A stretch of DNA of 64,000 nucleotides from Antechinus flavipes. Its lineage: Eukaryota. A program made the translations under genes and the position numbers. This document shows positions 1 through 64,000 of this stretch, in pieces (the first letter of the stretch is position 1; each line of letters opens with the position of its first letter). The notes below the pieces were generated by a model that saw only the letters and a program-made list of their open reading frames with translations, was not told the origin of the DNA and made no database searches. Location: positions 389,670,001 through 389,734,000 of the forward strand of contig NC_067399.1 in the NCBI RefSeq assembly GCF_016432865.1, in the 5' to 3' direction.

Positions 1-63
1 CAAATATTTACCATAACTAGTTTTTATATGTAATAAAACAATAGAGAAATATTTTGCCACCAG

Positions 64-3000
64 GTGACTCTCCTATTCCATCTGTTTCCTCGGGATCATC
101 TTCACCCCTTTCAGCTACTTCTGCGCCACCAACATTGGGCCAGCCAAAAGGAGGCAACCCCAGTCAGGATAGAAAGGTACCTCCCCCGATTGGAACGGAG
201 AGACTTGCTCGAATTCGACAGGGAGGCTCTGTTACACCAACGCCTCTAGGAACTAATTTCACAGCACCTGTTGGACATAGTGGTATCTGGTCCTTTGGAG
301 TCAATAGTGTGTCAGGTAAGATTGTCCTATGTTCTGTAGAAGGAGTAGCTCAAGTAAGACTTTTAAAGCTAGCAGGAAATTCTTGTGATAATAGAGCTCC
401 TCTAAGTCAGGATTTCTTAAATATTTCTCGCTGGCAACCCCTCTTTGCCTAACAAATTTTTACATGAACTCCAAGTGTATAGATATATGAAATAAATAAA
501 CAAATCAAATATTTACTGATAATAAATTATAATTTTTAGCAACCTTCCACATTCAGTTATGAGAACCTTTATGAGGTTTGGAACCACAGTTTTAAGAAGC
601 TAGGCTCTTAAGTGATAGTATTTTAGAGCTGTCAACATTAAGGCTTGTTAGGTACTGTACCTTAGTACAGCTGTAATGTTTAGGTATTTAAGGTACAGCT
701 GTAATGTTGTTGTATTGTTGTGTTGATGAGTATTGAAAGCACAGAGCAGCACAGCAACTAAAAGTGATTAAAGTAAATTTCCCTTTCCCTTAAATTAATC
801 CAGAATCAAACCTTAGAGCCCCTAAGAAGACCAATTTATGTTGAACACATCTTTTGAAGAGGCCTCATGGCAATTATTAGAAAGATTATTCATAAGAATT
901 TTCTCAGTTTTCTTTGCAGACTAATCAAGCTTCTGATATAGAACAGTTCTTTTTTTTCAAAGAAAAGTCTTTTATCAAATTAATAACACATAGCCCATTT
1001 CTAATTCTTTCCAGAAGGCCTTTCTGGTTGGTCACAGCCTGTGATGGGAAGTCACCCATTACATCAGCAGCTCTCAGATGCAGGCACCTTCTCTCAGCAC
1101 CAGCCAATGGAAAGAGACGATTCAGGAATGGTGGCTCCTTCTAACATTTTCCATCAGCCTATGGCAAGCAGTTTTGTGGATTTTTCTAAAGTAAGGATAT
1201 AAAATTTCTTGAATATGGAATTGTCCATATAGACCTTTAGGAAAATCCTAACAAGTTTAAGGGTAATTTTTGTTTGTTGTGATTAAATATCCCTTTCTCT
1301 GAGATGACATAAACTCATATTTTGTCTAGTAATTTTGCTTCGTTTAGTAAGCAAGCTATATCTTTCAATATACCAGGGGCTTAAATAAATGCTAGTTGAC
1401 TATGTTATTAGAAGAAACTTATTTTGTGGAAAGAGATGTTCTCTCAAGAATTATAATGATAAAGAACTTAGATCTTGATACCAGAGTACCTGGATTTAGA
1501 TTCTGACTCTGCTACCTATTCCCTGTGTGTCTTAGCTAAATCAACTTAGCCTCCCTTGACATAATTTTCCTTTATCTGGAAATGAATTTGGTCTAGATGA
1601 TATTGTAAGTCCTTTTCTAATTCTAATTTTGTGATCTTTTGACCCCAAATTTAAATAACTTTTCAAGTTTATGAAATAATTTTTTCCCATAATAATATTA
1701 TGACATCACCCAGAGAGAGGACTTTGGGGACTAAATGTGGATCACAACATAGTATTTTCAATTTTTTTGTTGTTTGATTTTATTTTTTATTTCTCATTTT
1801 TTCCCTTTTTGATCTGATTTTTCTTGTTACAGCATGATAATTGTGAAAATATGTATAGAAGAATTGCTCATGTTTAACAAGTATTGGATTACTTGCTGTC
1901 TAGGGGAGGAAGAGAGGGAAAAATGTTTTGGAAAACAAGGTTTTGCAAGGGTGAAAGATTATTTTTAAATTATTCATATGTTTTGAAAATAAAAAGCTTT
2001 AATAAAATAAAGAATAACGAGTAAGTATGAAATTTAAAATAATAATCCTTTGAAGATAGATTAATTCACTTTTTTTTTTAATTTTGGAACATATTTTATT
2101 GGAAAAGGAGGGAATCACTACATATTTGACACAAACTATAGGACTTTATATGTAGATCTACATGGGGACATTAGTGATTTATTCTAGTTTGATGGATTGT
2201 TAACTTCACCTTCTCTATTAATGTACAAAGAGTAATAAGTTTAGAATCATAATGAATAAAATGCATGATATAGTTGCAAAAATATTGTACATTATCTCAG
2301 ACTAGGAAAATTGATTTGTGAGTTGTCTTTCTACATTCATCTAAATAAAACCTTAGTCAACTCTTGGTTTTCAATATATGGCTTAGACACGTTGGAGATT
2401 ACTTTCTTTTTTTTTTTTTTAATATTTTATTTTATTTTATGATAACTTTATATTGACAGAATCCATGCCAGGGTAATTTTTTTACAACATTATCCCTTGC
2501 TCTCACTTCTGTTCCGATTTTTCTCCTCTCTCCCTCCACCCCCTCCCATAGATGGCAAGCAGTCCTATATATGTTAGATATGTTGCAGTATATCCTAGAT
2601 ACAATATATGTTTGCAGAACCAAACAGTTCTCTTGTTGCACAGGGAGAATTGGATTCAGAAGGTAAAAATAACCCAGGAAGAAAAACAAAAATGCAAATA
2701 GTTCACATTCATTTCCCAGTGTTCTTTCTTTGGGTGTAGCTGCTTCTGTCCATCATTTATCAATTGAAACTGAGTTAGGTCTCTTTGTCAAAGAAATCCA
2801 CTTCCATCAGAATACATCCTCATACAATATCGTTGTTAAAGTGTATAATGATCTCCTGGTTCTGCTCATTTCACTTAGCATCAGTTCATGTAAGTCTCTC
2901 CAAGCCTCTCTGTATTCATCCTGCTGTTCATTTCAATAATATTCCATAACATTCATATACCACAATTTACCCAGCCATTCTCCAATTGATGGGCATCCAT

Positions 3001-4090
3001 TCATTTTCCAGCTTCTAGCCACTACAAACAGGGCTGCCACAAACATTTTGGCACATACAGGTCCCTTTCCCTTCTTTAGTATCTCTTTGGGGTATAAGCC
3101 CAGTAGAAACACTGCTGGATCAAAGGGTATGCACATTTTGATAATTTTTTGGGCATAATTCCAGATTGCTCTCCAGAATGGTTGGATTCGTTTACAACTC
3201 CACCAACAATGCATCAGTGTCCCAGTTTTCCTGCATCCCCTCCAACATTCCTCATTATTTTTTCCTGTCATCTTAGCCAATCTGACAGGTGTGTAGGGCT
3301 ATCTCAGAGTTGTCTTAATTTGCATTTCTCTGATCAATAGTGATTTGGAACACTTTCATATGAGTCGTAATAGTTTCAATTTCATCATCTGAAAATGTTT
3401 TGTTCATATCCTTTGACCATTTATCAATTGGAGAATGGCTTGGATTAATTCACATTTTGATTCTTAATAGGACTTATCTTTTTTCCTTTTCTCTTTCTAA
3501 GAATACTTCTACCACATATAGTCTTTGGACTATTTTATTTTTTGTATATATGAAAAAGATTTCTGGGCATGATCTGACAGTTGTTAAATTATTTCCTGAT
3601 TATAGATATTTTGCTTTCTGTTGTGTAGGGTCTGCCAATTTCCATGTATGGAGGTACCATAATACCCTCACATCCTCAGCTTGCTGATGGTCCAGGTGGC
3701 CCTCTGTTTAATGGACTTCATAACCCAGATCCTGCTTGGAACCCTATGATAAAAGTTGTCCAAAACTCAACAGAATGTACTGATGCTCAGCAGGTAAAAG
3801 AAATTTAATTCTTTCTCTTACCTTTCACATTTTTTCCATATTCATTTTTGACTGTAAGACATTCAGCACGAAAAATCATTTCTATCATCATGCTACCTTA
3901 GTATCAATCCACTATTACTGTGCTTTAGAATATTTTCCCCTTGGCGAAAATGATTGCCATTAAATTTATATTTTGTTTTATAAATGTATAACATTTCTAA
4001 TTGGAAGTTATGATTTTTCCCCCTTTTCAGATTTGGCCTGGCACGTGGGCACCTCATATTGGAAACATGCATCTCAAATATGTCAACTAA
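64..4090 (+). CDS. ANKHD1: Ankyrin repeat and KH domain-containing protein 1 (MASK1), last four coding exons; gene starts upstream of the window
   Basis: Exons 64-315, 1015-1190, 3629-3793 and 4031-4090, all AG/GT flanked and phase-consistent. They translate to ...DRKVPPPIGTERLARIRQGG...GIWSFGVNSVS/EGLSGWSQPVMG...FVDFSK/GLPISMYGGTIIP...TECTDAQQ/IWPGTWAPHIGNMHLKYVN*, the known ANKHD1 C-terminus. Confidence 0.97.
1705..2010 (+). mobile_element. Older L1 3'-end fragment (approximate ends)
   Basis: Resembles the L1 3' UTR segments at 34790-35100 and 57480-57845 and ends in AATAAA/A-rich sequence. Confidence 0.7.
2059..3458 (-). mobile_element. Young 5'-truncated L1 (2407-3442) with putative 3'-transduced segment (2080-2406) and TSD
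   Basis: L1 ORF2 C-terminus in ORF 2933-3280 (TGTLMHCWWSCK...WRAIWNYAQK...CPSIGEWLGKLWY). T14 at 2407-2420, second T-run at 2070-2079. GATTAATTCAC repeated at 2059-2069 and 3443-3453. Confidence 0.85.
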
Positions 4091-4512
4091 GTTAGAAGGT
4101 CTTTTTCTCTTTAGCCTTGTTTGGGAAACCCATGACCTTGGAAAAACCCTGGGGATTTTTAAAAATGTGCCTAACTAAGCAATTTTCTGTGTGGGCTTTA
4201 ACAATGGAAACTTGATTGCCCATTGTATAAGAACAAATCGATTTCTTATCCAACTGATTCTGTTCTCCAGTTAGTTTAGCCATTTTGAACTTAAAATCAG
4301 ATGAACCTAGTGCTTTTGGCTAAACAGTACTGAATGCTACTTGTCTGCAGAAGAGAACTAGATGATTACATGATTTCAACCTTTTAGGGTGGTAAATACA
4401 TGTATAATTGTTTACATACTTAAAAGGAAAAAAAAGTTGAGTAAATTTCATGTCGTATAGTGGCTCTACTTTATGTAGCCTGTATTAATGTGAAATATTT
4501 ACCTGAATATTC

Positions 4513-4518
4513 AATAAA
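4513..4518 (+). terminator. Probable ANKHD1 polyadenylation signal
   Basis: AATAAA about 420 nt after the stop codon, followed by GT/T-rich sequence. Confidence 0.65.
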
Positions 4519-7500
4519 AAGATGAACAGTATTTGGAAGTTGGTTGTGATCTTTTCATATTTAATGCATATTCACTACTGCTTGAGCAATTTCATTGTCA
4601 CTTGGACTTAATTGAGGAAATCCCTTAAAAATTAGAAGTGTTATACCTTGGACTCTGAAAAGAGAGAGGTCTTTTTAAACTAGTTTTTCAACTTGTTCAT
4701 TCGACTTAGTAACTCTGATCAATTTGTGAGCCATAAATATCATGGCCTTTTCATCAAGTGAAAGCAAAAACCCTGGCAGTGGAGCTTTATCAGATATTGA
4801 TACAGTCACCATTTTGGTAGATATGTCCAGAAAAAAAAGCAGTATTTTTGAGTCAGATAATGTTGACCAGTTTCAGACTATATTAAAATTGTGAACATCA
4901 GGTAATTTGCTTGTGCCTTGACTTTTTTAGTGGGGTGGACTCTGAGCATATTAGCACCCCTATGTACAAGTGAAATTGCTGTTTATATAATGCCAAGAAT
5001 CTGATGCAACAGTATGGGAAAGCATTAAAGTGCTAAATAGTTCAGTTGTATATTCAGGTTTAGATACAAGCAAATTTTCTGCTGCTATAGAGAGTTTATA
5101 AAAAGAGATTACCTGAAAATAATTTGGAATATGGAGAAAAGTCACACTTAGATCAACAGGATTGTAGGCGAAAGGGAAAGAGAAAGAAATAGCAGAGAAT
5201 AAGATAGGGCTGAAGGAAATCAAGTTTTAAAAGATGATGCCTCTTTAAACAGTTCTCTTATATGTTGTGAATCCTGACAATTTGGGTTGCTCTAATAATG
5301 TGGTTTTTCCCTGCCCTAGCTCTAAAATGCTTCCAATCTGAACACACAGCCATACTTTATACCATATAAAGTTAAAAGCATATTTTTAATGTCAAGCATG
5401 CCTCTTTTGTTTATACTAGAATACAATGATATTCTAGCTATCAAGCAGAACTTTTTGCTGGACTTAAAAAAAATTTTTTTTCAGATTTCAGATATAATTG
5501 CTACCTCTTCAGCAATTTTTTGGTCAAAGAAGTCATTCTCAAATTTCTTTAGCTTGAAAGGCTCTTTGAAATTCATGATGTAGTAATATGTATTACCTAT
5601 TTCCCTGTTTCCTACTTGCCACTTTAAAAAAGCAATTCACTAGAATTAATGGAGAAAGTTTTACAGCTTCAGATTAGAAAGCTAATGAGGAATAATAAGT
5701 GAAGTATATTTGCTAATAATAAACTGATCTAGCATAAATAACATTACAAAAAGCTATTTGGTGGATCACCTAATTTATTTCCCTCCTTCTTAGGTTGTAA
5801 TTACTGGAAAGTTTTGAGAGAAAGTATCTTTATCAAGACTACCTCTCTTTCTATTGAATCTAGTCCCCAATTTAAACACACTGCCACCTCCACTACTGTC
5901 ATCTTATCACTCCCAGTCCTCCCTTTTTACTAATCTCAACAGTATATAAAATAAACTGATCTTTTATTCTTAATATGTTGTCAATTGTCTCTTCTTAATC
6001 ACACATCTGGGATGAATATATTTGTTTATGGAATCAATCAAAATCCTCAGGGATTATACAGTGAAATATTTTGATTAATTAGTATTTCATATCTACTGTC
6101 TATGATGCATGTTGTAGCAAGAAACTTAATATCTACTGTCTATGGTGTATCAACTGCCTTTTCATAAAGCATTCTTCCTTCTAGTATTGGTATAAGTACA
6201 AAGGGGCCACCATTCAGCTAAGCATATGGGAAAAGGAAAAGATAATGGGAATGCTACAAACTAAAGGTTAAGAAATTTTATATCCCAGAGAAGCTCCTTG
6301 AGTTTGTTCATCTGTTCGTTCACTTAAAAGCCAAGATCCATACTAAAGAAAGTCATCTGCCACCAGCACTATCATTCCTTCCTAGGTGAATCAATGAAAA
6401 ACTTTTCAGAAGTGCTTCAAGCCAGGAACCATTCCCAGTAAGGGTCAGGTTGGAAAAAGGCAGGGGCCAGTCATTTCACAGTTCTCATCCAAACAAAATA
6501 AGTGGGTGTATTTAGTGATTGTGACCTTACTTCACTTGGTTAAGACCTTTGGATTGGATTGTTATGTTTAGGCAGCAAATCACTGAACACACTTAGGCCT
6601 CATCCCAGGCTTCTTCCATCATGAAAAATATGGTTTTACGTATGATTCCACAAAAATCCCTGGTTAAGTCACTGCTGATACTTCTAGTCATCTAAAATAC
6701 TTGACAAGGATTTGTTCCAAATATTATTTTTAAGTGACATGTAAGGAAAATTTGTCTGACCAACCTCTTTGATTATGTGAAAATTCCAACCTCTTTATGT
6801 GAAAATTAAATTTCACCTGTGAGGAGTGCAAGAGAAGACTAGAACTTGGAAATATAATACTTCAAAATCATTTCTCTTTAGTGATGGAAAAGGGGATTTT
6901 TCACTAAATTATAATGATTGCATATCCACAGAACTTTTATTTCCATCAACATTTCTTAAGAAAATGTTTTGCTCCTGAAGGAGGAAGCGCTTTTTTTTAG
7001 ATCTACATTCAACTTTTTTCTTTTTTACCCCTGGTAGAAATGGAGAAGGAAGTGGATTCTATATATTGAAAAATAACTAAAGTGTTTTAAAAAAAAGTGT
7101 CAAAAATTATTAGATAATAAATGTTAAGGGAGTTGGAGATATTTTTTGGAAAAATGATCTGGAACTGAGGCTACTATTGCATTATTGTCTGTTTCCTTTG
7201 ACCCTTGCAGTTCTTCAGACACAATAAAAAGAAGAGAAGGATAAGGCAAATGATGAGGAATGAGGACTGAGTTCAATCCAAGCAATTGTAACTTTGCCAA
7301 AATCCTTTACTGTCTTTGGGGCTTTAAAATAAAAACTAACATAAACGTTATAAGGGAAACCAAAGTGCTTTAAGGGAGGTCAGGAAAGTGTACATCTTAC
7401 CACCATCATCATCAAAGGAGAAGCCTCTACTCTTGGTATGGATGGCAATCAGTTTAGTTAGGTTAGGTATTTTGCCTTGAAGCCATGGAATGTCACTGAA

Positions 7501-7899
7501 GTGAAAGAATGAGAGTACCTTTAAAATAATACATCACTGGGAGTATTTAGGCATTCTGTAACAGGACCAAGAACAATTTTTCATCGATAGAATCAGTTCT
7601 CAATTCCTTCCTTGGGTACAACTACCACCTTCCAAAGCCTTATAGGTTTGATATCTGCTTGTCCAAAATTAGATTATTTTCCTCAGGGAGCCTCTTGGAT
7701 TAGGTTATCCCTACATTCGGTTAATTGATGAGATAATTGATAATTCTTAAAACCTTACACATTTCTTAACTATCCATACTACCTTCCTTACAATGACATC
7801 AAGTATTTAGTTAAAACCCTAACAAACTATGCATTATTTTGAGATTTAAAAAATTTCTAAGAACAAAATAAAAGCAATAAGGGGTAAATGTGGCACCCA

Positions 7900-8320
7900 G
7901 CTTGGACCCCACCCTGGAATTCTGGCCCTGCCCCAGTGGGTCCGGACTGTTGTTGCCTGGGAGCAGCACATGGTAAGGACCCAGCCCTTGCTGGTTTCCG
8001 GGCTCAGTGTCGTCCTAGCCACCAGCTCGCCAAGTCCACCTCTACTAACTGCCCGATCGCGACTGGCTGCCCCGACTGCAACAGCACCACGCCGGAGGAG
8101 GAGGGGAGGGCGGGGAGGGGGGAATGCTGTATGCCACCACCCCGGGAGGTTCAGGGATTGGGTTTAATTGGCTGTTAAAGTTTGGGACGGTCCAATTGGC
8201 CGGGATGCAGGGACTAGAGATGTAGGTAGTAAAAGTGGGCACCGGGCTAAGGGCTGACACGCCATCCGGTCTTTTTGGTCTGGTTCGCAAAGCAAACTAT
8301 TCTGGCTTCGCAGCTTAGTG
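7900..8320 (+). promoter_or_regulatory. CpG-rich promoter/first-exon region of EIF4EBP3 (approximate)
   Basis: Local GC/CpG enrichment and a GGGCGGGG box around exon 1, in AT-rich flanks. Confidence 0.55.
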
Positions 8321-10382
8321 ACCTTCAGAGCCTCACTTCTGGAAGCATATGGGAGGGCTCAGCTCTCTGCTTGCTCTCTTATGAGGCCGTTGGGAGTAAA
8401 GGGTAGCGGCCCAGGCTGTAGACTCCAAATCGAGGACCATATTTTCTGTCCCAGCCCATTTCCCACAGCCTTCCAGATGAGGCAACAGTATTGGGCACTG
8501 CAATTAGGCGAACAAGCCTGAGCTTGAGATCTCTGCTACCCGAGGGAGGCAGTGAGTTTGGCCTTGGGGCTTCAGAAGTAACCTGGGGCCTTCACTGAAG
8601 CACCTCAAAGTAAGGTAAGCTTGCTGGTGTCAGGGTAATCTCTTTAACTCTACACCTCCTTGCCCACGGCTGTGAAGCAAGAGGACTGGTGAGTGAGGGT
8701 CCAGGGTCCCAAATGAAACATGTTCAGGTGGAGGCTGCCAGGGCTTCAGATGGATGGTAACAGCTACGGGATTAGTTAGAGAACCCAAGATCCTAAATTG
8801 GACTGCTGCCCAATTCCTCCCAGGGGAAACCGAAGGAAGGGAAGGGGAAGGAAAGAAAGGCACAGGGCATTCTAATGTACTACTGCCCAGCCAAGGTCTC
8901 AGGCCGAGGCTTTTAGGAATTGAGGACCCAGATGAATACTCTTAGGATAAGATTTTAGGCCCCTCTTGGAATAGCCTCCCTACTGCTTACAGCCAGATTA
9001 AGGAGCTTATTCTCAAACCCTCTGTGCTCCACACTCCCTACTCTCTCACCCTTTCACCCCACATAGTACAAAGGTAGGAAAAGCAAGCCCCTCCTCCATT
9101 CTACACCCTCCTTTGGAAAAGGGATTTATCCTATGAGAGAATTGTCAGATAAGTACACATTTAATACCTCCCCCTAAAAATTTTATTTTCCATGATAACA
9201 AAGATACTGATCTTGTGAAGTTGTATTAGACTGAAAACTACTAAAGCAAAGCTTCCTAAATTGTCCCATTTTATATACTATGGGTTACATAAAATTTCTC
9301 AGGTGAAAAGGGGTGGTAAGATTTAAGAAGCCCAGCATTAGTGGACAGTAAGACACAAGTGTGCAGCTTTCAGACATTGCCCAGGTGACCCAAATTCCTC
9401 TTTTCTCATCCAGGTGTGAGGGAGGGGAATGCTGGTGTATACACACATGCTATTCCAGCACAAAAACATGTTCCTTTGCAGGAAACAATTTGAAGCTGAG
9501 CTCTGTTCTAGAAAAGAGAGGTGGTCATGCACAAAAAGGCATTAGTTATTTCATAGAACTAGAGATGGAAGCATTTATCTAGACGAGTCTCTCAGAGAAG
9601 GAAACTGATGATCTAAAAGATTGGGGTTTTTTTTGTTCAGTTATTCCCAGAGGCAGCCAGTTAGTTTTAGGAAGAATTAGAGTTTAGGCAAGACACTACA
9701 ATTCAGTTCCATAGAATCCCAACTTCCATAATTCACTCCCTGCAGGAACTAGAATCGTCTATGATCAAAAATTTCTGCTGGAATGTAAGAATTTGCCCAT
9801 TGCCTGGACACCACCTTGCTACCTCCCCCAGATCCCTGGGGTCATTGTCCCATCACAAGCCCCACTTGCCCAACTGGAGGAATTAAAGGAGCAGAAAGAA
9901 ATTGAAGAGCTCCTAGGTAAAAGGAGGAATTACAGGAAATATTAAAAATGATATGCACTGGTAACTTAAAAGTTTCAGAGAGAAAGAATTAAACTTTATT
10001 AAAAGACCCCTTTATGTTCACCATGGATTATACTTTTGCTTTAGCTATCTAGCTGTAGTGATAGTGTTCAGGAGAAAATAGAAAAATGTTTTTTCTATTA
10101 GACATTAAAAAACTTTAATAGTAAAAGTTGCCCTGACTTACAAAAGAAGGAATGCAGAAAATTGTCCTCCTTTCCAAGTACTCAGGTAGTAGAGAGGCTA
10201 GTTCTAAGTGAGGTCTGGGCTAGTCTTGACCATAACTATAGAGCAACTTCTAGCTGAAAAAGAGTTTTAAGGGAAGGAGGCAGAGGCAAGAAGGCTTAAT
10301 GGTATAGTAAGAAATCAAGGCAATCTAACTATCAGGGTCCTCTTTCACTCCAGATGAGGTACAATTTGAAATGGACAACTGA
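8032..10382 (+). CDS. EIF4EBP3: eIF4E-binding protein 3; exon 1 degenerate (possible pseudogene, or N-truncated 74-aa product from ATG 8124)
   Basis: Exon 2 9746-9916 ([32 protein letters not shown]...LEELKEQKE) and exon 3 10354-10382 (DEVQFEMDN*) are intact. Exon 1 has GCC-AAG-TCC-ACC at the expected ATG position and a G-rich insertion that shifts frame before LYATTPGG; donor at 8148/8149. Confidence 0.85.
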
Positions 10383-12184
10383 CCTGGAATATTTGACCCT
10401 GTTAACAACTTCCCCAGTCATGAGAAAGGGCTTATTTTTGGTGGCTCCTTCAGTCCTTCAAAGTGATTGAGACCAAGGTGAGGGGAAGGGCAGGTTTAGA
10501 TATGGGTTGAGAGTAGAAGGTGCTAATTCTAGGAATGGAGGCTATGTGAATTTGGAAGTTCCTTGCTGAACTTTAATATTCAGTTCTTTCTCTTCTTCTG
10601 CACTTGGGCCAATTGTGGGATTGGATGCTGCACCCTATCAATGCTTAATAAACACAATGAAAGATTTCCCCTGGGTCACATGTTTTCTTCACCTTATCCA
10701 CATTGCTTTCTTCTGAGGGGGAAAAGACATTGCTATACTACCTCAGGTCATCCTGAAGTCAGAATAAATAATTCTTGTCCCATAATACTCTGCTTCTAAG
10801 ATTGGGCCCCATTCCAGCTACAATCAAATGAAACCAAGGGTTAGGAGCAAGGGCCAGCAGGAGTGGTACTGTAAAGAGTAAGAGCTTGGCACCTGCCAAG
10901 GGTTGTTCTGTTCCAGGAAATAGCCTTCCTCTTCTGAACCTCTACTATAATTCTGCTCTAATCCCTACCTGCTATTTTAATGTGGGATATCTTCCCTTAG
11001 GCAAAGGTCATTTGGGATTATCCTCCTTTTGGGGTCATTATCACAGAATGTTAGTAATGGAAAGAATCTTACAGAAATCTATATAGAGAAAATTTTTCAC
11101 CCAAGGTTACATACATAGTAAAGAACAAAGCTGGAGTCAAACTTGAAATTTCTGAAAACAAAGTATTTTCCTTTCTTCAGCAATCAGGAAGGTAGCTTTC
11201 TGGATTCCTTTCCATCACCTGCCATTTGATTACCAAGATTCATTAATCTCTTTTCTATTCTAAACACCTAGTGCTCCCCAACTTCTCTGATTTCTCCTAA
11301 CACCTGGTCCACCATGACTTCAGCTGTTTAGGCCAGACAGAACCATTTTAGGTCTTCCTGTTGTTTCTCCTTTTGGCCATCTGGAGCAAATGGAGCAGTG
11401 AGGTCCAGAATCGGTGCCTGAGAATGCTAGAACCTAGAAGAATCCTGTAGTGATAAGCTTCCTGACTTCCTTATCCTCCTGGCTCCTGAAGCAGCCCTGG
11501 CAATAAACTGCCCATTTTAATAAGTTCAGCTCTATTGACTTTGCTGGGAAGGGAAGGGTCAACACTTCTCTTCCAACTATCTTCACTTTCTCCATGCCCA
11601 GTCTTAGGAAAGGGACAAGGTGATCACTTATTTCCAAGTTTCTGTTCTTTCTCACTTTGCAACCAAACTAAAAAACACGGCTACTAGACTCACCTATGGA
11701 TGTTTACATCTTCTTTATCGTGTCACTTGAAAATTTCTATAGGGCAGGTTAATGTTAAACTACATCTATTAAGAAAGAAAAAGAACTAGAATTAAGATTT
11801 CAAAAAAGCTAAGAACCTTTATGTGTGAGACCTGTATTTCTAGATGGCTCGAAGACAAATGATTTTGAGAATAAAAGTCCCCAATGCCCCACCAAAAAAT
11901 ACCACGGTACAAGAAATTTTTATTTAATTGCATATGTCAGAAGCAACCATGAACTGCCAATAGTCTTCCCTCCCGAGTCAGGGCAAAGTCCTAGTTGGAG
12001 TTGGAGCTGCTTCTCTGCTAAAAGAGAATTTCCTTTCCCTTTTTCCAACTCCTGTTGGTATCAAGGAAGCCAAGCAAACATAGGTCCCTGGAGCCTAAAC
12101 CCTGCCAGGTCCCATTCAAAGATAGTTCAAGGTCTAGGACAGTGGGGGATATAGGAACTGACGGGGGAGGAAGAAAATAGTGGA

Positions 12185-15100
12185 TCACAGAGTTGCAGAG
12201 AGGCCTGAGACGACCTCATTCTCCTCTGTAGTAGTAGGCTTCTCCGCAGCTTCCCCTGCAGGCAGGCTCCTCCTTTCTGCAATTAACCTTTTCACACCCA
12301 CCATCCATTGACTGACCTCAGTCACATGATCCACCATCAGTGATCGATGTATGTCATCAGCTCCATCCCAGTTGTGGTTCCTGAGCTCTAAGAGAAGACA
12401 GACCCTGAGTATAATACAGTGCTTCCCCTCCACACAAAGACTGTTCCTCTGAATATTTAATAAATGGTCACATTTCTATAGAGCTTTAAGGCTTACAAAA
12501 TGTTTCCAATGAATCGGAAGTATTATTTTGTAGATGAGGAAATATATTCAGAGAGGTAAGAGTATTTCCGATAGCCTAGATTTGAGCTGTCTTGATTCCA
12601 AGCACAGTACTGATTCAATTTATTTCCACTATATGCTGCTGCCTCTCTAGTAGACTATTCCCTAGACTGACTCAAACCAATGCTCTTTTGGCCAAAGAGA
12701 CCTAATGGCAGAATTCAAGGGCATTCTGAGGTCCTGAATGTGGCTCACCTTGCACCAGTAGTGCCATCCTCTTCCTCACAGGAACTGACAGCTTCTCACT
12801 CTTCCACTGTCCTTGAAGCAAGGCTAGGCGCCGGCTGATGTCATCAAAGATCTGTTTCTGAGCACACAGACACTCTTTCCAAGTCAAAGCTCTAATCTGC
12901 CTTTTTGTTTTCCCTTCACAATACTCCCAATTGTGGTCTTTTCTTTTATTCCTACCACCTATACCATCCTACAAATCCCTTTCTTCCTTAGAGTTCAATT
13001 CCTCTAGAGAATTATTGTGAGGCACCTTGGACAGAGCAGAAGGGTTCCCTCCTAAGACAAAACCAAGGTAATGTGTGTAATGTTTGGAAACACATTACCA
13101 GGTTCTGCTCTGTTTCACGTTAAAGAGCACATAACTAAGTATAATTCCAACAGCTGAAGGGGGAATAGAAGGAACAAGAAAATATAGAATTCAGGGTTGA
13201 AAGAGACCTTAGTGGTTATCTAGTACCACGTCTGGCATATTTTGTTGATGAAAACAGTCTCAGAGAGAGGTATTATGATTTATCTAAAGTCACATTGAAG
13301 TGGGATTTGAACACAAGTATTCATTATTCCTAATCTAGTATTCTTTTTACAAAAGAATTCTTACCTCATTTTACTTTCAATTTTCTTAAAATTGTGGTTC
13401 CCGACTCCCATATGGAATCTTGTAACTTAAGGTGGGAGTTGTGAAATTATTATTTATTATTAGTAAATGTTTGATTTATACTTTTTTTTTTAAATATACC
13501 CATATGCCCAGGGTCATGTACAAATTTCTCAGGTGAAAAGGGGTAGGGAGTCACTAGTGGAAAAAGTTCAAGAAGCCTTGACTTATACTCTGCTGCCCAG
13601 GTTTAATTTGGCACCTACCCAATCTAGTTCCTTCTTTATAAAAAGTGAAGAGAATTTCACTACTCCCTTTTAGGAATGGGGAGAGGGAGATTCAATTTAA
13701 GTAAAAAAAGCAAAAGGAATACATAGATAGATGTGATACAGCCTTGTCCCCAAGAGAGTGGCTTATGATCTTAGTCATTCCCCAGCTCAACTTCCATCAT
13801 GAAACCTGGGCTCCCTGGGGCCTTACCTGTGTATGAGAACGGCAATCCTCCAAAGCCTGTTCCAAGGGTCCCAGCACATCTTCTAGCATGGTTTCACAAG
13901 TGACTGAAGAACTGGCGGGTTCCAACTTCAAGGGAGAAGAGTTTCCCCCAAGGGGAGGCCCTGTAGTCTTTGTCAGGAGTGGTGGAGGTCCCACTGGAGG
14001 AGCCCCAGTAAAAGGTTCTGAGGTAGGCACTGAGAAAAGGTAAATCAACGTGTTGACAACACTACTGAGCATTATGGCCCTAACTGTATGACAGACATAA
14101 CCAGTTTATGACAGACATAACCAGTTTCGTTCTCTCACTGCCCCCACCAGGGCCCTTTCCTATAAGCTAAGGAATATTAATGAAAACCAAAGAATATTCC
14201 TCAACTTTTCCTAGTCAATGGCCCCAAGTCTAGATAGCTGGAAGGGGAGGAACAGAGAAGGGAGAAATAGGAAAATTTTTCATTCAGGATCTCAAACTGG
14301 AACCCTGTACATTTCTCCATTTAAAACCCCATAAGAACAAGAACTACTCAATAAACCAAAAACTATTTTAGGTTTGGGAAGTCTGTATCAATGTCCAAAG
14401 ACAACAAACTGAATCTAAATCATAACTTTTTAGCAAGAATATCCCAAATGGCAACACAAAGGGATGTCTTCGGGAGAACAGAAAAAAGAATCAGAGGCCA
14501 AAACCTCCTGAATAAAAGAAACACAGGCAATTCTCCCCTAATCACAATGGAAATTTGAACTGGACTCACAAATGCTCACCTTTTGGAGAACCATCCTGGG
14601 GAGCTGCAACCCGCTTAGTCAGTGGTGTCCTCTTATGACTGCTACCCTGGGTCTGCAACCCATAAGAGAATTGTGGAGGGTCATTCCAGCCTCTATCCTT
14701 GTTTCCTGAAATAGAAGGCAAAAGTGGAAAGAGGAAAATTGGAGAAAAAGCAAGAATTAAAGTGGGGAGGAGAGGATACAGTAATGAAAAGGACGGAGGA
14801 GGGGGGAAGAAAAAATTAGGAAAAAGAAAGGAATGTGAAAGCACTGAAGACAAAAACAAAAGACATGATGATAAGAGGAAAGACAGAAAACGTGAAGAAA
14901 GGGGAGAGGGAAGATGAGGCTCCAAGAGAAGAAAGGAAGAAAAGGAAAATGAAAAGGGAAGAAGCAAGAGGAGAAAAAAGGGCGGGGGAGAGGAGAGGAA
15001 AAGAGAAGGCGGGAGGGAAGTGAGGGGGGAAGAAGGTGAGGAGGAAAGATAGAAGGGGAGGAGAGGGGAGATAATAAAATTGGGAGGGGAGTGTGGAGAA

Positions 15101-15377
15101 GGGAAAAGAAGAAGGATTGAAGAGGAAAAAGGAATTGGAGGGCAAAGAGGGAGAGAAGGTTGAGGGAGAAAGCTGGGAGGGGAAAGATGGGACTGACAAC
15201 AGACATACCCTGCACCTCAGCATCCCCCTAACCATCCTGCCACCAAGTCTAGTCAACCCCATCCCTCCCCACCTCATACCCGGCCTGCCCTCGCCTGAGT
15301 CCTCCAGCCCCGGTGCTAAGAGGAGGCTCTAAAGGCGCAGAGCCCAGCTCACCCGGCTTCACGTACAGCTCCGCCAT
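12185..15377 (-). CDS. SRA1: Steroid receptor RNA activator 1 protein (SRAP), 221 aa, 5 coding exons
   Basis: Exons 15377-15353 (MAELYVKP), 14705-14580 ([18 protein letters not shown]), 14029-13827, 12857-12749 ([14 protein letters not shown]) and 12387-12185 ([38 protein letters not shown]). Total 666 nt, canonical splice sites. Confidence 0.97.
14706..15190. repeat. Purine-rich (GA) low-complexity tract in SRA1 intron 1
   Basis: About 480 nt strongly dominated by A/G on the + strand (polypyrimidine on the SRA1 transcript strand). Confidence 0.85.
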
Positions 15378-15520
15378 CGCCTCACTTCCGCACGGCCAAC
15401 GAGGCAGTGGTGGGGTCACTTCCGGAGGCGGGCCACGCCGTGCTACTCTGCTTCTCATTGGGCTGTCTCCAAGCTTGCGCTCCGCAAGCTCCACCCATCC
15501 TCTCGAACAGGGGCTGGCGA
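15280..15520 (-). promoter_or_regulatory. SRA1 CpG promoter with ETS-type motifs (approximate)
   Basis: CpG-rich; two CACTTCCG (ETS/GABP) motifs and a GGCGGG box just upstream of the ATG. Confidence 0.6.
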
Positions 15521-15669
15521 AGAGGCAGCTATTTTAGGAGTCTCTCCTCGAATTTGGATTAATAGTTGGAGAATGGAGGCAGAAATTTTAAAGAGGGATT
15601 GTAGGAGGGTCGTTTCATCGGTAGCTCCTTTCGCAGCTAGTTATAAGTTTATAAGTCAATTAGTAAGCA

Positions 15670-16330
15670 CTTTTGAAGTGTCGAGCACTGTGCTAAGCGC
15701 TGGGGACATAACATTAAAAAGATGTGAGGCAATCTCTGACCTCCAGTCTCGTGAGATAAAGAGCAAGCACACAAATATGTACAAAACAAGCTATAGAGAA
15801 AAAAAAAATTGGAAGTAACCAACAGAGAAGACACTAGAATTGGGGAGTTGCAAAAGGCTTCCTGTAGAAATTGGGAGTTTAGATGGGACTTGAAGAAAGC
15901 AGCGGGAGGGAGAAAGTTCCAGGCACGAGGGTCAGCCGGAGAAAATGACCCCCAAGCCATGGGTCTTGTTCAAAAAACATCCCGCTGAGTCACTAGATTC
16001 AAGAGTATTGGGGGAGGTGTAAAGTATGAAGACTGGAAAAGGTTAGGAGGGGGACGTTAAGTTTTGAAAATTTTGTATTTGATCCTGGAAGTGATTGGGA
16101 GTCACTCGAGTTTTTGAAGTGAGGTGTCATGGTCAGATCTGCACTTTAGGAAAACCACTTTGAAGGGATTGGAAGATGGATTTTGTGTGTGGGGACACTT
16201 GTGATGGGGAGAGCCACCCGCAGGCCATCTTGATTGTGAGCTCCTTGAAGGCAGGGGTTGTCTTTTGCCTATTTCCGTCTCCTCAGTGTTTTATCACCAT
16301 GCCTGACTCTTAATAGGCACTTACTGTTGA
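15670..16330. mobile_element. Ancient L2/MIR-type fragments (approximate)
   Basis: Typical L2 3'-end phrases such as AGCACTGTGCTAAGCGCTGGGGA and GTGAGCTCCTTGAAGGCAGGG. Confidence 0.5.
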
Positions 16331-17829
16331 CTGGTAGTCAGCTAATGAAGACCCTGTACCAACCAACCTGGTGGCAGTATCAGAGAAGGGAAAGGATAGT
16401 ATTCCAGAGTTGTTGCAAAAACGTAACTGACAGTGACAGGCCTTGAAGACTGACTGAACATAGGAGTCAGAGAGGACATAGATGGCCTGTGGGCTGGGGA
16501 GGGTAGTGGTTCCTTGTATAGCAATAGGGTAGTCTGGGGGGAATGGAATCTGGAAAGAAAATAATTGAGTTCACTTTTGGATATGTTGAGTTTAAGGTAG
16601 CTACATCCAGGCTGAGAAGTCTGAAAGGTAGTTAAGAGATGTGACTCTGAAAGTCATCAAGGGTTTTGGGCAGGATGATGATCCCAATCCATGGGAGTTG
16701 ATGAGATCACCAAATGAAAATGGACAGCCAGAGGAGAGAAAAAGGCCAGGACACACATAGTCCAGTACTTCCTGTCATATAGACGAGTCTCTATGCCCTA
16801 GTGCATCTATAGGAGAATACACAAAAGGAGTAATTCACATTTCTGCAGTGTTATGAAGCACTTTCCTCACAAGAGCCCTGCAAAAATAGTAGTACAAGTA
16901 TTATTATTCTTGTTTTATAGTTGAGGGAGGCAAAAGAGATGAGAGTTTTTCAAAGTCCAAGAGTTAGGGCTGTAAGACAGGTGTGAGATATGTTTTAGCG
17001 AATTCTTCCAGCCTGCAAGAGCAAATATTAAATTTTCAGTGTGAATATTTACAACCCAGAAATTATCAATGACTATAAATCAGGGCTTGATTTATTTTTT
17101 TTGTTAGCTGTCCACATTAAACTGATTAAACTTAAAATTGTGTCCTGTTTATATTTTCCCTCCAGAGAGTCCAGTGGTTAAACATTTACCAATACAATAC
17201 TGAAGAAAAGTCTTCCAATTCCCATTTTAGGCGTGCTCTTAACTCTTCTATGCTGCTGCCTCTCATCTTCCATCACTCTGAGCCAGGTTTCCAGTTTAGA
17301 GCAGAGAAGGGAATTTTTGAAATTATTTAGTCCAGGGGAATAATCTGGGGGCCATTATTCTGAACTAGGGAAAAATACATCTTTATTTTCACTAAATATT
17401 AACTAAAATTGAAGGATTCCTTCAATAATAAACATAGGTAACTAACATTATGCTAACTGGGTCCATTTAAAGACTAGCATGCCTTTTACAGATGAGGAAA
17501 ATGAGACCAAGAGAAAATAAGTACCTTATTTCATTTGACAAGGACCTCTACACTATGCTGGTATCTGGTCCAAATACTAGAATCAAATTCAGGCTAGTCA
17601 TGGCAGCTACCTGCCAGTGACATTCCTATAGTTATTCCCCAGCTCAGCTAACTCCAGTGGTCTAAGGTAAGAATGGTAATGATTACACTTATATAGATAA
17701 GACTTTTAAGGTTTACTAAGGATTTTACATACTTCTATAAGATAGGTACCATTACCAGCATTTTGCAGATAAAAGAACTGAGGCTACTTCTACCTAGTCT
17801 ACTTATTTTATGCCATCCCAATTAAGTAA

Positions 17830-18970
17830 CAAAATTTATTGAACTAGGGAAAAAAATCATTTGGAAGAACAAAAGATCAAGAATATCAGAGGAACTATTA
17901 AAAAAAATAAAAATAAAAGAGCTCTAGCAGTATCAGATCTCAAAATTGTATTATAAGGTAGTAATTCTCAAGCTATCTGGTACTGACTAAGAAACAGAAT
18001 GGTGGATCAGTGGAAGAATAGATATACAATACACAGTAGCAAATTATTATACTAATCTTGTGTATATAAACATAAAGATCTAAGTTTTGAGGATAAGAAC
18101 TCACTATTTGAGAAAAATTGCTGAAAAACTGAAAAGCAGTCCAGCAGAACTAAGTACAGATCAATATCTTATACCATTTATCAAGATATAATTAAAATGA
18201 ATATCTGACCTAGACTAAAGGGAAATATCATAACTTTAACAAGCTTACCTATCAGATTTATGAATAGAAGAATTTATGAAATAAGCAAGAGATAGTACTG
18301 TGGGATATAAAATGGATAACTCTGATTAAATTAAAAATGCTTTGTACAAATAAAACCAATAGAACCAAGATTAGAAGGAAAGCAGAAAATTGGGGGGAGG
18401 GGAAGAGGGTGGATATTCATAGACAGTTTCTAGAATAAAAGCCTATATTGGGAATTATAACCAAGGAGTTATAAAACTGTTTGTATATACTCTTTGACCC
18501 AGCAATACCATTATTAGGTCTGTTTCCCAAGATAGTTAGGGAAAAAGGAAAAGAATCTATATGTTCTAAAATATTTATTGGGAAATGACTGAATTAAACT
18601 GTTATGTATGACTGTGATGAAATAGTGCTGTGCTGTAAGAAATGAGGAGTAGAAAAAAAATGAGCGGGTTGATGTTTAGAAAAACATGTTAAATAATACA
18701 GTGAAATGAATCAAAGGAACATTATATACAATAATATTGTTTGAATAGTAACTGGATTATTAAGTTATTCTGAATATGAACATTTATACCAACTATAAAG
18801 GACTTATGAAGGAAAATGCTATTCACTTTCAGAGAAAGAATTGCTATATGGAATTATATATTTTATGGTTCCATATATATCTATTTATCAAATATCAGCC
18901 TTTGTTGATGTGCTGTTGGGAGGAAAGGAGGAAGACAACTTGGAATTCAAAATGTAACAAAAAAACCTGA
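17830..18970 (+). mobile_element. Degraded L1 ORF2/3' UTR fragment (approximate)
   Basis: Similar to the L1 copies at 33260-35100 and 37900-39400 (e.g. GGATAAGAACTCACTATTTGA, CTTTGACCCAGCAATACCA). Confidence 0.75.
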
Positions 18971-20073
18971 ATCTGAAACTGTTAGTTGATACAATAGGAG
19001 TCTGAGGCAGGATTCAAATTTCTTTGACTTCAGATCCTACTCTCTATTCACTATGCCACCTAGTGGCCCAAGGAAAAATGCAGACTCTCTTTTCCGTGTA
19101 ACAGAACCTAATTTCAATTTTCTTTTCCACCCTATTCTTTCACTCTTCTAACCAAATAGTACTATTACTATCCCTAATGTATGACATCCCATTCTCTCAG
19201 ATCTGCGCCCAGGCCAAGACTGCACTTTCTTTACCTCTTATGATACTTAGTTTCCTTCAAAGTTCAATTTTAATGCTTGCTTTCCAACATGAAGCTTTTG
19301 ACTCCCCTAGATATCAGTGCTTCTATCCTCATCCCAAAACATCTTATATTTACTTTCTCCATAATATTAATCTGTTTTTGTACTTATATGTGTAAATGTT
19401 GTCTGACCCAGAAAACAGTAAACTCCCTGAAGGATAGGAACTGTTTGACATCCTTTTATTACCAGAACAGTACCTGCAACTTAGTAGGCATTTAATGTTT
19501 GATGATTACCCTTAGGGATCAAGTGCCTGATCCCTAGGATTGGCAGGCAGTGGTTCTGCTCAAGAGATTTATCTCTGCTATATGGACCTTACCCCCTGGA
19601 TATATTCTCTCCAAATGAGCCATTTATATCTCCTAGCACCAAGCACAGAAACAGACAATCACCCTTTCCTTGGCAGCACAGTCACACCCAATGAGGCCAC
19701 TCTGAGATTTTATTTGCACTGATTTTGCTAAAAAGTGTTGCTGAGGTAGAGCCAACTGCCCAGAACTGGACAGGGGCAGGGATCATAGGAATCAGGAAGG
19801 AAGGAAGGAAATGGGTCTGGGATAGGGTTAGAGGCTGCAGTCAACCCAGAGAAGATTAATAAATATTCGATATAAATCACTAATATAGTAATAAAGGACA
19901 TAGGGATAGGGCAGGCAGGAAGACAAGTCAAATAAGGAAGACTTTAAAGATCATGGGGGCAGGTGAGAATAGAGAGGTGGTAGGGTGGCCAGTTAGATTC
20001 CCAGAATATGAGTGGTGTGAAATTGCTGGCAGGGTTCCTAAAGCCTCTCTTTCCCAATCTTCCCCAGCTCAAT

Positions 20074-23000
20074 CTAGGGCATATGCAATAAAGAGGGTTT
20101 CAGGCGGAAGGAATCAAAGAAGGAGAATACACCTCTTTTACGGGGGGCAGCCCCGGCACCTCCAACTCCACCTTTAAGCAGGGGGAGTGGGAGAGGCACA
20201 GGTCCTCCTGCTGAGTCCATAGAGCTTGTCCGCTTGAGGCGAAGTCGAGCTCGGGCTTGGGTGCCTCGAGCCTTCCCTCGAGCTGCAGAGGCCACAAGAC
20301 ACTTCTGGTACTGTACCTAAGAAAAGGAATGCAACACAATATTGTACAACATAATGTAAATACTTATTAAGCACCAACTGTAGGTAGTCCTATGAAAAGA
20401 GAGATATACAAAATTAAGGAAAGGTACCAGACCTGCACTCAAGTAGTTTATAATCTAACTGGGGGATAAGAAATCAAATAGATAGCTATAATAGCAATAC
20501 TAAGTATATCAGAGTTATTAAACCAAAATCTGGAGGGAAGGTTATCACATAGCAAGAAAATCAGGGAAGGATTCCTGGAATATAGGGCTTTTAATATGAA
20601 TTTTTAAGAGTGGGTAAGATTTCAACATGTGAATAAAGAGAAGGAAGGACATTTGAAATAGGAACTAACATGAGCAAAGGAAAAGAGCCAGCAGATCAAA
20701 CACATTGTATGTTTGGAAGACAGAGAATAGTATTCTGATTAGACCATAAAATGCATGAAGGCTGTAAAAACAGAGTAGACTTTAATGCCAAGGAGAATCC
20801 TGAACACCACTTGAGAGTAAGAGGGAGCAACTGAAGTTTTATGAGGAAAAAGTGACATCATCAGGTCTAGACACAAGACTATTCTAGCAGGAATATAAAA
20901 GACAGATTAGAGCCATCCAAAGATGGCATCCTTTTCCAAACAATGGATACAGGACAATCTTCGGGGAGACAGTACTGAGGGCTTACCCTAAGGTGTTTAA
21001 CAATACAGAGGAGGAGGAGGTGAATTAAGAGGTGTTGTGGAAGTGGAATTAATATGAACAGGATTGGGGCAATAATCTTCTGGGACGTGAGGGACAGAGG
21101 AGTTAAAAATATCCCAGTGATCATAATGAGGAGTGAAGGGAATTCTCCAGGTGAAAAGCATGGAGGCGAACAGGAATCTGAGGAAGAATCAATTTTACAG
21201 GATAGTCAGGGGTGGGGAAAGGGCAGCTTCATTCTATCTGCCTACTACTGAGCACCTCGAAGCTAGCTGTGAGAAAAGAGCCAGTGAAAGGCTGTGCGCC
21301 AACTGATGTTTGCTCGCTCCTCTATCACCATGTGGGCTGCCTAAAGGGCAACAGCCTCAAATGCTAAGGAGGAATCCATGTAGGCCAAGGAGCCCCTAGA
21401 GATGAAGAATCTTAGGTACCACAGGTAAGGAATGAACTAGTTCTCCAGAAAACACCACCTCCCCCTTCCCAAGGCCCCTCCCTCATCAAGCTCCTCCCTC
21501 CCCTCAAAGCTCACCATGCACGCAGCCTGAACAGCCTCAGAGAGTGCCCCAGCATGGGGCTGGCACCAGAAGGCAGCACACTGGAACCGTTGGTGACCAA
21601 GGTCAGCGATGAGTCCAAAGGTGTGGGGGTCATGGCCAACCCCAATGAAGGTCACATGTCGTACTGGACATTGCCACAGTGGCTCTTCTTCCGCACCCAG
21701 TTCTGCCTGTCCCTTTCACCCACCCCAATTATGCAATCATCAGTGAGGGCTGACCCCTTACTCAGGACCTCCCCCTCCCCTGAATGCTTTCCCCTCACCC
21801 CTGGCCTCAATTCCTGACTCAGTGGTCCTGTCTCAGCACTCCACAAACACTAATGCAAGATCTTGGTTTCCTTCCCTCTCCTCCTGAAACTGGGATCTCT
21901 TCCTCCTAGCACTAAATGGTTGCCAATCCCTGTTACCTGGACAGGAAATGCAGTCATGAGTGAGTCAGAGACGCTGAGTATAGTTGGGGCCCAGGAATCA
22001 TGGTCCCCTTGGGAAGTCAAGGCCCCAATGGCTTCATTCAGCACATCCATCCCTGGGGAAGGGTAGATAGATCCATTGCAGCTTTTATCCTGGTCCAAAG
22101 GGATGGGAGTCTGGGAGCTTTTGACTCAGGGAGACTTTTTTAAGACAAAAATAAGTGTAGGCCTCTGGCTCACTTTGGGCCCAGAGAAAAAGAGAGCAGG
22201 ATGACCAAATAAATATAAATCATGGGACTGGAGAGGGAGGGTCAGGCCCTAAGGCTTTTATATGGCTAGACCTTACATGGAATCAACAAACACTTCAAGA
22301 CACACTTCAGAATCTCACATCTTATTTCTAATCCCATGTCCATTCCATGCTCCACCCAGAGGGGTCTTAAATTTCCCTATCCCAGCAGTTCCTTACCCAT
22401 GGCCTTACTGACTGGCAGGGTCCCAACATAGAGAGCTTCATACTGCTGGGCAGCCTGGCTCACCGCATCAAGAAGCTCCACTGAGAGGTAGATAAGATCA
22501 CTGTGACCTTCTAAAAGTAAGCATTTCTCCCCAGAATATTCAGTGCGAGTGAAACACTGGAGAGGAAAGCCTCACTACCCCAACTCTCAAGTCTACAGAC
22601 ACGTGGGTAGATCCTGCCATTTATAGGGCTCCTCATTGTGAAACAAAAGCAGAAAAGGATGGACACAAAATAAGGGCAAAACTTCTGAGGCTACTTTCCC
22701 CCTCCCATTATAACCTTCCCCCAAGCTACCTCTGCAACTCTACTAAACTTATTTTCATGACCTCATCCTTGTAGTCCCTACCCTTTACCTCATCCTCTGG
22801 TTGTACCTTGCCTGGGTAGATCCTCAGGGGAAATGGGGTCCAAGGAACATCGAGGAGGGTCACCGCTCATCCCTGCTCTCTCTGACAAGATCTGCAACAT
22901 AAACACTCTGGGGTCGGGGGTGAGAGATCAGGCAAGGGGAACTCTTCGGACTCATGTTGTCCCCATCCCCCTGTAGTGCCCTCCTACCCTATCCCTTTCA

Positions 23001-26000
23001 GGGTCCCTCACCTGGGCACATAGCCCATGCAGGGCACTGGCAATGGCCTTGGCTGGGACATCACAGCGAAACACGTGGCATTTCAACATGCAGGTGTCCT
23101 TGTCACCCGCCACAAAGGCGAAGTCCCTGTGAGAGGGCAGGGATGGGGTTGGGGAGATGAGTGATGGGAGTGAAAAGGAAAGACACTGGGAGGAGGGAAA
23201 AGATAGAAGAAAATATATCTAGAAAAAGAGGAGAGAAGTCTACAGAGTGAAAGGGAATGGAAGGAAGTGAGGAAGGAAAAGAGATAGGGCACTTGGCCCT
23301 GCCACTCACCTGTCTCTGATCCAGAAGCATGTGAAGAACACAGGGGACAGTCAGACTAGCCCTTTCCTGCTTCATTCCCATCATTCCCAATCTTTCCAGA
23401 GGTGGAAGCTCAGTTTACCCTCCCCACCAGGCCCATGCCAAAACAAAGAGAAGCATCAGCCTTCAGCAGGGCCAAATCTGGGAGATGTCTGGGACTAAGG
23501 TCCAGCATGGCAAGGTCATGGGGCTAGGGTCTGGAAGGAGTCTAGAATCAAGGTCCAACTTGGAAAGGTCAAAGAGTTCATGGGGGTCAATGTATGAGAA
23601 GTCACTCCTGGGGGAGAGGGATTGTGAATCTTCAGGAAAACCAGTTGTCCAGGAATTTCTCACCGGCCATTGGTACTGCCCACACCCCAGACTCGGATAT
23701 GCACAAGGGGCTGACAATGGATTAGGCTGTGATCCAGGGGATTCACCAGACTCATCGTGTCTTTCTTCAGAATCATCAACATGTTCTGACCCTACAAAGT
23801 ACAGGAAACAGACAAAAAAGGAGTTCCCTTGAACTCAATGAATGAATTATGGAGGGTTTGGGCTACAAGGGGATACTGAGAACAGCTTCTTGGAAAATCA
23901 AAAAGGGAGTTGAGTTTAAAGGGCTAAATCCAGAGACTTGGAAAAGGGAAAAGAAAAAAAAAATTAGAGAAAGTTCCATATGCCCCTAAAGTCACAATAC
24001 TCAAAACCAAAAGGGATTTAAAAGAGATTTAATCTAAACAGGTACTAAGAGTGAGATGGTAACATGTCCAAGATAATACACACAGAGTAATAGGGACCTG
24101 AATCTTTTCAAATGATTTAAAAAACTTGAGTGCTTTGCTGCCTCTAAGCTTGAATGTTTCTAGCAAGCGACCCTATCCAGTCTCTGAATCCTTCCAACCC
24201 AAATCACAGAAGAGGAGAATTGACAGAAGGGAACAAATTCAAGAAGCCAAGAGATAGGCTCACCTCACCCCAAGCCCTAGCAGGAGGGCGACTTTGACCT
24301 CGGCTCTGTGCCAGCTGTTGAATGCAGTTGTTGACAGCAATGCTGCTCTTTCCAGGTGCCAGGTCCTCCTCAGGCACCTCCACCCAGCCGAGAGAGCGTA
24401 CTGCAAAGCACTGATAGATAGTAGGGCCAGGTGGGAGAGAGTTAATTGGAGAAGAGGGAATTTAGGAGTTGCAGGAATGAGGAGCAGAAAAGCCAAGATC
24501 CTTCTCTACAGATGGCTCCCTGTACCATGTACATGGGGTTTAATGAGGTAAGATAGTATATAGCATTATCATGCACGTGAGAAAACTAAGGTTCAGAAAA
24601 GTTAAATGTCTCATCCACTGGCACACAGCAGGTGTCAGCATCATCTTACCAGGTAAATTCATCATCCCCTATGAAAGGAGACCAAAGCATAGCCCATGAT
24701 GCCTTTTCAGCTCTGGAAACACAGGTCATTATCCTCTCAGTATATAAAGACAGGCTCTCCCATGACCCTTCCCTGCCATCCTATGCCTAAAGATCTCTCT
24801 ACTCCAGTCTCCAATTCTAAGAGCTCACTAAGGCCTGCTTCCACATTCCCAGGGCATCCTTGATGCTGAAAAAGAGATACTGGTACCCACCACCCTCTAC
24901 CTTGGAGCCTGGTTCCATGCTTCGGATGTAGGCTTCTTCCCCACACCAAGGCAGAGAAGTCCTGAAATAGAGTAGGGCTAGTAAGAGGAGGCTCTCCATA
25001 AGGAAGGACGCCAACTCACTTAAAACCCAAAGAGCCCAGAAAAGGAGGCATAATTATAATATGGTAGCTACTGAGCAAGATGACTGACTGGTCATCTAGC
25101 CACAAGTCGGATTACCCAACTGCCCTCTTCTCCCTCTGCTTCTTGGTGAGAGTTCACAGACACTGAAATCCACATCCTTATCCTGATTACCTTCGGTCCA
25201 GTGAATTTTCCAAGCTAGAGAAGGATCTTCCTTTGGGGGGCCGTAATCCCCATGCCCCTCCCGTGCCCTATGGAGAGGAAGGTCAACTTAAAGTCAAATG
25301 AGTAGATCAGGGACTCTAGGAGAAGAATCACTAAGCTCTCCAGCCCCGACCAGACATTATCAGTCTCTTCCCAACCCCTACATACCGAGTCAGGTGGCAT
25401 AGAATCCCCAGGTTCCCAGACTGGGCGCTGCCACTGAGTACTGCCACTAGGTACATGCCAGTAGTAGGTGCCAGCAGCATCATGGATTTTCCGCCAACCA
25501 GGGGGCAATCCGGGCTCTCCCTCTAGGCTCTGGTCACTCCATAAGTCATCTGTAAGAGTACCATGGTGAAGAGGGTAGATTCTAGACTACTCAGACATAA
25601 TGCAGCCTCAGCCCCTGGGGTCAAGTACACTCAGAAAGGGCCTTAGGAATCATCTCATCCAACTCTCTCATTTTGCACATAAGGAAAATGAGAGCCAACG
25701 AGCTAATGAGCAAGCAAAATAGGGAATCCTTGTCAAGGGTTCTTGATTTGGAGTTTGAATATTTTGCTAATTGTATGATTTATTATTTAAATAAGTGGCT
25801 TCCTTTGCAATTCTAAGGTTTTTTATTATTATTTTACGTATATTTAAAAAAGAAAAACCTTCTAAGACAATATATAGGCTTCACCAGACTGCCAAGCTAG
25901 TCCCCGACACAAAAAAGGCTAAGAATACCTGAGCTCCATCTACCAATCCTCTTCCCCTCTCTGGTGCCCGACCCTAGCAAAGCCCCTTTCTCTGGGTTGT

Positions 26001-26379
26001 GCATGTCTGGAATGGGAAGGGTTGTCCCCATGTGTGGGGTGTGTGGTTAGCAGTCTTTGAAGTATAGATCAGACATACCCCTGAGCCCTGCAGCTGCATC
26101 TGGAATGAGTATCTCTGGTCTGCTTCAGTTGCTCCCTCAATAGTTCAAGGATATAACATCCCACTACTTTCCGACCCAAACCCTTTGGGGCATCTGTTTG
26201 GTCCAGCCCGGGTCCATCGGTTTCGGGTTCTTCCGAACACATCTCTGCCACCCTCCCTTCCTCACCATCCCTGGCTCCCTAGTCTCCCGGGATCTCTCGG
26301 GTCGCCCACCCTTCCCGGACCCCCACGCACCGTCGCAGTTGACCAAGATGATAGCTAACATGTAGTCCTTGCCCAGCAT
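20074..26379 (-). CDS. APBB3: Amyloid-beta precursor protein-binding family B member 3 (FE65L2), 488 aa, 13 coding exons
   Basis: Exons 26379-26331, 25549-25386 (WW domain [29 protein letters not shown]), 25267-25191, 24961-24901, 24410-24264, 23791-23664, 23315-23310 (6-nt microexon), 23126-23012, 22891-22807, 22480-22397, 22052-21937, 21706-21515 and 20316-20074 (...[10 protein letters not shown]). Total 1467 nt, open frame, two PTB domains. Confidence 0.97.
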
Positions 26380-27070
26380 GGCCCCGGCCCCGGCCCGTCC
26401 TCCCAGCCCGACCTCGGGGATGCGGCTCCTGCAAGCCCGGCCCCTCTGCGCCACTGAGCGGGGCTCGAGCCGCACAAACACGGGGCGGAGTCGGGACCGG
26501 GGCCGGGTCGCGGTGAGCTCAGACTAGCGGGAGTGCGACGTCCGCACCCGCGCACGTGCGCAGGCGCGATGGAGCGGAAGGGGGGGATCCCCGCGGGCAG
26601 GTGCGTGCATATGTGCATGCGTGTGCACGGGGACCCAGACGGAACTACCCCGCCTTAGGGCCGTAGGAGCTCTTCCTCCAAATGAGATCGGGTCTCCGGC
26701 GAGGAGCGTGCACACACCTCATGGCCTTATGACTTAGGCGTATACATACTGCCCTCGCGGGCCTAGCTTAACTCTCGCCCGCCCCACCACGGACGCTTGC
26801 ACACCGCGCAAAGATGCCGAATTCGGGTGTTCGACACAAGACCGACATCATCGGAGCTCGCCTCGCTGGGCGCCCCCGGAACTCGCGAAGTGCGGGGGCG
26901 TGGCCGCAGCTGCGCACTGAGCGCCCCGAGGGAAAATGGCGGATGACAAGGTGAGTGTTCGTGCAAGCGTGGGGCTGTAGGGAGGAAGGGTGTTCTCTCT
27001 CCCCTGTGCTCCGAGACACTATTCGGGGTGTCGAACCCACTGTCTCAACTTTGCAAACTCCAGCCCCGCG
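26250..27070. promoter_or_regulatory. Bidirectional CpG-island promoter of APBB3 and SLC35A4
   Basis: Dense CpG; head-to-head ATGs at 26379 (-) and 26936 (+); GC boxes and NRF1-like GCGCAGGCGC repeats. Confidence 0.8.
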
Positions 27071-28846
27071 AAGGAGCTGTAACCTAGGAGTTCAGGACAC
27101 TTGGAATCTGATTTTAGCACTTGACATTTAAATTTGCTGTGTGGCCTGAGTGAATTACTTCCCCTTTCTGGGCCTCGGTTTCCTCGTTTGTAAAGTCACA
27201 GGTTGGACTACCTCGCCTCCAAGAACCTATCTTCCCAAGCCATTCTCTCAGCAGAAGAATTTAAATGGGAAGAAACCACTTTTCGACTGTAGTGAGTCAG
27301 CCCTCCCCCTCCGACTCCCATTCATTTTTAGAAGGCAAAGACATGGGGAAGGAGGAGAAAGGGACCTCGGCAGGGAAAGTCTGTGCAGGTTCTCCTGCAT
27401 GACAATACTTTGTGTCCATCGTTTCCCTTCTGGTTGTAATTATTAGAAGGTTCTTAGACTCCCAAGGGAGCCAATTCAACTTCACCTCATGTCTTCTGTT
27501 TCAAGCTTAGTTTAAAGTATTTAAAGTATATCTGGGAAGCATTTAGCCTTAAGGGAATAGATTGCCCAGACTGAGGATAGAGCCTTCCAACACCCTAGGT
27601 TTGATTCAAAGCCCTTAGATCCTATTAACCCAAGAAGTTTAAAATTCTCCATACTCTCCTGAGTAATAGTACTCATTGTCAATATTGTCTTTCGACTCTG
27701 GGCACAATTTTTTAAATTTCAGGTTTAGAGCTGAAGAATTTGGACAAGAAAGAATTCTGTTTTACCTAAATACCAAATTCAGCTATCTATCTATAGAAAG
27801 GCTTGAATCTGACTAATTTGTATGGAAAGTGCATTCTCATCTATCGATGCAAAAGGAAATCCCTTGGGGCTAAAGGTTTGAGGCTCCTGCTTTGGGGACA
27901 TTCTTGGTGATATTGTTTGGAGATGTCAATGCTAGGCCAAGGTAAGGATGGTGAGAGAAGTTTCCAGAAAGTGGACCTTAGAAAGCAAAAGAAATATTCT
28001 GGGACAATCATGATTTACTACTTCTTTAGTTCTCCTTGTTTGTTCTTGAACTTTGGTAGACGTTGAAGAAGGGTGAGGGAGAACAGAGTACAGAGGACTC
28101 AGTCAGACTATCCTGTAAAAAGCTGCTCTCTTGCCCTAGGACTCCATGCCAAAGGTGAAAGACCTGGCATTCCTAAAGAATCAGCTGGAACATCTGCAGC
28201 GGCGACTAGAGGAGGAGGTCAAGACAGGTGTGGAACAGGTAATTGATAAGGTTGCCATGAAGGCATAAAGATACTCACATATTTCCTACCTGATACCACT
28301 TAATAGTGATCTTGGAAACCTTGGTACTTCTCTAGTTCATCTTCTCCCTCCTTCTGATGTCTGCTTGCAGTTTTATGATGAAGTATAGGCAAGAACCCTG
28401 TGAGCTACAGAAAAGGAATTGTGGCATGGAAGACTAAATTACTAAAGAACAAAGGCTTAAAATGGTAAACTACCAGGAGATTGACTAGTATTCTTCTGGG
28501 GTTTTCTGGCCAACAAACTTGAGAAAATATCTCTGTGTACTTCCTAAGTTCCTGGCAGGAAAGGGAGGCAGAGAGTTTTTCAGCCTCATCGTTAAGACAT
28601 GTATTACATTTTGATTTTCCATGCTTCCTGTCTCTGATTTTCTTGCAGGAAGGCTCGTTCTTGTCATCTCCTTTTCTCAAGGGCTTCCTGGCTGGCTATG
28701 TAGTAGCCAAGTTAAGAGCATCTGCAGTAATGGGCTTTGCAGTTGGTTTATGCACCGGCATCTATGCAGCACAGTCTTATGCTGTCCCTAACGTCGAGAA
28801 GACCTTGCAGGATTATCTCCGATCCCTTCGGAAGGGACCTGACTAG
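26936..28846 (+). CDS. SLC35A4 upstream-ORF microprotein (SLC35A4-MP / alt-SLC35A4), 103 aa, 3 exons
   Basis: Exons 26936-26950 (MADDK), 28140-28238 (DSMPKVKDLAFLKNQLEHLQRRLEEEVKTGVEQ) and 28649-28846 (EGSFLSSPFLKGFLAGYVVAKLRASAVMGFAVGLCTGIYAAQ...LRKGPD*). 312 nt, all phase 0. Confidence 0.93.
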
Positions 28847-29282
28847 TCCACCTTCAGCACTCCTCCCTCCAGGTCATCTTTAGGAGGGCTCTCTTGAGGA
28901 AGACTTGGAATCTGGGTCATCATGGATAGGCAGCACACCTGACTGTATAGTTATCAAGGATAAAGTCAGGCTCTCTTGCCCTATATCCAGCTTCCCCAGA
29001 ATTTTAATTGCCTCAGCTGCTCCAGACCACAGATATTTTCTCCTTGTCCTATACCTGTATCCTTCCTTCTTCCCATCAGCATCTGTGCTTCTAAACTGTG
29101 TGTATGTTCAAACCTGCTTTTTCCACTACTGATTATCCTATGGCATACTTAGTTTCTTATCAATTTGATAATGTAGGAGCTGGCTCCATCACTCAATTTT
29201 ACCAGATGGACTGTAGACTTCCCCCCCACTCTTATCTTTGCCATTACTTACCTACCTAAAAGCCTAGGTTGGTGGAGTGGGG

Positions 29283-30245
29283 ATGAATGTGGAAGAAGGG
29301 GGCATACCGGGCATAGGGCGCCCAAGCCAGGCCCGATGGGTGCTTATGCTTCTTCTGTCCACGACCATGTATGGTGCCCACGCCCCACTGTTGGCCTTGT
29401 GTCGAATAGATGGCCGTGTCCCTTTCCGCCCCTCTTCAGCTGTGCTTTGGACGGAACTGACCAAATTACTGCTATCAGCATTCTCCCTGATGGCCCGGCG
29501 GCAGCCCAGACTGTGGGACTCTCTCCCGTGGCGCCAGGCTGCCCCTTTTGCACTCTCTGCACTGCTCTACGGTGCCAACAATAACCTCGTCATTCACCTG
29601 CAGCGGTATATGGATCCCAGCACCTACCAAGTGATGAGCAACCTCAAGATTGGCAGCACAGCTCTCCTTTACTGCCTCTGCCTGAACCGCCGTCTCTCTG
29701 CCAGACAGGGGCTGGCCCTGCTGCTGCTGACTGGTGCCGGAGCCTGCTATGCCGCCGCAGGCCTGCAGGATCCGCAAGGCCTCCTCCCTCCCCCGCCAGC
29801 TGCGGCCATGCCCCTCCACGTGACCCCCCTGGGGCTGCTGCTGCTGCTCCTCTACTGCCTCATCTCGGGACTCTCCTCAGTCTACACCGAGCTGCTCATG
29901 AAGAGGCAGCGCCTGCCCCTGGCCTTGCAGAACCTGTTCCTGTACTCCTTTGGGGTACTTATGAACTTGGGGCTCTATGTGGGAGGTGGGCCAGGCCCTG
30001 GGCTCCTAGAAGGCTTCTCAGCCTGGGCAGCATTGGTGGTTCTGAGCCAGGCCCTCAATGGACTGCTCATGTCAGCCATCATGAAGCATGGGAGCAGCAT
30101 CACCCGGCTCTTTGTCGTCTCCTCTTCCCTGATTGTCAATGCTGTGCTCTCAGCCACCCTGCTTCACCTCCAGCTCACGGCTGCCTTCTTCCTGGCCCTC
30201 CTGCTTATTGGACTGGCTGTACATCTCTATTATGGAGGCCGGTAG
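29283..30245 (+). CDS. SLC35A4: Probable nucleotide-sugar transporter SLC35A4, 320 aa, intronless main ORF
   Basis: MNVEEGG...ARWVLMLLLSTTMYGAHAPLL...GANNNLVIHLQRYMDPSTYQVMSNLKIGSTA...MKHGSSITRLF; multi-pass hydrophobic pattern. The ORF-track start at 29277 is a GTG; first ATG is 29283. Confidence 0.96.
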   Translation: MNVEEGGIPGIGRPSQARWVLMLLLSTTMYGAHAPLLALCRIDGRVPFRPSSAVLWTELTKLLLSAFSLMARRQPRLWDSLPWRQAAPFALSALLYGANNNLVIHLQRYMDPSTYQVMSNLKIGSTALLYCLCLNRRLSARQGLALLLLTGAGACYAAAGLQDPQGLLPPPPAAAMPLHVTPLGLLLLLLYCLISGLSSVYTELLMKRQRLPLALQNLFLYSFGVLMNLGLYVGGGPGPGLLEGFSAWAALVVLSQALNGLLMSAIMKHGSSITRLFVVSSSLIVNAVLSATLLHLQLTAAFFLALLLIGLAVHLYYGGR

Positions 30246-31552
30246 AGCCAGAGGGCCCGCCCTCTGCAGCTACTTGGTCCTCCAGTGCTATTAATGCAGG
30301 CTCAGTATTGCTGTGGTCAACATTGTCCTTTCCAGTAACAGGGACTCACCTCTTGGAGAAGGTGCTTCTCTTCCTCCTTGTTGGAGTTGGAAGGCCCATC
30401 AGGATGGGGGCCGCAGGGGGAGAGAGGAGGTGTTAGCTTTAGGAGTGATTCCAGTCTTATCTTATCCTCTTTCTAACTATCTGCTGACTCTTAAATGCAC
30501 GTCTTCCTTCCCTAGTGGCTTTAGCCTGCTGTTTCCTCCTGCTAGTCCCAGCCAGAAACCCTGATAGAAGTGCCTTTGAGAGGAGAGGGCTGCAGTCAGA
30601 TCCAGGGAAGTAGAAGGAAGAGGCCTGAAGCAGAACTGAGTTTTTGCTATGGAAACACTATTGTTGGCTTAAGTTTGTCCCCCAGGTTCTGATGACTCCT
30701 GTCTGCTCCCTTCATTGTGCTCTCTGGAAAATCTGAGGCCTAGCTCTCACTGTATCAGTCCTGATGTCCCAAGCAGTGGGCCACTCTTCTCACTCCATCC
30801 CTCCTATCCTGGTCATTTAAACTCCAGCCTGGATTACTGAGATGTGAGCTCTGGAAACTAGCCAGAGTTAGGCAACAGAAAGTCTTTTCCTGTTTTGAGT
30901 ACTGAATATTTTGTTCCCATAGGTAATACTTGCTTTTCTAAAACATCTCTTGTCTAGACTAGAAATGGGCTTGTTCTAAGTCTGTTTCCACTTTATTCAC
31001 TCAGACCCTACAGCAATCACCAAAAAGCCAAAATGTTGTAGGCAACTTTGACCTCCTGTGTCCCATCCCAAACTTTCTGAAAAGTTCTGCCAGTGCCACA
31101 GTCCATATTGTCTGGTAACTCTGCCAATCAGGTGTGTCTCTTCCCTCTTCCCCACCTACCTGCCCTCACACCCAATAATCTCCTGTAATTACAGAGGGAA
31201 ACTCAACTCTTCCTCTCTATGCTGCTGTTTGTCCAGAGTCATGACTGAGTCTCCTTTATCAAACCAGGGATGAGCCATCACAGGTTCAGAAGGAATGGTA
31301 CTTGCCCTCTCTTATGGCCTATATGCTTTTGTTGCAGTCTGGAGGGCTCTCATCAGCTCTGTTGCTCTATACTCCTGGATTCTGCTCCTGCCAGGAAATC
31401 TTGGCCCTCAGTATGGCCACTTGTCCTATGATATTCCCTTAATTCCTAGTAAGCCAGAAACTCCTTTTCAGGAGTAATTTAGACTAGGGCATGTAGGATT
31501 TTTCTATAGCTCAAATCAGTGTCTCCTTCATTGTATAAAGCAATAAGGTCTC

Positions 31553-31558
31553 AATAAA
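31553..31558 (+). terminator. Probable SLC35A4 polyadenylation signal
   Basis: AATAAA followed by GT-rich sequence, about 1.3 kb after the stop. Confidence 0.5.
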
Positions 31559-31959
31559 GTGTATTTGGGAGTAGGGATTTCCCTGCCATCTGCCATGCAG
31601 TCTGTGTCTTGTGTCCTCTGTAAACTCAAACCATTCCTGATTCTAATTGAGGTTTTTGCTGCTGCTGAGTTGAAGATCTTGGAGAGTCTCACATATATCT
31701 TGGAAGGTAAGTTAATGGTATCAGGTGTCATGTTTCAGGAACCATGAGGTCATTGAGTGCCAGAGTGGTTTGTGCTTTCATTGAGCTTTAAAACAAGAAT
31801 GAGTCAGTAGAGTACGACCCCCAAGCCTAGGCCTTTTCATACTATAAATTCCAATGAATGGAAATTTGAAATGAAAACAAAAAACAAATTTAAATCATGC
31901 AAACTGGCTTCTAATCATCAGTAAAATAATTTCCTCAAAGATTGCCCATAATTTAACTA

Positions 31960-32520
31960 AATCAAATTAACTTTTCTATATTCTAATCCTTTGATCTCTC
32001 TGTCACTTTTAATATTGTTGATATTCCTCTCTTGGATAGTAATCCCTCTACACATTTCTGTGGTCATCTCTCTTCTGGTTTTCCTGTACAATTTCTTGTA
32101 TATAGCTGAATTTTCTTCCATCTCTTGCCTCCTTAAAATGGATACTATCCTAGACCTATATCTCCACTCCCACTCTATAATTTCTCCCTTGTCAGTTTCA
32201 TCAGTTCCCACAGATTTCAGACATCTTTTTGCATGTGATTCTCAATGAAACCCGACTATCTACTGGATGTTTGTAGTACATTTCCCCACCTACCTGCTGA
32301 ACATTTGGATATCCATTTGACTGCAAATTTAAATTGTCCAAAAGACCTGAAATCTTCCCTTCTGCCACTCCTCTCCTCCACAACCAACACTTAGAGACAT
32401 GTAACCTCAGAAATCATCTTTGTTCTCTTATCACCATCTCCCTTATACATTCATATTCACTGACTTTTGTGCAGTCTATTTCTATATCATTTCTCATATT
32501 CATCCCTTTCTCTCCCCCAA
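31960..32520. mobile_element. Ancient L2-like fragment (approximate)
   Basis: Pyrimidine-rich degenerate L2-type sequence; no intact ORF. Confidence 0.4.
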
Positions 32521-33259
32521 TTCAGAAAAAATAGATTAGCCCTATCTCCTAACTATGCCATTTCCTGACTCCATTTTCAATTTGGTGCTCTTCAGAGAGC
32601 AAATTTGTTATGTGCCTGGCTATCTCTCTATAATGTAACGCGCTAATCTGCATTTGTACAGAGAATTTGCTCACTGGAATTTCCTTATACCAGAGAACTT
32701 GAAGGTCTAAGCCAAAAAGTAATTTTCATTGGGTGAAGATACAAATTATCCCTTTTCTTAAGGATCTTAAATTTCATTGGTGGCTATAACAGACATACAT
32801 ACATATATGTATCTGAAATACTTTTTTTCCTTGAAAGTTGGACTTTATCTTTTAAGTGTTAAGTGTTTGAGATCACATTTGAACTCAAGTCCTTCTGACT
32901 CCAGAGCTGGTGTTCTATCCACTGAGCTATCTAACTGCCCCTGAAAGTGGAACTCTAAGAGGCAGAGGTGAAGAGGACGAACTTCTGGCATGGACGATGG
33001 CATCCACAAAGACAGGCACATAGAAAGTGAAATGTTTTATACAGGGGACAGCACGTGGACCAGTCTGGCTGGAATGTAAGGTGCACATTGGGAAGTACTA
33101 ATTAAAAATCAGACTGGGAATGTAAATTGTAATCAAATTGCTATTAGAGTATTTATCCTAAGTCTATAAAGAAGCTTGGAAGTCTTTCTGCTAAGATAAA
33201 GCCAGGAACTATATGAACACAATTACAAAACACTTCACACAAAGTTTGAACTAAACAAA

Positions 33260-35100
33260 TTGAAAGAATATCAAGTGCTTATGGATAGGTTGAGCTAATA
33301 TAATAAAAATGATAATTCTACCTAAATTTACTTATTCAGTGCCATACCAATCAAATTGCCAAAAAATTGTAGAGCTAAAAAAAATTACAGAACTTATCTA
33401 GAAGAAGAAAAGGTCAAGAATTTCAAGGAAATGAATGAAAAAAAATTGCAAAGGAAAGTGGCTGTGCCAAACCTAAAACTATATTATAAAACAGTGGTCA
33501 TCAAAACCATTTGGTGCTGGCTAAGAAATAGAGTAGTGGAAGAATGGAATACATTAGTTTCATAAGAAACAAAATTCAATAACAATAGTAATCTAATGTT
33601 TAATAAGTCTAAAGACTCCAGCTTTTGGGATAAGAACTCACTATTGACAAAAATTGCTGGGAAAATTGAAAAATAGTATGGCAGAAACTTAAGTACTGAT
33701 CAAGACCTAACACTCTGTACCAAGATAAGGTCAAAATGGGTTCACAATTTAGACACAAAGGATAATACTATGAGCAAATTAGAAGAATAAGCAATAGTTT
33801 ATCTCTTAGATCTGTGGAGAAGGAAAGAATTTATGCCAAAGAGGAACTAGAGAACATTATGAAATGCAAAATGGATAGTTTGGGTTATATTACATTTAAA
33901 AGTTTTTGTACAAAATCAATGCAGACAAGATTAGAAGGGAAGCAGAAAATTGGGGGAGAGGGAGGGAATTATATCCAAGAATTGATAAAGGTTTCATTTC
34001 TAAAATATACAGAGAATTGACTCCAATTTATAAGAATATAAGCTATTCTCCAATTGATAAGTGGTCAAAGAATATGAACAGACAATTTTCAGATGAAATT
34101 AAAATCATGTCTAGTCATGACAAAATGCTCCAAATCATTATTGATTAGAAAAATGCAAATTAAAACAACTGAGGTACCACTTCATACTTCTCAGATTGGC
34201 TAAGATGACAGGAAAGGATAACGATAAATATTGGATGGGGGGGGGGGGAGAACTGGAACACTAATGCATTGTTGGTGGAGTTGTGATTTGATACAATTCT
34301 GCAGAGCAACTTGGAACTATGCCCAAAGAGCTATAAAACTGCATTCCCTTTGATCCAGCAGTGTCTCTGTTGAGTCTAATCCCAGAAATCATAAAAAAGG
34401 AAAAAGGACCGACATGTGCAAAAATGTTTGTAACCAGCTCTTTTTGTAGTGGCAAGACACTGGAAACTGAGTGGATGCCCATCAGTTAGAGAATGGCTGA
34501 ATAAGTTATGGTATATAAATATAATGGAATATTATTATCCTATAAGAAACAATCAGCAAGTTGATTTGAGAAAAGCCTGGAGAGACTTGCATGAAATGAT
34601 GCTAAGTGAAGTGAATAGAACCAAGAAAATACATTATATACATTATACAAAGTATACAAAAACATTATACAAAGTATACAAAAACATTATACACAGCAAC
34701 AAGATTATGTGAAGATAATTTTCTTTTCAACAATGAGTAATTTAAGGCTATTCCAATAGACTTGTGATGGAAAGAGCCATCTGCATCCAAAGAGAACTAG
34801 GGAGACTGAATGTAGATCAAAACATACTATTTTCACTTTTTTTTTTGTTTGTTGTTTGTTTGCTTGCTTTTTTTTTCCTGTTTTTTTTTTTCACCTTTTG
34901 ATCTGATTTTTCCTGTGCAGCATGACGGAAATGGAAATATGCTTAGAAGAATTACACATGTTTAAGCTAAATTGGATTGTTTGCTGTCTGAGGAAATGGG
35001 TAGAGGAGGGAGGAAGAAAAATTTGAAATACAAAGTTTTGCAAAAATGAATATTGAAAACTATTTTTGCATGTATTTAGAAAAATAAAAAAGATATTTTT
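33260..35100 (+). mobile_element. Degraded 5'-truncated L1, about 1.8 kb (approximate)
   Basis: ORF2 remnants (VAVPNLKLYYKTVVIKTIWCWLRNR; PIDKWSKNMNRQFSDE; CPSVREWLNKLWY) followed by 3' UTR and A-rich tail. Confidence 0.88.
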
Positions 35101-38100
35101 AAACAATGGATATAAAGAAACTTGTGCTTTGGCTGGTGGATGAAGGAAAGATTGGAGAAAAGATTTGAAACAGGTAGTCTAATTAGGAAACTATTGTATT
35201 TATTTGGGTAAGGTGATAGGAACAGAACAAAGCTTGTGAGAGACAAAGGCAATATATGTGGAACTGACAAAACAGATTAATAGAATGTGGGGGAGAGGAA
35301 AGTATAGAGTAAAGTGTGACAAGTTTTGAACCTGGGAAGAACAGCAGTGTTCTCAACAGATAGAGGGCAGTTAAGAGGATGGGTGAGTGTTGGGGGAAAG
35401 ATAATTTTGATTATAAAGATGCTGAATTTGAGATGCCTGTGGTACAAACTAGATAGAGATGCCCATCAAGTATGGCTATGGGACTGGGGCTTTAGTAGTT
35501 TTAACTACTAAAAAAAGGTTAGATATGTGAATCAGAGACATATGCATGGGGGTAGAACAGCATGGGGAACAATACCTACTATATGCAATGCACTGTGCTA
35601 AGTGCTTTATAAATACCTCATTTAATCTTCTCAACAATTTTGTGAGGTAAGTCCTATTACTGTTTCCATTTTACAGTTGAAGAAACTGAAACAGGCAGGT
35701 TAAGTGACTTGCCCAGGTTACACTGGATGAATTGAACGTCACATCTGAACCCAAGTCTTCCTAACTCCAAACTCAGTGCTCTATCCACTGTGTCTCCTAA
35801 CTGTCTCTACCTATTTAGACAGGGTAATAATTGAACTCATAGGAGAAAGAGCTGTCAGAGTACAGGAAGAGAAGACTAACCAAAGGCTGCTGACTGAACA
35901 ATTAGGATACTATCGGTAATCTTAAAAAAACAATTTCAGCTGAACTGTGAGATCTAAAGCCAGATTTCAAGGATTTTCAAAATTCTATCTTCCCTCTAAG
36001 CTCAGCTTCCTGGCTGTGTCTCCTCAGGGTATTCTTTGCTGATTCCTGGTATTGTTAGAGCTTTCTCTTTTTATATGACCTTGTATTAGCTTCCCTTTGC
36101 ATAAATCTGTAGCAGTATGTAAGCTTCTCCCGTGCAGGAACTCCCCTTCTCTAGCACAGTCTCCAATGTTGTGTGCCTGTAAGAAATATTGATGGATTTG
36201 AACTGTGCCAAATTTGCATCAATGTTCTCTTACCCATTTTGATTTTTTTCCATAAGAATTTATCCAATGTTCCCACATCCTTCTTGGGAAACAATTCAAA
36301 TTCAACCAATATTTATTACATGTAGTAGGCAGCACGATCTTGAGAATAATGGGCTACACTTGGAATCAGAAAGACTTCAGTGCAAGTTGTACTTTCAATC
36401 CAATTGACTGAGATCTCAGGGGTCTTTTATCCTTTTTAAACCCCAAGCCTATTCTCAAAAACTGTTAAATTACAGATGAGTGGTTGATTTGTATCTACAA
36501 AAGGAATTTTCAGACTAAGAGTTCCCTTTGCTGATGAAAGCACAGCAGATGCAAAAACAAAACCATCCCTGGCCTCAAGGAGCTCATATTTTATTTCAGG
36601 AACTCAATGGATAGTTTACAGAGTTGCTGAGAAGAAATAGTATCAAAAGCAAGGGGGAAAAAAATTTACATTAAATGACATTAAAATGAAGACAATAGTA
36701 GCATCTACCCCATAGGGTTGTTCTTAAGTATGAAATGAAAAAGTAAATCTGTAAAGTACTTTGCAATCCTTTAAAGCACTACATACAAGAGAACTGTTAT
36801 TCAGAAATAGGAATTAAAAGGACAGCTAGATGGATAGAGCACCTCCTGGAGTCAGGAAGAGCTGAGTTCAAATATGGCCTCAGTCACAATACTTCCTAGC
36901 TATGTGATCTTGGGCAAGTCACTTAATCCCATGTGCCTCAGCAAAAAAGAAAGAAAGAAAAGAAAAGAAAAGAAAGGGAGCTAAAGGGGGTAAATGGAGG
37001 CTTATAATAGGAAAGTACTAAAAGTATACTATAGTCATATGGCATCATCTCCCTGATATCATAGTCTAATGAGACCAACGTATTGAAGCTTCAACATTTG
37101 ACCTTCCAGTTAATAACCCCAAATAATTTCTTTTAAGTATTAACTGATTTGATTTCTGTTATCCAAGGGATATTCTTGTTCAGAGTAGGATAAAAGACAT
37201 GAAAGATGAGGTTTTCATTGATTACTGATGAGATGGCTATAGTGACAAGGAAGAATAAAAGGATTGGGGGAAAAAAATCTGAAACAATAAGCACCTACTT
37301 TAGATAATATGAATTTGTCCCCAATTTGTAGTAGGTAATGGAGTAACCCCAGAACTGAAAATATTGGCAGGCCTGAATGGACCTAGGTCAAGGGAATAAA
37401 AGATTCTAAGGCAGAAGATAAGGCATAGCTAAACTAGTCAACTACGATTAAAACTGTGAAAGGAGAAAAGTAAGGCAAGAGTAGAACAGTCTTGGGAAGG
37501 GACATTCAAATCAAAGTAAATGTAAGAATGTGTTTGGGAAGAATTCATGAAAGAGATAAAGATAGGTCAGATTATTATATGAGGGCAGTAATGGTAGAAT
37601 TCAGAATCAGGAAGGTAACACAGATCTAGGGCTTGATGATCTCTGTGGCTGAGATGGAATGAAGCTGTAGGTCATGGTCTGATGTAGGATATGGTCTATG
37701 TGGTTAAAATACTTCCTTTCTATTAAGGAAGGATAAATTTGCTGAGTCAGTCAAAATTAGAAGGTTTTACTTAACTTTTTATGACAAAATGCTATAGGAA
37801 AGTAATTTACTAGGAAGTGATTAATTTACCAAGATGTCTCAATAAGGAAACTTTAAAAACTATATCATGTTTATTATATAATGGAAAATGCAAATGTTAG
37901 AGGCAATGTAGGAAAGCTGGGACACTAAAGCACTGTTAATGAAATTGTGAACTGATTCTGAAGAACAATTTGGAATTATACCCAGATGTCCAGTTTCTGG
38001 AATAAGAATTCACTATTTGACAAAAATTGCTGGGAAGGCTGAAAAATAATATGTCAGAAATTTGGCATAGACCTACATCTCACACCCATACCAAAATAAG

Positions 38101-38926
38101 GTCAAAATGGATAGGTGATTTGAATATAAAGAATGATACCATAAACAAATTAGGAGGACAAGGGTTAATTTACCTATATTAGCTCTTTGGAGAAGGGAGG
38201 AATTCATGACCAAAGAAGAACCAGAGAACATTATGAAAGGTAAAATGGACAACTTTTATTACATTAAACTAAAAAGTTTTTACAGAAACAAAATCAACAG
38301 AAACAAGATTGAGAGAAGTATAAAGCTGGGGAAAAAAATCTTTATAGAGTGTATTTCTGATAAAGGTCTCATTTCTAAAATATATAAAGAACTGTGTCAA
38401 ATTTATAAGAATACAAATCATTCCCCAAATGATAAATGGTCAAAGGATCTGAACAAATTTCAGAAGATGGAATTAAAGATGAAATGAAAATATGGAACTA
38501 TGCCCAGAAGGCTATAAACCTATCCGTACCCTTTGACCCAGCAAAACCAAAAAGACTTTTAAAAAAGGAAAAAGAGCTATACATACAAAAATATTTATGA
38601 CAGTTCTTTCTGTGGTGGCAAAGAATTGTAAAATGAGGAGATAAATGTCCATCAATTGAGGCATAGCTGAACAAATTATGGTATATGATTTTAATTGAAT
38701 ATGATTGTGTGACAAGAAATGATTAGCAAGATGCTTTCAGAAAAGCCTGGGAAAACTTACATGAATTGATGTGAAGTGAACAGAATCAGGAGAACATTGT
38801 ACATAGTAACAACAATATTGTATGATGTTCAACTTTGAATGACCTAGCCATTCTCAGCAATACAATGGTGTAGTTCTGAAGGATTTATGAAAAATGCTAC
38901 TCACTTCTAGAGAAAGAACTAATGGC

Positions 38927-39074
38927 ATCTGAATGCAAATTGAAGCATACTTTTTAATTAATTTATTTTTTGCTGAGGCAATTGAGATTAAGTGACTTGC
39001 ATCTGAATGCAAATTGAAGCATACTTTTTAATTAATTTATTTTTTGCTGAGGCAATTGAGATTAAGTGACTTGC
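38927..39074. repeat. Perfect 74-bp tandem duplication
   Basis: 38927-39000 is identical to 39001-39074. Confidence 0.95.
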
Positions 39075-39182
39075 TCAGGGTCAAACAGCTAGGAAGTATT
39101 AAAAGGGTATGAGATCAGATTTGAGCTCAGGTCCTCCTGACTTCAGGGCTGGTACTCTATCCACTGTGCCATCTAGCTGCTC
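38960..39182 (-). mobile_element. Marsupial CORE-type SINE (WSINE1-like) inserted in L1
   Basis: GCTGAGGCAATTGAG...AAGTGACTTGC...TTTGAGCTCAGGTCCTCCTGACTTCAGGGCTGG...CTATCCACTGTGCCA; CATACTTTTT on both sides as a probable TSD. Confidence 0.75.
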
Positions 39183-40116
39183 CCATACTTTTTTTCTTTT
39201 ACTTTTTTCTTTTTTTAAATCTATGTTTTCTTTCACAACATGACTGTATATGTATCAGATATCAAATTGCTTGACTTCTCAATGAGAAGGGAGAAAAGAA
39301 GGAGGGAAAGAATGTGGAATTCAAAATTGTAAAAAAAAAATGTTAAAATTGTTTTTACATGCAATTGGAAAAAAAAATTGTGTATGTATATGTATATATC
39401 ATGGAAGTCAGGGTGATTGAAGGGGCATCCCAAGGATGAAATAGTGAGATCGTGGGTCACAGTGAAAAGAAAGTGTTCTAGGGTGAAAGAACTTGGGGTC
39501 AAATTCTGGATCTGACATATACTGCTCTATGTGAACCAGGACAAATCACTTTAAACTCCTTGGACTCTATTTTTCTTATCTTTACTAGAACTAGAGGAAT
39601 TTGGACCAAGATCATGGGATCTCATTCCAACAGATGAATAAATTGAGTCCCCGAAAATTCATTGATCTGCTCATGATAATATAGTTTTAGTGTATCTATG
39701 AAAAAAAGGAAAAAAGAGTAACTGTAAATATTCAGGAAGAAGGGAGGTCTTTGTAAACTATAGTTGAATATTTCCAGAGATAAGATGAAAAAAGAGGAAG
39801 AAAGGGATTGTGTAGGAGGAAGATTAAACTGGCAACGTGGTGGCAGAAAGTAACATAAAAGGGCAATTTTCCACTGACAAATTCTAAAGCTGAGTCACCA
39901 GGATTAGGGTGCAAAAAGATGGAAATTTCCAGAGCAGAAGGCCCTCCCTTCTCCAGAATTTTGTAACATTACACATTCTTCTCCAAACTCCAAGGAACTG
40001 AGAGTAAAAAATCAGAAACTTCCAGTGATGTGTCGAGATCATTAAATAGCTGGTGATACCCAGAAGTAGAACTGAACTTACACAGGTGCCAGCAAGTAAG
40101 GACCTGGCTGTGGTTA

Positions 40117-43100
40117 TCAGAAGCTTGTTTTTAATTTGACTCCTGAAGAACAGGTATGACCCTGAGGCTGTGTCTGTCTGAAATCCTTTTCTTTAAGTAA
40201 AAGGTGTCAGGGCAGATTGCCAGAGCTTAAACTTTTTTTCTCTTCTCTGTGACTTCTGTTGGGAGATAGGGAAGAATCAATGAAGTCCTGTTGGAGGATA
40301 AAGGCTGGCACCCTAGTCTCATCTCCCCTAATACTATTCCTCTGTGGTTCAGGACAGAACTCCAGGACATACTTGTGTCCCTACTTCTATTGTTTTCCCT
40401 ACACTTTTCCTATTCATATTCCTTACCCTGCTGGAGTTGCTTGTTCTGGACTTGGAGTTGTTGGTTCTGTGTGGCCAGAGAAATGGCGTCCTGTAAAACT
40501 CCAGACAACAGGATTCGGTGCTGGAGCTCTCTGGCAGCCGCCTGCTCCTTCCACAGCCCCCGACAAGCCCGGAACACCTGTGCTTTTCATGGGCAGCTTT
40601 ATGGTTAGAAGAATTCCGAGAAATCCCACCACCTATCTATTTAGCTAGGGCTTGAGTGCAGCCTGCCAGTATGAGATGTAGAATGCACAAACAACATCCA
40701 CTACTGACCTGCAGCATGTGGCAGGTCTGGGCCCGGGCTCCTTGCACATGCAGGTCATACAGAGCCTCTAGGTCCCGCTCAGCTGCATCTCGCTCCACTC
40801 TCAGTGCCTCCAGCTTCTGAACCAGGGCTGCATGGTCCTGTGCGATCCGACTCTCAGTGGACAAATCTGGGGCCTGTGATAGAACACAGGTGTTTACTGA
40901 GGGAGAATGAGCCTACTCATCAGCCTTAAAGCTGGAGATCTGGTGCCCATCAATTGGAGAATGGCTGGGTAAATTGTGGTATATGAATGTTATGGAATAT
41001 TATTGTTCTGTAAGGAATGACCTGCAGGATGAATACAGAGAGGCTTGGAGAGACCTACATGAACTGATGCTAAGTGAAATGAGCAGAACCAGGAGATCAT
41101 TATGCACTTCAACAACGATATTGTATGAGGATATATTCTGATGGAAGTGGATTTCTTTGACAAAGAGACCTAACTGAGTTTCAATGGATAAATGATGGAC
41201 AGAAACAGCTACACCCAAAGAAAGAACACTGGGAAACGAATATGAACTATTTGCATTTTTGTTTTTCTTCTTGGGTTATTTATACCTTCTGAACCAATTC
41301 TCCCTGTGCAACAAGAAAACTGTTCAGTTCTGCACACATATATTGTATCTAGGATATACTGCAACATATCTAACATATATAGGACTGCTTGCCATCTAGG
41401 GGAGGGGGTGGAGGGAGGGAGCGGAAAAATCGAAACAGAAGCGAGTGCAAGGGATAATGTTGTAAAAAATTACCCTGACATGTATTCTGTCAATATAAAG
41501 TTATTATTAAATAAAATTAAATTTAAAAAAAAAAGCTGGAGATCTGGGACTAACCTGATGTTTTGCTATTTCCTTGTCCTGTCCCATCCAGCTCAGCTCC
41601 TCTTGGATCTGGGATCGGTGATGTTCCTGGAGCAGCTGCCTATGGGCCCGAGCTAACATAAACTGCAGGGCCACATCAGGGGCCTGTGAGACAGAACCAG
41701 GAGGACTTACATCCTAGTTTTTTCATCTGACCAAGTTCCATTTTCCTCTCCCTTAGAACAGGGGTATTTAATCTGAGATCCATTATATTTTAGATGTCTG
41801 TGAATTTGGATGAGGAAAAAACATTACATATTTATTTTCATTAATTGTTAACTGAATCTTAGCATTTCCTTCAATTATGAAGGTAGGCAACAAATCTCAA
41901 GCTTCACCAGATTGTCAGATTGGTACCACGACACAAAGAAGGTTTAAGAATTCCTGTTCTGGTGATATACAAATGTTTTGCATAATTTCAAATGTATCAT
42001 CGGTATCATGTTGCTTGCTTTCTCAAAAGAGGAGGGGAGGGAAGAAAAGAGAGGAAGAAGTAGAATTTGAAACAAACAAACAAAAAAGAATATTAAAAAT
42101 AAACCTAAAGTTTACTTAGATTTAAAAAAAAAATTCCTGCCTAACTTCCCCATTGGGGTCTATTGGTCTTCCCCAGTACAAGGTTCCCAATTCCAATTAC
42201 TGTCCATACCCCAGATTTAGGGGATTCAGCACTACAGGCAGTGCATTCCTGGGCAATAAAATCATAACTACAGTTTAAGAGAAATGGGAGGTAGGAACTA
42301 AAAGAAGAGGCATTGTGGTCAGACCTCTGTATTGAAGTCCCAAGAACCTAAATCTATATGTCTATTCCTTTATTTACTACTTAGTTAGTCTCAGGAAAAT
42401 AACTTAATCTCTATTGTTCTCGATTTCCTTATCTGGAGAAAATGAGATTGGACTAGATTATCTAAAAGGCTCTTTTTAGCTCTAAATCCTGTGGTCCAAT
42501 AAATGATCACCTGTTCCTGATCATCACCACTCTCACCTAGATAAAGCAGTGGGACTTCCTCTCCCTCTTCCATAACTCAACCTGCTCCTTTGTGATTCCT
42601 TTCCTCCTTTTAGACTTCATGGTATTTATTTTAACCAAATTTCTCTCCCAGGAAGGGACATTACACAATGCCATTTGCCTTCTAGGGAACCCCCATGTAC
42701 TCCCTATAGAAACAAATGAAGCTTTGCCTGTTTCTTGGAGCTCCCAACAGTATAGTTTCTTGTTGCTGCCGGCAGGGATGACTTCCTTCCCAGGTCCAGA
42801 GTTTCTGAAGTGCCTGCTGCCAAAGAGAAATATTTTTATTCTAGGCAAAGACAGACAATCTGAGGAATCCCAAGGAAATAGTGTCTGGCATATAGACTTG
42901 AAACTCACCTTGAAGATGCTTCTTGAAAACAGAGGGAAAGGCCTCTTCTAGTTCTAGCACCTAAATAGGCAATGGGTTGTAATGTAACAAAGCCTTCTCT
43001 CAAGGATGGAGAGATTTTCATTTTAGTGCAAAAGGTTTGTTTTAAGCAATTATAAATATCACTAAGATATAATTGATAACTTTGAAAAGAAAGGATTCTA

Positions 43101-46100
43101 ATGTGACAACATACAAACAACAATAACAAACTTTTAAAAAGTTTAAGAATGCTGATCAACAGATGCCATGATTTATCTTGACTCCAGAGGACTCATGATA
43201 AAACAGGCTGACCACTTCCTGACCAGAGATGAAAAAATGAAGGCCCATATTGCAACACATTTTTGTAGACATGTCCAAAGCAGGTATTTGTTATGACTTT
43301 TAAATGGACTGCTTTAAGGCAGAGGCAGCTTGGTCTAGTGGACAGAGTGCTGGATTTGCAGTCTATAACACCTGGGTTCAAATCCTACAGTGACAAGCTG
43401 GGCCACGATGCCTAAAATACTTAATATTGCTGAGCCTCCTAAGGCAAATTTGTGTAAATTATAAACAGGTTAAGTATATCTCCTTTGTATACTTTAAATA
43501 ACAGGAAATTCTGCTAAAAATTGTTTTGTTTGTCTTTCCTTTTTCAATGGGGAATAAGTGGGAAGGGAGAGAAAGTGAATTCTTGTTAATTGAAAAAATG
43601 AAATTAAATTTAAAAAGTAAGGAATAAGATGATGAGATCAGATGTTAGGTTGCAATAATATTCAGAATACTTATCTTTTTTCCTTCAAGATAAACAAGTA
43701 TCCAAATAAATAGTTATTAGTGTATTGAAGTTTGAGTATAGTGTTTGAGATAAACGCAGGACTAAAAGGAATACCTCGTAAACCTAGGAAGGAACATAGT
43801 AGGGAAACATCTTTCAAAGAAGATGGAGATCTAGGAATACCTTAGGTGGTATATGTACTCCTGGCCATACTCTTTACTTCCCCTTGAAAATTTGAAACTT
43901 GTTACTGTTCACTGAAGTCTTTGACCTCTGATTCTTTGAAACAGAACTTTATATCACAAAAATCCCTGCTGCAATAGAAAATAGAATTTTCCATTAAATA
44001 TATAAAGGAGATAGACTTTTAACATATAATTTACACAGATTGCCTGAGGAGGTTCAGCAATATTGTGTCTTAGGCATGATGGCCCACTTTGTCACTGTAA
44101 GATTTAGAACCCGGATGTTTTAAACTGCAAGTCCAGCATTCTGTCCACAAGACCAAGCTACCACTGCCTTAAAATAGACCATTTTTAAAAAGCCATAGTA
44201 AAGTGTTCCTCTTTGTATCCCTAGTGGTTGCTTGTCCTCTTGCCTACTTCTAGTTCTGTACCAGCTTTGGAATCAAGTGCATTGTGAAAGGATGCTGTAA
44301 GAAGAATAAAGAGCCTGCGCCCCAGAGCCAACTTGTGTGCATTGTGATGAGATGCCCATCTCAAGGTGGAGGAAACTGGAGCCAGATACCTGCAGCTTTG
44401 GAAGCCTGGTTACAGAAGCTCCAGCCTGCTTGAGCATCCTGGTCTCCCAGCTCCGGCTTTGGTTTTTCAGTACCTGTAAATAGCAGGTTCAGTGCATAAT
44501 TTTCAGAGCCCCCAATACCCCACATGGAGGGCTGGTGCCTGGTTCTTTCTCACCTTCAATTCCCTGAGCACCAGGCTCAGCTGAGTAAGCTGGCTCTCCT
44601 GTAGAGCTGTTCCAGAGAGCTCAGAACGCAGGGCCTGAACAGTGGCGTAGCGGGTGTGGATTTCTTCTGAAGCATCCCACAGTGTGGGAGAAATCTGCTT
44701 CCCCTGGCGGGGGTCCCGAACTCCTTCGGCCCCTGCTAGCGAGGCCAGGAGCAGACCCAAGGGGATGGCTGCCAGAGAATACAGGCAGGCAGTGGGGCCA
44801 CTTTAGGTGAGGGGGGGGGGGGCTTTAATATAGTCAAAGAACAATCCTGTCCCCTCCTCCCAACCTCTCTTGCCAAGAATCACACTGAGCAGCCTCTTTC
44901 CACAAGACTAGCACTGAGTAAGAAGCCTGGATGAGGAGAAATGCAGAGGCCGAAGCAGGATTTGGGAGCAGAACTTCCTGGTGACTCTCCCCAGAAAGGA
45001 TTAAGTCTCATTTCCTGTCTTTTTTTCCTACCCTCCCTTCCTTCCTTCATACCTCGGAGATCCAAGAGAAGCAACAGGCTGTTGTAACTATTTCCAAAGA
45101 GTAACTGAGTCATGATCCAAGGCAAGGAGCCGGTATGGGCCTTGGAAGCCTTCCCTGCCAGTACCAGCAATAAGGGGCAGTCCCTACAAAGAGTGATGGC
45201 TAAGGTCAGGCACAGCTTAGGTCCTTGTTATGGGTTAGGGAGAATAACTGCCCCTTATGTGGAAACCTCAAGCTGCTGCCCTGGGCTTCCCCCCAAGTTG
45301 GACTCACAGAGCTTCTGGAAGCTGCAAAACTCTCAGTGAGCCCCTCCACATGCTCTGGCCCAGGGCCTCTTTATGGTACTGGGCCCCAGGCAGGATATTG
45401 TCAAGGTAAGAAGGGAGCAGGCTCTGGAAGAGAAGATGGTTAAGTTTGTGGCATTTCTTCTTAGATTGATCTCTAAGTTTGTATCTCCTTCTCTCATCCT
45501 TTCTGCCAGAGTCCACAGGTTCATATACCTGTCCAAGCCTTCCATTGCCCTGAGATAAAGTTGGCAGCCAGATTTGGAATCTAGGATCTCTGCTTCACTC
45601 GCTCCTTCTGCTACTCTGGGGAAAAAAGGGAAAAATATAAGTTTGACGTGTTTCTGGACTCTGTCCCTCTGCCATAGGACCCTTCAAAGCATTAAATCCC
45701 AGACATAAGAACAAAATGAGCAGGTAACCCATAGTCACATAGACAGACTAAGCCTGAATAGGACANNNNNNNNNNNNNNNNNNNNNNNNNNNNNNNNNNN
45801 NNNNNNNNNNNNNNNNNNNNNNNNNNNNNNNNNNNNNNNNNNNNNNNNNNNNNNNNNNNNNNNNNNNNNNNNNNNNNNNNNNNNNNNNNNNNNNNNNNNN
45901 NNNNNNNNNNNNNNNNNNNNNNNNNNNNNNNNNNNNNNNNNNNNNNNNNNNNNNNNNCCACAGAACAAAACCCAGTAGTAAGGCTGTTGTCAGAATGGGG
46001 AGGAAGGAAGAGCAGTACTAAGAAAAGATATTCACATCCTGGACAAAGTAGCATACTTACAGACCCAGTGGGGACACATCCAGGAAATTCAGGTCGCTAG

Positions 46101-47352
46101 TTCCAGGTAGTAATAAGTCTCGACCCCTCCCGCTAGAAGTGAGCTAGGGGAAAGTGCAAGGGATAAATCTGTGTTGAACTCATAAAAATCTTCCAAATCC
46201 TGGAGAATACTTTCCAGGACTCCTCAATTCCTGAAAATTACTTTTAATCTCTTTTCACCTGCACTAGACTTAGGGTCCGGAGGGAAGGTTCAGAAGCACT
46301 TTGGAGTTGAGTTTCCTCAAACAGCATTGCCAGCAGCTGGAAATTATTAGGGTAGGGGTGGAGTGGGGATTAGAGAAAAGATTGTTTCAGAGTCCAAACA
46401 AATCCAGACTATATGGTAAGACAAAGTGGATTCTTGATCGTCACCTGAGGTACCAGATCCAGTTGCTTGGCTTCTCTGCCCCTAATGATTACAGACACAC
46501 TGTAACCTTTGGATACTGAGCCCAGCACAGCCCGAATGTTCTCCAGAAACTCTTGCTCTGCTTCCTAAATTAATAGGCAGGAGCTCACCTTTTTGGAGAA
46601 AGAAATCATCTATCTCCCTGTTCCACCAGGTCCCTAGATCTTCAGCTTTGATTACCCTAGTCTTTTACCCTAGTCTTTCTTTGTTCCAGCCCATGTTCCC
46701 CTCCTCTCCCCACAACAATATTCTCAAAATTGTTTCAAGAGCAGTATAAGGTATGATGTTAGGAACCAACAGAATGAGGCAAGTGGGACAAGAGCTTGCC
46801 ACCCATGCCCTCCCCCCTTTCTCCCCTCTCCCACTTTCTTATTCTACCTGTGCATGTTCTGGGCCTAGGACTCGGTCAAATGTGAATTGATGCTCCTAGA
46901 TGCAAGACCAGAGTCATGAAGATCATTTCCCATTTACAGCCTCTTTTTCCTCCATCCATTTTCCCCACCTTTCCCGATCCCAACAATACCAGATTCTCAG
47001 GTTCTCCTAGATCTAGCAAGAGCATTTTAGGACCATGTAGAAGGAATCTGAGGCTTCGGGTGTCATGACCTGTAATAGAGAGTTCACTGTAACATTCTGG
47101 TTTTGTTTTTTTGTTTTTTCATGTTGACAGGAGAAAACAGCCCCAGCCTACTACTTGCAGGATTCCTTCTAGGCTTGACCTCTTAGAAGGAATTTCTCAC
47201 CTGCCTCTGACAAGGATGTTGCTTTTACAACCACTGTTACCGTTGCAGATCCAACCTGAAGGGAGAGAAGATAATGAGACCTAGGCTCCGAGCCTGAGCC
47301 AATAGGAAGGTTCGGAGGGCAAGTTTCTGCTCACCTGCTCACTGCCAGCCAT
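40117..47352 (-). CDS. Kinesin-motor-like (P-loop-less) / coiled-coil protein, probable orthologue of mouse E230025N22Rik; 18 exons, one frameshift (about 554 aa if corrected, 219 aa as written)
   Basis: Exons 47352-47335 (MAGSEQ), 47255-47201, 47069-46990, 46895-46848 (EHQFTFDRVLGPEHAQ), 46564-46445 (VSKGYSVSVIIRG), 46336-46259, 46143-46061, 45615-45529, 45423-45308 (frameshift), 45183-45053 (GSLPWIMTQLLFGNSY), 44768-44554, 44473-44390, 42960-42909, 42536-42511, 41683-41555 (APDVALQF), 40873-40709, 40577-40427 and a tentative last exon 40142-40117. All AG/GT flanked; phases match at every junction except across exon 9. Confidence 0.8.
40928..41547 (+). mobile_element. Young 5'-truncated L1 (40944-41531) with perfect 16-bp TSD
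   Basis: AAAGCTGGAGATCTGG at 40928-40943 and 41532-41547; TT/AAAG endonuclease site; A-tail; highly similar to the reverse complement of 2421-3010. Confidence 0.95.
45766..45957. other. Assembly gap (192 N)
   Basis: Run of N inside the intron between kinesin-like exons 7 and 8. Confidence 1.
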
Positions 47353-47619
47353 GATTCCGGAGTCTCTAGGAGTCTACTCAATAATTCATGACCCATCTGG
47401 TGGTTTCAGGGCGGGGTTTGCTATCCCCCAATCAGTATCCAACAGGATATTTTTCAGATCGCCTATGTCTGGTCTCTCAGTATTCTACTTCTGTTACCCC
47501 TAAGTCTTCAAGTTCTCAATACAATTGATTCCACACACATGTCTTCCCTAGGGAAGTAAAGTCAGAATTTCTAGATAAAGAAAAAAAAAGGGGGGGGGAG
47601 AGGAAAAGAGGTTCATCCC

Positions 47620-48060
47620 CCTTTCAATAGTTTAGTTTTCAACATTCATTTTTCTAAGATTTTGGGTTCCACATTTTTCCTCCCTTTCTCCCCGATTTTC
47701 CACAACAGCAAGCAATCTGATATGGGTTACATAAGTACAATCATTTTAAACCTATTTCCAAATTAATTGTATTATGAGACAAAAATCAAGTTTGTTTTGG
47801 GGGCAAGGTCCCTCACTGAGGCAGAGTTGAAGGAGATTTTCTCCTTTAAGGATTTTTAGAGTTTTGGGTCCCCTCTTCAACATCAAAAGGAGGAAACCAC
47901 AAGGAAAGAAAAAGGAAACCAAAAAAAAGTGAAAATAACATGGTTCCATCAGCTTTCAACCTCCATAGTTCTTTCCTTGGATGCATATGGCATTTTCCAT
48001 CCCAAGTCTATTCGAATTGTCTTGGATCACTGCAATGCTAAGAGCTAAATGTCTCATAAT
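47620..48060 (-). mobile_element. L1 3'-end fragment (approximate)
   Basis: Reverse complement resembles the L1 3' UTR pieces elsewhere in the window. Confidence 0.65.
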
Positions 48061-48501
48061 TTTGCTGTTTCTGTGATAGAGGTTCCTATAATTTTTCATG
48101 AATCCCTTAATATTTTGAAATGCTTAAAGTTTTAAATGCATAAGATTACAAAGAAAACAAGTTATACTTAAATGCAGTGGACTTTTTTTTTCCTTAAATT
48201 CAGGAATTTCAGAGTAAGAATCTCTGAACTCGATAAACTCCAAACTTCCTTAAAGTATGAGTTTATGACTCCAGGAAGGTAACTTCCAGTTTTGACGCAG
48301 GGGAAGCAATAGACCAGCCCTCTGCCTGGGGCTCTTTGGCTTTTTGAGGGCCTATTCCAGTTGTGGCAGATCCCTCCTCCTCCTTCCCATCCGGTCCCCC
48401 ACCCTACCCCTTCTTCAAATCCAGTGTATTTGAACTAGTCTTAAGAGCCGCTGGGGAAGAAAGAAATGAGATGGAGACATTTTGTTTCTCAGTTATTAGG
48501 T

Positions 48502-48507
48502 TTTATT
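48502..48507 (-). terminator. Probable CD14 polyadenylation signal
   Basis: TTTATT on + (AATAAA on -), about 145 nt after the stop. Confidence 0.65.
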
Positions 48508-48650
48508 GTTGTTGGGTTTGTTTGTTTGTTTTTTTAAGAAAAGTAGTAGAGACTAATATCAGGTTACACCGCAGTGCCTGGAATCATAAAGCAATCAGGT
48601 GGGGACTTGGACTGTTTTTCTTTCCTCCCCAGTTTTCTCTCCAGCTGCCT

Positions 48651-50724
48651 TCAGGCAAATCTTCTGACCCTGCACAGCAGCACGAAGGCTGCGGTCCCAA
48701 AGACCTGAAAGGCTAGCGGGGAGCCCACGAAGGGCCTGCTCCCACGGGAAGGAACCGACTCTGCACACTCCTCTGGCGCTTGCTCCCTTCGCGACCTGGC
48801 TAAGGCGCTGCTTTGGGTAAAGGGGTTTCCTTCGAGGACCAGCTCGGTCACCTGGTCTAGGGTCGGCTGCTTCGTCAGCAGGTTGTGGCTTAGGTCCAGC
48901 TGCTGTAGCCTTTGTGGCAGAGACTTCGGCACACACTTCAGCTTTGCGTGGGACAAGTTAAGGGATGTCAGGGTGGGTGGCCAGGTACATTGAGTGGAGG
49001 GCGTATCGCGCAGCTCGTTGTAACTGATGTCCAGCCGCTGCACTTTGACCCCCCTCGCCTCCAGAGCCCCGCACACTCCTCCCAGGGACTGGAGGCTGGT
49101 GTTCCTAAGCGCCAGGTCCCGCAGCTCCTGGAACTCCTTGAGGCAGAGGGCCGCGGTTAAGCCACTCTCTCCTATTGCTGGGTTGTCCGACAGATCTAGA
49201 GAGCTTAATTCCTTGAAGGTGCCCAAGTTCGAGCAGGGCACACTGCTCAGGCCCGAATCAGTCAAGCTCAGCGTCTTCAGTCCAGGTTTTAGCCAAGTCA
49301 GTATCGCTGCCATTAGATCGCCCTCTCCAGCTGGCGACACTCTGTTGAGCTTCAAGGCTTTCAGGGCCAGGGCGTGATCACTGGGAGATCGCGGTTGGAG
49401 AGGCGGGTGCGAAACCCCCAGGTCTTCCAGCGACAACTCCTGGGTCCGCGTATAGGTCAGCGCCTGCAGGAGCTGGTACAGAAGTGGGGCCGGCACCTGG
49501 GCATCCTTTAGCTTCAGCCGTTTCAGGCGCAGCGATCGCAGCAAGTCTGCTGCTTGTCTGGGGTCGGCAAGGCCGCCTTTCGGCAAAAAGATATCCAAGT
49601 TGTGGCCGCCCCCGTGGATCTCCACCTCCACAGACGAAAGGCACATCTGAAGACTATTCCAATTGGGTTCCGGGGTGGAAAAATTGCAGAAGCAATTATC
49701 GCCCTCTTCGTCCAGGATACAAATGGCTGAGGATGGCCAGGGAAGCAACAGCAGGGGAGAGAGCAGCAGTAGCAGCAGCGGCAGCGACAACCTCTGCCAG
49801 GGGACCTGGGAATGACATCAGCTGTTTAATCTCAAGGCTAGCTAGTCGGGTGCTGGGGAAAGTGGAGAAGCAGAGGAGCGGGAATGGTGAAGTATTAGTG
49901 CTGAGGTCCACGAGGAGAGCCCAAGGAGGTTGGAGTCACAGATGGGTGTGGCAAAATTTCTCAAAAGAATTTCCACACTTGCCCCATCTCCGAGTCAAGG
50001 GGCAAAGTTTATTGTAATTGTAAAGTCAATTGTAGAAGGCTAAGTTCCTAAAGGATTTAGCAAAGAACCCCGGGCTTGGGACAAATTTATCCAGTTCTTA
50101 AAGTAGATGATATGCTAATTTTATAGCCCTGAGATAGAATTGAGGAGCATCTATTCACTATTGTCTCAGAATTTGGTTGTCACTGACTAGTAGTTTCTCT
50201 TTATCTGTCAGTATTGTTTGTAGGACTATTCTAAAGCCAGAAGATCTTAGAATCTTTGACAGACAGATTGTTAGAACAAAAACACTCTAAGGTGGGGGGA
50301 ACTCATCACTACAGTTTCCCCTAGAAGCATTAGGACCTATTTTGACCTCAGAACCCAGCCCAAAGACTTCATTTTCTCTTTTTCTCAAATATTATCTTTA
50401 CCCAATCTTCTCCCATCCTCCCACTTTACAACCCTAGCTAAACAGCTCCAGACCAGCACTGAAAACTTTAGGCTTTGGGAGAGGTACAGATAGAAAGGTG
50501 GACCCGGAATCCAGAGGATAGCCTCAGACACTTCCCAGGTGTGTCACTCTGTTTACCTCAGGTCCTCATCAGTAAAATCATTTTAAAATGAACTAGAGAA
50601 GGAAATGGCAAGCCACTGGAGTATCTTTGCCAAAACAAACAAAAACCCAAATGAGATCATAAAAGAGTCGAACACAGTTAACAACAAAAGTCGGGGGTAA
50701 AGGAAGACATAGAACACTCACCAT
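48651..50724 (-). CDS. CD14: Monocyte differentiation antigen CD14, 385 aa
   Basis: ATG-only first coding exon at 50724-50722 (CCACCATG|GTGAGT), 916-nt intron, exon 2 49805-48651. Signal peptide, CILDEEGDNCFCNFSTPEPNW N-terminus, LRRs (LSSLDLSDNP, LRDLALRNT, VQRLDISYNEL, LTSLNLSHAKL) and hydrophobic C-terminus. Confidence 0.96.
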
Positions 50725-50872
50725 GGTGGGTCCTGGTAGTTTCTGTACTTATGACTTCTTTTCTGCTTAGAGCTGGGCTATTTGGCTTCTGTCTTATTCA
50801 GTCTTGAGTTTTGAAAGATCTTAGGCTTTTCTATACTGTGTTATTAAACCCAAATCTTGTTTCTCCACCCCA

Positions 50873-50898
50873 ACTTCCTCTCTGTTTAGTTTTGCAAT
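50873..50898 (-). promoter_or_regulatory. Adjacent PU.1-like and C/EBP-like sites in the CD14 proximal promoter
   Basis: GAGGAAGT (50880-50873) and TTTTGCAAT (50890-50898), 150-175 nt upstream of the ATG. Confidence 0.55.
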
Positions 50899-51058
50899 CA
50901 AGGATGTCAGTACCAAGCAGGGCCAATCCTGGGACATGGGGACACCAGGAAAATAAATGCGGGGTTTTCCCCTCAGCTGACTTAGTCCTCCAGTTCTTTA
51001 TTATTCTCCCATCCCTAAGTCCTACCTAGTCTGTTTCTAGTCTGGCTGGAGATAGAAT

Positions 51059-51588
51059 TGAAGGGGGAGGGAAACTAAGTTCCCTTTAAAATTAACACTC
51101 TGAAACTGTGTTCCCTTTTTATCTTGGAGTCTCAGGCCCTCCTGGGAAAGCATATCTCCCTAGATTAGTTAAGTGTCATTATTCAATTAGAAATCTTGGT
51201 CAAAAAGTACACCATTGATCTTTTGGAGTTGCCAGACTTTTATAAATTCCAATTGGAGATCTGGGCCAGATATTGATAAGCTTCTAAGTCTGGGGACTTT
51301 GACTTTTTTTTCAATCTGAAACCTGTGCTTCAAGATTCCTTTTTAAAGGGCAGTTTCTGAATTCGTTCTTTGCAGAATGTCCAAAGTAGGACCCTGCCTG
51401 CTGAGAAGGCATTCTTTTCTTAGTGCCCTCTATTCCCCTAATAGGACTTTGCCACTAAAGAAGTCAGTCTTTTAGCAAAATTGGCTTCCTATCCAATAAT
51501 AAACTTCCATTTTTGCCATTAATATTTTGGGATTTATGAATTCTTTCACCAAGAACCTGCACCTCCATCCAAAAGGGGATTTTCATCA
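51059..51588 (+). mobile_element. ERV solo LTR, family A copy 1
   Basis: Starts TGAAGGGG, ends CATCA, GAAT on both flanks (4-bp TSD), internal AATAAA; homologous to 57940-58494. Confidence 0.85.
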
Positions 51589-53088
51589 GAATCAGTGGTT
51601 ATCCACACTCTATAAAAAGCATAAGTATACACACACATATATATATACATATAAAATTTAAAAATTCAATATCTGGTAATTTCCCTTTATCTACTCAATT
51701 TCTGAAACCCTACTGGATGAAAGCCAAGTGACATAACAGGACTGGAATTAAAGACAGAGAAAACTCATCTGTACTAAAGGTAGACTAGATAGAAGAGGCT
51801 ACAAAATTCCTTTTAGTCTTGTTTTCAGATCAGTAAAATTCTTAACTTCCTTTCCCTTGCAGGCAGTCTATCTGTGGATTTGCCTTCTTTATTTAGGGAA
51901 GGATTCAATTGGTCTGGATAGAGCTTTTGTTCCTCTTTTGAATTCAAGAAGACTAATACAGTCTTGGGAGATGCCTTCATTTGCACATGAATCGGATTTA
52001 AGCGAGATCAAGTTGCCCAAACTTGTAAGCTATTTACTAAAGCTTCAGCTCCTAATTTACAGAGGAGTGTAGTGCCTATTGGGGAGTGGAGAAATGTAAT
52101 TATAAATTAATTTATAAATTAAATCTTCTCACTTTTCTTCACTTCCACTAAATCTATACTCTGAACCCAAATTCAAAATCCAGCTGCTAACTGGGAATGT
52201 GGGAGCTGGCATGATATGCAGCAGTTTATTTGTATAAATTCCCACAGATTATAATAGCTGTAGTTGAAAACAACTGTAGAGATTATCTGATCCACAGTCC
52301 TCACCTTACAGAGGAGGAAAATGAGACAAGTGACTTGCCCAAGATCACAGAAGCAGAACCTATCACAGTGGCAATTTGAACCTGTGAATGGAATAAATGA
52401 AGATTTCTCAGAAGACTGTAGAGCAGACACCCGGCCTAAGTTTCAGGAGGTTATGTGACCACTATGAAATAGGATCCGCACTACCATGTCAGCCCTGCTC
52501 TTGCTAAATAATGAGACAGCAATATGTGTCATACCACAGGAGTACACAGAGTCCCCTAATTTGTTTGGGCAAGTCTTGGAGGACTTTGACCCCAACCCTG
52601 GTATCAGAGTCTTTTAACAAGTAGATGGCTTATCGATAACTAGGAAGAAAAGGGAGGAGATCAGCCAGGCCACTATTAGTTAGGATGCTAAACTTTTTGG
52701 GATCATGGGGACTGAGGGTATCTAAAGAAAAGTTATGGTTTGTGGTCAGAGAAGTAAAGTATCTTGGCCACCTTATCAGTGAAGGGAGAAAGAGATTGCA
52801 TCTTTCTCTAGTGGAAAAGATATTGCAAACACCACAACCTAGGACTGAGAAGGACCAAAGAAATTCCTGGATTTAATAGGGTACTGTAGAAATAGGACTG
52901 ATTCATATGCCACCCTAACCAAACCCTTTTATAGTCACCTGCTTGAGGAAAAACCAGCTCCTAATGGGATCCTAAGAGTGAACATCATTTTCAACAACTG
53001 AAGGAAAGCTTGATTTCAGCACCAGTGCTTGCACTACCCTCCCTAGAGAAATGTTTTCACTTGTTTGTGAACATAGATGAAAGAATAG

Positions 53089-53580
53089 TGATGAGGGGAG
53101 CCCTGAAACTCTCACTCTCTTGAACTTTGGGGAGAAAGCTTGGGAACTCCTTCAGAGGAGATTAGTCCAGGGACTCTCATTCAATTCCAAGATTCTCTAT
53201 TCTGATTCCAGCTCAAACTGCTCCCAGCCCCCACCAAGAGCTGCCCATAAAACAAGCTTCCTTCACTTAATCCCTTGCAGAAGCCCTAATGGTGCCATGC
53301 CAAGGAACCTCTCTCTCCCCTTGGCATAGCTGTGACCCTCTGTCCACTGAAAGACATTCTCTTTCAGCGTTATTCCCTCTTTATCTCTCTCACCTATTTC
53401 CCTAACAAGACCTCATTCACCTCTCTGTCAGTATTTTTCTGCTAGAGGATTTCTTTGCTACCCTGCCTCTAAGGAAGTCAGCCTCCTAGCAAAAACTGAC
53501 CTCTCAGTTCTAATAATAAACTTCTTTTGCAGGTTTAACTTTTTGGGTTCATAAATTCATTCAAAATTCTGAAGAGAGTC
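53089..53580 (+). mobile_element. LTR-like element (family B) interrupting ERV pol; right end uncertain
   Basis: Pol homology stops at 53088 and resumes near 53780; the insert begins TGATGAGGGG and contains AATAAA. Confidence 0.6.
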
Positions 53581-55088
53581 ACCAATCTGCCTGCTTTTTG
53601 ATTTAGGATTGTCCTTACTTGATGTGGAACACTGACGATTAGACTCCCCCCAAAGGTGATTTTCCTGCTTTCCTCCACCAGAAGGGCCATAATTTTGAAA
53701 TATGGAAGTTGAATTATTGGAAAAAGATGATTTGATATTAACTTATAATCATAATCTTAACCCAGATTTCTTAACTGCTCACCTGAGGGACTCATCGAAG
53801 TCAGAGTATTTTGCCTATCAGACCAAGTAAGGGAAGACTTGCAAGATTAATTGGTTTATAAATGGTTTCTCAAGGGTGGTGGATGGGGAAAGGAGCTCTT
53901 CTTTCAGTCAGGGAACTTACTGAAAGCCTGATCTGCTCAAATCTTTGAACTATATTCCTGAATCAGGAGCTAAAACTATTAAGTAGGTAGGATGGAAACA
54001 TATATATTGACTCCAAATATGCTTGGGGGGTGGTATGTGTTTTTGGGAAAATATTGAAAGAAAGGGGGGGAGTGATGAATAGTAGAGGGAAGGAATTAGT
54101 ACGTATCACACTGTTGGCTCAGTTTCTAAGTAATTTTTTGTTGCCAGAGTCTGTAGCCATTGTACATGTGACAGGACACCAGCCAGGAGACTCTTTTGAA
54201 GCTAGGGGCAATAGCCATGCCGACTTGCAAGAAAAGTAAGGGAAGAAGAATCTGAGCAGGACACATATATGTTAGTTGTGATCTCTACTTTACCTTGGAG
54301 ACCACCTTCTCCACCCTGTACTCCAGAAGAAAAACTGAAAGCCCAGAGTCTTAGAGTCCAGAAAGACAAGCAGAGAGGATGATTCTCCATCCTCCCCACA
54401 ATGGTTGAGAGGTACTAACTAAAGCAGGTATGAAGCAGGTCTTGCCACACTTGCATCAAGGCAGCCATTGGGATGTCCAGAATCTGTGTGATGCAATTTT
54501 GACCAAGTTTGTATCATCAGGTCTGTATACTTTAGCCCCTCAACTGGTGAATGGTTGTCTTGTTTGTTGAAGGACAAATGAGGTATCCCAAGGCTTTGTG
54601 CCAATGGGAGGGAGACTTCCAGGGCTCAGACCTTTTGAGAGCATCCAGGTAGACTTTACTGAGCTGCCACCAGTAAGCTGTCTCAAATATCTGTTGATCA
54701 TAGTAGACCTTCTAATCTCATGAGTGGAAGCTTTCTCCTTGTCTGCAGTTAGCAAAGTCATTTTGGAGTAAATAATGCTCAGGTATGGAATGATGGAGAG
54801 AATATATTTGGATCAGGAAACACATTTCATTGCTAAAATACTCAGATCCCTAATACAAGCCTTAGAAATTTCTTGGGAATTTCATACTCCTTGGCATCCT
54901 CATTCCTCTGGCAAGGTTGAAAGAATGAACCAGGAGATAAAAAGACAGTTAACTAAATTAACCCTTGAGACCCAGCTGCCCTGGACCAAGTGCCTGCCAT
55001 TGGCACTTCTCAAAAAAAGAACAAAACCTCAAAGGGACATTAGATTATCTCCCTATGACTTTTTGTATGGGCATCCATATCCAGGGTT

Positions 55089-55229
55089 TTAGCAAAACTG
55101 GCTTCCTATCCAACAATAAACTTCCATTTTTGCCAATTAATATGTCAGGTTTCATGAATTTTTTCATGTTGAATCCGTGCACTGAATAAAAGGGGATTTC
55201 CAAAACTCTGACTGTTATTAACTTCATCA
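55089..55229 (+). mobile_element. 3' fragment of LTR family A joined to the integrase end
   Basis: TTAGCAAAACTGGCTTCCTATCCAACAATAAAC...CATCA matches the 3' part of 51059-51588 and 57940-58494. Confidence 0.75.
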
Positions 55230-56499
55230 GTAAGACCCAAATTCTTTTTCTTACTGGGACAGGAAGGGAAGCATTTAGGAATCTGGTTATAAGATGATCT
55301 CAAGAGGGAGAAAATGAATATAAATACTTCCATTACCCAAAAGGAAGATGGAGGTGTGAATAGATGATGAGACTCTTGGCCCCAGTGTATGTGTGTTTAT
55401 ATATATGTTAATATATAAATATAAAAAATAAATATATAATATAGGCTATAGAGGTCATCATTTAATCAGACAAAGCCTTAGATTTATTAGCTGACCAGGC
55501 CACCCAAACTAGAGAAGCAGTATTACCACATAGATTGGTGATAGATTATCTCCTAGATGAGTAAGGTGGGGTTTGTGGAAAATTCAATTTGTCTAATTTT
55601 TGTATGAAAATTGATGACAATGATAAATTGGTCAAGGAAATTACTAAAGATATTAGAAAGTTTGCTCATGTTCCAGTTCAAATGTGGAAGTCCTCCTTTG
55701 ATATCTTGTGGTGATCTTGGTTTGGTGGGAGTTGGTAGAAGCAGAGTCTCTGGTTCCTGCTCATTATTTTTAGCAGTATTGTCTTATTACTCACTTATTA
55801 TACTCACCTTGTATGATACGTTTAATCACTATAATAGTTTGAAATTCTCAGTAAAGGCTTCTGCTGATGTAAGGGTGCTAGTCCTGAACAGACAAGTATG
55901 GATCCTAATAGATACTGAGGTAAAAAATGAATTGGAGGGCGGAGATAACATGGAGGCCCTAGTAGAAGGAATGTATCAGGACTGGTGTGAGAAATCTTCA
56001 GGTTAGTATAAATAAGAGCAGGAATTAAATGGAATAAATGAAGATTTCTCAGAAAATTGTAGGATAAAGTAGAGCGGACCCTAGGCCTAAGTTTCAGGAG
56101 GTCATGTGATCACTATGAAACAGAATATGCACTACCACATCAGCACTGCTCCTGCCAAATAAGGAGACATTGTTGTACTTTGGGCAATAGTCCCTTTCCT
56201 GTTCCTGGGGCTCCAGCAAATGAATTTAAAAATCACCAGGATAAGGAGAGGACCCATGTTTTTTTCAGCTATATAACCCAGGCTCTGCTTCTGTATTGTA
56301 CCCCCCACACGCTATTAGACTGCCTAGTGAGTGTGTTGGCCCACTTTCTGTTTGTATCTGGAGATACCTCTGAGTAGGAATTTGGATAAAGAGGGGCTTA
56401 GTGCTTAGCTCCCCATACCTGGATCTTGTAACTCTACACATACCACTAGTCTTTTTACTCCAGACTGCCTATTATTTGATCATCAGAATAGTCCCAATT

Positions 56500-57845
56500 A
56501 AAACTGGGACACTGATGCATTGTTGGTGGAATTGTGAACAGATCCAAGCATTCTGGAGAGCAATTTGGAACTATGCTCAAAAAGTTATCAAACTGTGCAT
56601 ACCCTTTGGTCCAGCAGTATTACTACTAGGCTTGTATCCCAAAGAGATCTTAAAGAAGGGAAAGGGACCTGTATGTGCAAGAATGTTTGTGGCTGCCCTT
56701 TTGTAGTGGCCAGAAACTGGAAACTGAGTTAATGCCGATCAAATGGAGAATGGCTGAATAAATTGTGATATATGAATGTTATGGAATATTATTGTTCTAT
56801 AAGAAATGACCAGCAGAAGGATTTCAGAAAAGCCTGGAGAGACATGAACTGATGCTAAGTGAAATGAGCAGAACCAGGAGATCATTATACACTTCAACAA
56901 CGATACTGTATGAGGATGTATTCTGATGGAAGTGGATTTCTTCGACAAAGAGAAAATCTAACTCAGTTTCAATTGCTCAATGATAGATAGAAGCAGCTAC
57001 ACCCAAAGAAAGAACGCTGGGAAATGAATGTAAACTGCTTGCATTTTGGTTTTTCTTCCCAGATTATTTTTACCTTCTAAATCCAATTCTTCCTGTGCAA
57101 CAAGAGAATTGTTTGGTTCTGCACACATATATTATATCTAGGATATACGGTGACATATTTAACATGTATAGGACTGCTTGCCATCTTGGGGAGGGGGTGG
57201 AGGGAGGGAGGGGAAAAATCAGAACAGAAGTGAGTGCAAGGGATAATGTAAAAAATGACCCTGGCATGGGTTCTGTCAATAAAAAGTTATAATTATTAAA
57301 AAAAAGAAAAAGAAAAAACCCAAAATGCAGAAAAGGAGAAAAAAAAAAAAGAAATGAGCAGAACCTGGAGATCATTACACACGGCAACAAGATGACTATA
57401 CAACGATCAATTTTGATGGACACAGCTCTTTTTAATATTGAGATGATTCAAACCAGTTCCACTTGTGCAGTGACGAAGAGAACCATCTACACCCAGAGAG
57501 AGAACTGTGGGAACAGAGTGTGGAACACAATATAGCATTCTCACTCTCTCTGTTGTTATTTGCTTGCACTGTATTTTCTTAGTTTTTCTTTTACTTCCTT
57601 CTTGATCTGATTTTTCTTGTGCAACAAGATAATTGTATAAATATGTATACATATAATGTATCTAAGACGCATTTCAACATATTTAACATGTATTGGATTA
57701 CCTGCCAGCTAGGGGAGGGGGTACAGAAAAGAGGGGAAAATTTGCAACAAAAGGTTATGCAAGGGTCAATGTTGGAAAAATTGCCCCATGCATATGCTTT
57801 GTAAGTAAAAAGCTTCAATAAAAAAGTAAATTAATTTAAAAAAGA
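56500..57845 (+). mobile_element. Two tandem 5'-truncated L1 3' ends (about 56500-57320 and 57340-57845)
   Basis: ORF2 end (KTGTLMHCWWNCEQIQAFWRAIWNYAQK...KGPVCARMF), 3' UTR and A-tail, followed by an older L1 3' UTR with an A-rich end. Confidence 0.85.
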
Positions 57846-57926
57846 ATAATCCCAGTTGCCTATCTTAGAAATGAGTCCTGTTTTCACTATATTAAAATAT
57901 ATTAACATAGAAAATATACTAGTATA

Positions 57927-59026
57927 TGTGATGTAATATTGAAGGGGGAGGGAAACTGTTCCCTTTACTGAAACTGTTCTCTTTAAGAATATCACTCTGA
58001 AACTGTGTTTCCATTTGATCTGTGATCTCTTTTGGAGTCTCCCCCCCGAGAGAACTTTTCTTTCAGGGATGCCAGACCCTTTGATTCAATTAGAAATCTT
58101 GGTCAAAAAGCACCCCTTTGAAGTGTTGTTAATTCCAATAGGAGATCTGGGCCGGATACTCATAAGTATCTAGGCCTGGAAACTTGGCTTCCTTTTCAAC
58201 CTGAAGCCACAAGATTCCTTTTAAAGGGCAGTTTCTCACTCCTTGCAGAAGGCCTGAAGCTGCTTGCTCTGCTGCTAGAACCCTGCCTGCTGAGAAGGCA
58301 TTCTCTTCTCAGCATCAGCCTCTATTTCCCTAAGAGGACTTTGCCACTAAAGAGTCAGTCTCAGCAGAACTGGCTTCCTGTCCAACAATAAACTTTCATT
58401 TTTGCCAATTAATATTTTGGGTTTCATGATATGAAGAACCTGTGTGTCGACCGTAAGGGGATTTTAACAACTCTGACTGCCACTAACCTCATCAATATAG
58501 CTTCTAGGGGAGATAGCAATGATTTTGAAGTACCCTTGCCTTGGAGTGCTATTCTAACAGTCTGTCAATGATTGGAAAAGGCTTCTGGCCTAGGAATATA
58601 ATAATATTTTTCCCTTAGGTTTTAGGAAGATATATTAGTGATCCTGAGACCCCCTGACTTTAGAGTACTGACAATGTCTGTAATGATTCTAAAGTCTTCA
58701 GGCCTTAAAATAGTCCTACAAACACTATTGACTGATAGATATAATCTGTTGGTCAATGACAATCAAGTTCCCGAGACAATAGTGAATAAAACTACCCCTT
58801 AAACCTACCTGAAAGCCATAAAATTAGCAAATAAGTAACAAGAAGCTCTGATCCAACTCTATCCCATAAATCTATCTCCTTTCTCTTGGTTCCTTGCTAA
58901 TCTCTTTTGAAATTTAGTCTGCTTCTGTTGGCATTACAATTCTAATAAACTTTGCCCCTTGACTAGGACATCATGACATCGGTCTGTGACCCCAAACGTT
59001 TGGGGTCCCCTTTCCCAATCTCAACA
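57927..59026 (+). mobile_element. Solo LTR (family D) interrupted by LTR family A copy 2
   Basis: Starts TG at 57927, ends CA at 59026, TATA on both flanks; AATAAA at 58944-58949. Confidence 0.7.
57940..58494 (+). mobile_element. ERV solo LTR, family A copy 2 (555 bp)
   Basis: TGAAGGGG...CATCA with ATAT 4-bp TSD (57936-57939 and 58495-58498). Confidence 0.85.
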
Positions 59027-59549
59027 TATACATTGGTATATTAGAACTAGTAGTTTCTCAGTCATAAACAGGATTTTTTCACTTTTTCCAGAAGTCTCAA
59101 CCTGTTAGATTCAGAATCTACAGGTAGGTGGAACCTGATAGTGCCAGACTTGGAATCAGCAAGACCTAAAGTCAAATCCAGCCTCAGACATCTGTATGAT
59201 CCTGGGCAAGTGTTTGCTGAACCTCAGCTTCTTCATTTGTAAAATAGGGATAATAATAGCACCTATTTCCCAGGGGTGTTGTGAAGATACAGTGAAAATA
59301 ATATTTGTGGGATGCTTCAAACATGAAAGCTAGCAATATGCATGCTGGTTGTTCCTTCTCTTATTAATAATTCTGCATTTTCAGAAGAAAATTATGAGAC
59401 TGATGGATTTGTTTGGGATTTCAGACTACTGCTGATATCGCCTTATTCATTTCCCATTCTGTACGCCCATTTTTATACAAGAAATCCATTTACTTTTGAT
59501 AAGTGAAAGGATTGCTGTCTACACTTGTTTATTCCAAATCCTGCGGTGG

Positions 59550-60320
59550 GAGGAGGCTGGAGGCCGCTCAGGGGCGTAGACTCGGCATCCGGAGCTGGAG
59601 GAATGTTGAGGGGCGGATGAAGACAGCGGCTGCGAGGGGGAGGTTGAGCAGCTTGAGCTGGGGGCGGGGGTGGGAGCGCCACAGGAGACGGGGAGAGAGG
59701 GCTCTGGCCTTACCGACGGGAGAAAGACCGGATAAGCAACTTCCTTTAGGAAGTCGCGAATTAGGGAAGTGAAACCAGATTTGCCCTAGCAAGCCGCGCT
59801 GGCCCTCGGAGGCTCCGCCCTGCGCTCCGCAGCCCCGCCCGACCCCCCGCCACCGGAAGTGCAGCTGTAGGGCGAGTCTAGGCGCCTCCCGCCCCTCCTC
59901 CTTCTTCTTCTCTTTTTCCTCCTCCCCCAGCCGCCTCTGCCGCCGCCCGCTGCCCGCCGCCCGTCCTAGGCCTGGTCCTATTGTGCCCGCAAAGCGCCTG
60001 GGGTCATGTGGAATCATCGCAGCGGCCGCCTCCGGGCCCATGGCTACAATCTGCAAGAGCAGCGGGATCGCTGGCGGGAGCGGGAGGCAGGTGCGGCCCG
60101 CGCCGGAGGGGCCGCGGTGCTCTGGGGCTGCATCCTCCCTCTAGACTCGATGGCCCCCGGCCCAGAGCCTCTGAACCCTTTTGCCCTCCCCCCATCCCTT
60201 TTGTCCCCTCCCGACAGCTTCTGACCCCTGTGATTCCCATCTATTCCCCCCAGCCCCATTCTGGCCTCCTTGATCCCCATTCTTCGCCCCCGGATCCTCC
60301 GATCCCCTAATCTTGCCTCT
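59550..60320 (+). promoter_or_regulatory. TMCO6 CpG-island promoter (approximate)
   Basis: CpG-dense; CCGGAAGTG ETS site and CCCCGCCC boxes upstream of the ATG. Confidence 0.75.
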
Positions 60321-61861
60321 GGGATCTGCCCAAAGGCCCTGGTAATTTTGATTTCCCTCCTCTCCTTCCAGACCTGTAACATATACCCCTCCCCCCTTCT
60401 TCTGCCCGTCCTTGGCTTTTCAGATCTTACTACCGAGAGCCCCAGAACCCTGTGACGCCCCCTTTTCCCCTCCCCAACTCTGGCCTCCTCGGATAACTCA
60501 CTCCTAAATTTCCTCTCTGCCCTTCTGATCCCCCTTAATCTCCTTCCTTCTTCTCCTCGGGTGCTCCCCCTTGCTCATTTACAATCTCTAGACCCTGTGT
60601 GTTCCCTAGCTCGCCCCCCCCAAAAAAAAACCTCCCCCCTTCCACTCTCCCAATCCTCCCTTATCCCCCATTCTGACCCACTGGCCCTTGTAACTCTGCC
60701 GACCCCTCCCACTCCCAGACTTGGCTTGACCTGAGCCGGTTCCTTTTTGTGACCCCCAGTCTCTGGCCTCTGAGATTTTTGGCCTCCAGCTTTGGCCTAA
60801 ACTTCTTGGCCATATTCTCCCACTTGGGGCCTGATCCTTTGGTCTGTGTATTCTCTAGCCTTAACTTGATCCCCCATGTCCCCCACTTTGGATTTGAGCT
60901 CCTGGCCTCTTTCCTCCAGCTTTAAGGAAGGCCAGGCGGGAACAGCACCTGGTCAGCAAGAGATTGCTGAGGGACAGCGACCTGGAAGAACCCAGGGATG
61001 AATTCCAGAATAAGCCCCTGGAAGAGCTGGAGGTGAGTTAATGCTGTAGGCTATTTCTTCGATGACAAAGGGTTCTCGGCTGCCTAGTACTTTGAACCAC
61101 TATCCAAATGAATACAAAACACCTTGACTGCTACTGGTGCTTAATAGGTTGTTAGGTTTGGTTAAGAGAACCCTGGGTTATAAATAACCTGGGGTCATTT
61201 AATTGTTTACATACTTTAAAGATTACTGGGCTCTATCTCTTCTGTGACTAACTCTCCACTGTTCCACAGGTGCTACACTTACTCCGGATGTCTCAACGGG
61301 GAACGGAGAAGGAGAAGGAGAAGGCTTTAATCAGCCTACGGCATAGCCTACAGCATCCTGAAACACAGCAGACTTTTATCAGGTCTGTACTCTTATCTCT
61401 GTGGCTAGAGTATCTGGGGTGTGGAGACTTCGGAAAGCAGATCTTGATTCCTGGGGAAGAAAGGCAACCCAGGAAAATGTTTGGATTTCATAGGATTATC
61501 TAGTCCAACTCTTCTTCTGGAGAGGGGAAATGAGACCCTGAGAATTAAAGTGATTTGTCTGAATTCTCAGAGCTATTTACATAGTAGAGTTGAGATTTGA
61601 ATCTGGCTTTATTTGTTTGGAGATTGGGAGGGACCTGTTGCACGGGTTGAGCCAAATTCTAATATTTGGTATTACAGGCTAGAAGGCAGTATTCGTACAC
61701 TCATCGGACTCCTGACTAGCAACTGGGCTTCACTGCAGATGGAGGCAGCTCGATGTCTGCATGAACTCTCCCATGCTGACCAGCCCAATGTGGCGGAAGC
61801 CTGCCTGCCTTCCACATCCTACCTCCTCACATACCTTTCTGGGCACAGTGCTGACTTCATA
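60006..61861 (+). CDS. TMCO6: Transmembrane and coiled-coil domain-containing protein 6 (IBB/ARM-like), first four coding exons; continues beyond the window
   Basis: Exons 60006-60090 (MWNHRSGRLR...REREA), 60920-61032 (ALRKARREQHLVSKRLLR), 61270-61382 (LQHPETQQTFI) and 61678-61861 (RLEGSIRTLIGLLTSN...EAARCLHELSH...TSYLLTYLSGHSADFI); phases consistent. Confidence 0.95.
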
Positions 61862-62589
61862 GTAAGAGCTCACCCTATTCCCTTTAACCCTTCACTTAGT
61901 GTGTGGGAGCCAAAAGAAGGTTATTAGAGTTCACTAGTTCAATAGTGATGAGTGATCGATATGGAGGACCAGATATATGAGTTGTCTAGCCAAGGGTCCC
62001 ATGTGGTAGGTAGTAGAACTGAGATTCCTAGGTCCTGCATTCCAATTCTGGAGTTCTTTTTACTTTGTACTTATTGTCTCCATTTATCCTTTTTTCCCCT
62101 TTTCATTTTGATTCTCCAGAGATAATGTTTCTATGTAACTTCCGTTTTTATGACTTTAATTAGCGCTTTTAAATGACTCTTTTGGAATATATATGCTTTT
62201 ATTTAAAAAAATTTTTTTGTTAAAATTTAACATTGAACTTCAATAAGTCACTAAACTTGTTTACTAATTATTACATTTAAATTCATTCCAGTGCATAAAA
62301 CATCATATAAGAGAGGCAGAATAGTGTAGATAGGGAATTGACCTAGGAATCAAGATCTGGATTCAAGTCTTTTCTGTTATATACTATGTGACTTTGGTCA
62401 CTAGTCACTTAACCTTTCAGTGTCCAGGAAAATCTGTAAGACTATAAATTGCAGGACAATTTCTGATTTGGCTTCTTGTTATGAAATTAGTCTGGCTTTT
62501 AAAAAAGTATTACATGAATTTTTGTCATCCCTTTCTGTTAGATATTTTTAGCCCAAGGTCCATGACATTTAAAAAAAAACTAAATTAAA

Positions 62590-62790
62590 TTTAACAATGA
62601 TTTTTAAAAGTTTTGATTTCCCAGCTCTCTCTCCAAACCCTCTTCCATCCTCGAGAGGGCAAGCAATACGATATCAATTATACATGTGAAGTCATGTAAA
62701 ACATATTTCCTTATTATCCATGTTGCCACCTGCAAAAAAGGCAAGAAAAGTAAAGTGAAAAATGTATGTTTCAATCTGCACCTAGAGTTC
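62590..62790 (-). mobile_element. L1 3'-end fragment in a TMCO6 intron (approximate)
   Basis: Reverse complement resembles the L1 3' UTR at 39230-39400. Confidence 0.55.
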
Positions 62791-64000
62791 TCTCTCTGGT
62801 CTGTGAATGTTAAAAAATATATATTTTGATAACTCTATTTTAGTATTTCATTTGCAATCCTAAATTTTTTTTGCATTTAAAAGCCTTATTCTGAGGAGGC
62901 ATAGACTTCACCAGACTGCTAAAGGAGTCTGTAACATAAAAATGTTAAATATAATTGCTTAAGTCTTCATCAGGATTTTTGGTCCACTTCTTCTCATTCA
63001 TTTCCCACTATATGTAATATTAATGTGTATTACATTTTATGATAATGCTTTTTTCAGTTTACATTTTTTTCATAAAGGTTCCACAGAGTGAAAGCTAGAA
63101 GGGAATTCAGAGATTATTTAGTCAAAATTCTTCATTTTACAGATGAGGAAACAGGCCAGAGAGCTTAAATGATTTACTTAAGGTCTCACAGGTAACAGAA
63201 CTGGGACCCAGGTTCTTTGACCCCTAAATCCAGTAGCATTGTAGCAGATTTTTTTTTGGCAAACCTTATATTTGTTTATCTTAATTGTATTATTATATTC
63301 TATTACATTTATATGGAACAATTTATGTAACCATTCTCCTACAAAACGTTTTAATTTTTAAAAATTACATATACTGCTGTGATAGCCTTGTGTAATTTTT
63401 TTAAATTATTATTTTGATAAGATTTTCAGATTAAATTCCTGACAAAGGAAATATTGGATCACGGGGGTATCATGGGGAATATATTCTCTTGCCACATTTG
63501 GTCTTTACCTTTGCCAGCAGGTACATTAATCAGATGTTTACTATCCTTAAGAATGACTTAATTTGTTTTCTCTCTGTGTTCCTCTTGGTCTTTTTGAGGT
63601 CAGACACCTAGTGATGGAATTTGGATCCAAGGGCCTGGTTCCAGACTCATGTCTGTCAATCCACTGCTCAGATGCCTGAAACCCTGTCTCCCACTGCCAT
63701 CCCACTGCAAGACCTAGTATCAAAATCAGTGACTCTTGGACCCACATTATGTCACATGTCCTTTGAAAGTCATATTATTAGCATTAACTAAAGCGGTGGT
63801 ATAAGGCACGAGTAGGTACTGATCCCCAGCTTCTGATTACTGGTGCACTGGGATAAACAAGTCTGCTCATGTGTCCAGTCTGATTGATCCCTCAGGGGCT
63901 TGGGCAGAACCTTGGGGGTGGCCAGTGTTCACTTGTTGAAATGTAGAATTCCTGGGCTCAGATTTGTTGATAAAAATGTTTCAAGGATTCCCCTCTTCTT

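What the first reader, a model, noticed from the sequence alone, without database searches (positions are those of the whole stretch)
8032..10382. 4E-BP3 has lost its start codon and regulatory motifs but keeps the eIF4E-binding core
Seen: the position equivalent to the start codon reads AAG (8032-8034). A 29-nt G/A run (8095-8123) shifts the old N-terminus out of frame, and a new ATG at 8124 is in frame ([20 protein letters not shown]...FEMDN*, 74 aa). Established: 4E-BPs bind eIF4E via YxxxxL-phi and are released by mTORC1 phosphorylation at sites equivalent to 4E-BP1 T37/T46/S65/T70, with help from the C-terminal FEMDI TOS motif. Here the T37-like site is out of frame, the S65-like NSP is NLP, TOS is FEMDN and YDRKFL is YDQKFL, while exons 2-3 have no stops. 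Inference: either early pseudogenisation or a shortened, poorly phosphorylatable translation repressor.
Basis: partly seen in the sequence, partly recalled or inferred. Interest (0 to 1): 0.7.

Follow-up and report, generated by a model that had tools for sequence, protein, structure and literature searches.

The report
Dead 4E-BP3 gene in dasyurid marsupials
This is the marsupial copy of the translation-repressor gene EIF4EBP3, and it is a dead gene: its start codon was already lost in the common ancestor of this species and the Tasmanian devil, so the remaining 74-codon reading frame is most likely a chance leftover, not a new repressor.

Summary
The old start is AAG at 8032-8034. A G/A-rich run at 8095-8123 shifts the frame. 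ATG 8124 opens a spliced 74-aa frame (8124-8148 / 9746-9916 / 10354-10382) with YDQKFLL, NLP and FEMDN. A 5.9-kb short-read contig of the same species matches exon 1 exactly, so this is not an assembly error.

The window is from a dasyurid marsupial that is not the devil. The devil's orthologous locus carries the same ATG>AAG change. It lacks the 23-base insertion and has its own lesions: a 4-base deletion in exon 1, a 1-base insertion in exon 2 giving a stop, and a 9-base deletion.

The exons differ between the two species as much as the introns or more (12-17% against 9-10%). Replacement and silent changes on both branches fit neutrality. ATG 8124 is a CpG transition (ACG>ATG).

Freedom from stops in exons 2-3 is expected by chance about half the time. 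No usable RNA data were available.

Verdict: a lineage-specific unitary pseudogene. The truncated-repressor reading is unlikely (about 7%).

In passing: Monodelphis has an independent in-frame stop in exon 1, and marsupial 4E-BP3 evolves under relaxed constraint generally.

The parts
7967..7972 (+). Promoter-proximal E-box position. It reads CACATG here and CACGTG in Trichosurus, Gracilinanus and two close relatives of the window species.
   Evidence: 7970 A>G in runs X3 and X9. In human the tandem E-boxes CAGCTG CACGTG near the start site mediate TFE3 induction of EIF4EBP3 (PMC4915159). Homology of this site to the human element is inferred from position only.
8032..8148 (+). Remnant of EIF4EBP3 exon 1, running from the former start codon to the donor site (GT at 8149-8150).
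   Evidence: It is homologous to exon 1 of Trichosurus (L001:6001-6103) and Gracilinanus (L002:6001-6103).
8032..8034 (+). Former start codon, ATG>AAG. The same change is present in the Tasmanian devil.
   Evidence: No in-frame ATG lies upstream before the stop at 7975-7977.
8094..8123 (+). G/A-rich low-complexity run that holds 23 bases absent from the devil, Trichosurus, Gracilinanus and three eutherians. Together with a 9-bp deletion near 8069/8070 it shifts the frame by +2.
   Evidence: Tandem Repeats Finder reports 8094-8120, period 5 (GGAGG), 5.4 copies. Confirmed in the short-read contig of run X1.
8124..8126 (+). New ATG, made by ACG>ATG (a CpG transition) at the Thr codon of TLYATTPGG. 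It opens the 74-aa frame. The context is G at -3 and C at +4.
   Evidence: All six other species compared have AC[G/A] at this codon.
9746..9916 (+). Exon 2. It encodes the eIF4E-binding core (YDQKFLL), NLP at the S65-like site, WTPP at the T70-like site, and IPGVIV at the non-canonical motif.
   Evidence: It differs from the devil at 11.7% of aligned sites, against 9.0-9.9% in the flanking introns.
10354..10382 (+). Coding part of exon 3, DEVQFEMDN plus the TGA stop. The TOS-like motif FEMDI has become FEMDN.

Best explanation
The locus is the orthologue of EIF4EBP3, lying between ANKHD1 and SRA1, and it is a unitary pseudogene in dasyurid marsupials.

Shown: the start codon became AAG before the window species and the Tasmanian devil diverged. 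The ancestral frame then held no methionine codon before the C-terminal FEMDI, so no 4E-BP3 could be made. Afterwards each lineage decayed on its own.

- The window species gained a 23-base microsatellite-like G/A insertion, a 9-base deletion, and replacements at otherwise invariant residues.
- The devil gained two frameshifts, a 9-base deletion, and loss of the C-terminal FEMDI.

Inferred: the 74-codon frame from ATG 8124 is a by-product of one CpG transition in an already dead gene. It makes no functional repressor. The intact splice sites and the stop-free exons 2-3 simply reflect the small target size and the moderate time elapsed.
For: (1) Orthology and synteny. The ANKHD1 C-terminal exon ends at 4090. 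SRA1 exons lie at 12185-15494 on the minus strand. The same gene order is seen in Trichosurus, Gracilinanus, devil and Monodelphis. Pfam PF05456 scores 79.8 bits.

(2) The lesions are real. The short-read contig of the same species is identical over exon 1.

(3) AAG is shared with the devil. The devil has independent lesions: a 4-bp deletion, a 1-bp insertion giving TGA, and a 9-bp deletion. The UniRef devil model P0009 equals the frameshift-bridged translation and contains no Met, so an independently produced devil gene model, evidently made on another devil sequence, agrees. No gene is called there in the devil annotation.

(4) Window-devil divergence is 17% in exon 1, 11.7% in exon 2 and 17% in exon 3, against 9.0% and 9.9% in the introns.

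(5) Branch counts are 12 replacement / 7 silent on the window branch and 18 / 8 on the devil branch. Neither differs from the neutral expectation of 0.69-0.75 replacement. Together they reject omega 0.33 (p=0.002) and 0.1 (p=1e-11). Eutherian pairs give omega 0.06-0.16.

(6) The chance of no stop in exons 2-3 after 19 random substitutions is 0.49, and the chance of no indel is 0.31.

(7) Close relatives carry a further T>I change at the T70-like codon (9809 C>T).

(8) No protein of 41-130 aa from the window's own annotated genome appeared in the homologue search, although its CD14 is annotated.
Against: - No transcript or ribosome data could be examined. The only RNA-labelled run is from a distant relative and looks like genomic DNA, with unspliced, intergenic cover.
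- All four splice signals, the stop codon position and a purine at -3 of ATG 8124 are intact.
- The canonical YxxxxL-phi motif, the T46-like site and the T70-like site survive.
- The window-branch counts are few (19 changes). An omega of about 0.33 cannot be rejected for this branch alone (p=0.08).
- The point estimate of 0.56 is below 1.
Confidence: 0.86

Rival explanations
1. Re-started gene. After the start loss, the new ATG 8124 rescued translation of a 74-aa N-terminally truncated 4E-BP3. This protein would still bind eIF4E through YDQKFLL and IPGV. Lacking the T37-like and S65-like sites and a canonical TOS motif, it would act as a weakly regulated, near-constitutive repressor. It would be functionally similar to caspase-truncated 4E-BP1.
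For: - An open 74-aa frame with intact splice signals and an acceptable start context.
- A Pfam eIF_4EBP match of 79.8 bits.
- The canonical motif and the T46- and T70-like sites are kept.
- The window branch has no indel in exons 2-3, whereas the devil has two.
Against: - The gene was already start-less in the common ancestor with the devil.
- The ATG is a single CpG transition.
- On the part of the window branch that lies in the frame there are 8 replacement and 4 silent changes, several at positions invariant from coelacanth to eutherians: T>I in PGVT, K>Q, P>L and I>N in FEMDI.
- Exon divergence is not below intron divergence.
- Stop- and indel-free survival has a chance probability of about 0.15.
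- The conserved CACGTG upstream is altered. If transcribed, the change adds an out-of-frame ATG at 7970 whose frame overlaps ATG 8124.
Confidence: 0.07
2. Exons 2-3 persist because they serve as 3' exons of an ANKHD1 read-through transcript. This would resemble human MASK-BP3/ANKHD1-EIF4EBP3, which joins ANKHD1 exon 33 and an intergenic exon to EIF4EBP3 exon 2 in another reading frame. On this view only the 4E-BP3 frame is dead.
For: - The human fusion is documented (PMC6862657 citing Poulin 2003).
- In the window, the frame that starts with the first base of exon 2 is open for 46 codons. It ends at the same position as in three eutherians.
- The splice acceptor of exon 2 is intact in the window and in the devil.
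Against: - That frame is interrupted by stops in Trichosurus, Gracilinanus and Monodelphis, so it is not conserved in marsupials.
- The devil's 1-bp insertion and 9-bp deletion disrupt it.
- Exon 2 is not more conserved than the introns.
- The longest annotated ANKHD1 products in four marsupials end about 4 kb upstream.
- I could not check which frame the human fusion uses.
Confidence: 0.05
3. Sequencing or assembly artefact. On this view the real gene has ATG at 8032 and an in-frame exon 1, and the G-run is a mis-assembled homopolymer-rich stretch.
For: G-rich low-complexity runs are error-prone. The contigs of two related species break or diverge in this stretch (runs X3 and X9).
Against: - An Illumina-type contig of the same species at depth 32 reproduces 7000-9319 without any gap.
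- The devil assembly shares AAG.
- The frame shift is 14 bases net, not a one-base homopolymer slip.
Confidence: 0.01

Closest known systems
EIF4EBP3 (4E-BP3) of other mammals, e.g. Trichosurus vulpecula P0002, Notamacropus eugenii P0001, Elephas P0004
   Same: - The same genomic position between ANKHD1 and SRA1.
- The same three-exon structure and splice phases.
- 73-78% identity over the 74 residues.
- A Pfam eIF_4EBP match.
- The YxxxxL-phi core.
   Different: - No start codon at the orthologous position.
- A frameshift in exon 1.
- Replacements at the S65-like site, in the PGVT motif and in FEMDI.
- No purifying selection.
Tasmanian devil EIF4EBP3 remnant (L006, minus strand; UniRef model P0009)
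   Same: - The same ATG>AAG.
- The same stem changes: S>L at the S65-like site, R>W, P>S, T>I, and probably R>Q (the devil now reads E there).
- It is not called as a gene in the devil annotation of L006.
   Different: The devil has its own 4-bp deletion, 1-bp insertion, 9-bp deletion and FEPGS ending. It has no 23-base insertion and no new ATG. Its frame therefore contains no methionine codon at all.
N-terminally truncated 4E-BP1 made by caspase cleavage (Tee and Proud 2002, cited in PMC4915159)
   Same: This is what the 74-aa product would resemble if it were made: a 4E-BP without its N-terminal regulatory part that still carries the eIF4E-binding core. Such a protein is expected to be poorly phosphorylated and dominant-inhibitory.
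   Different: That fragment is produced post-translationally from a functional gene, and its key loss is the RAIP motif, which 4E-BP3 never had (PMC8558276). Here the truncation is genomic, sits in a decaying gene, and has no evidence of expression.
Human ANKHD1-EIF4EBP3 (MASK-BP3) read-through gene
   Same: The same neighbouring genes, and the same exons 2-3 that could serve as acceptors.
   Different: No evidence of read-through here. The alternative frame is not conserved among marsupials.

Membership tests
4E-BP family (Pfam PF05456 eIF_4EBP) | Significant sequence match to the family profile | tested here: met
   79.8 bits against a cut-off of 24, covering profile positions 39-116 of 117. 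Intact orthologues score 109-127 bits.
4E-BP family (Pfam PF05456 eIF_4EBP) | Canonical eIF4E-binding motif YxxxxL-phi | tested here: met
   YDQKFLL is present. The R>Q change at the third position is also seen in Monodelphis. Binding was not measured.
4E-BP family (Pfam PF05456 eIF_4EBP) | Non-canonical lateral-surface motif PGVT(S/T), with its Val (PMC8558276) | tested here: inconclusive
   The motif reads IPGVIV. The Val is kept, but the following Thr, nearly invariant elsewhere in the alignment, is Ile.
Functional mTORC1-regulated 4E-BP3 gene | Start codon and uninterrupted reading frame through exon 1 | tested here: not met
   AAG at 8032, and a net +14 frameshift. Confirmed in an independent contig.
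Functional mTORC1-regulated 4E-BP3 gene | Four proline-directed phospho-sites equivalent to 4E-BP1 T37, T46, S65 and T70 | tested here: not met
   The T37-like STTP lies outside the new frame. The S65-like site is Leu. The T46-like and T70-like sites are present.
Functional mTORC1-regulated 4E-BP3 gene | C-terminal TOS motif FEMDI | tested here: inconclusive
   The motif reads FEMDN. Ile is kept in every aligned sequence that retains this ending; only the devil remnant and an alternative Gracilinanus isoform differ. Whether Asn abolishes Raptor docking was not tested.
Functional mTORC1-regulated 4E-BP3 gene | Purifying selection on the coding sequence | tested here: not met
   Exon divergence from the devil is at least as high as intron divergence. 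The replacement/silent counts fit neutrality.
Unitary (lineage-specific) pseudogene | Orthologous position, with no functional copy elsewhere implied by the lesion pattern | tested here: inconclusive
   Synteny is met. A second EIF4EBP3 copy elsewhere in this genome could not be searched. None appeared among the proteins.
Unitary (lineage-specific) pseudogene | A disabling lesion shared by related species, plus independent later lesions | tested here: met
   AAG is shared with the devil. The indels differ between the two lineages.
Unitary (lineage-specific) pseudogene | No functional transcript or protein | not testable with these tools
The single RNA-labelled run found was from a distant relative and was DNA-like.

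The most novel reading that the evidence does not exclude
A dead gene came back. After millions of years without a start codon, a CpG transition created ATG 8124 behind a frame-restoring insertion. The window species would now make a 74-aa 4E-BP3 that binds eIF4E but escapes most mTORC1 phosphorylation, which would be a natural, constitutively active translation repressor.
Probability: 0.06. Interest if true: 0.7.

Novelty: new member of a known kind. Interest (0 to 1): 0.3.

Why it matters
4E-BP3 is the least understood of the three mammalian 4E-BPs. In human cells it is the TFE3-induced arm of the response to prolonged mTORC1 inhibition (PMC4915159).

The gene is nearly invariant in eutherians. 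It is dead in at least two dasyurids, independently stopped in Monodelphis, and relaxed in other marsupials. This says the arm is dispensable in a whole mammalian clade.

That is useful for people who use opossum, dunnart or devil as models of growth control, cancer or lactation. It also matters for curators, because public protein sets contain bridged 'proteins' for these pseudogenes.

It is an ordinary kind of event, gene loss, not a new mechanism. I found no paper reporting it.

Tried and rejected
- **Expression from public reads.** Its contigs cover introns and intergenic DNA and run unspliced across intron 2, so it says nothing about transcription.
- **Exon 1 in close relatives.** The contig of organism B ends at 8038. 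That of organism D replaces 8100-8176 by 65 unlike letters. Most difference rows were not printed. I therefore could not tell whether AAG, the insertion and ATG 8124 occur in those species.
- **Direct look-ups of devil and wallaby 4E-BP3 proteins.** These failed. The devil locus was reached by a detour through SRA1.
- **Sminthopsis.** The locus could not be fetched, because isoforms X2 and X3 of SRA1 are not on record. The age of the start loss within Dasyuridae is therefore open.
- **The read-through alternative frame as a reason for exon 2-3 survival.** Rejected as the main explanation, because that frame is broken in three other marsupials and in the devil.
- **Assembly error.** Rejected.
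- **Branch models.** No codon-model likelihood test (PAML or RELAX) was available. Counts with binomial tests were used instead.

Full report
**What is in the sequence**

The region 8032-10382 holds the three exons of an EIF4EBP3 orthologue on the + strand. The position of the start codon reads AAG (8032-8034). From there the frame gives [39 protein letters not shown].

A 29-nt run at 8095-8123 is G/A except for one C. It precedes an ATG at 8124 that lies in the +2 frame relative to 8032. The splice signals are all present: GT at 8149-50, AG at 9744-45, GT at 9917-18 and AG at 10352-53.

Joining 8124-8148, 9746-9916 and 10354-10382 gives 225 nt, that is 74 codons plus TGA: [29 protein letters not shown]...DEVQFEMDN. 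The product matches Pfam eIF_4EBP at 79.8 bits, against 109-127 bits for intact orthologues.

**Surroundings and organism**

- The C-terminal coding exons of ANKHD1 lie at about 3629-3793 and 4031-4090 on the + strand.
- SRA1 exons lie at 12185-15494 on the minus strand.
- SLC35A4 is at 29277-30245 and CD14 at 48651-49790 on the minus strand.
- This is the gene order of the human 5q31.3 region. The same ANKHD1-EIF4EBP3-SRA1 order is seen in the loci of Trichosurus, Gracilinanus, devil and Monodelphis.

The window's CD14 is 90% identical to that of Sarcophilus harrisii and 87% to that of Sminthopsis. The window therefore comes from a dasyurid marsupial that is not the devil.

**The lesions relative to intact marsupial genes**

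Aligned with exon 1 of Trichosurus (L001) and Gracilinanus (L002), the window shows five changes:

- ATG>AAG at the start codon;
- a 9-bp deletion;
- TAC>AAC in CYSTTP;
- 23 additional G/A-rich bases, for a net change of +14 and hence a frameshift;
- ACG>ATG at the Thr codon of TLYATTPGG.

The extra bases are a microsatellite-like array (GGAGG, 5.4 copies). ACG>ATG is a C>T change in a CpG, the commonest mutation type in mammals (established knowledge).

**Not an artefact**

One run search and one read-laying run were allowed. A 5903-nt contig from run X1 (the same species, depth 32) covers 7000-9319. It has two single-base differences, at 7912 and 8667, and no gap. It therefore reproduces the AAG, the run and the ATG.

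**The decisive comparison**

The devil locus was obtained through its SRA1 gene (L006, EIF4EBP3 on the minus strand). The devil has the same AAG. It lacks the 23-base insertion. It has its own lesions:

- a 4-bp deletion in exon 1, a frameshift that gives a stop;
- a 1-bp insertion in exon 2, which leads to ...CYLPPDP-stop;
- a 9-bp deletion;
- FEPGS in place of FEMDI.

The UniRef devil 'protein' P0009 is exactly the translation obtained by hopping across both frameshifts, and it contains no methionine. An independently produced devil gene model, evidently made on another devil sequence, therefore agrees. The annotation of L006 calls no gene between SRA1 and ANKHD1.

The start codon was thus lost before the two lineages split. 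The ancestral frame had no other Met before the C-terminal FEMDI, so the gene was already dead then.

**Mode of evolution since the split**

Window-devil divergence at aligned sites is 4.4% upstream, 9.0% in intron 1 and 9.9% in intron 2. It is 17% in exon 1, 11.7% in exon 2 and 17% in the coding part of exon 3.

Changes were polarised with Trichosurus, Gracilinanus and three eutherians:

| Branch | Silent | Replacement |
|---|---|---|
| Stem | 6 | 7 |
| Window | 7 | 12 |
| Devil | 8 | 18 |

The neutral replacement fraction for this sequence is 0.69-0.75, depending on transition bias. Neither terminal branch differs from it. Together they reject omega 0.33, the Trichosurus-Gracilinanus value (p=0.002), and omega 0.1, the eutherian value (p=1e-11).

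The window branch alone rejects 0.1 (p=4e-5) but not 0.33 (p=0.08). This is the main statistical weakness.

Replacements on the window branch hit positions that are otherwise invariant or nearly so from coelacanth and caecilian to eutherians. These are T>I in IPGVT, K>Q in KLEELK, P>L, and I>N in FEMDI. Two close relatives carry yet another loss, T>I at the T70-like codon (9809 C>T).

**Is the stop-free state of exons 2-3 informative?**

It is not. Nineteen random substitutions, the number separating the inferred ancestor from the window in exons 2-3, leave the frame stop-free in 49% of simulations. The intron indel rate predicts 1.2 indel events per 200 bp per lineage, so the chance of none is 0.31. 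The joint chance is about 0.15. The devil, with two indels in exon 2, shows the expected alternative outcome.

**Rivals**

*A re-started, truncated repressor.* This would resemble caspase-truncated 4E-BP1, and expression data do not exclude it, because none could be obtained. It requires a rescue of an already dead gene, and the frame shows no constraint. The conserved upstream CACGTG is also changed to CACATG. If transcribed, that would add an out-of-frame ATG at 7970 whose frame runs past 8124. I give this rival about 7%.

*Retention of exons 2-3 for an ANKHD1 read-through transcript.* The model is human MASK-BP3 (PMC6862657). The other frame is broken in Trichosurus, Gracilinanus, Monodelphis and the devil. 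I give this rival about 5%.

*Assembly error.* It is excluded.

**Comparison with what is known**

By sequence the remnant belongs to the 4E-BP family. It keeps the canonical YxxxxL-phi motif, part of the non-canonical motif, and the T46- and T70-like sites.

It fails the features of a functional, mTORC1-regulated 4E-BP3 gene. The start codon is gone, the frame is broken, and the T37- and S65-like sites are lost. The TOS motif is altered, and there is no purifying selection.

4E-BP3 has no RAIP motif in any species (PMC8558276). The analogy with RAIP-less truncated 4E-BP1 is therefore loose.

I found no paper on loss of EIF4EBP3 in marsupials.

**Wider pattern, followed up only partly**

Monodelphis has an in-frame TAA at the Tyr codon of TLYATTPGG in exon 1. 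It also has changes in the core: [16 protein letters not shown] and IPRV. The UniRef model P0008 silently omits the stop. The NCBI product called at that locus (132 aa) has no eIF_4EBP hit.

The Trichosurus and wallaby genes are open but carry YNRKFLL and, in wallaby, TTLGG. Marsupial omega is about 0.33, against 0.06-0.16 in eutherians.

No 4E-BP3 protein of 41-130 aa was returned for koala, wombat, Dromiciops, Petaurus, bilby, Sminthopsis or the window species, although their CD14 proteins are in the same database. This is only suggestive. Recurrent loss under clade-wide relaxed constraint is the most interesting lead that comes out of this work.

**Verdict**

It is a lineage-specific unitary pseudogene of a known gene, of modest interest.

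Noticed in passing
L007 (Monodelphis domestica), reverse strand; exon 1 starts at reverse-complement position 5973: Monodelphis EIF4EBP3 has an in-frame TAA at the Tyr codon of TLYATTPGG, plus several replacements in the eIF4E-binding core. This inactivation is independent of the dasyurid one. Gracilinanus, another didelphid, is intact.
   Followed up: partly
P0008 and P0009 (UniRef models for Monodelphis and Sarcophilus): Public protein entries named '4E binding protein 3' for these species are bridged translations. They skip a stop codon (P0008) or two frameshifts, and P0009 starts with Lys. They represent pseudogenes, not proteins.
   Followed up: yes
Alignment; pairwise values: Marsupial 4E-BP3 evolves under relaxed constraint in general. 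Omega is about 0.33 for Trichosurus-Gracilinanus, against 0.06-0.16 among eutherians. Diprotodontians carry YNRKFLL, and the wallaby has TTLGG at the T46-like site. No 4E-BP3 of normal length was returned for six other annotated marsupials.
   Followed up: partly
window 7967-7972; devil reverse-complement of L006 about 5570-5580: A CACGTG E-box about 60 bp upstream of the old start is conserved in Trichosurus, Gracilinanus and two close relatives. It lies where human EIF4EBP3 has its TFE3-responsive E-boxes. It is CACATG in the window species. In the devil it is disrupted, next to a deletion of about 22 bp.
   Followed up: partly
window 9809: Two related species (runs X3 and X9) have T instead of C, changing the T70-like Thr codon to Ile. 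The more distant relative (X20) and the window keep C. With 9858, this makes two sites whose pattern conflicts with the divergence order of the four species (homoplasy or lineage sorting).
   Followed up: no
window 2083-3442: About 1.36 kb is absent from the devil. Window 1299-2082 and 3443-6287 abut in the devil locus. This fits the L1 insertion noted earlier, and places it just upstream of the last two ANKHD1 coding exons as a window-lineage event.
   Followed up: partly
window 3629-3793 and 4031-4090 (+): These are the last two coding exons of ANKHD1. They read ...GLPISMYGG...TDAQQ and IWPGTWAPHIGNMHLKYVN-stop. The ANKHD1 stop lies 3.9 kb upstream of the old EIF4EBP3 start.
   Followed up: partly
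run X20 laid on window 7000-11000: A run labelled metatranscriptomic RNA covers introns and intergenic DNA of a related marsupial evenly, at a depth of about 5, and runs unspliced across intron 2. It behaves like host genomic DNA and should not be used as evidence of expression.
   Followed up: yes
window 45766-45957: A run of 192 N (a gap or masked stretch) inside the kinesin-like gene noted by others.
   Followed up: no

Follow-up and report, generated by a model that had tools for sequence, protein, structure and literature searches.

The window analysed, a stretch of 64,000 nucleotides of the Antechinus flavipes contig NC_067399.1, carries on its minus strand (47352-40227) a gene of 18 exons of 18-215 nt, delimited by projection of the exons of the orthologue from the fat-tailed dunnart, Sminthopsis crassicaudata (Table 1). 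The introns comprise 16 of the GT-AG type and one of the GC-AG type (intron 14), the GC donor being present also in dunnart; read with an X at the codon of a lesion in exon 9, the frame has 575 codons and contains no other stop. The flanking ORFs encode a nucleotide-sugar transporter and an LRR protein, in agreement with the initial annotation, which had placed a hidden spliced gene between SLC35A4 and CD14. Its exon number and exon sizes stand, and the motifs that it quoted (VTVVVK, FTFDRVLGP, SKGYSVSVIIRGREAKQL and the coiled-coil strings) are all found; its frame of ~554 codons is replaced by the 575 given here, its canonical splice sites hold for every intron except intron 14, and its matching phases are those of the dunnart in the other exons but are broken in exon 9, which is one A short. 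The gene end that it set at 40117 is not upheld, since the stop supported by the orthologue lies at 40229-40227 and an exon ending at 40117 is unsupported.

Table 1. Exons of the gene, assembly gap and neighbouring ORFs, numbered from the first position of the window
Feature	Position	Strand	Description
Exon 1	47335..47352	-	18 nt; ATG 47352-47350; MAGSEQ; same size as the dunnart exon; GT donor
Exon 2	47201..47255	-	55 nt; beta1-like VTVVVK strand, aligned by HMMER to kinesin beta1
Exon 3	46990..47069	-	80 nt
Exon 4	46848..46895	-	48 nt; EHQFTFDRVLGPEHAQ, aligned to kinesin F-x-FD-x-VF
Exon 5	46445..46564	-	120 nt; GYSVSVIIRGREAKQ at the location of the kinesin P-loop
Exon 6	46259..46336	-	78 nt; equal in size in the cat-family orthologue
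Exon 7	46061..46143	-	83 nt; ends in phase 2
Assembly gap (N run)	45766-45957	.	Inside intron 7 (46060-45616); coding sequence not expected there
Exon 8	45529..45615	-	87 nt
Exon 9	45308..45423	-	116 nt, against 117 in dunnart and cat-family species
Exon 10	45053..45183	-	131 nt; family-invariant CPLL-VLAG and GSLPWI motifs
Exon 11	44554..44768	-	215 nt; end of the motor-like domain and neck helix; 94% identity to the dunnart protein
Exon 12	44390..44473	-	84 nt
Exon 13	42909..42960	-	52 nt
Exon 14	42728..42813	-	86 nt; followed by the GC donor
Exon 15	41555..41683	-	129 nt; predicted helical
Exon 16	40709..40873	-	165 nt; coiled-coil-like (LVQKLEALRVERDAAERDLEALY)
Exon 17	40427..40577	-	151 nt; coiled-coil-like (NQQLQVQNKQLQQ); AlphaFold pLDDT 85-96
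Exon 18	40227..40255	-	29 nt; EVTEKRKKV and TAA stop 40229-40227; dunnart C-terminus EVTERRKKV
SLC35A4-like nucleotide-sugar transporter ORF	29277-30245	+	Nuc_sug_transp
CD14-like LRR protein ORF	48651-49790	-	LRR

The assembly gap does not interrupt the gene model: intron 7 has 541 nt in dunnart, and the sequences on either side of the N run correspond to its positions 1-116 and 391-538 with order and orientation unchanged; the base missing at the end of exon 7 is supplied by exon 8, and the orthologous protein shows no break where exons 7 and 8 join.

The dunnart gene LOC141556791 (isoform X2) matches the A. flavipes gene in phase and splice sites in 18/18 exons, including the GC donor, and also has a CD14-like LRR gene as neighbour. 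Exon sizes are equal throughout except in exon 9, and a further difference is an intron 15 that is ~600 nt longer in A. flavipes. Translation of the projected dunnart CDS gives exactly XP_074147666.1 (P0138), to which 525/575 residues of the A. flavipes protein are identical (91%); exon 11 alone matches the dunnart protein with E=1.8e-31. The exon sizes 120/78/83/87/117/84/52 are shared also by the cat-family (felid) orthologue, which adjoins SLC35A4 and APBB3, the others differing by a few codons. More than 190 protein clusters, marsupial and eutherian, contain the family and are named "uncharacterized protein LOC…", "Riken cDNA E230025N22 gene" or, in two whales, "Kinesin motor domain-containing protein"; in a close relative, eight isoforms are annotated. 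The mouse counterpart E230025N22Rik, proposed initially, is borne out by UniRef, where the members from Mus spicilegus, Jaculus and Peromyscus carry the Riken name. The gene is the marsupial orthologue of this single-copy mammalian gene. It is not new, being already annotated across mammals (in well over a hundred of them, so that "hidden" was not the right word), and it has never been studied: among the papers found, none is functional, and the mouse gene appears in them in expression tables or as a dN/dS>1 outlier in hares. The gene tree tracks the mammalian orders, with 100% support for each of the marsupial and eutherian clades, which supports an age that is at least therian, as first suggested; a search with the outgroup sequence P0009 returned no named monotreme or non-mammalian relatives.

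Constraint on the protein is evident from the comparison with dunnart, in which dN/dS, an estimate also called for initially, is 0.26 (bootstrap 0.18-0.38). Its values range from 0.16 to 0.36, with 0.16 in codons 1-300, corresponding to the motor-like part. Relative to dunnart, indels are many in the introns and absent from the coding exons, save for the deletion in exon 9. The outlier in hares indicates that some lineages may be under relaxed or positive selection.

The deletion in exon 9 consists of one A absent at 45354 (GGGCCAG-AGCATG aligned to GGGCCAGAAGCATG), so that a premature TGA appears eight codons on, at 45335-45333; the intact frame typical of the family is therefore not found in the assembled A. 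flavipes copy. If the missing A were real, the gene would be a recently inactivated pseudogene in this species, with a protein truncated after ~220 residues. The window sequence itself, with its deletion and the stop that follows, favours such a loss, as do two features of the protein matches: no full-length A. flavipes protein is among them, the closest being from Sminthopsis (91-94%), and P0002, which has 89% identity to exon 11, is a truncated model of 235 residues. On the other hand, the 1,727 coding bases hold no second disruption, no stop is present in the 358 codons 3' of the frameshift, whose dN/dS is 0.30, and a single-base error is plausible in a draft assembly with N gaps. An exact look-up of the product of the truncated ORF gave no record, as did that of contigs encoding P0138. 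Recent inactivation is rather unlikely on this balance. An old pseudogene is less likely because the remainder of the gene is intact and its dN/dS is low; the missing A more likely goes back to an error in the assembly or to a lesion of very recent origin.

The N-terminal ~300 residues bear a weak but consistent resemblance to a kinesin motor domain that has no P-loop, as the initial annotation had recognised. A profile of the full-length family, searched against the PDB (177,635 sequences), matches four proteins, all of them kinesins, the best being KIFC3 (5wde) with E=0.0016; with the profile of the domain only, kinesins account for 6/7 matches, and with that of the C-terminal half KIF14 accounts for 5/6, the latter not significant alone (E=0.28). 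This last alignment is collinear, pairing RACSLLTLT with SSRSHSVFTLV and GSLPWIV..LEGN with STLTWLL..LGGN, and the kinesin matches of the three profiles are in register at the beta1, FxFDxVF, GYN-like, SSRSH-like and LGGN-like positions. The weak likeness, strongest for KIFC3 and then found in KIF14, KIF13B, cut7 and kinesin heavy chain, includes the beta1 strand, FxFDxV(F/L), GY(N/S)-x-(T/S), a post-P-loop helix (LLxxLFEE), RACS at the position of SSRSH, and LEGN/LFGN as an LGGN-like element. In Pfam, Kinesin is the family matched by most members (15/57, all below threshold, best E=5e-4), and Microtub_bd is matched by 7/57 (best E=1.2e-4). The curated cut-off of PF00225, a check put forward with the initial annotation, is reached by 0/57 family members; P0001, P0003, P0006 and P0009 have no Kinesin match in Pfam at E<=10, and single exons give no kinesin match in Pfam. 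About 95 of the 100 nearest clusters in a protein-language-model atlas carry PF00225, a share to be read against the ten neighbours from a single family that the atlas finds for one in three shuffled proteins as well.

The P-loop is deleted from the domain, HMMER placing an 11-residue gap in the exon 5 region opposite TGAGKTYTMEG of KIFC3, and the motifs of switch I and switch II are absent, the aligned positions being occupied by RACS and QLPEA/VLAGK. The patterns G....GK[ST] (Walker A), SSR[ST]H and D[LIV]AG[ST]E occur in 0/159 family proteins. As the counterpart of switch II, LLVLAGKA is the weaker candidate, the HMMER alignment and the AlphaFold strand order favouring RVLQLPEA for beta7/switch II. 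In the weak alignment with KIF14, ~30 residues are absent at the alpha4/L12 site; loss of most of this segment would be a mild argument against canonical microtubule binding, a property that the initial annotation had put forward as possible, as it had the role of a dominant-negative kinesin partner.

Structure prediction, also proposed at the start, gives models of low confidence (AlphaFold pLDDT 55 for the full length and 48 for the domain only), and with these models neither Foldseek against the PDB nor VIA-align links the N-terminal domain to a kinesin, their matches being generic helical ones to the tail. In the template-free model, again of low confidence, the secondary-structure elements follow the kinesin order, the one feature that fits a kinesin/myosin-type three-layer alpha/beta fold. 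The C-terminal tail is predicted to form long helices, which is consistent with the coiled coil first described there.

A real and conserved gene whose N-terminal domain is unrelated to kinesins, namely a novel globular domain joined to a coiled coil, would explain why all Pfam Kinesin matches stay under the gathering score, why the best PDB E-value is just 0.0016, and why the structure searches give no kinesin match, and the behaviour of the atlas on shuffled proteins speaks for it too; the weak kinesin matches would then have arisen by chance or because a common alpha/beta pattern had been reached by convergence. This explanation is quite unlikely, considering that three profiles match almost only kinesins among all the PDB sequences, in register and collinearly, that no other Pfam family is matched by as many members, and that the predicted order of secondary-structure elements is that of kinesins. 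That the locus is non-coding or the model spurious, with predicted proteins that are annotation artefacts passed between genomes, is very improbable: the names all being "uncharacterized" or "hypothetical", the 5' ends and skipped exons that vary among many family models, and the absence of a functional study from the literature found are outweighed by the low dN/dS (0.16-0.36), by an open frame of ~500-600 codons maintained from marsupials to eutherians and also in the outgroup sequence, by conserved intron positions and phases, by invariant hydrophobic-core positions, and by the distribution of indels between exons and introns.

The reading preferred here, to which a probability of about 0.7 is assigned, is that of an E230025N22Rik orthologue with a likely kinesin-derived N-terminal domain and a coiled-coil-like tail, and with one A missing in the assembly. 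Most likely the N-terminal domain (~300 residues) descends from a kinesin motor. In that case the 11-residue deletion would have removed the P-loop, switch I and switch II would no longer have motifs that can be recognised, and the alpha4/L12 segment would probably be gone for the most part; a long helical, coiled-coil-like tail would make up the C-terminal part. A protein of this kind should be unable to hydrolyse ATP or to walk, and its role may be structural or that of an adaptor, without catalysis and probably as a dimer.

Non-catalytic relatives of kinesins have precedents. In yeast, the motor-homology domains of Vik1 and Cik1 are kinesin-derived, have no nucleotide-binding site and are carried on a coiled coil; they are located at the C-terminus and their partner is the kinesin-14 Kar3. 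They are the earlier case of a kinesin-like subunit that serves as a partner and is not catalytic, and a coiled coil, predicted in the E230025N22Rik family, is common to both; in that family the domain is N-terminal, and common descent is not implied. Pairing of the family with a catalytic kinesin through the coiled coil would have the predicted long C-terminal helix as its one pointer. In animals, KIF26A/B and KIF7/Costal2 are catalytically impaired kinesins that serve as scaffolds or regulators and not as transport motors; unlike the E230025N22Rik family, they retain full Pfam kinesin domains and P-loop-like sequences. A more specific and doubtful proposal is that the gene is a ~46th member of the mammalian kinesin superfamily, ATP-dead before the marsupial-eutherian split (possibly before therians) and kept as a Vik1-like partner or regulator; its target could be a true kinesin or another cytoskeletal complex, and some lineages may have lost the gene.

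The family is a conserved, fast-evolving and single-copy gene, apparently a relic of a kinesin in which no ATPase motif is left, and it is yet under purifying selection. If this is true, it would be an animal case to be counted with the few kinesin-like proteins that lack catalysis, and it provides a testable hypothesis for mouse E230025N22Rik with regard to absence of nucleotide binding, dimerisation and partners. For the A. flavipes genome, the result is an exact 18-exon model in which the assembly gap is intronic and a single base of exon 9 is suspect.

A different acceptor for exon 9, at 45459, was also evaluated; it would add RRNATNLTIFSSRAC, which is switch I-like, and was rejected, as the orthologous models all use 45423. 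The "FSS" of this extended reading is a polypyrimidine tract in translation, and intron 8, in which it lies, evolves like the other introns, with 91% identity and changes that are mostly non-synonymous.

The minus strand of window 40000-47500 contains short open stretches flanked by AG and GT; joined in order from the ATG at 47352, they recover the motifs described in the initial annotation. An exhaustive HMMER search with exon 11 (71 residues) retrieved the full-length predicted proteins P0001 (LOC141556791 of the fat-tailed dunnart Sminthopsis crassicaudata, 94% identical to the query), P0003 (73%), P0006 from a felid, and the UniParc entry P0009. The gene model was built with dunnart isoform X2 (P0138, XP_074147666.1) as guide.

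Exons of the P0138-guided model (window positions)
Exon	Position	Strand
1	47352-47335	minus
2	47255-47201	minus
3	47069-46990	minus
4	46895-46848	minus
5	46564-46445	minus
6	46336-46259	minus
7	46143-46061	minus
8	45615-45529	minus
9	45423-45308	minus
10	45183-45053	minus
11	44768-44554	minus
12	44473-44390	minus
13	42960-42909	minus
14	42813-42728	minus
15	41683-41555	minus
16	40873-40709	minus
17	40577-40427	minus
18	40255-40227	minus

Each exon was projected onto the dunnart locus (L001), where 17 of the 18 have the same length, exon 9 being 116 nt in the window and 117 in dunnart; translation of the projected CDS is exactly XP_074147666.1. The felid orthologue, which adjoins SLC35A4 and APBB3, has exon sizes 120, 78, 83, 87, 117, 84, and 52 in common with the gene (117 being the dunnart size of exon 9). 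The exon structure is far beyond chance, since sizes, splice sites, and translation agree with dunnart and sizes also with the felid. The count of 18 exons first proposed is retained. Acceptors are AG at every intron in both species and donors are GT, with the exception of intron 14, whose donor is GC in window and dunnart alike; the coding sequence ends in exon 18 and not at 40117.

Exon 9 reads GGGCCAG-AGCATG in the window vs GGGCCAGAAGCATG in dunnart, and the absence of an A at 45354 leads to a TGA at 45335-45333, so that the matching exon phases reported initially hold for the 17 equal-sized exons and the frame is broken in exon 9. A look-up of the exact product of the truncated exon 9 ORF found none. 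With X at the broken codon, the frame spans 575 codons, and not about 554, with no further stop, and its product is identical to that of dunnart at 525 of 575 positions. The other 1,727 coding bases carry no damage, and beyond the break dN/dS vs dunnart is 0.30; both observations favour either an assembly error or a very recent lesion. The N run at 45766-45957 is located within intron 7, and its flanks match dunnart intron 7 (541 nt) at 1-116 and 391-538 in the same order and orientation; the codon split between exons 7 and 8 takes two bases from the former and the third from the latter, the orthologous protein is continuous across this junction (…SPLGL/VAEGASE…), and nothing suggests coding sequence inside the run.

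The dN/dS check proposed at the outset gave 0.26 vs dunnart (Nei-Gojobori, bootstrap 0.18-0.38, dS 0.15), indicating purifying selection, with 0.16 in codons 1-300 and 0.36 in the tail; indels are many in introns and absent from exons save the exon 9 deletion. The family alignment includes hydrophobic and glycine/proline positions that are invariant. In the gene tree, marsupials (100/100), eutherians (100/98), and most eutherian orders each group together, the pattern expected of a single-copy gene inherited vertically, and P0009 lies outside therians on a long branch; on this topology the gene is at least therian in age, in agreement with the antiquity first supposed, and its origin before therians is likely. 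P0009 used as a search query found no named monotreme or non-mammalian relatives.

The gene is not hidden, as more than 190 clusters of its relatives are already annotated in databases, named "uncharacterized protein LOC…" in marsupials (dunnart, koala, monito del monte, sugar glider, tammar, opossum, bilby, and brushtail possum) and in many eutherians, "Kinesin motor domain-containing protein" in two whales, and "Riken cDNA E230025N22 gene" in rodents, which bears out mouse E230025N22Rik as the counterpart. The papers found to mention E230025N22Rik do no more than list it; one, for instance, has it among low-expression entries for uterine epithelium (PMC8967306), another among dN/dS>1 outliers in hares (PMC6065068). 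The gene is real, conserved, and familiar to annotation pipelines, and was never characterised.

The kinesin reading largely stands: kinesin ancestry of the N-terminal domain is given a probability of about 80%. Single family proteins gave no Pfam match above threshold; Kinesin (PF00225) is nevertheless the Pfam family with most matching members (15 of 57, best E=5e-4), and its N-terminal relative Microtub_bd matched 7 of 57 (best E=1.2e-4), including P0138 residues 47-119. Against all PDB sequences, the four matches of the full-length family profile are all kinesins (KIFC3, E=0.0016), as are six of the seven of the domain-only profile; KIF14 accounts for five of six with the C-terminal-half profile, a collinear match not significant alone (E=0.28). 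PF00225 is carried by ~95 of the 100 nearest protein-language-model clusters.

The alignments place the family beta1 strand in register opposite kinesin VVVRV, FTFDRVLGP opposite F-x-FDKVF-x-P, LLQMLFEE opposite the helix after the P-loop, RACSLLTLT opposite SSRSHSVFTLV, and GSLPWIVS-LLEGNNYSGLLL opposite STLTWLLKESLGGNSKTAMIA. GYSV-x-LLLRG stands opposite GFNVCIFAYGQ, after which 11 residues corresponding to TGAGKTYTMEG are missing; Walker A, SSR[ST]H, and D[LIV]AG[ST]E occur in none of 159 family proteins. The P-loop region of P0114 (Mus spicilegus E230025N22Rik), GYNTTLLLQGQETEAPR, is nearer to kinesin GYN-x-T-IFAYGQ than marsupial GYSVSVIIRGRE, and the deletion is common to both. AlphaFold models were of low confidence (pLDDT 55 for the full length, 48 for the domain alone); the template-free one, though poor, has strands and helices in kinesin order. 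Foldseek and VIA-align found nothing meaningful for the N-terminal domain, and for residues ~300-575 only generic helical matches, the long helical tail reaching pLDDT 96 at its end.

ATPase motifs are absent throughout the family and the sequence is under purifying selection; such a protein would be unable to act as a motor and may serve as a structural or adaptor protein, non-catalytic and probably dimeric. It may bind microtubules or, like yeast Vik1/Cik1, pair with a true kinesin. Kinesins have ~45 residues between beta7 and alpha5, whereas the beta7-like strand and alpha5-like GSLPWIV are only ~17 apart in the family, so that most of alpha4/L12 seems missing, which argues mildly against canonical microtubule binding. 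For kinesin biology the gene is a lead of moderate interest; as genome annotation it is ordinary.

The GC-AG intron 14 (CAG/GCAAAG, donor at window 42727-42726, L001 7650-7651) is kept in both species. Intron 8 (window 45424-45528, L001 4927-5031) has a length divisible by three (105 nt) and no in-frame stop in either species, so that its retention would insert 35 residues with the frame kept. Its 3' end and exon 9 read FSSRAC, resembling the switch I motif SSRSH, but the likeness seems to come from translating the polypyrimidine tract, as intron 8 diverges in the way other introns do (91%, mostly non-synonymous changes). At the exon 17 acceptor (window 40577-40582) another AG is found 5 nt farther upstream (gaaaag/CACAG/GTG); its use shifts the frame and yields the alternative C-termini (HRCSG…) of koala X2 and of old opossum models. 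This is a tandem-acceptor isoform or else a mis-prediction. Across window 40400-45765, 6-8% of sampled words occur in four sequencing runs presumed RNA (X17-X20) from two other organisms, which could reflect expressed exons or repeats. Homopolymers are typical places for draft-assembly length errors, and intron 10 has a run of ~12 G (44808-44820) just upstream of exon 11. Intron 12 holds, by eye, two short tRNA-like/SINE-like copies in opposite orientation (~43326-43420 and ~44075-44170). Intron 15 is 681 nt vs 77 nt in dunnart, and the extra ~600 nt (~40930-41540), ending in an A-run (~41525-41534), looks like a lineage-specific retroelement insertion.
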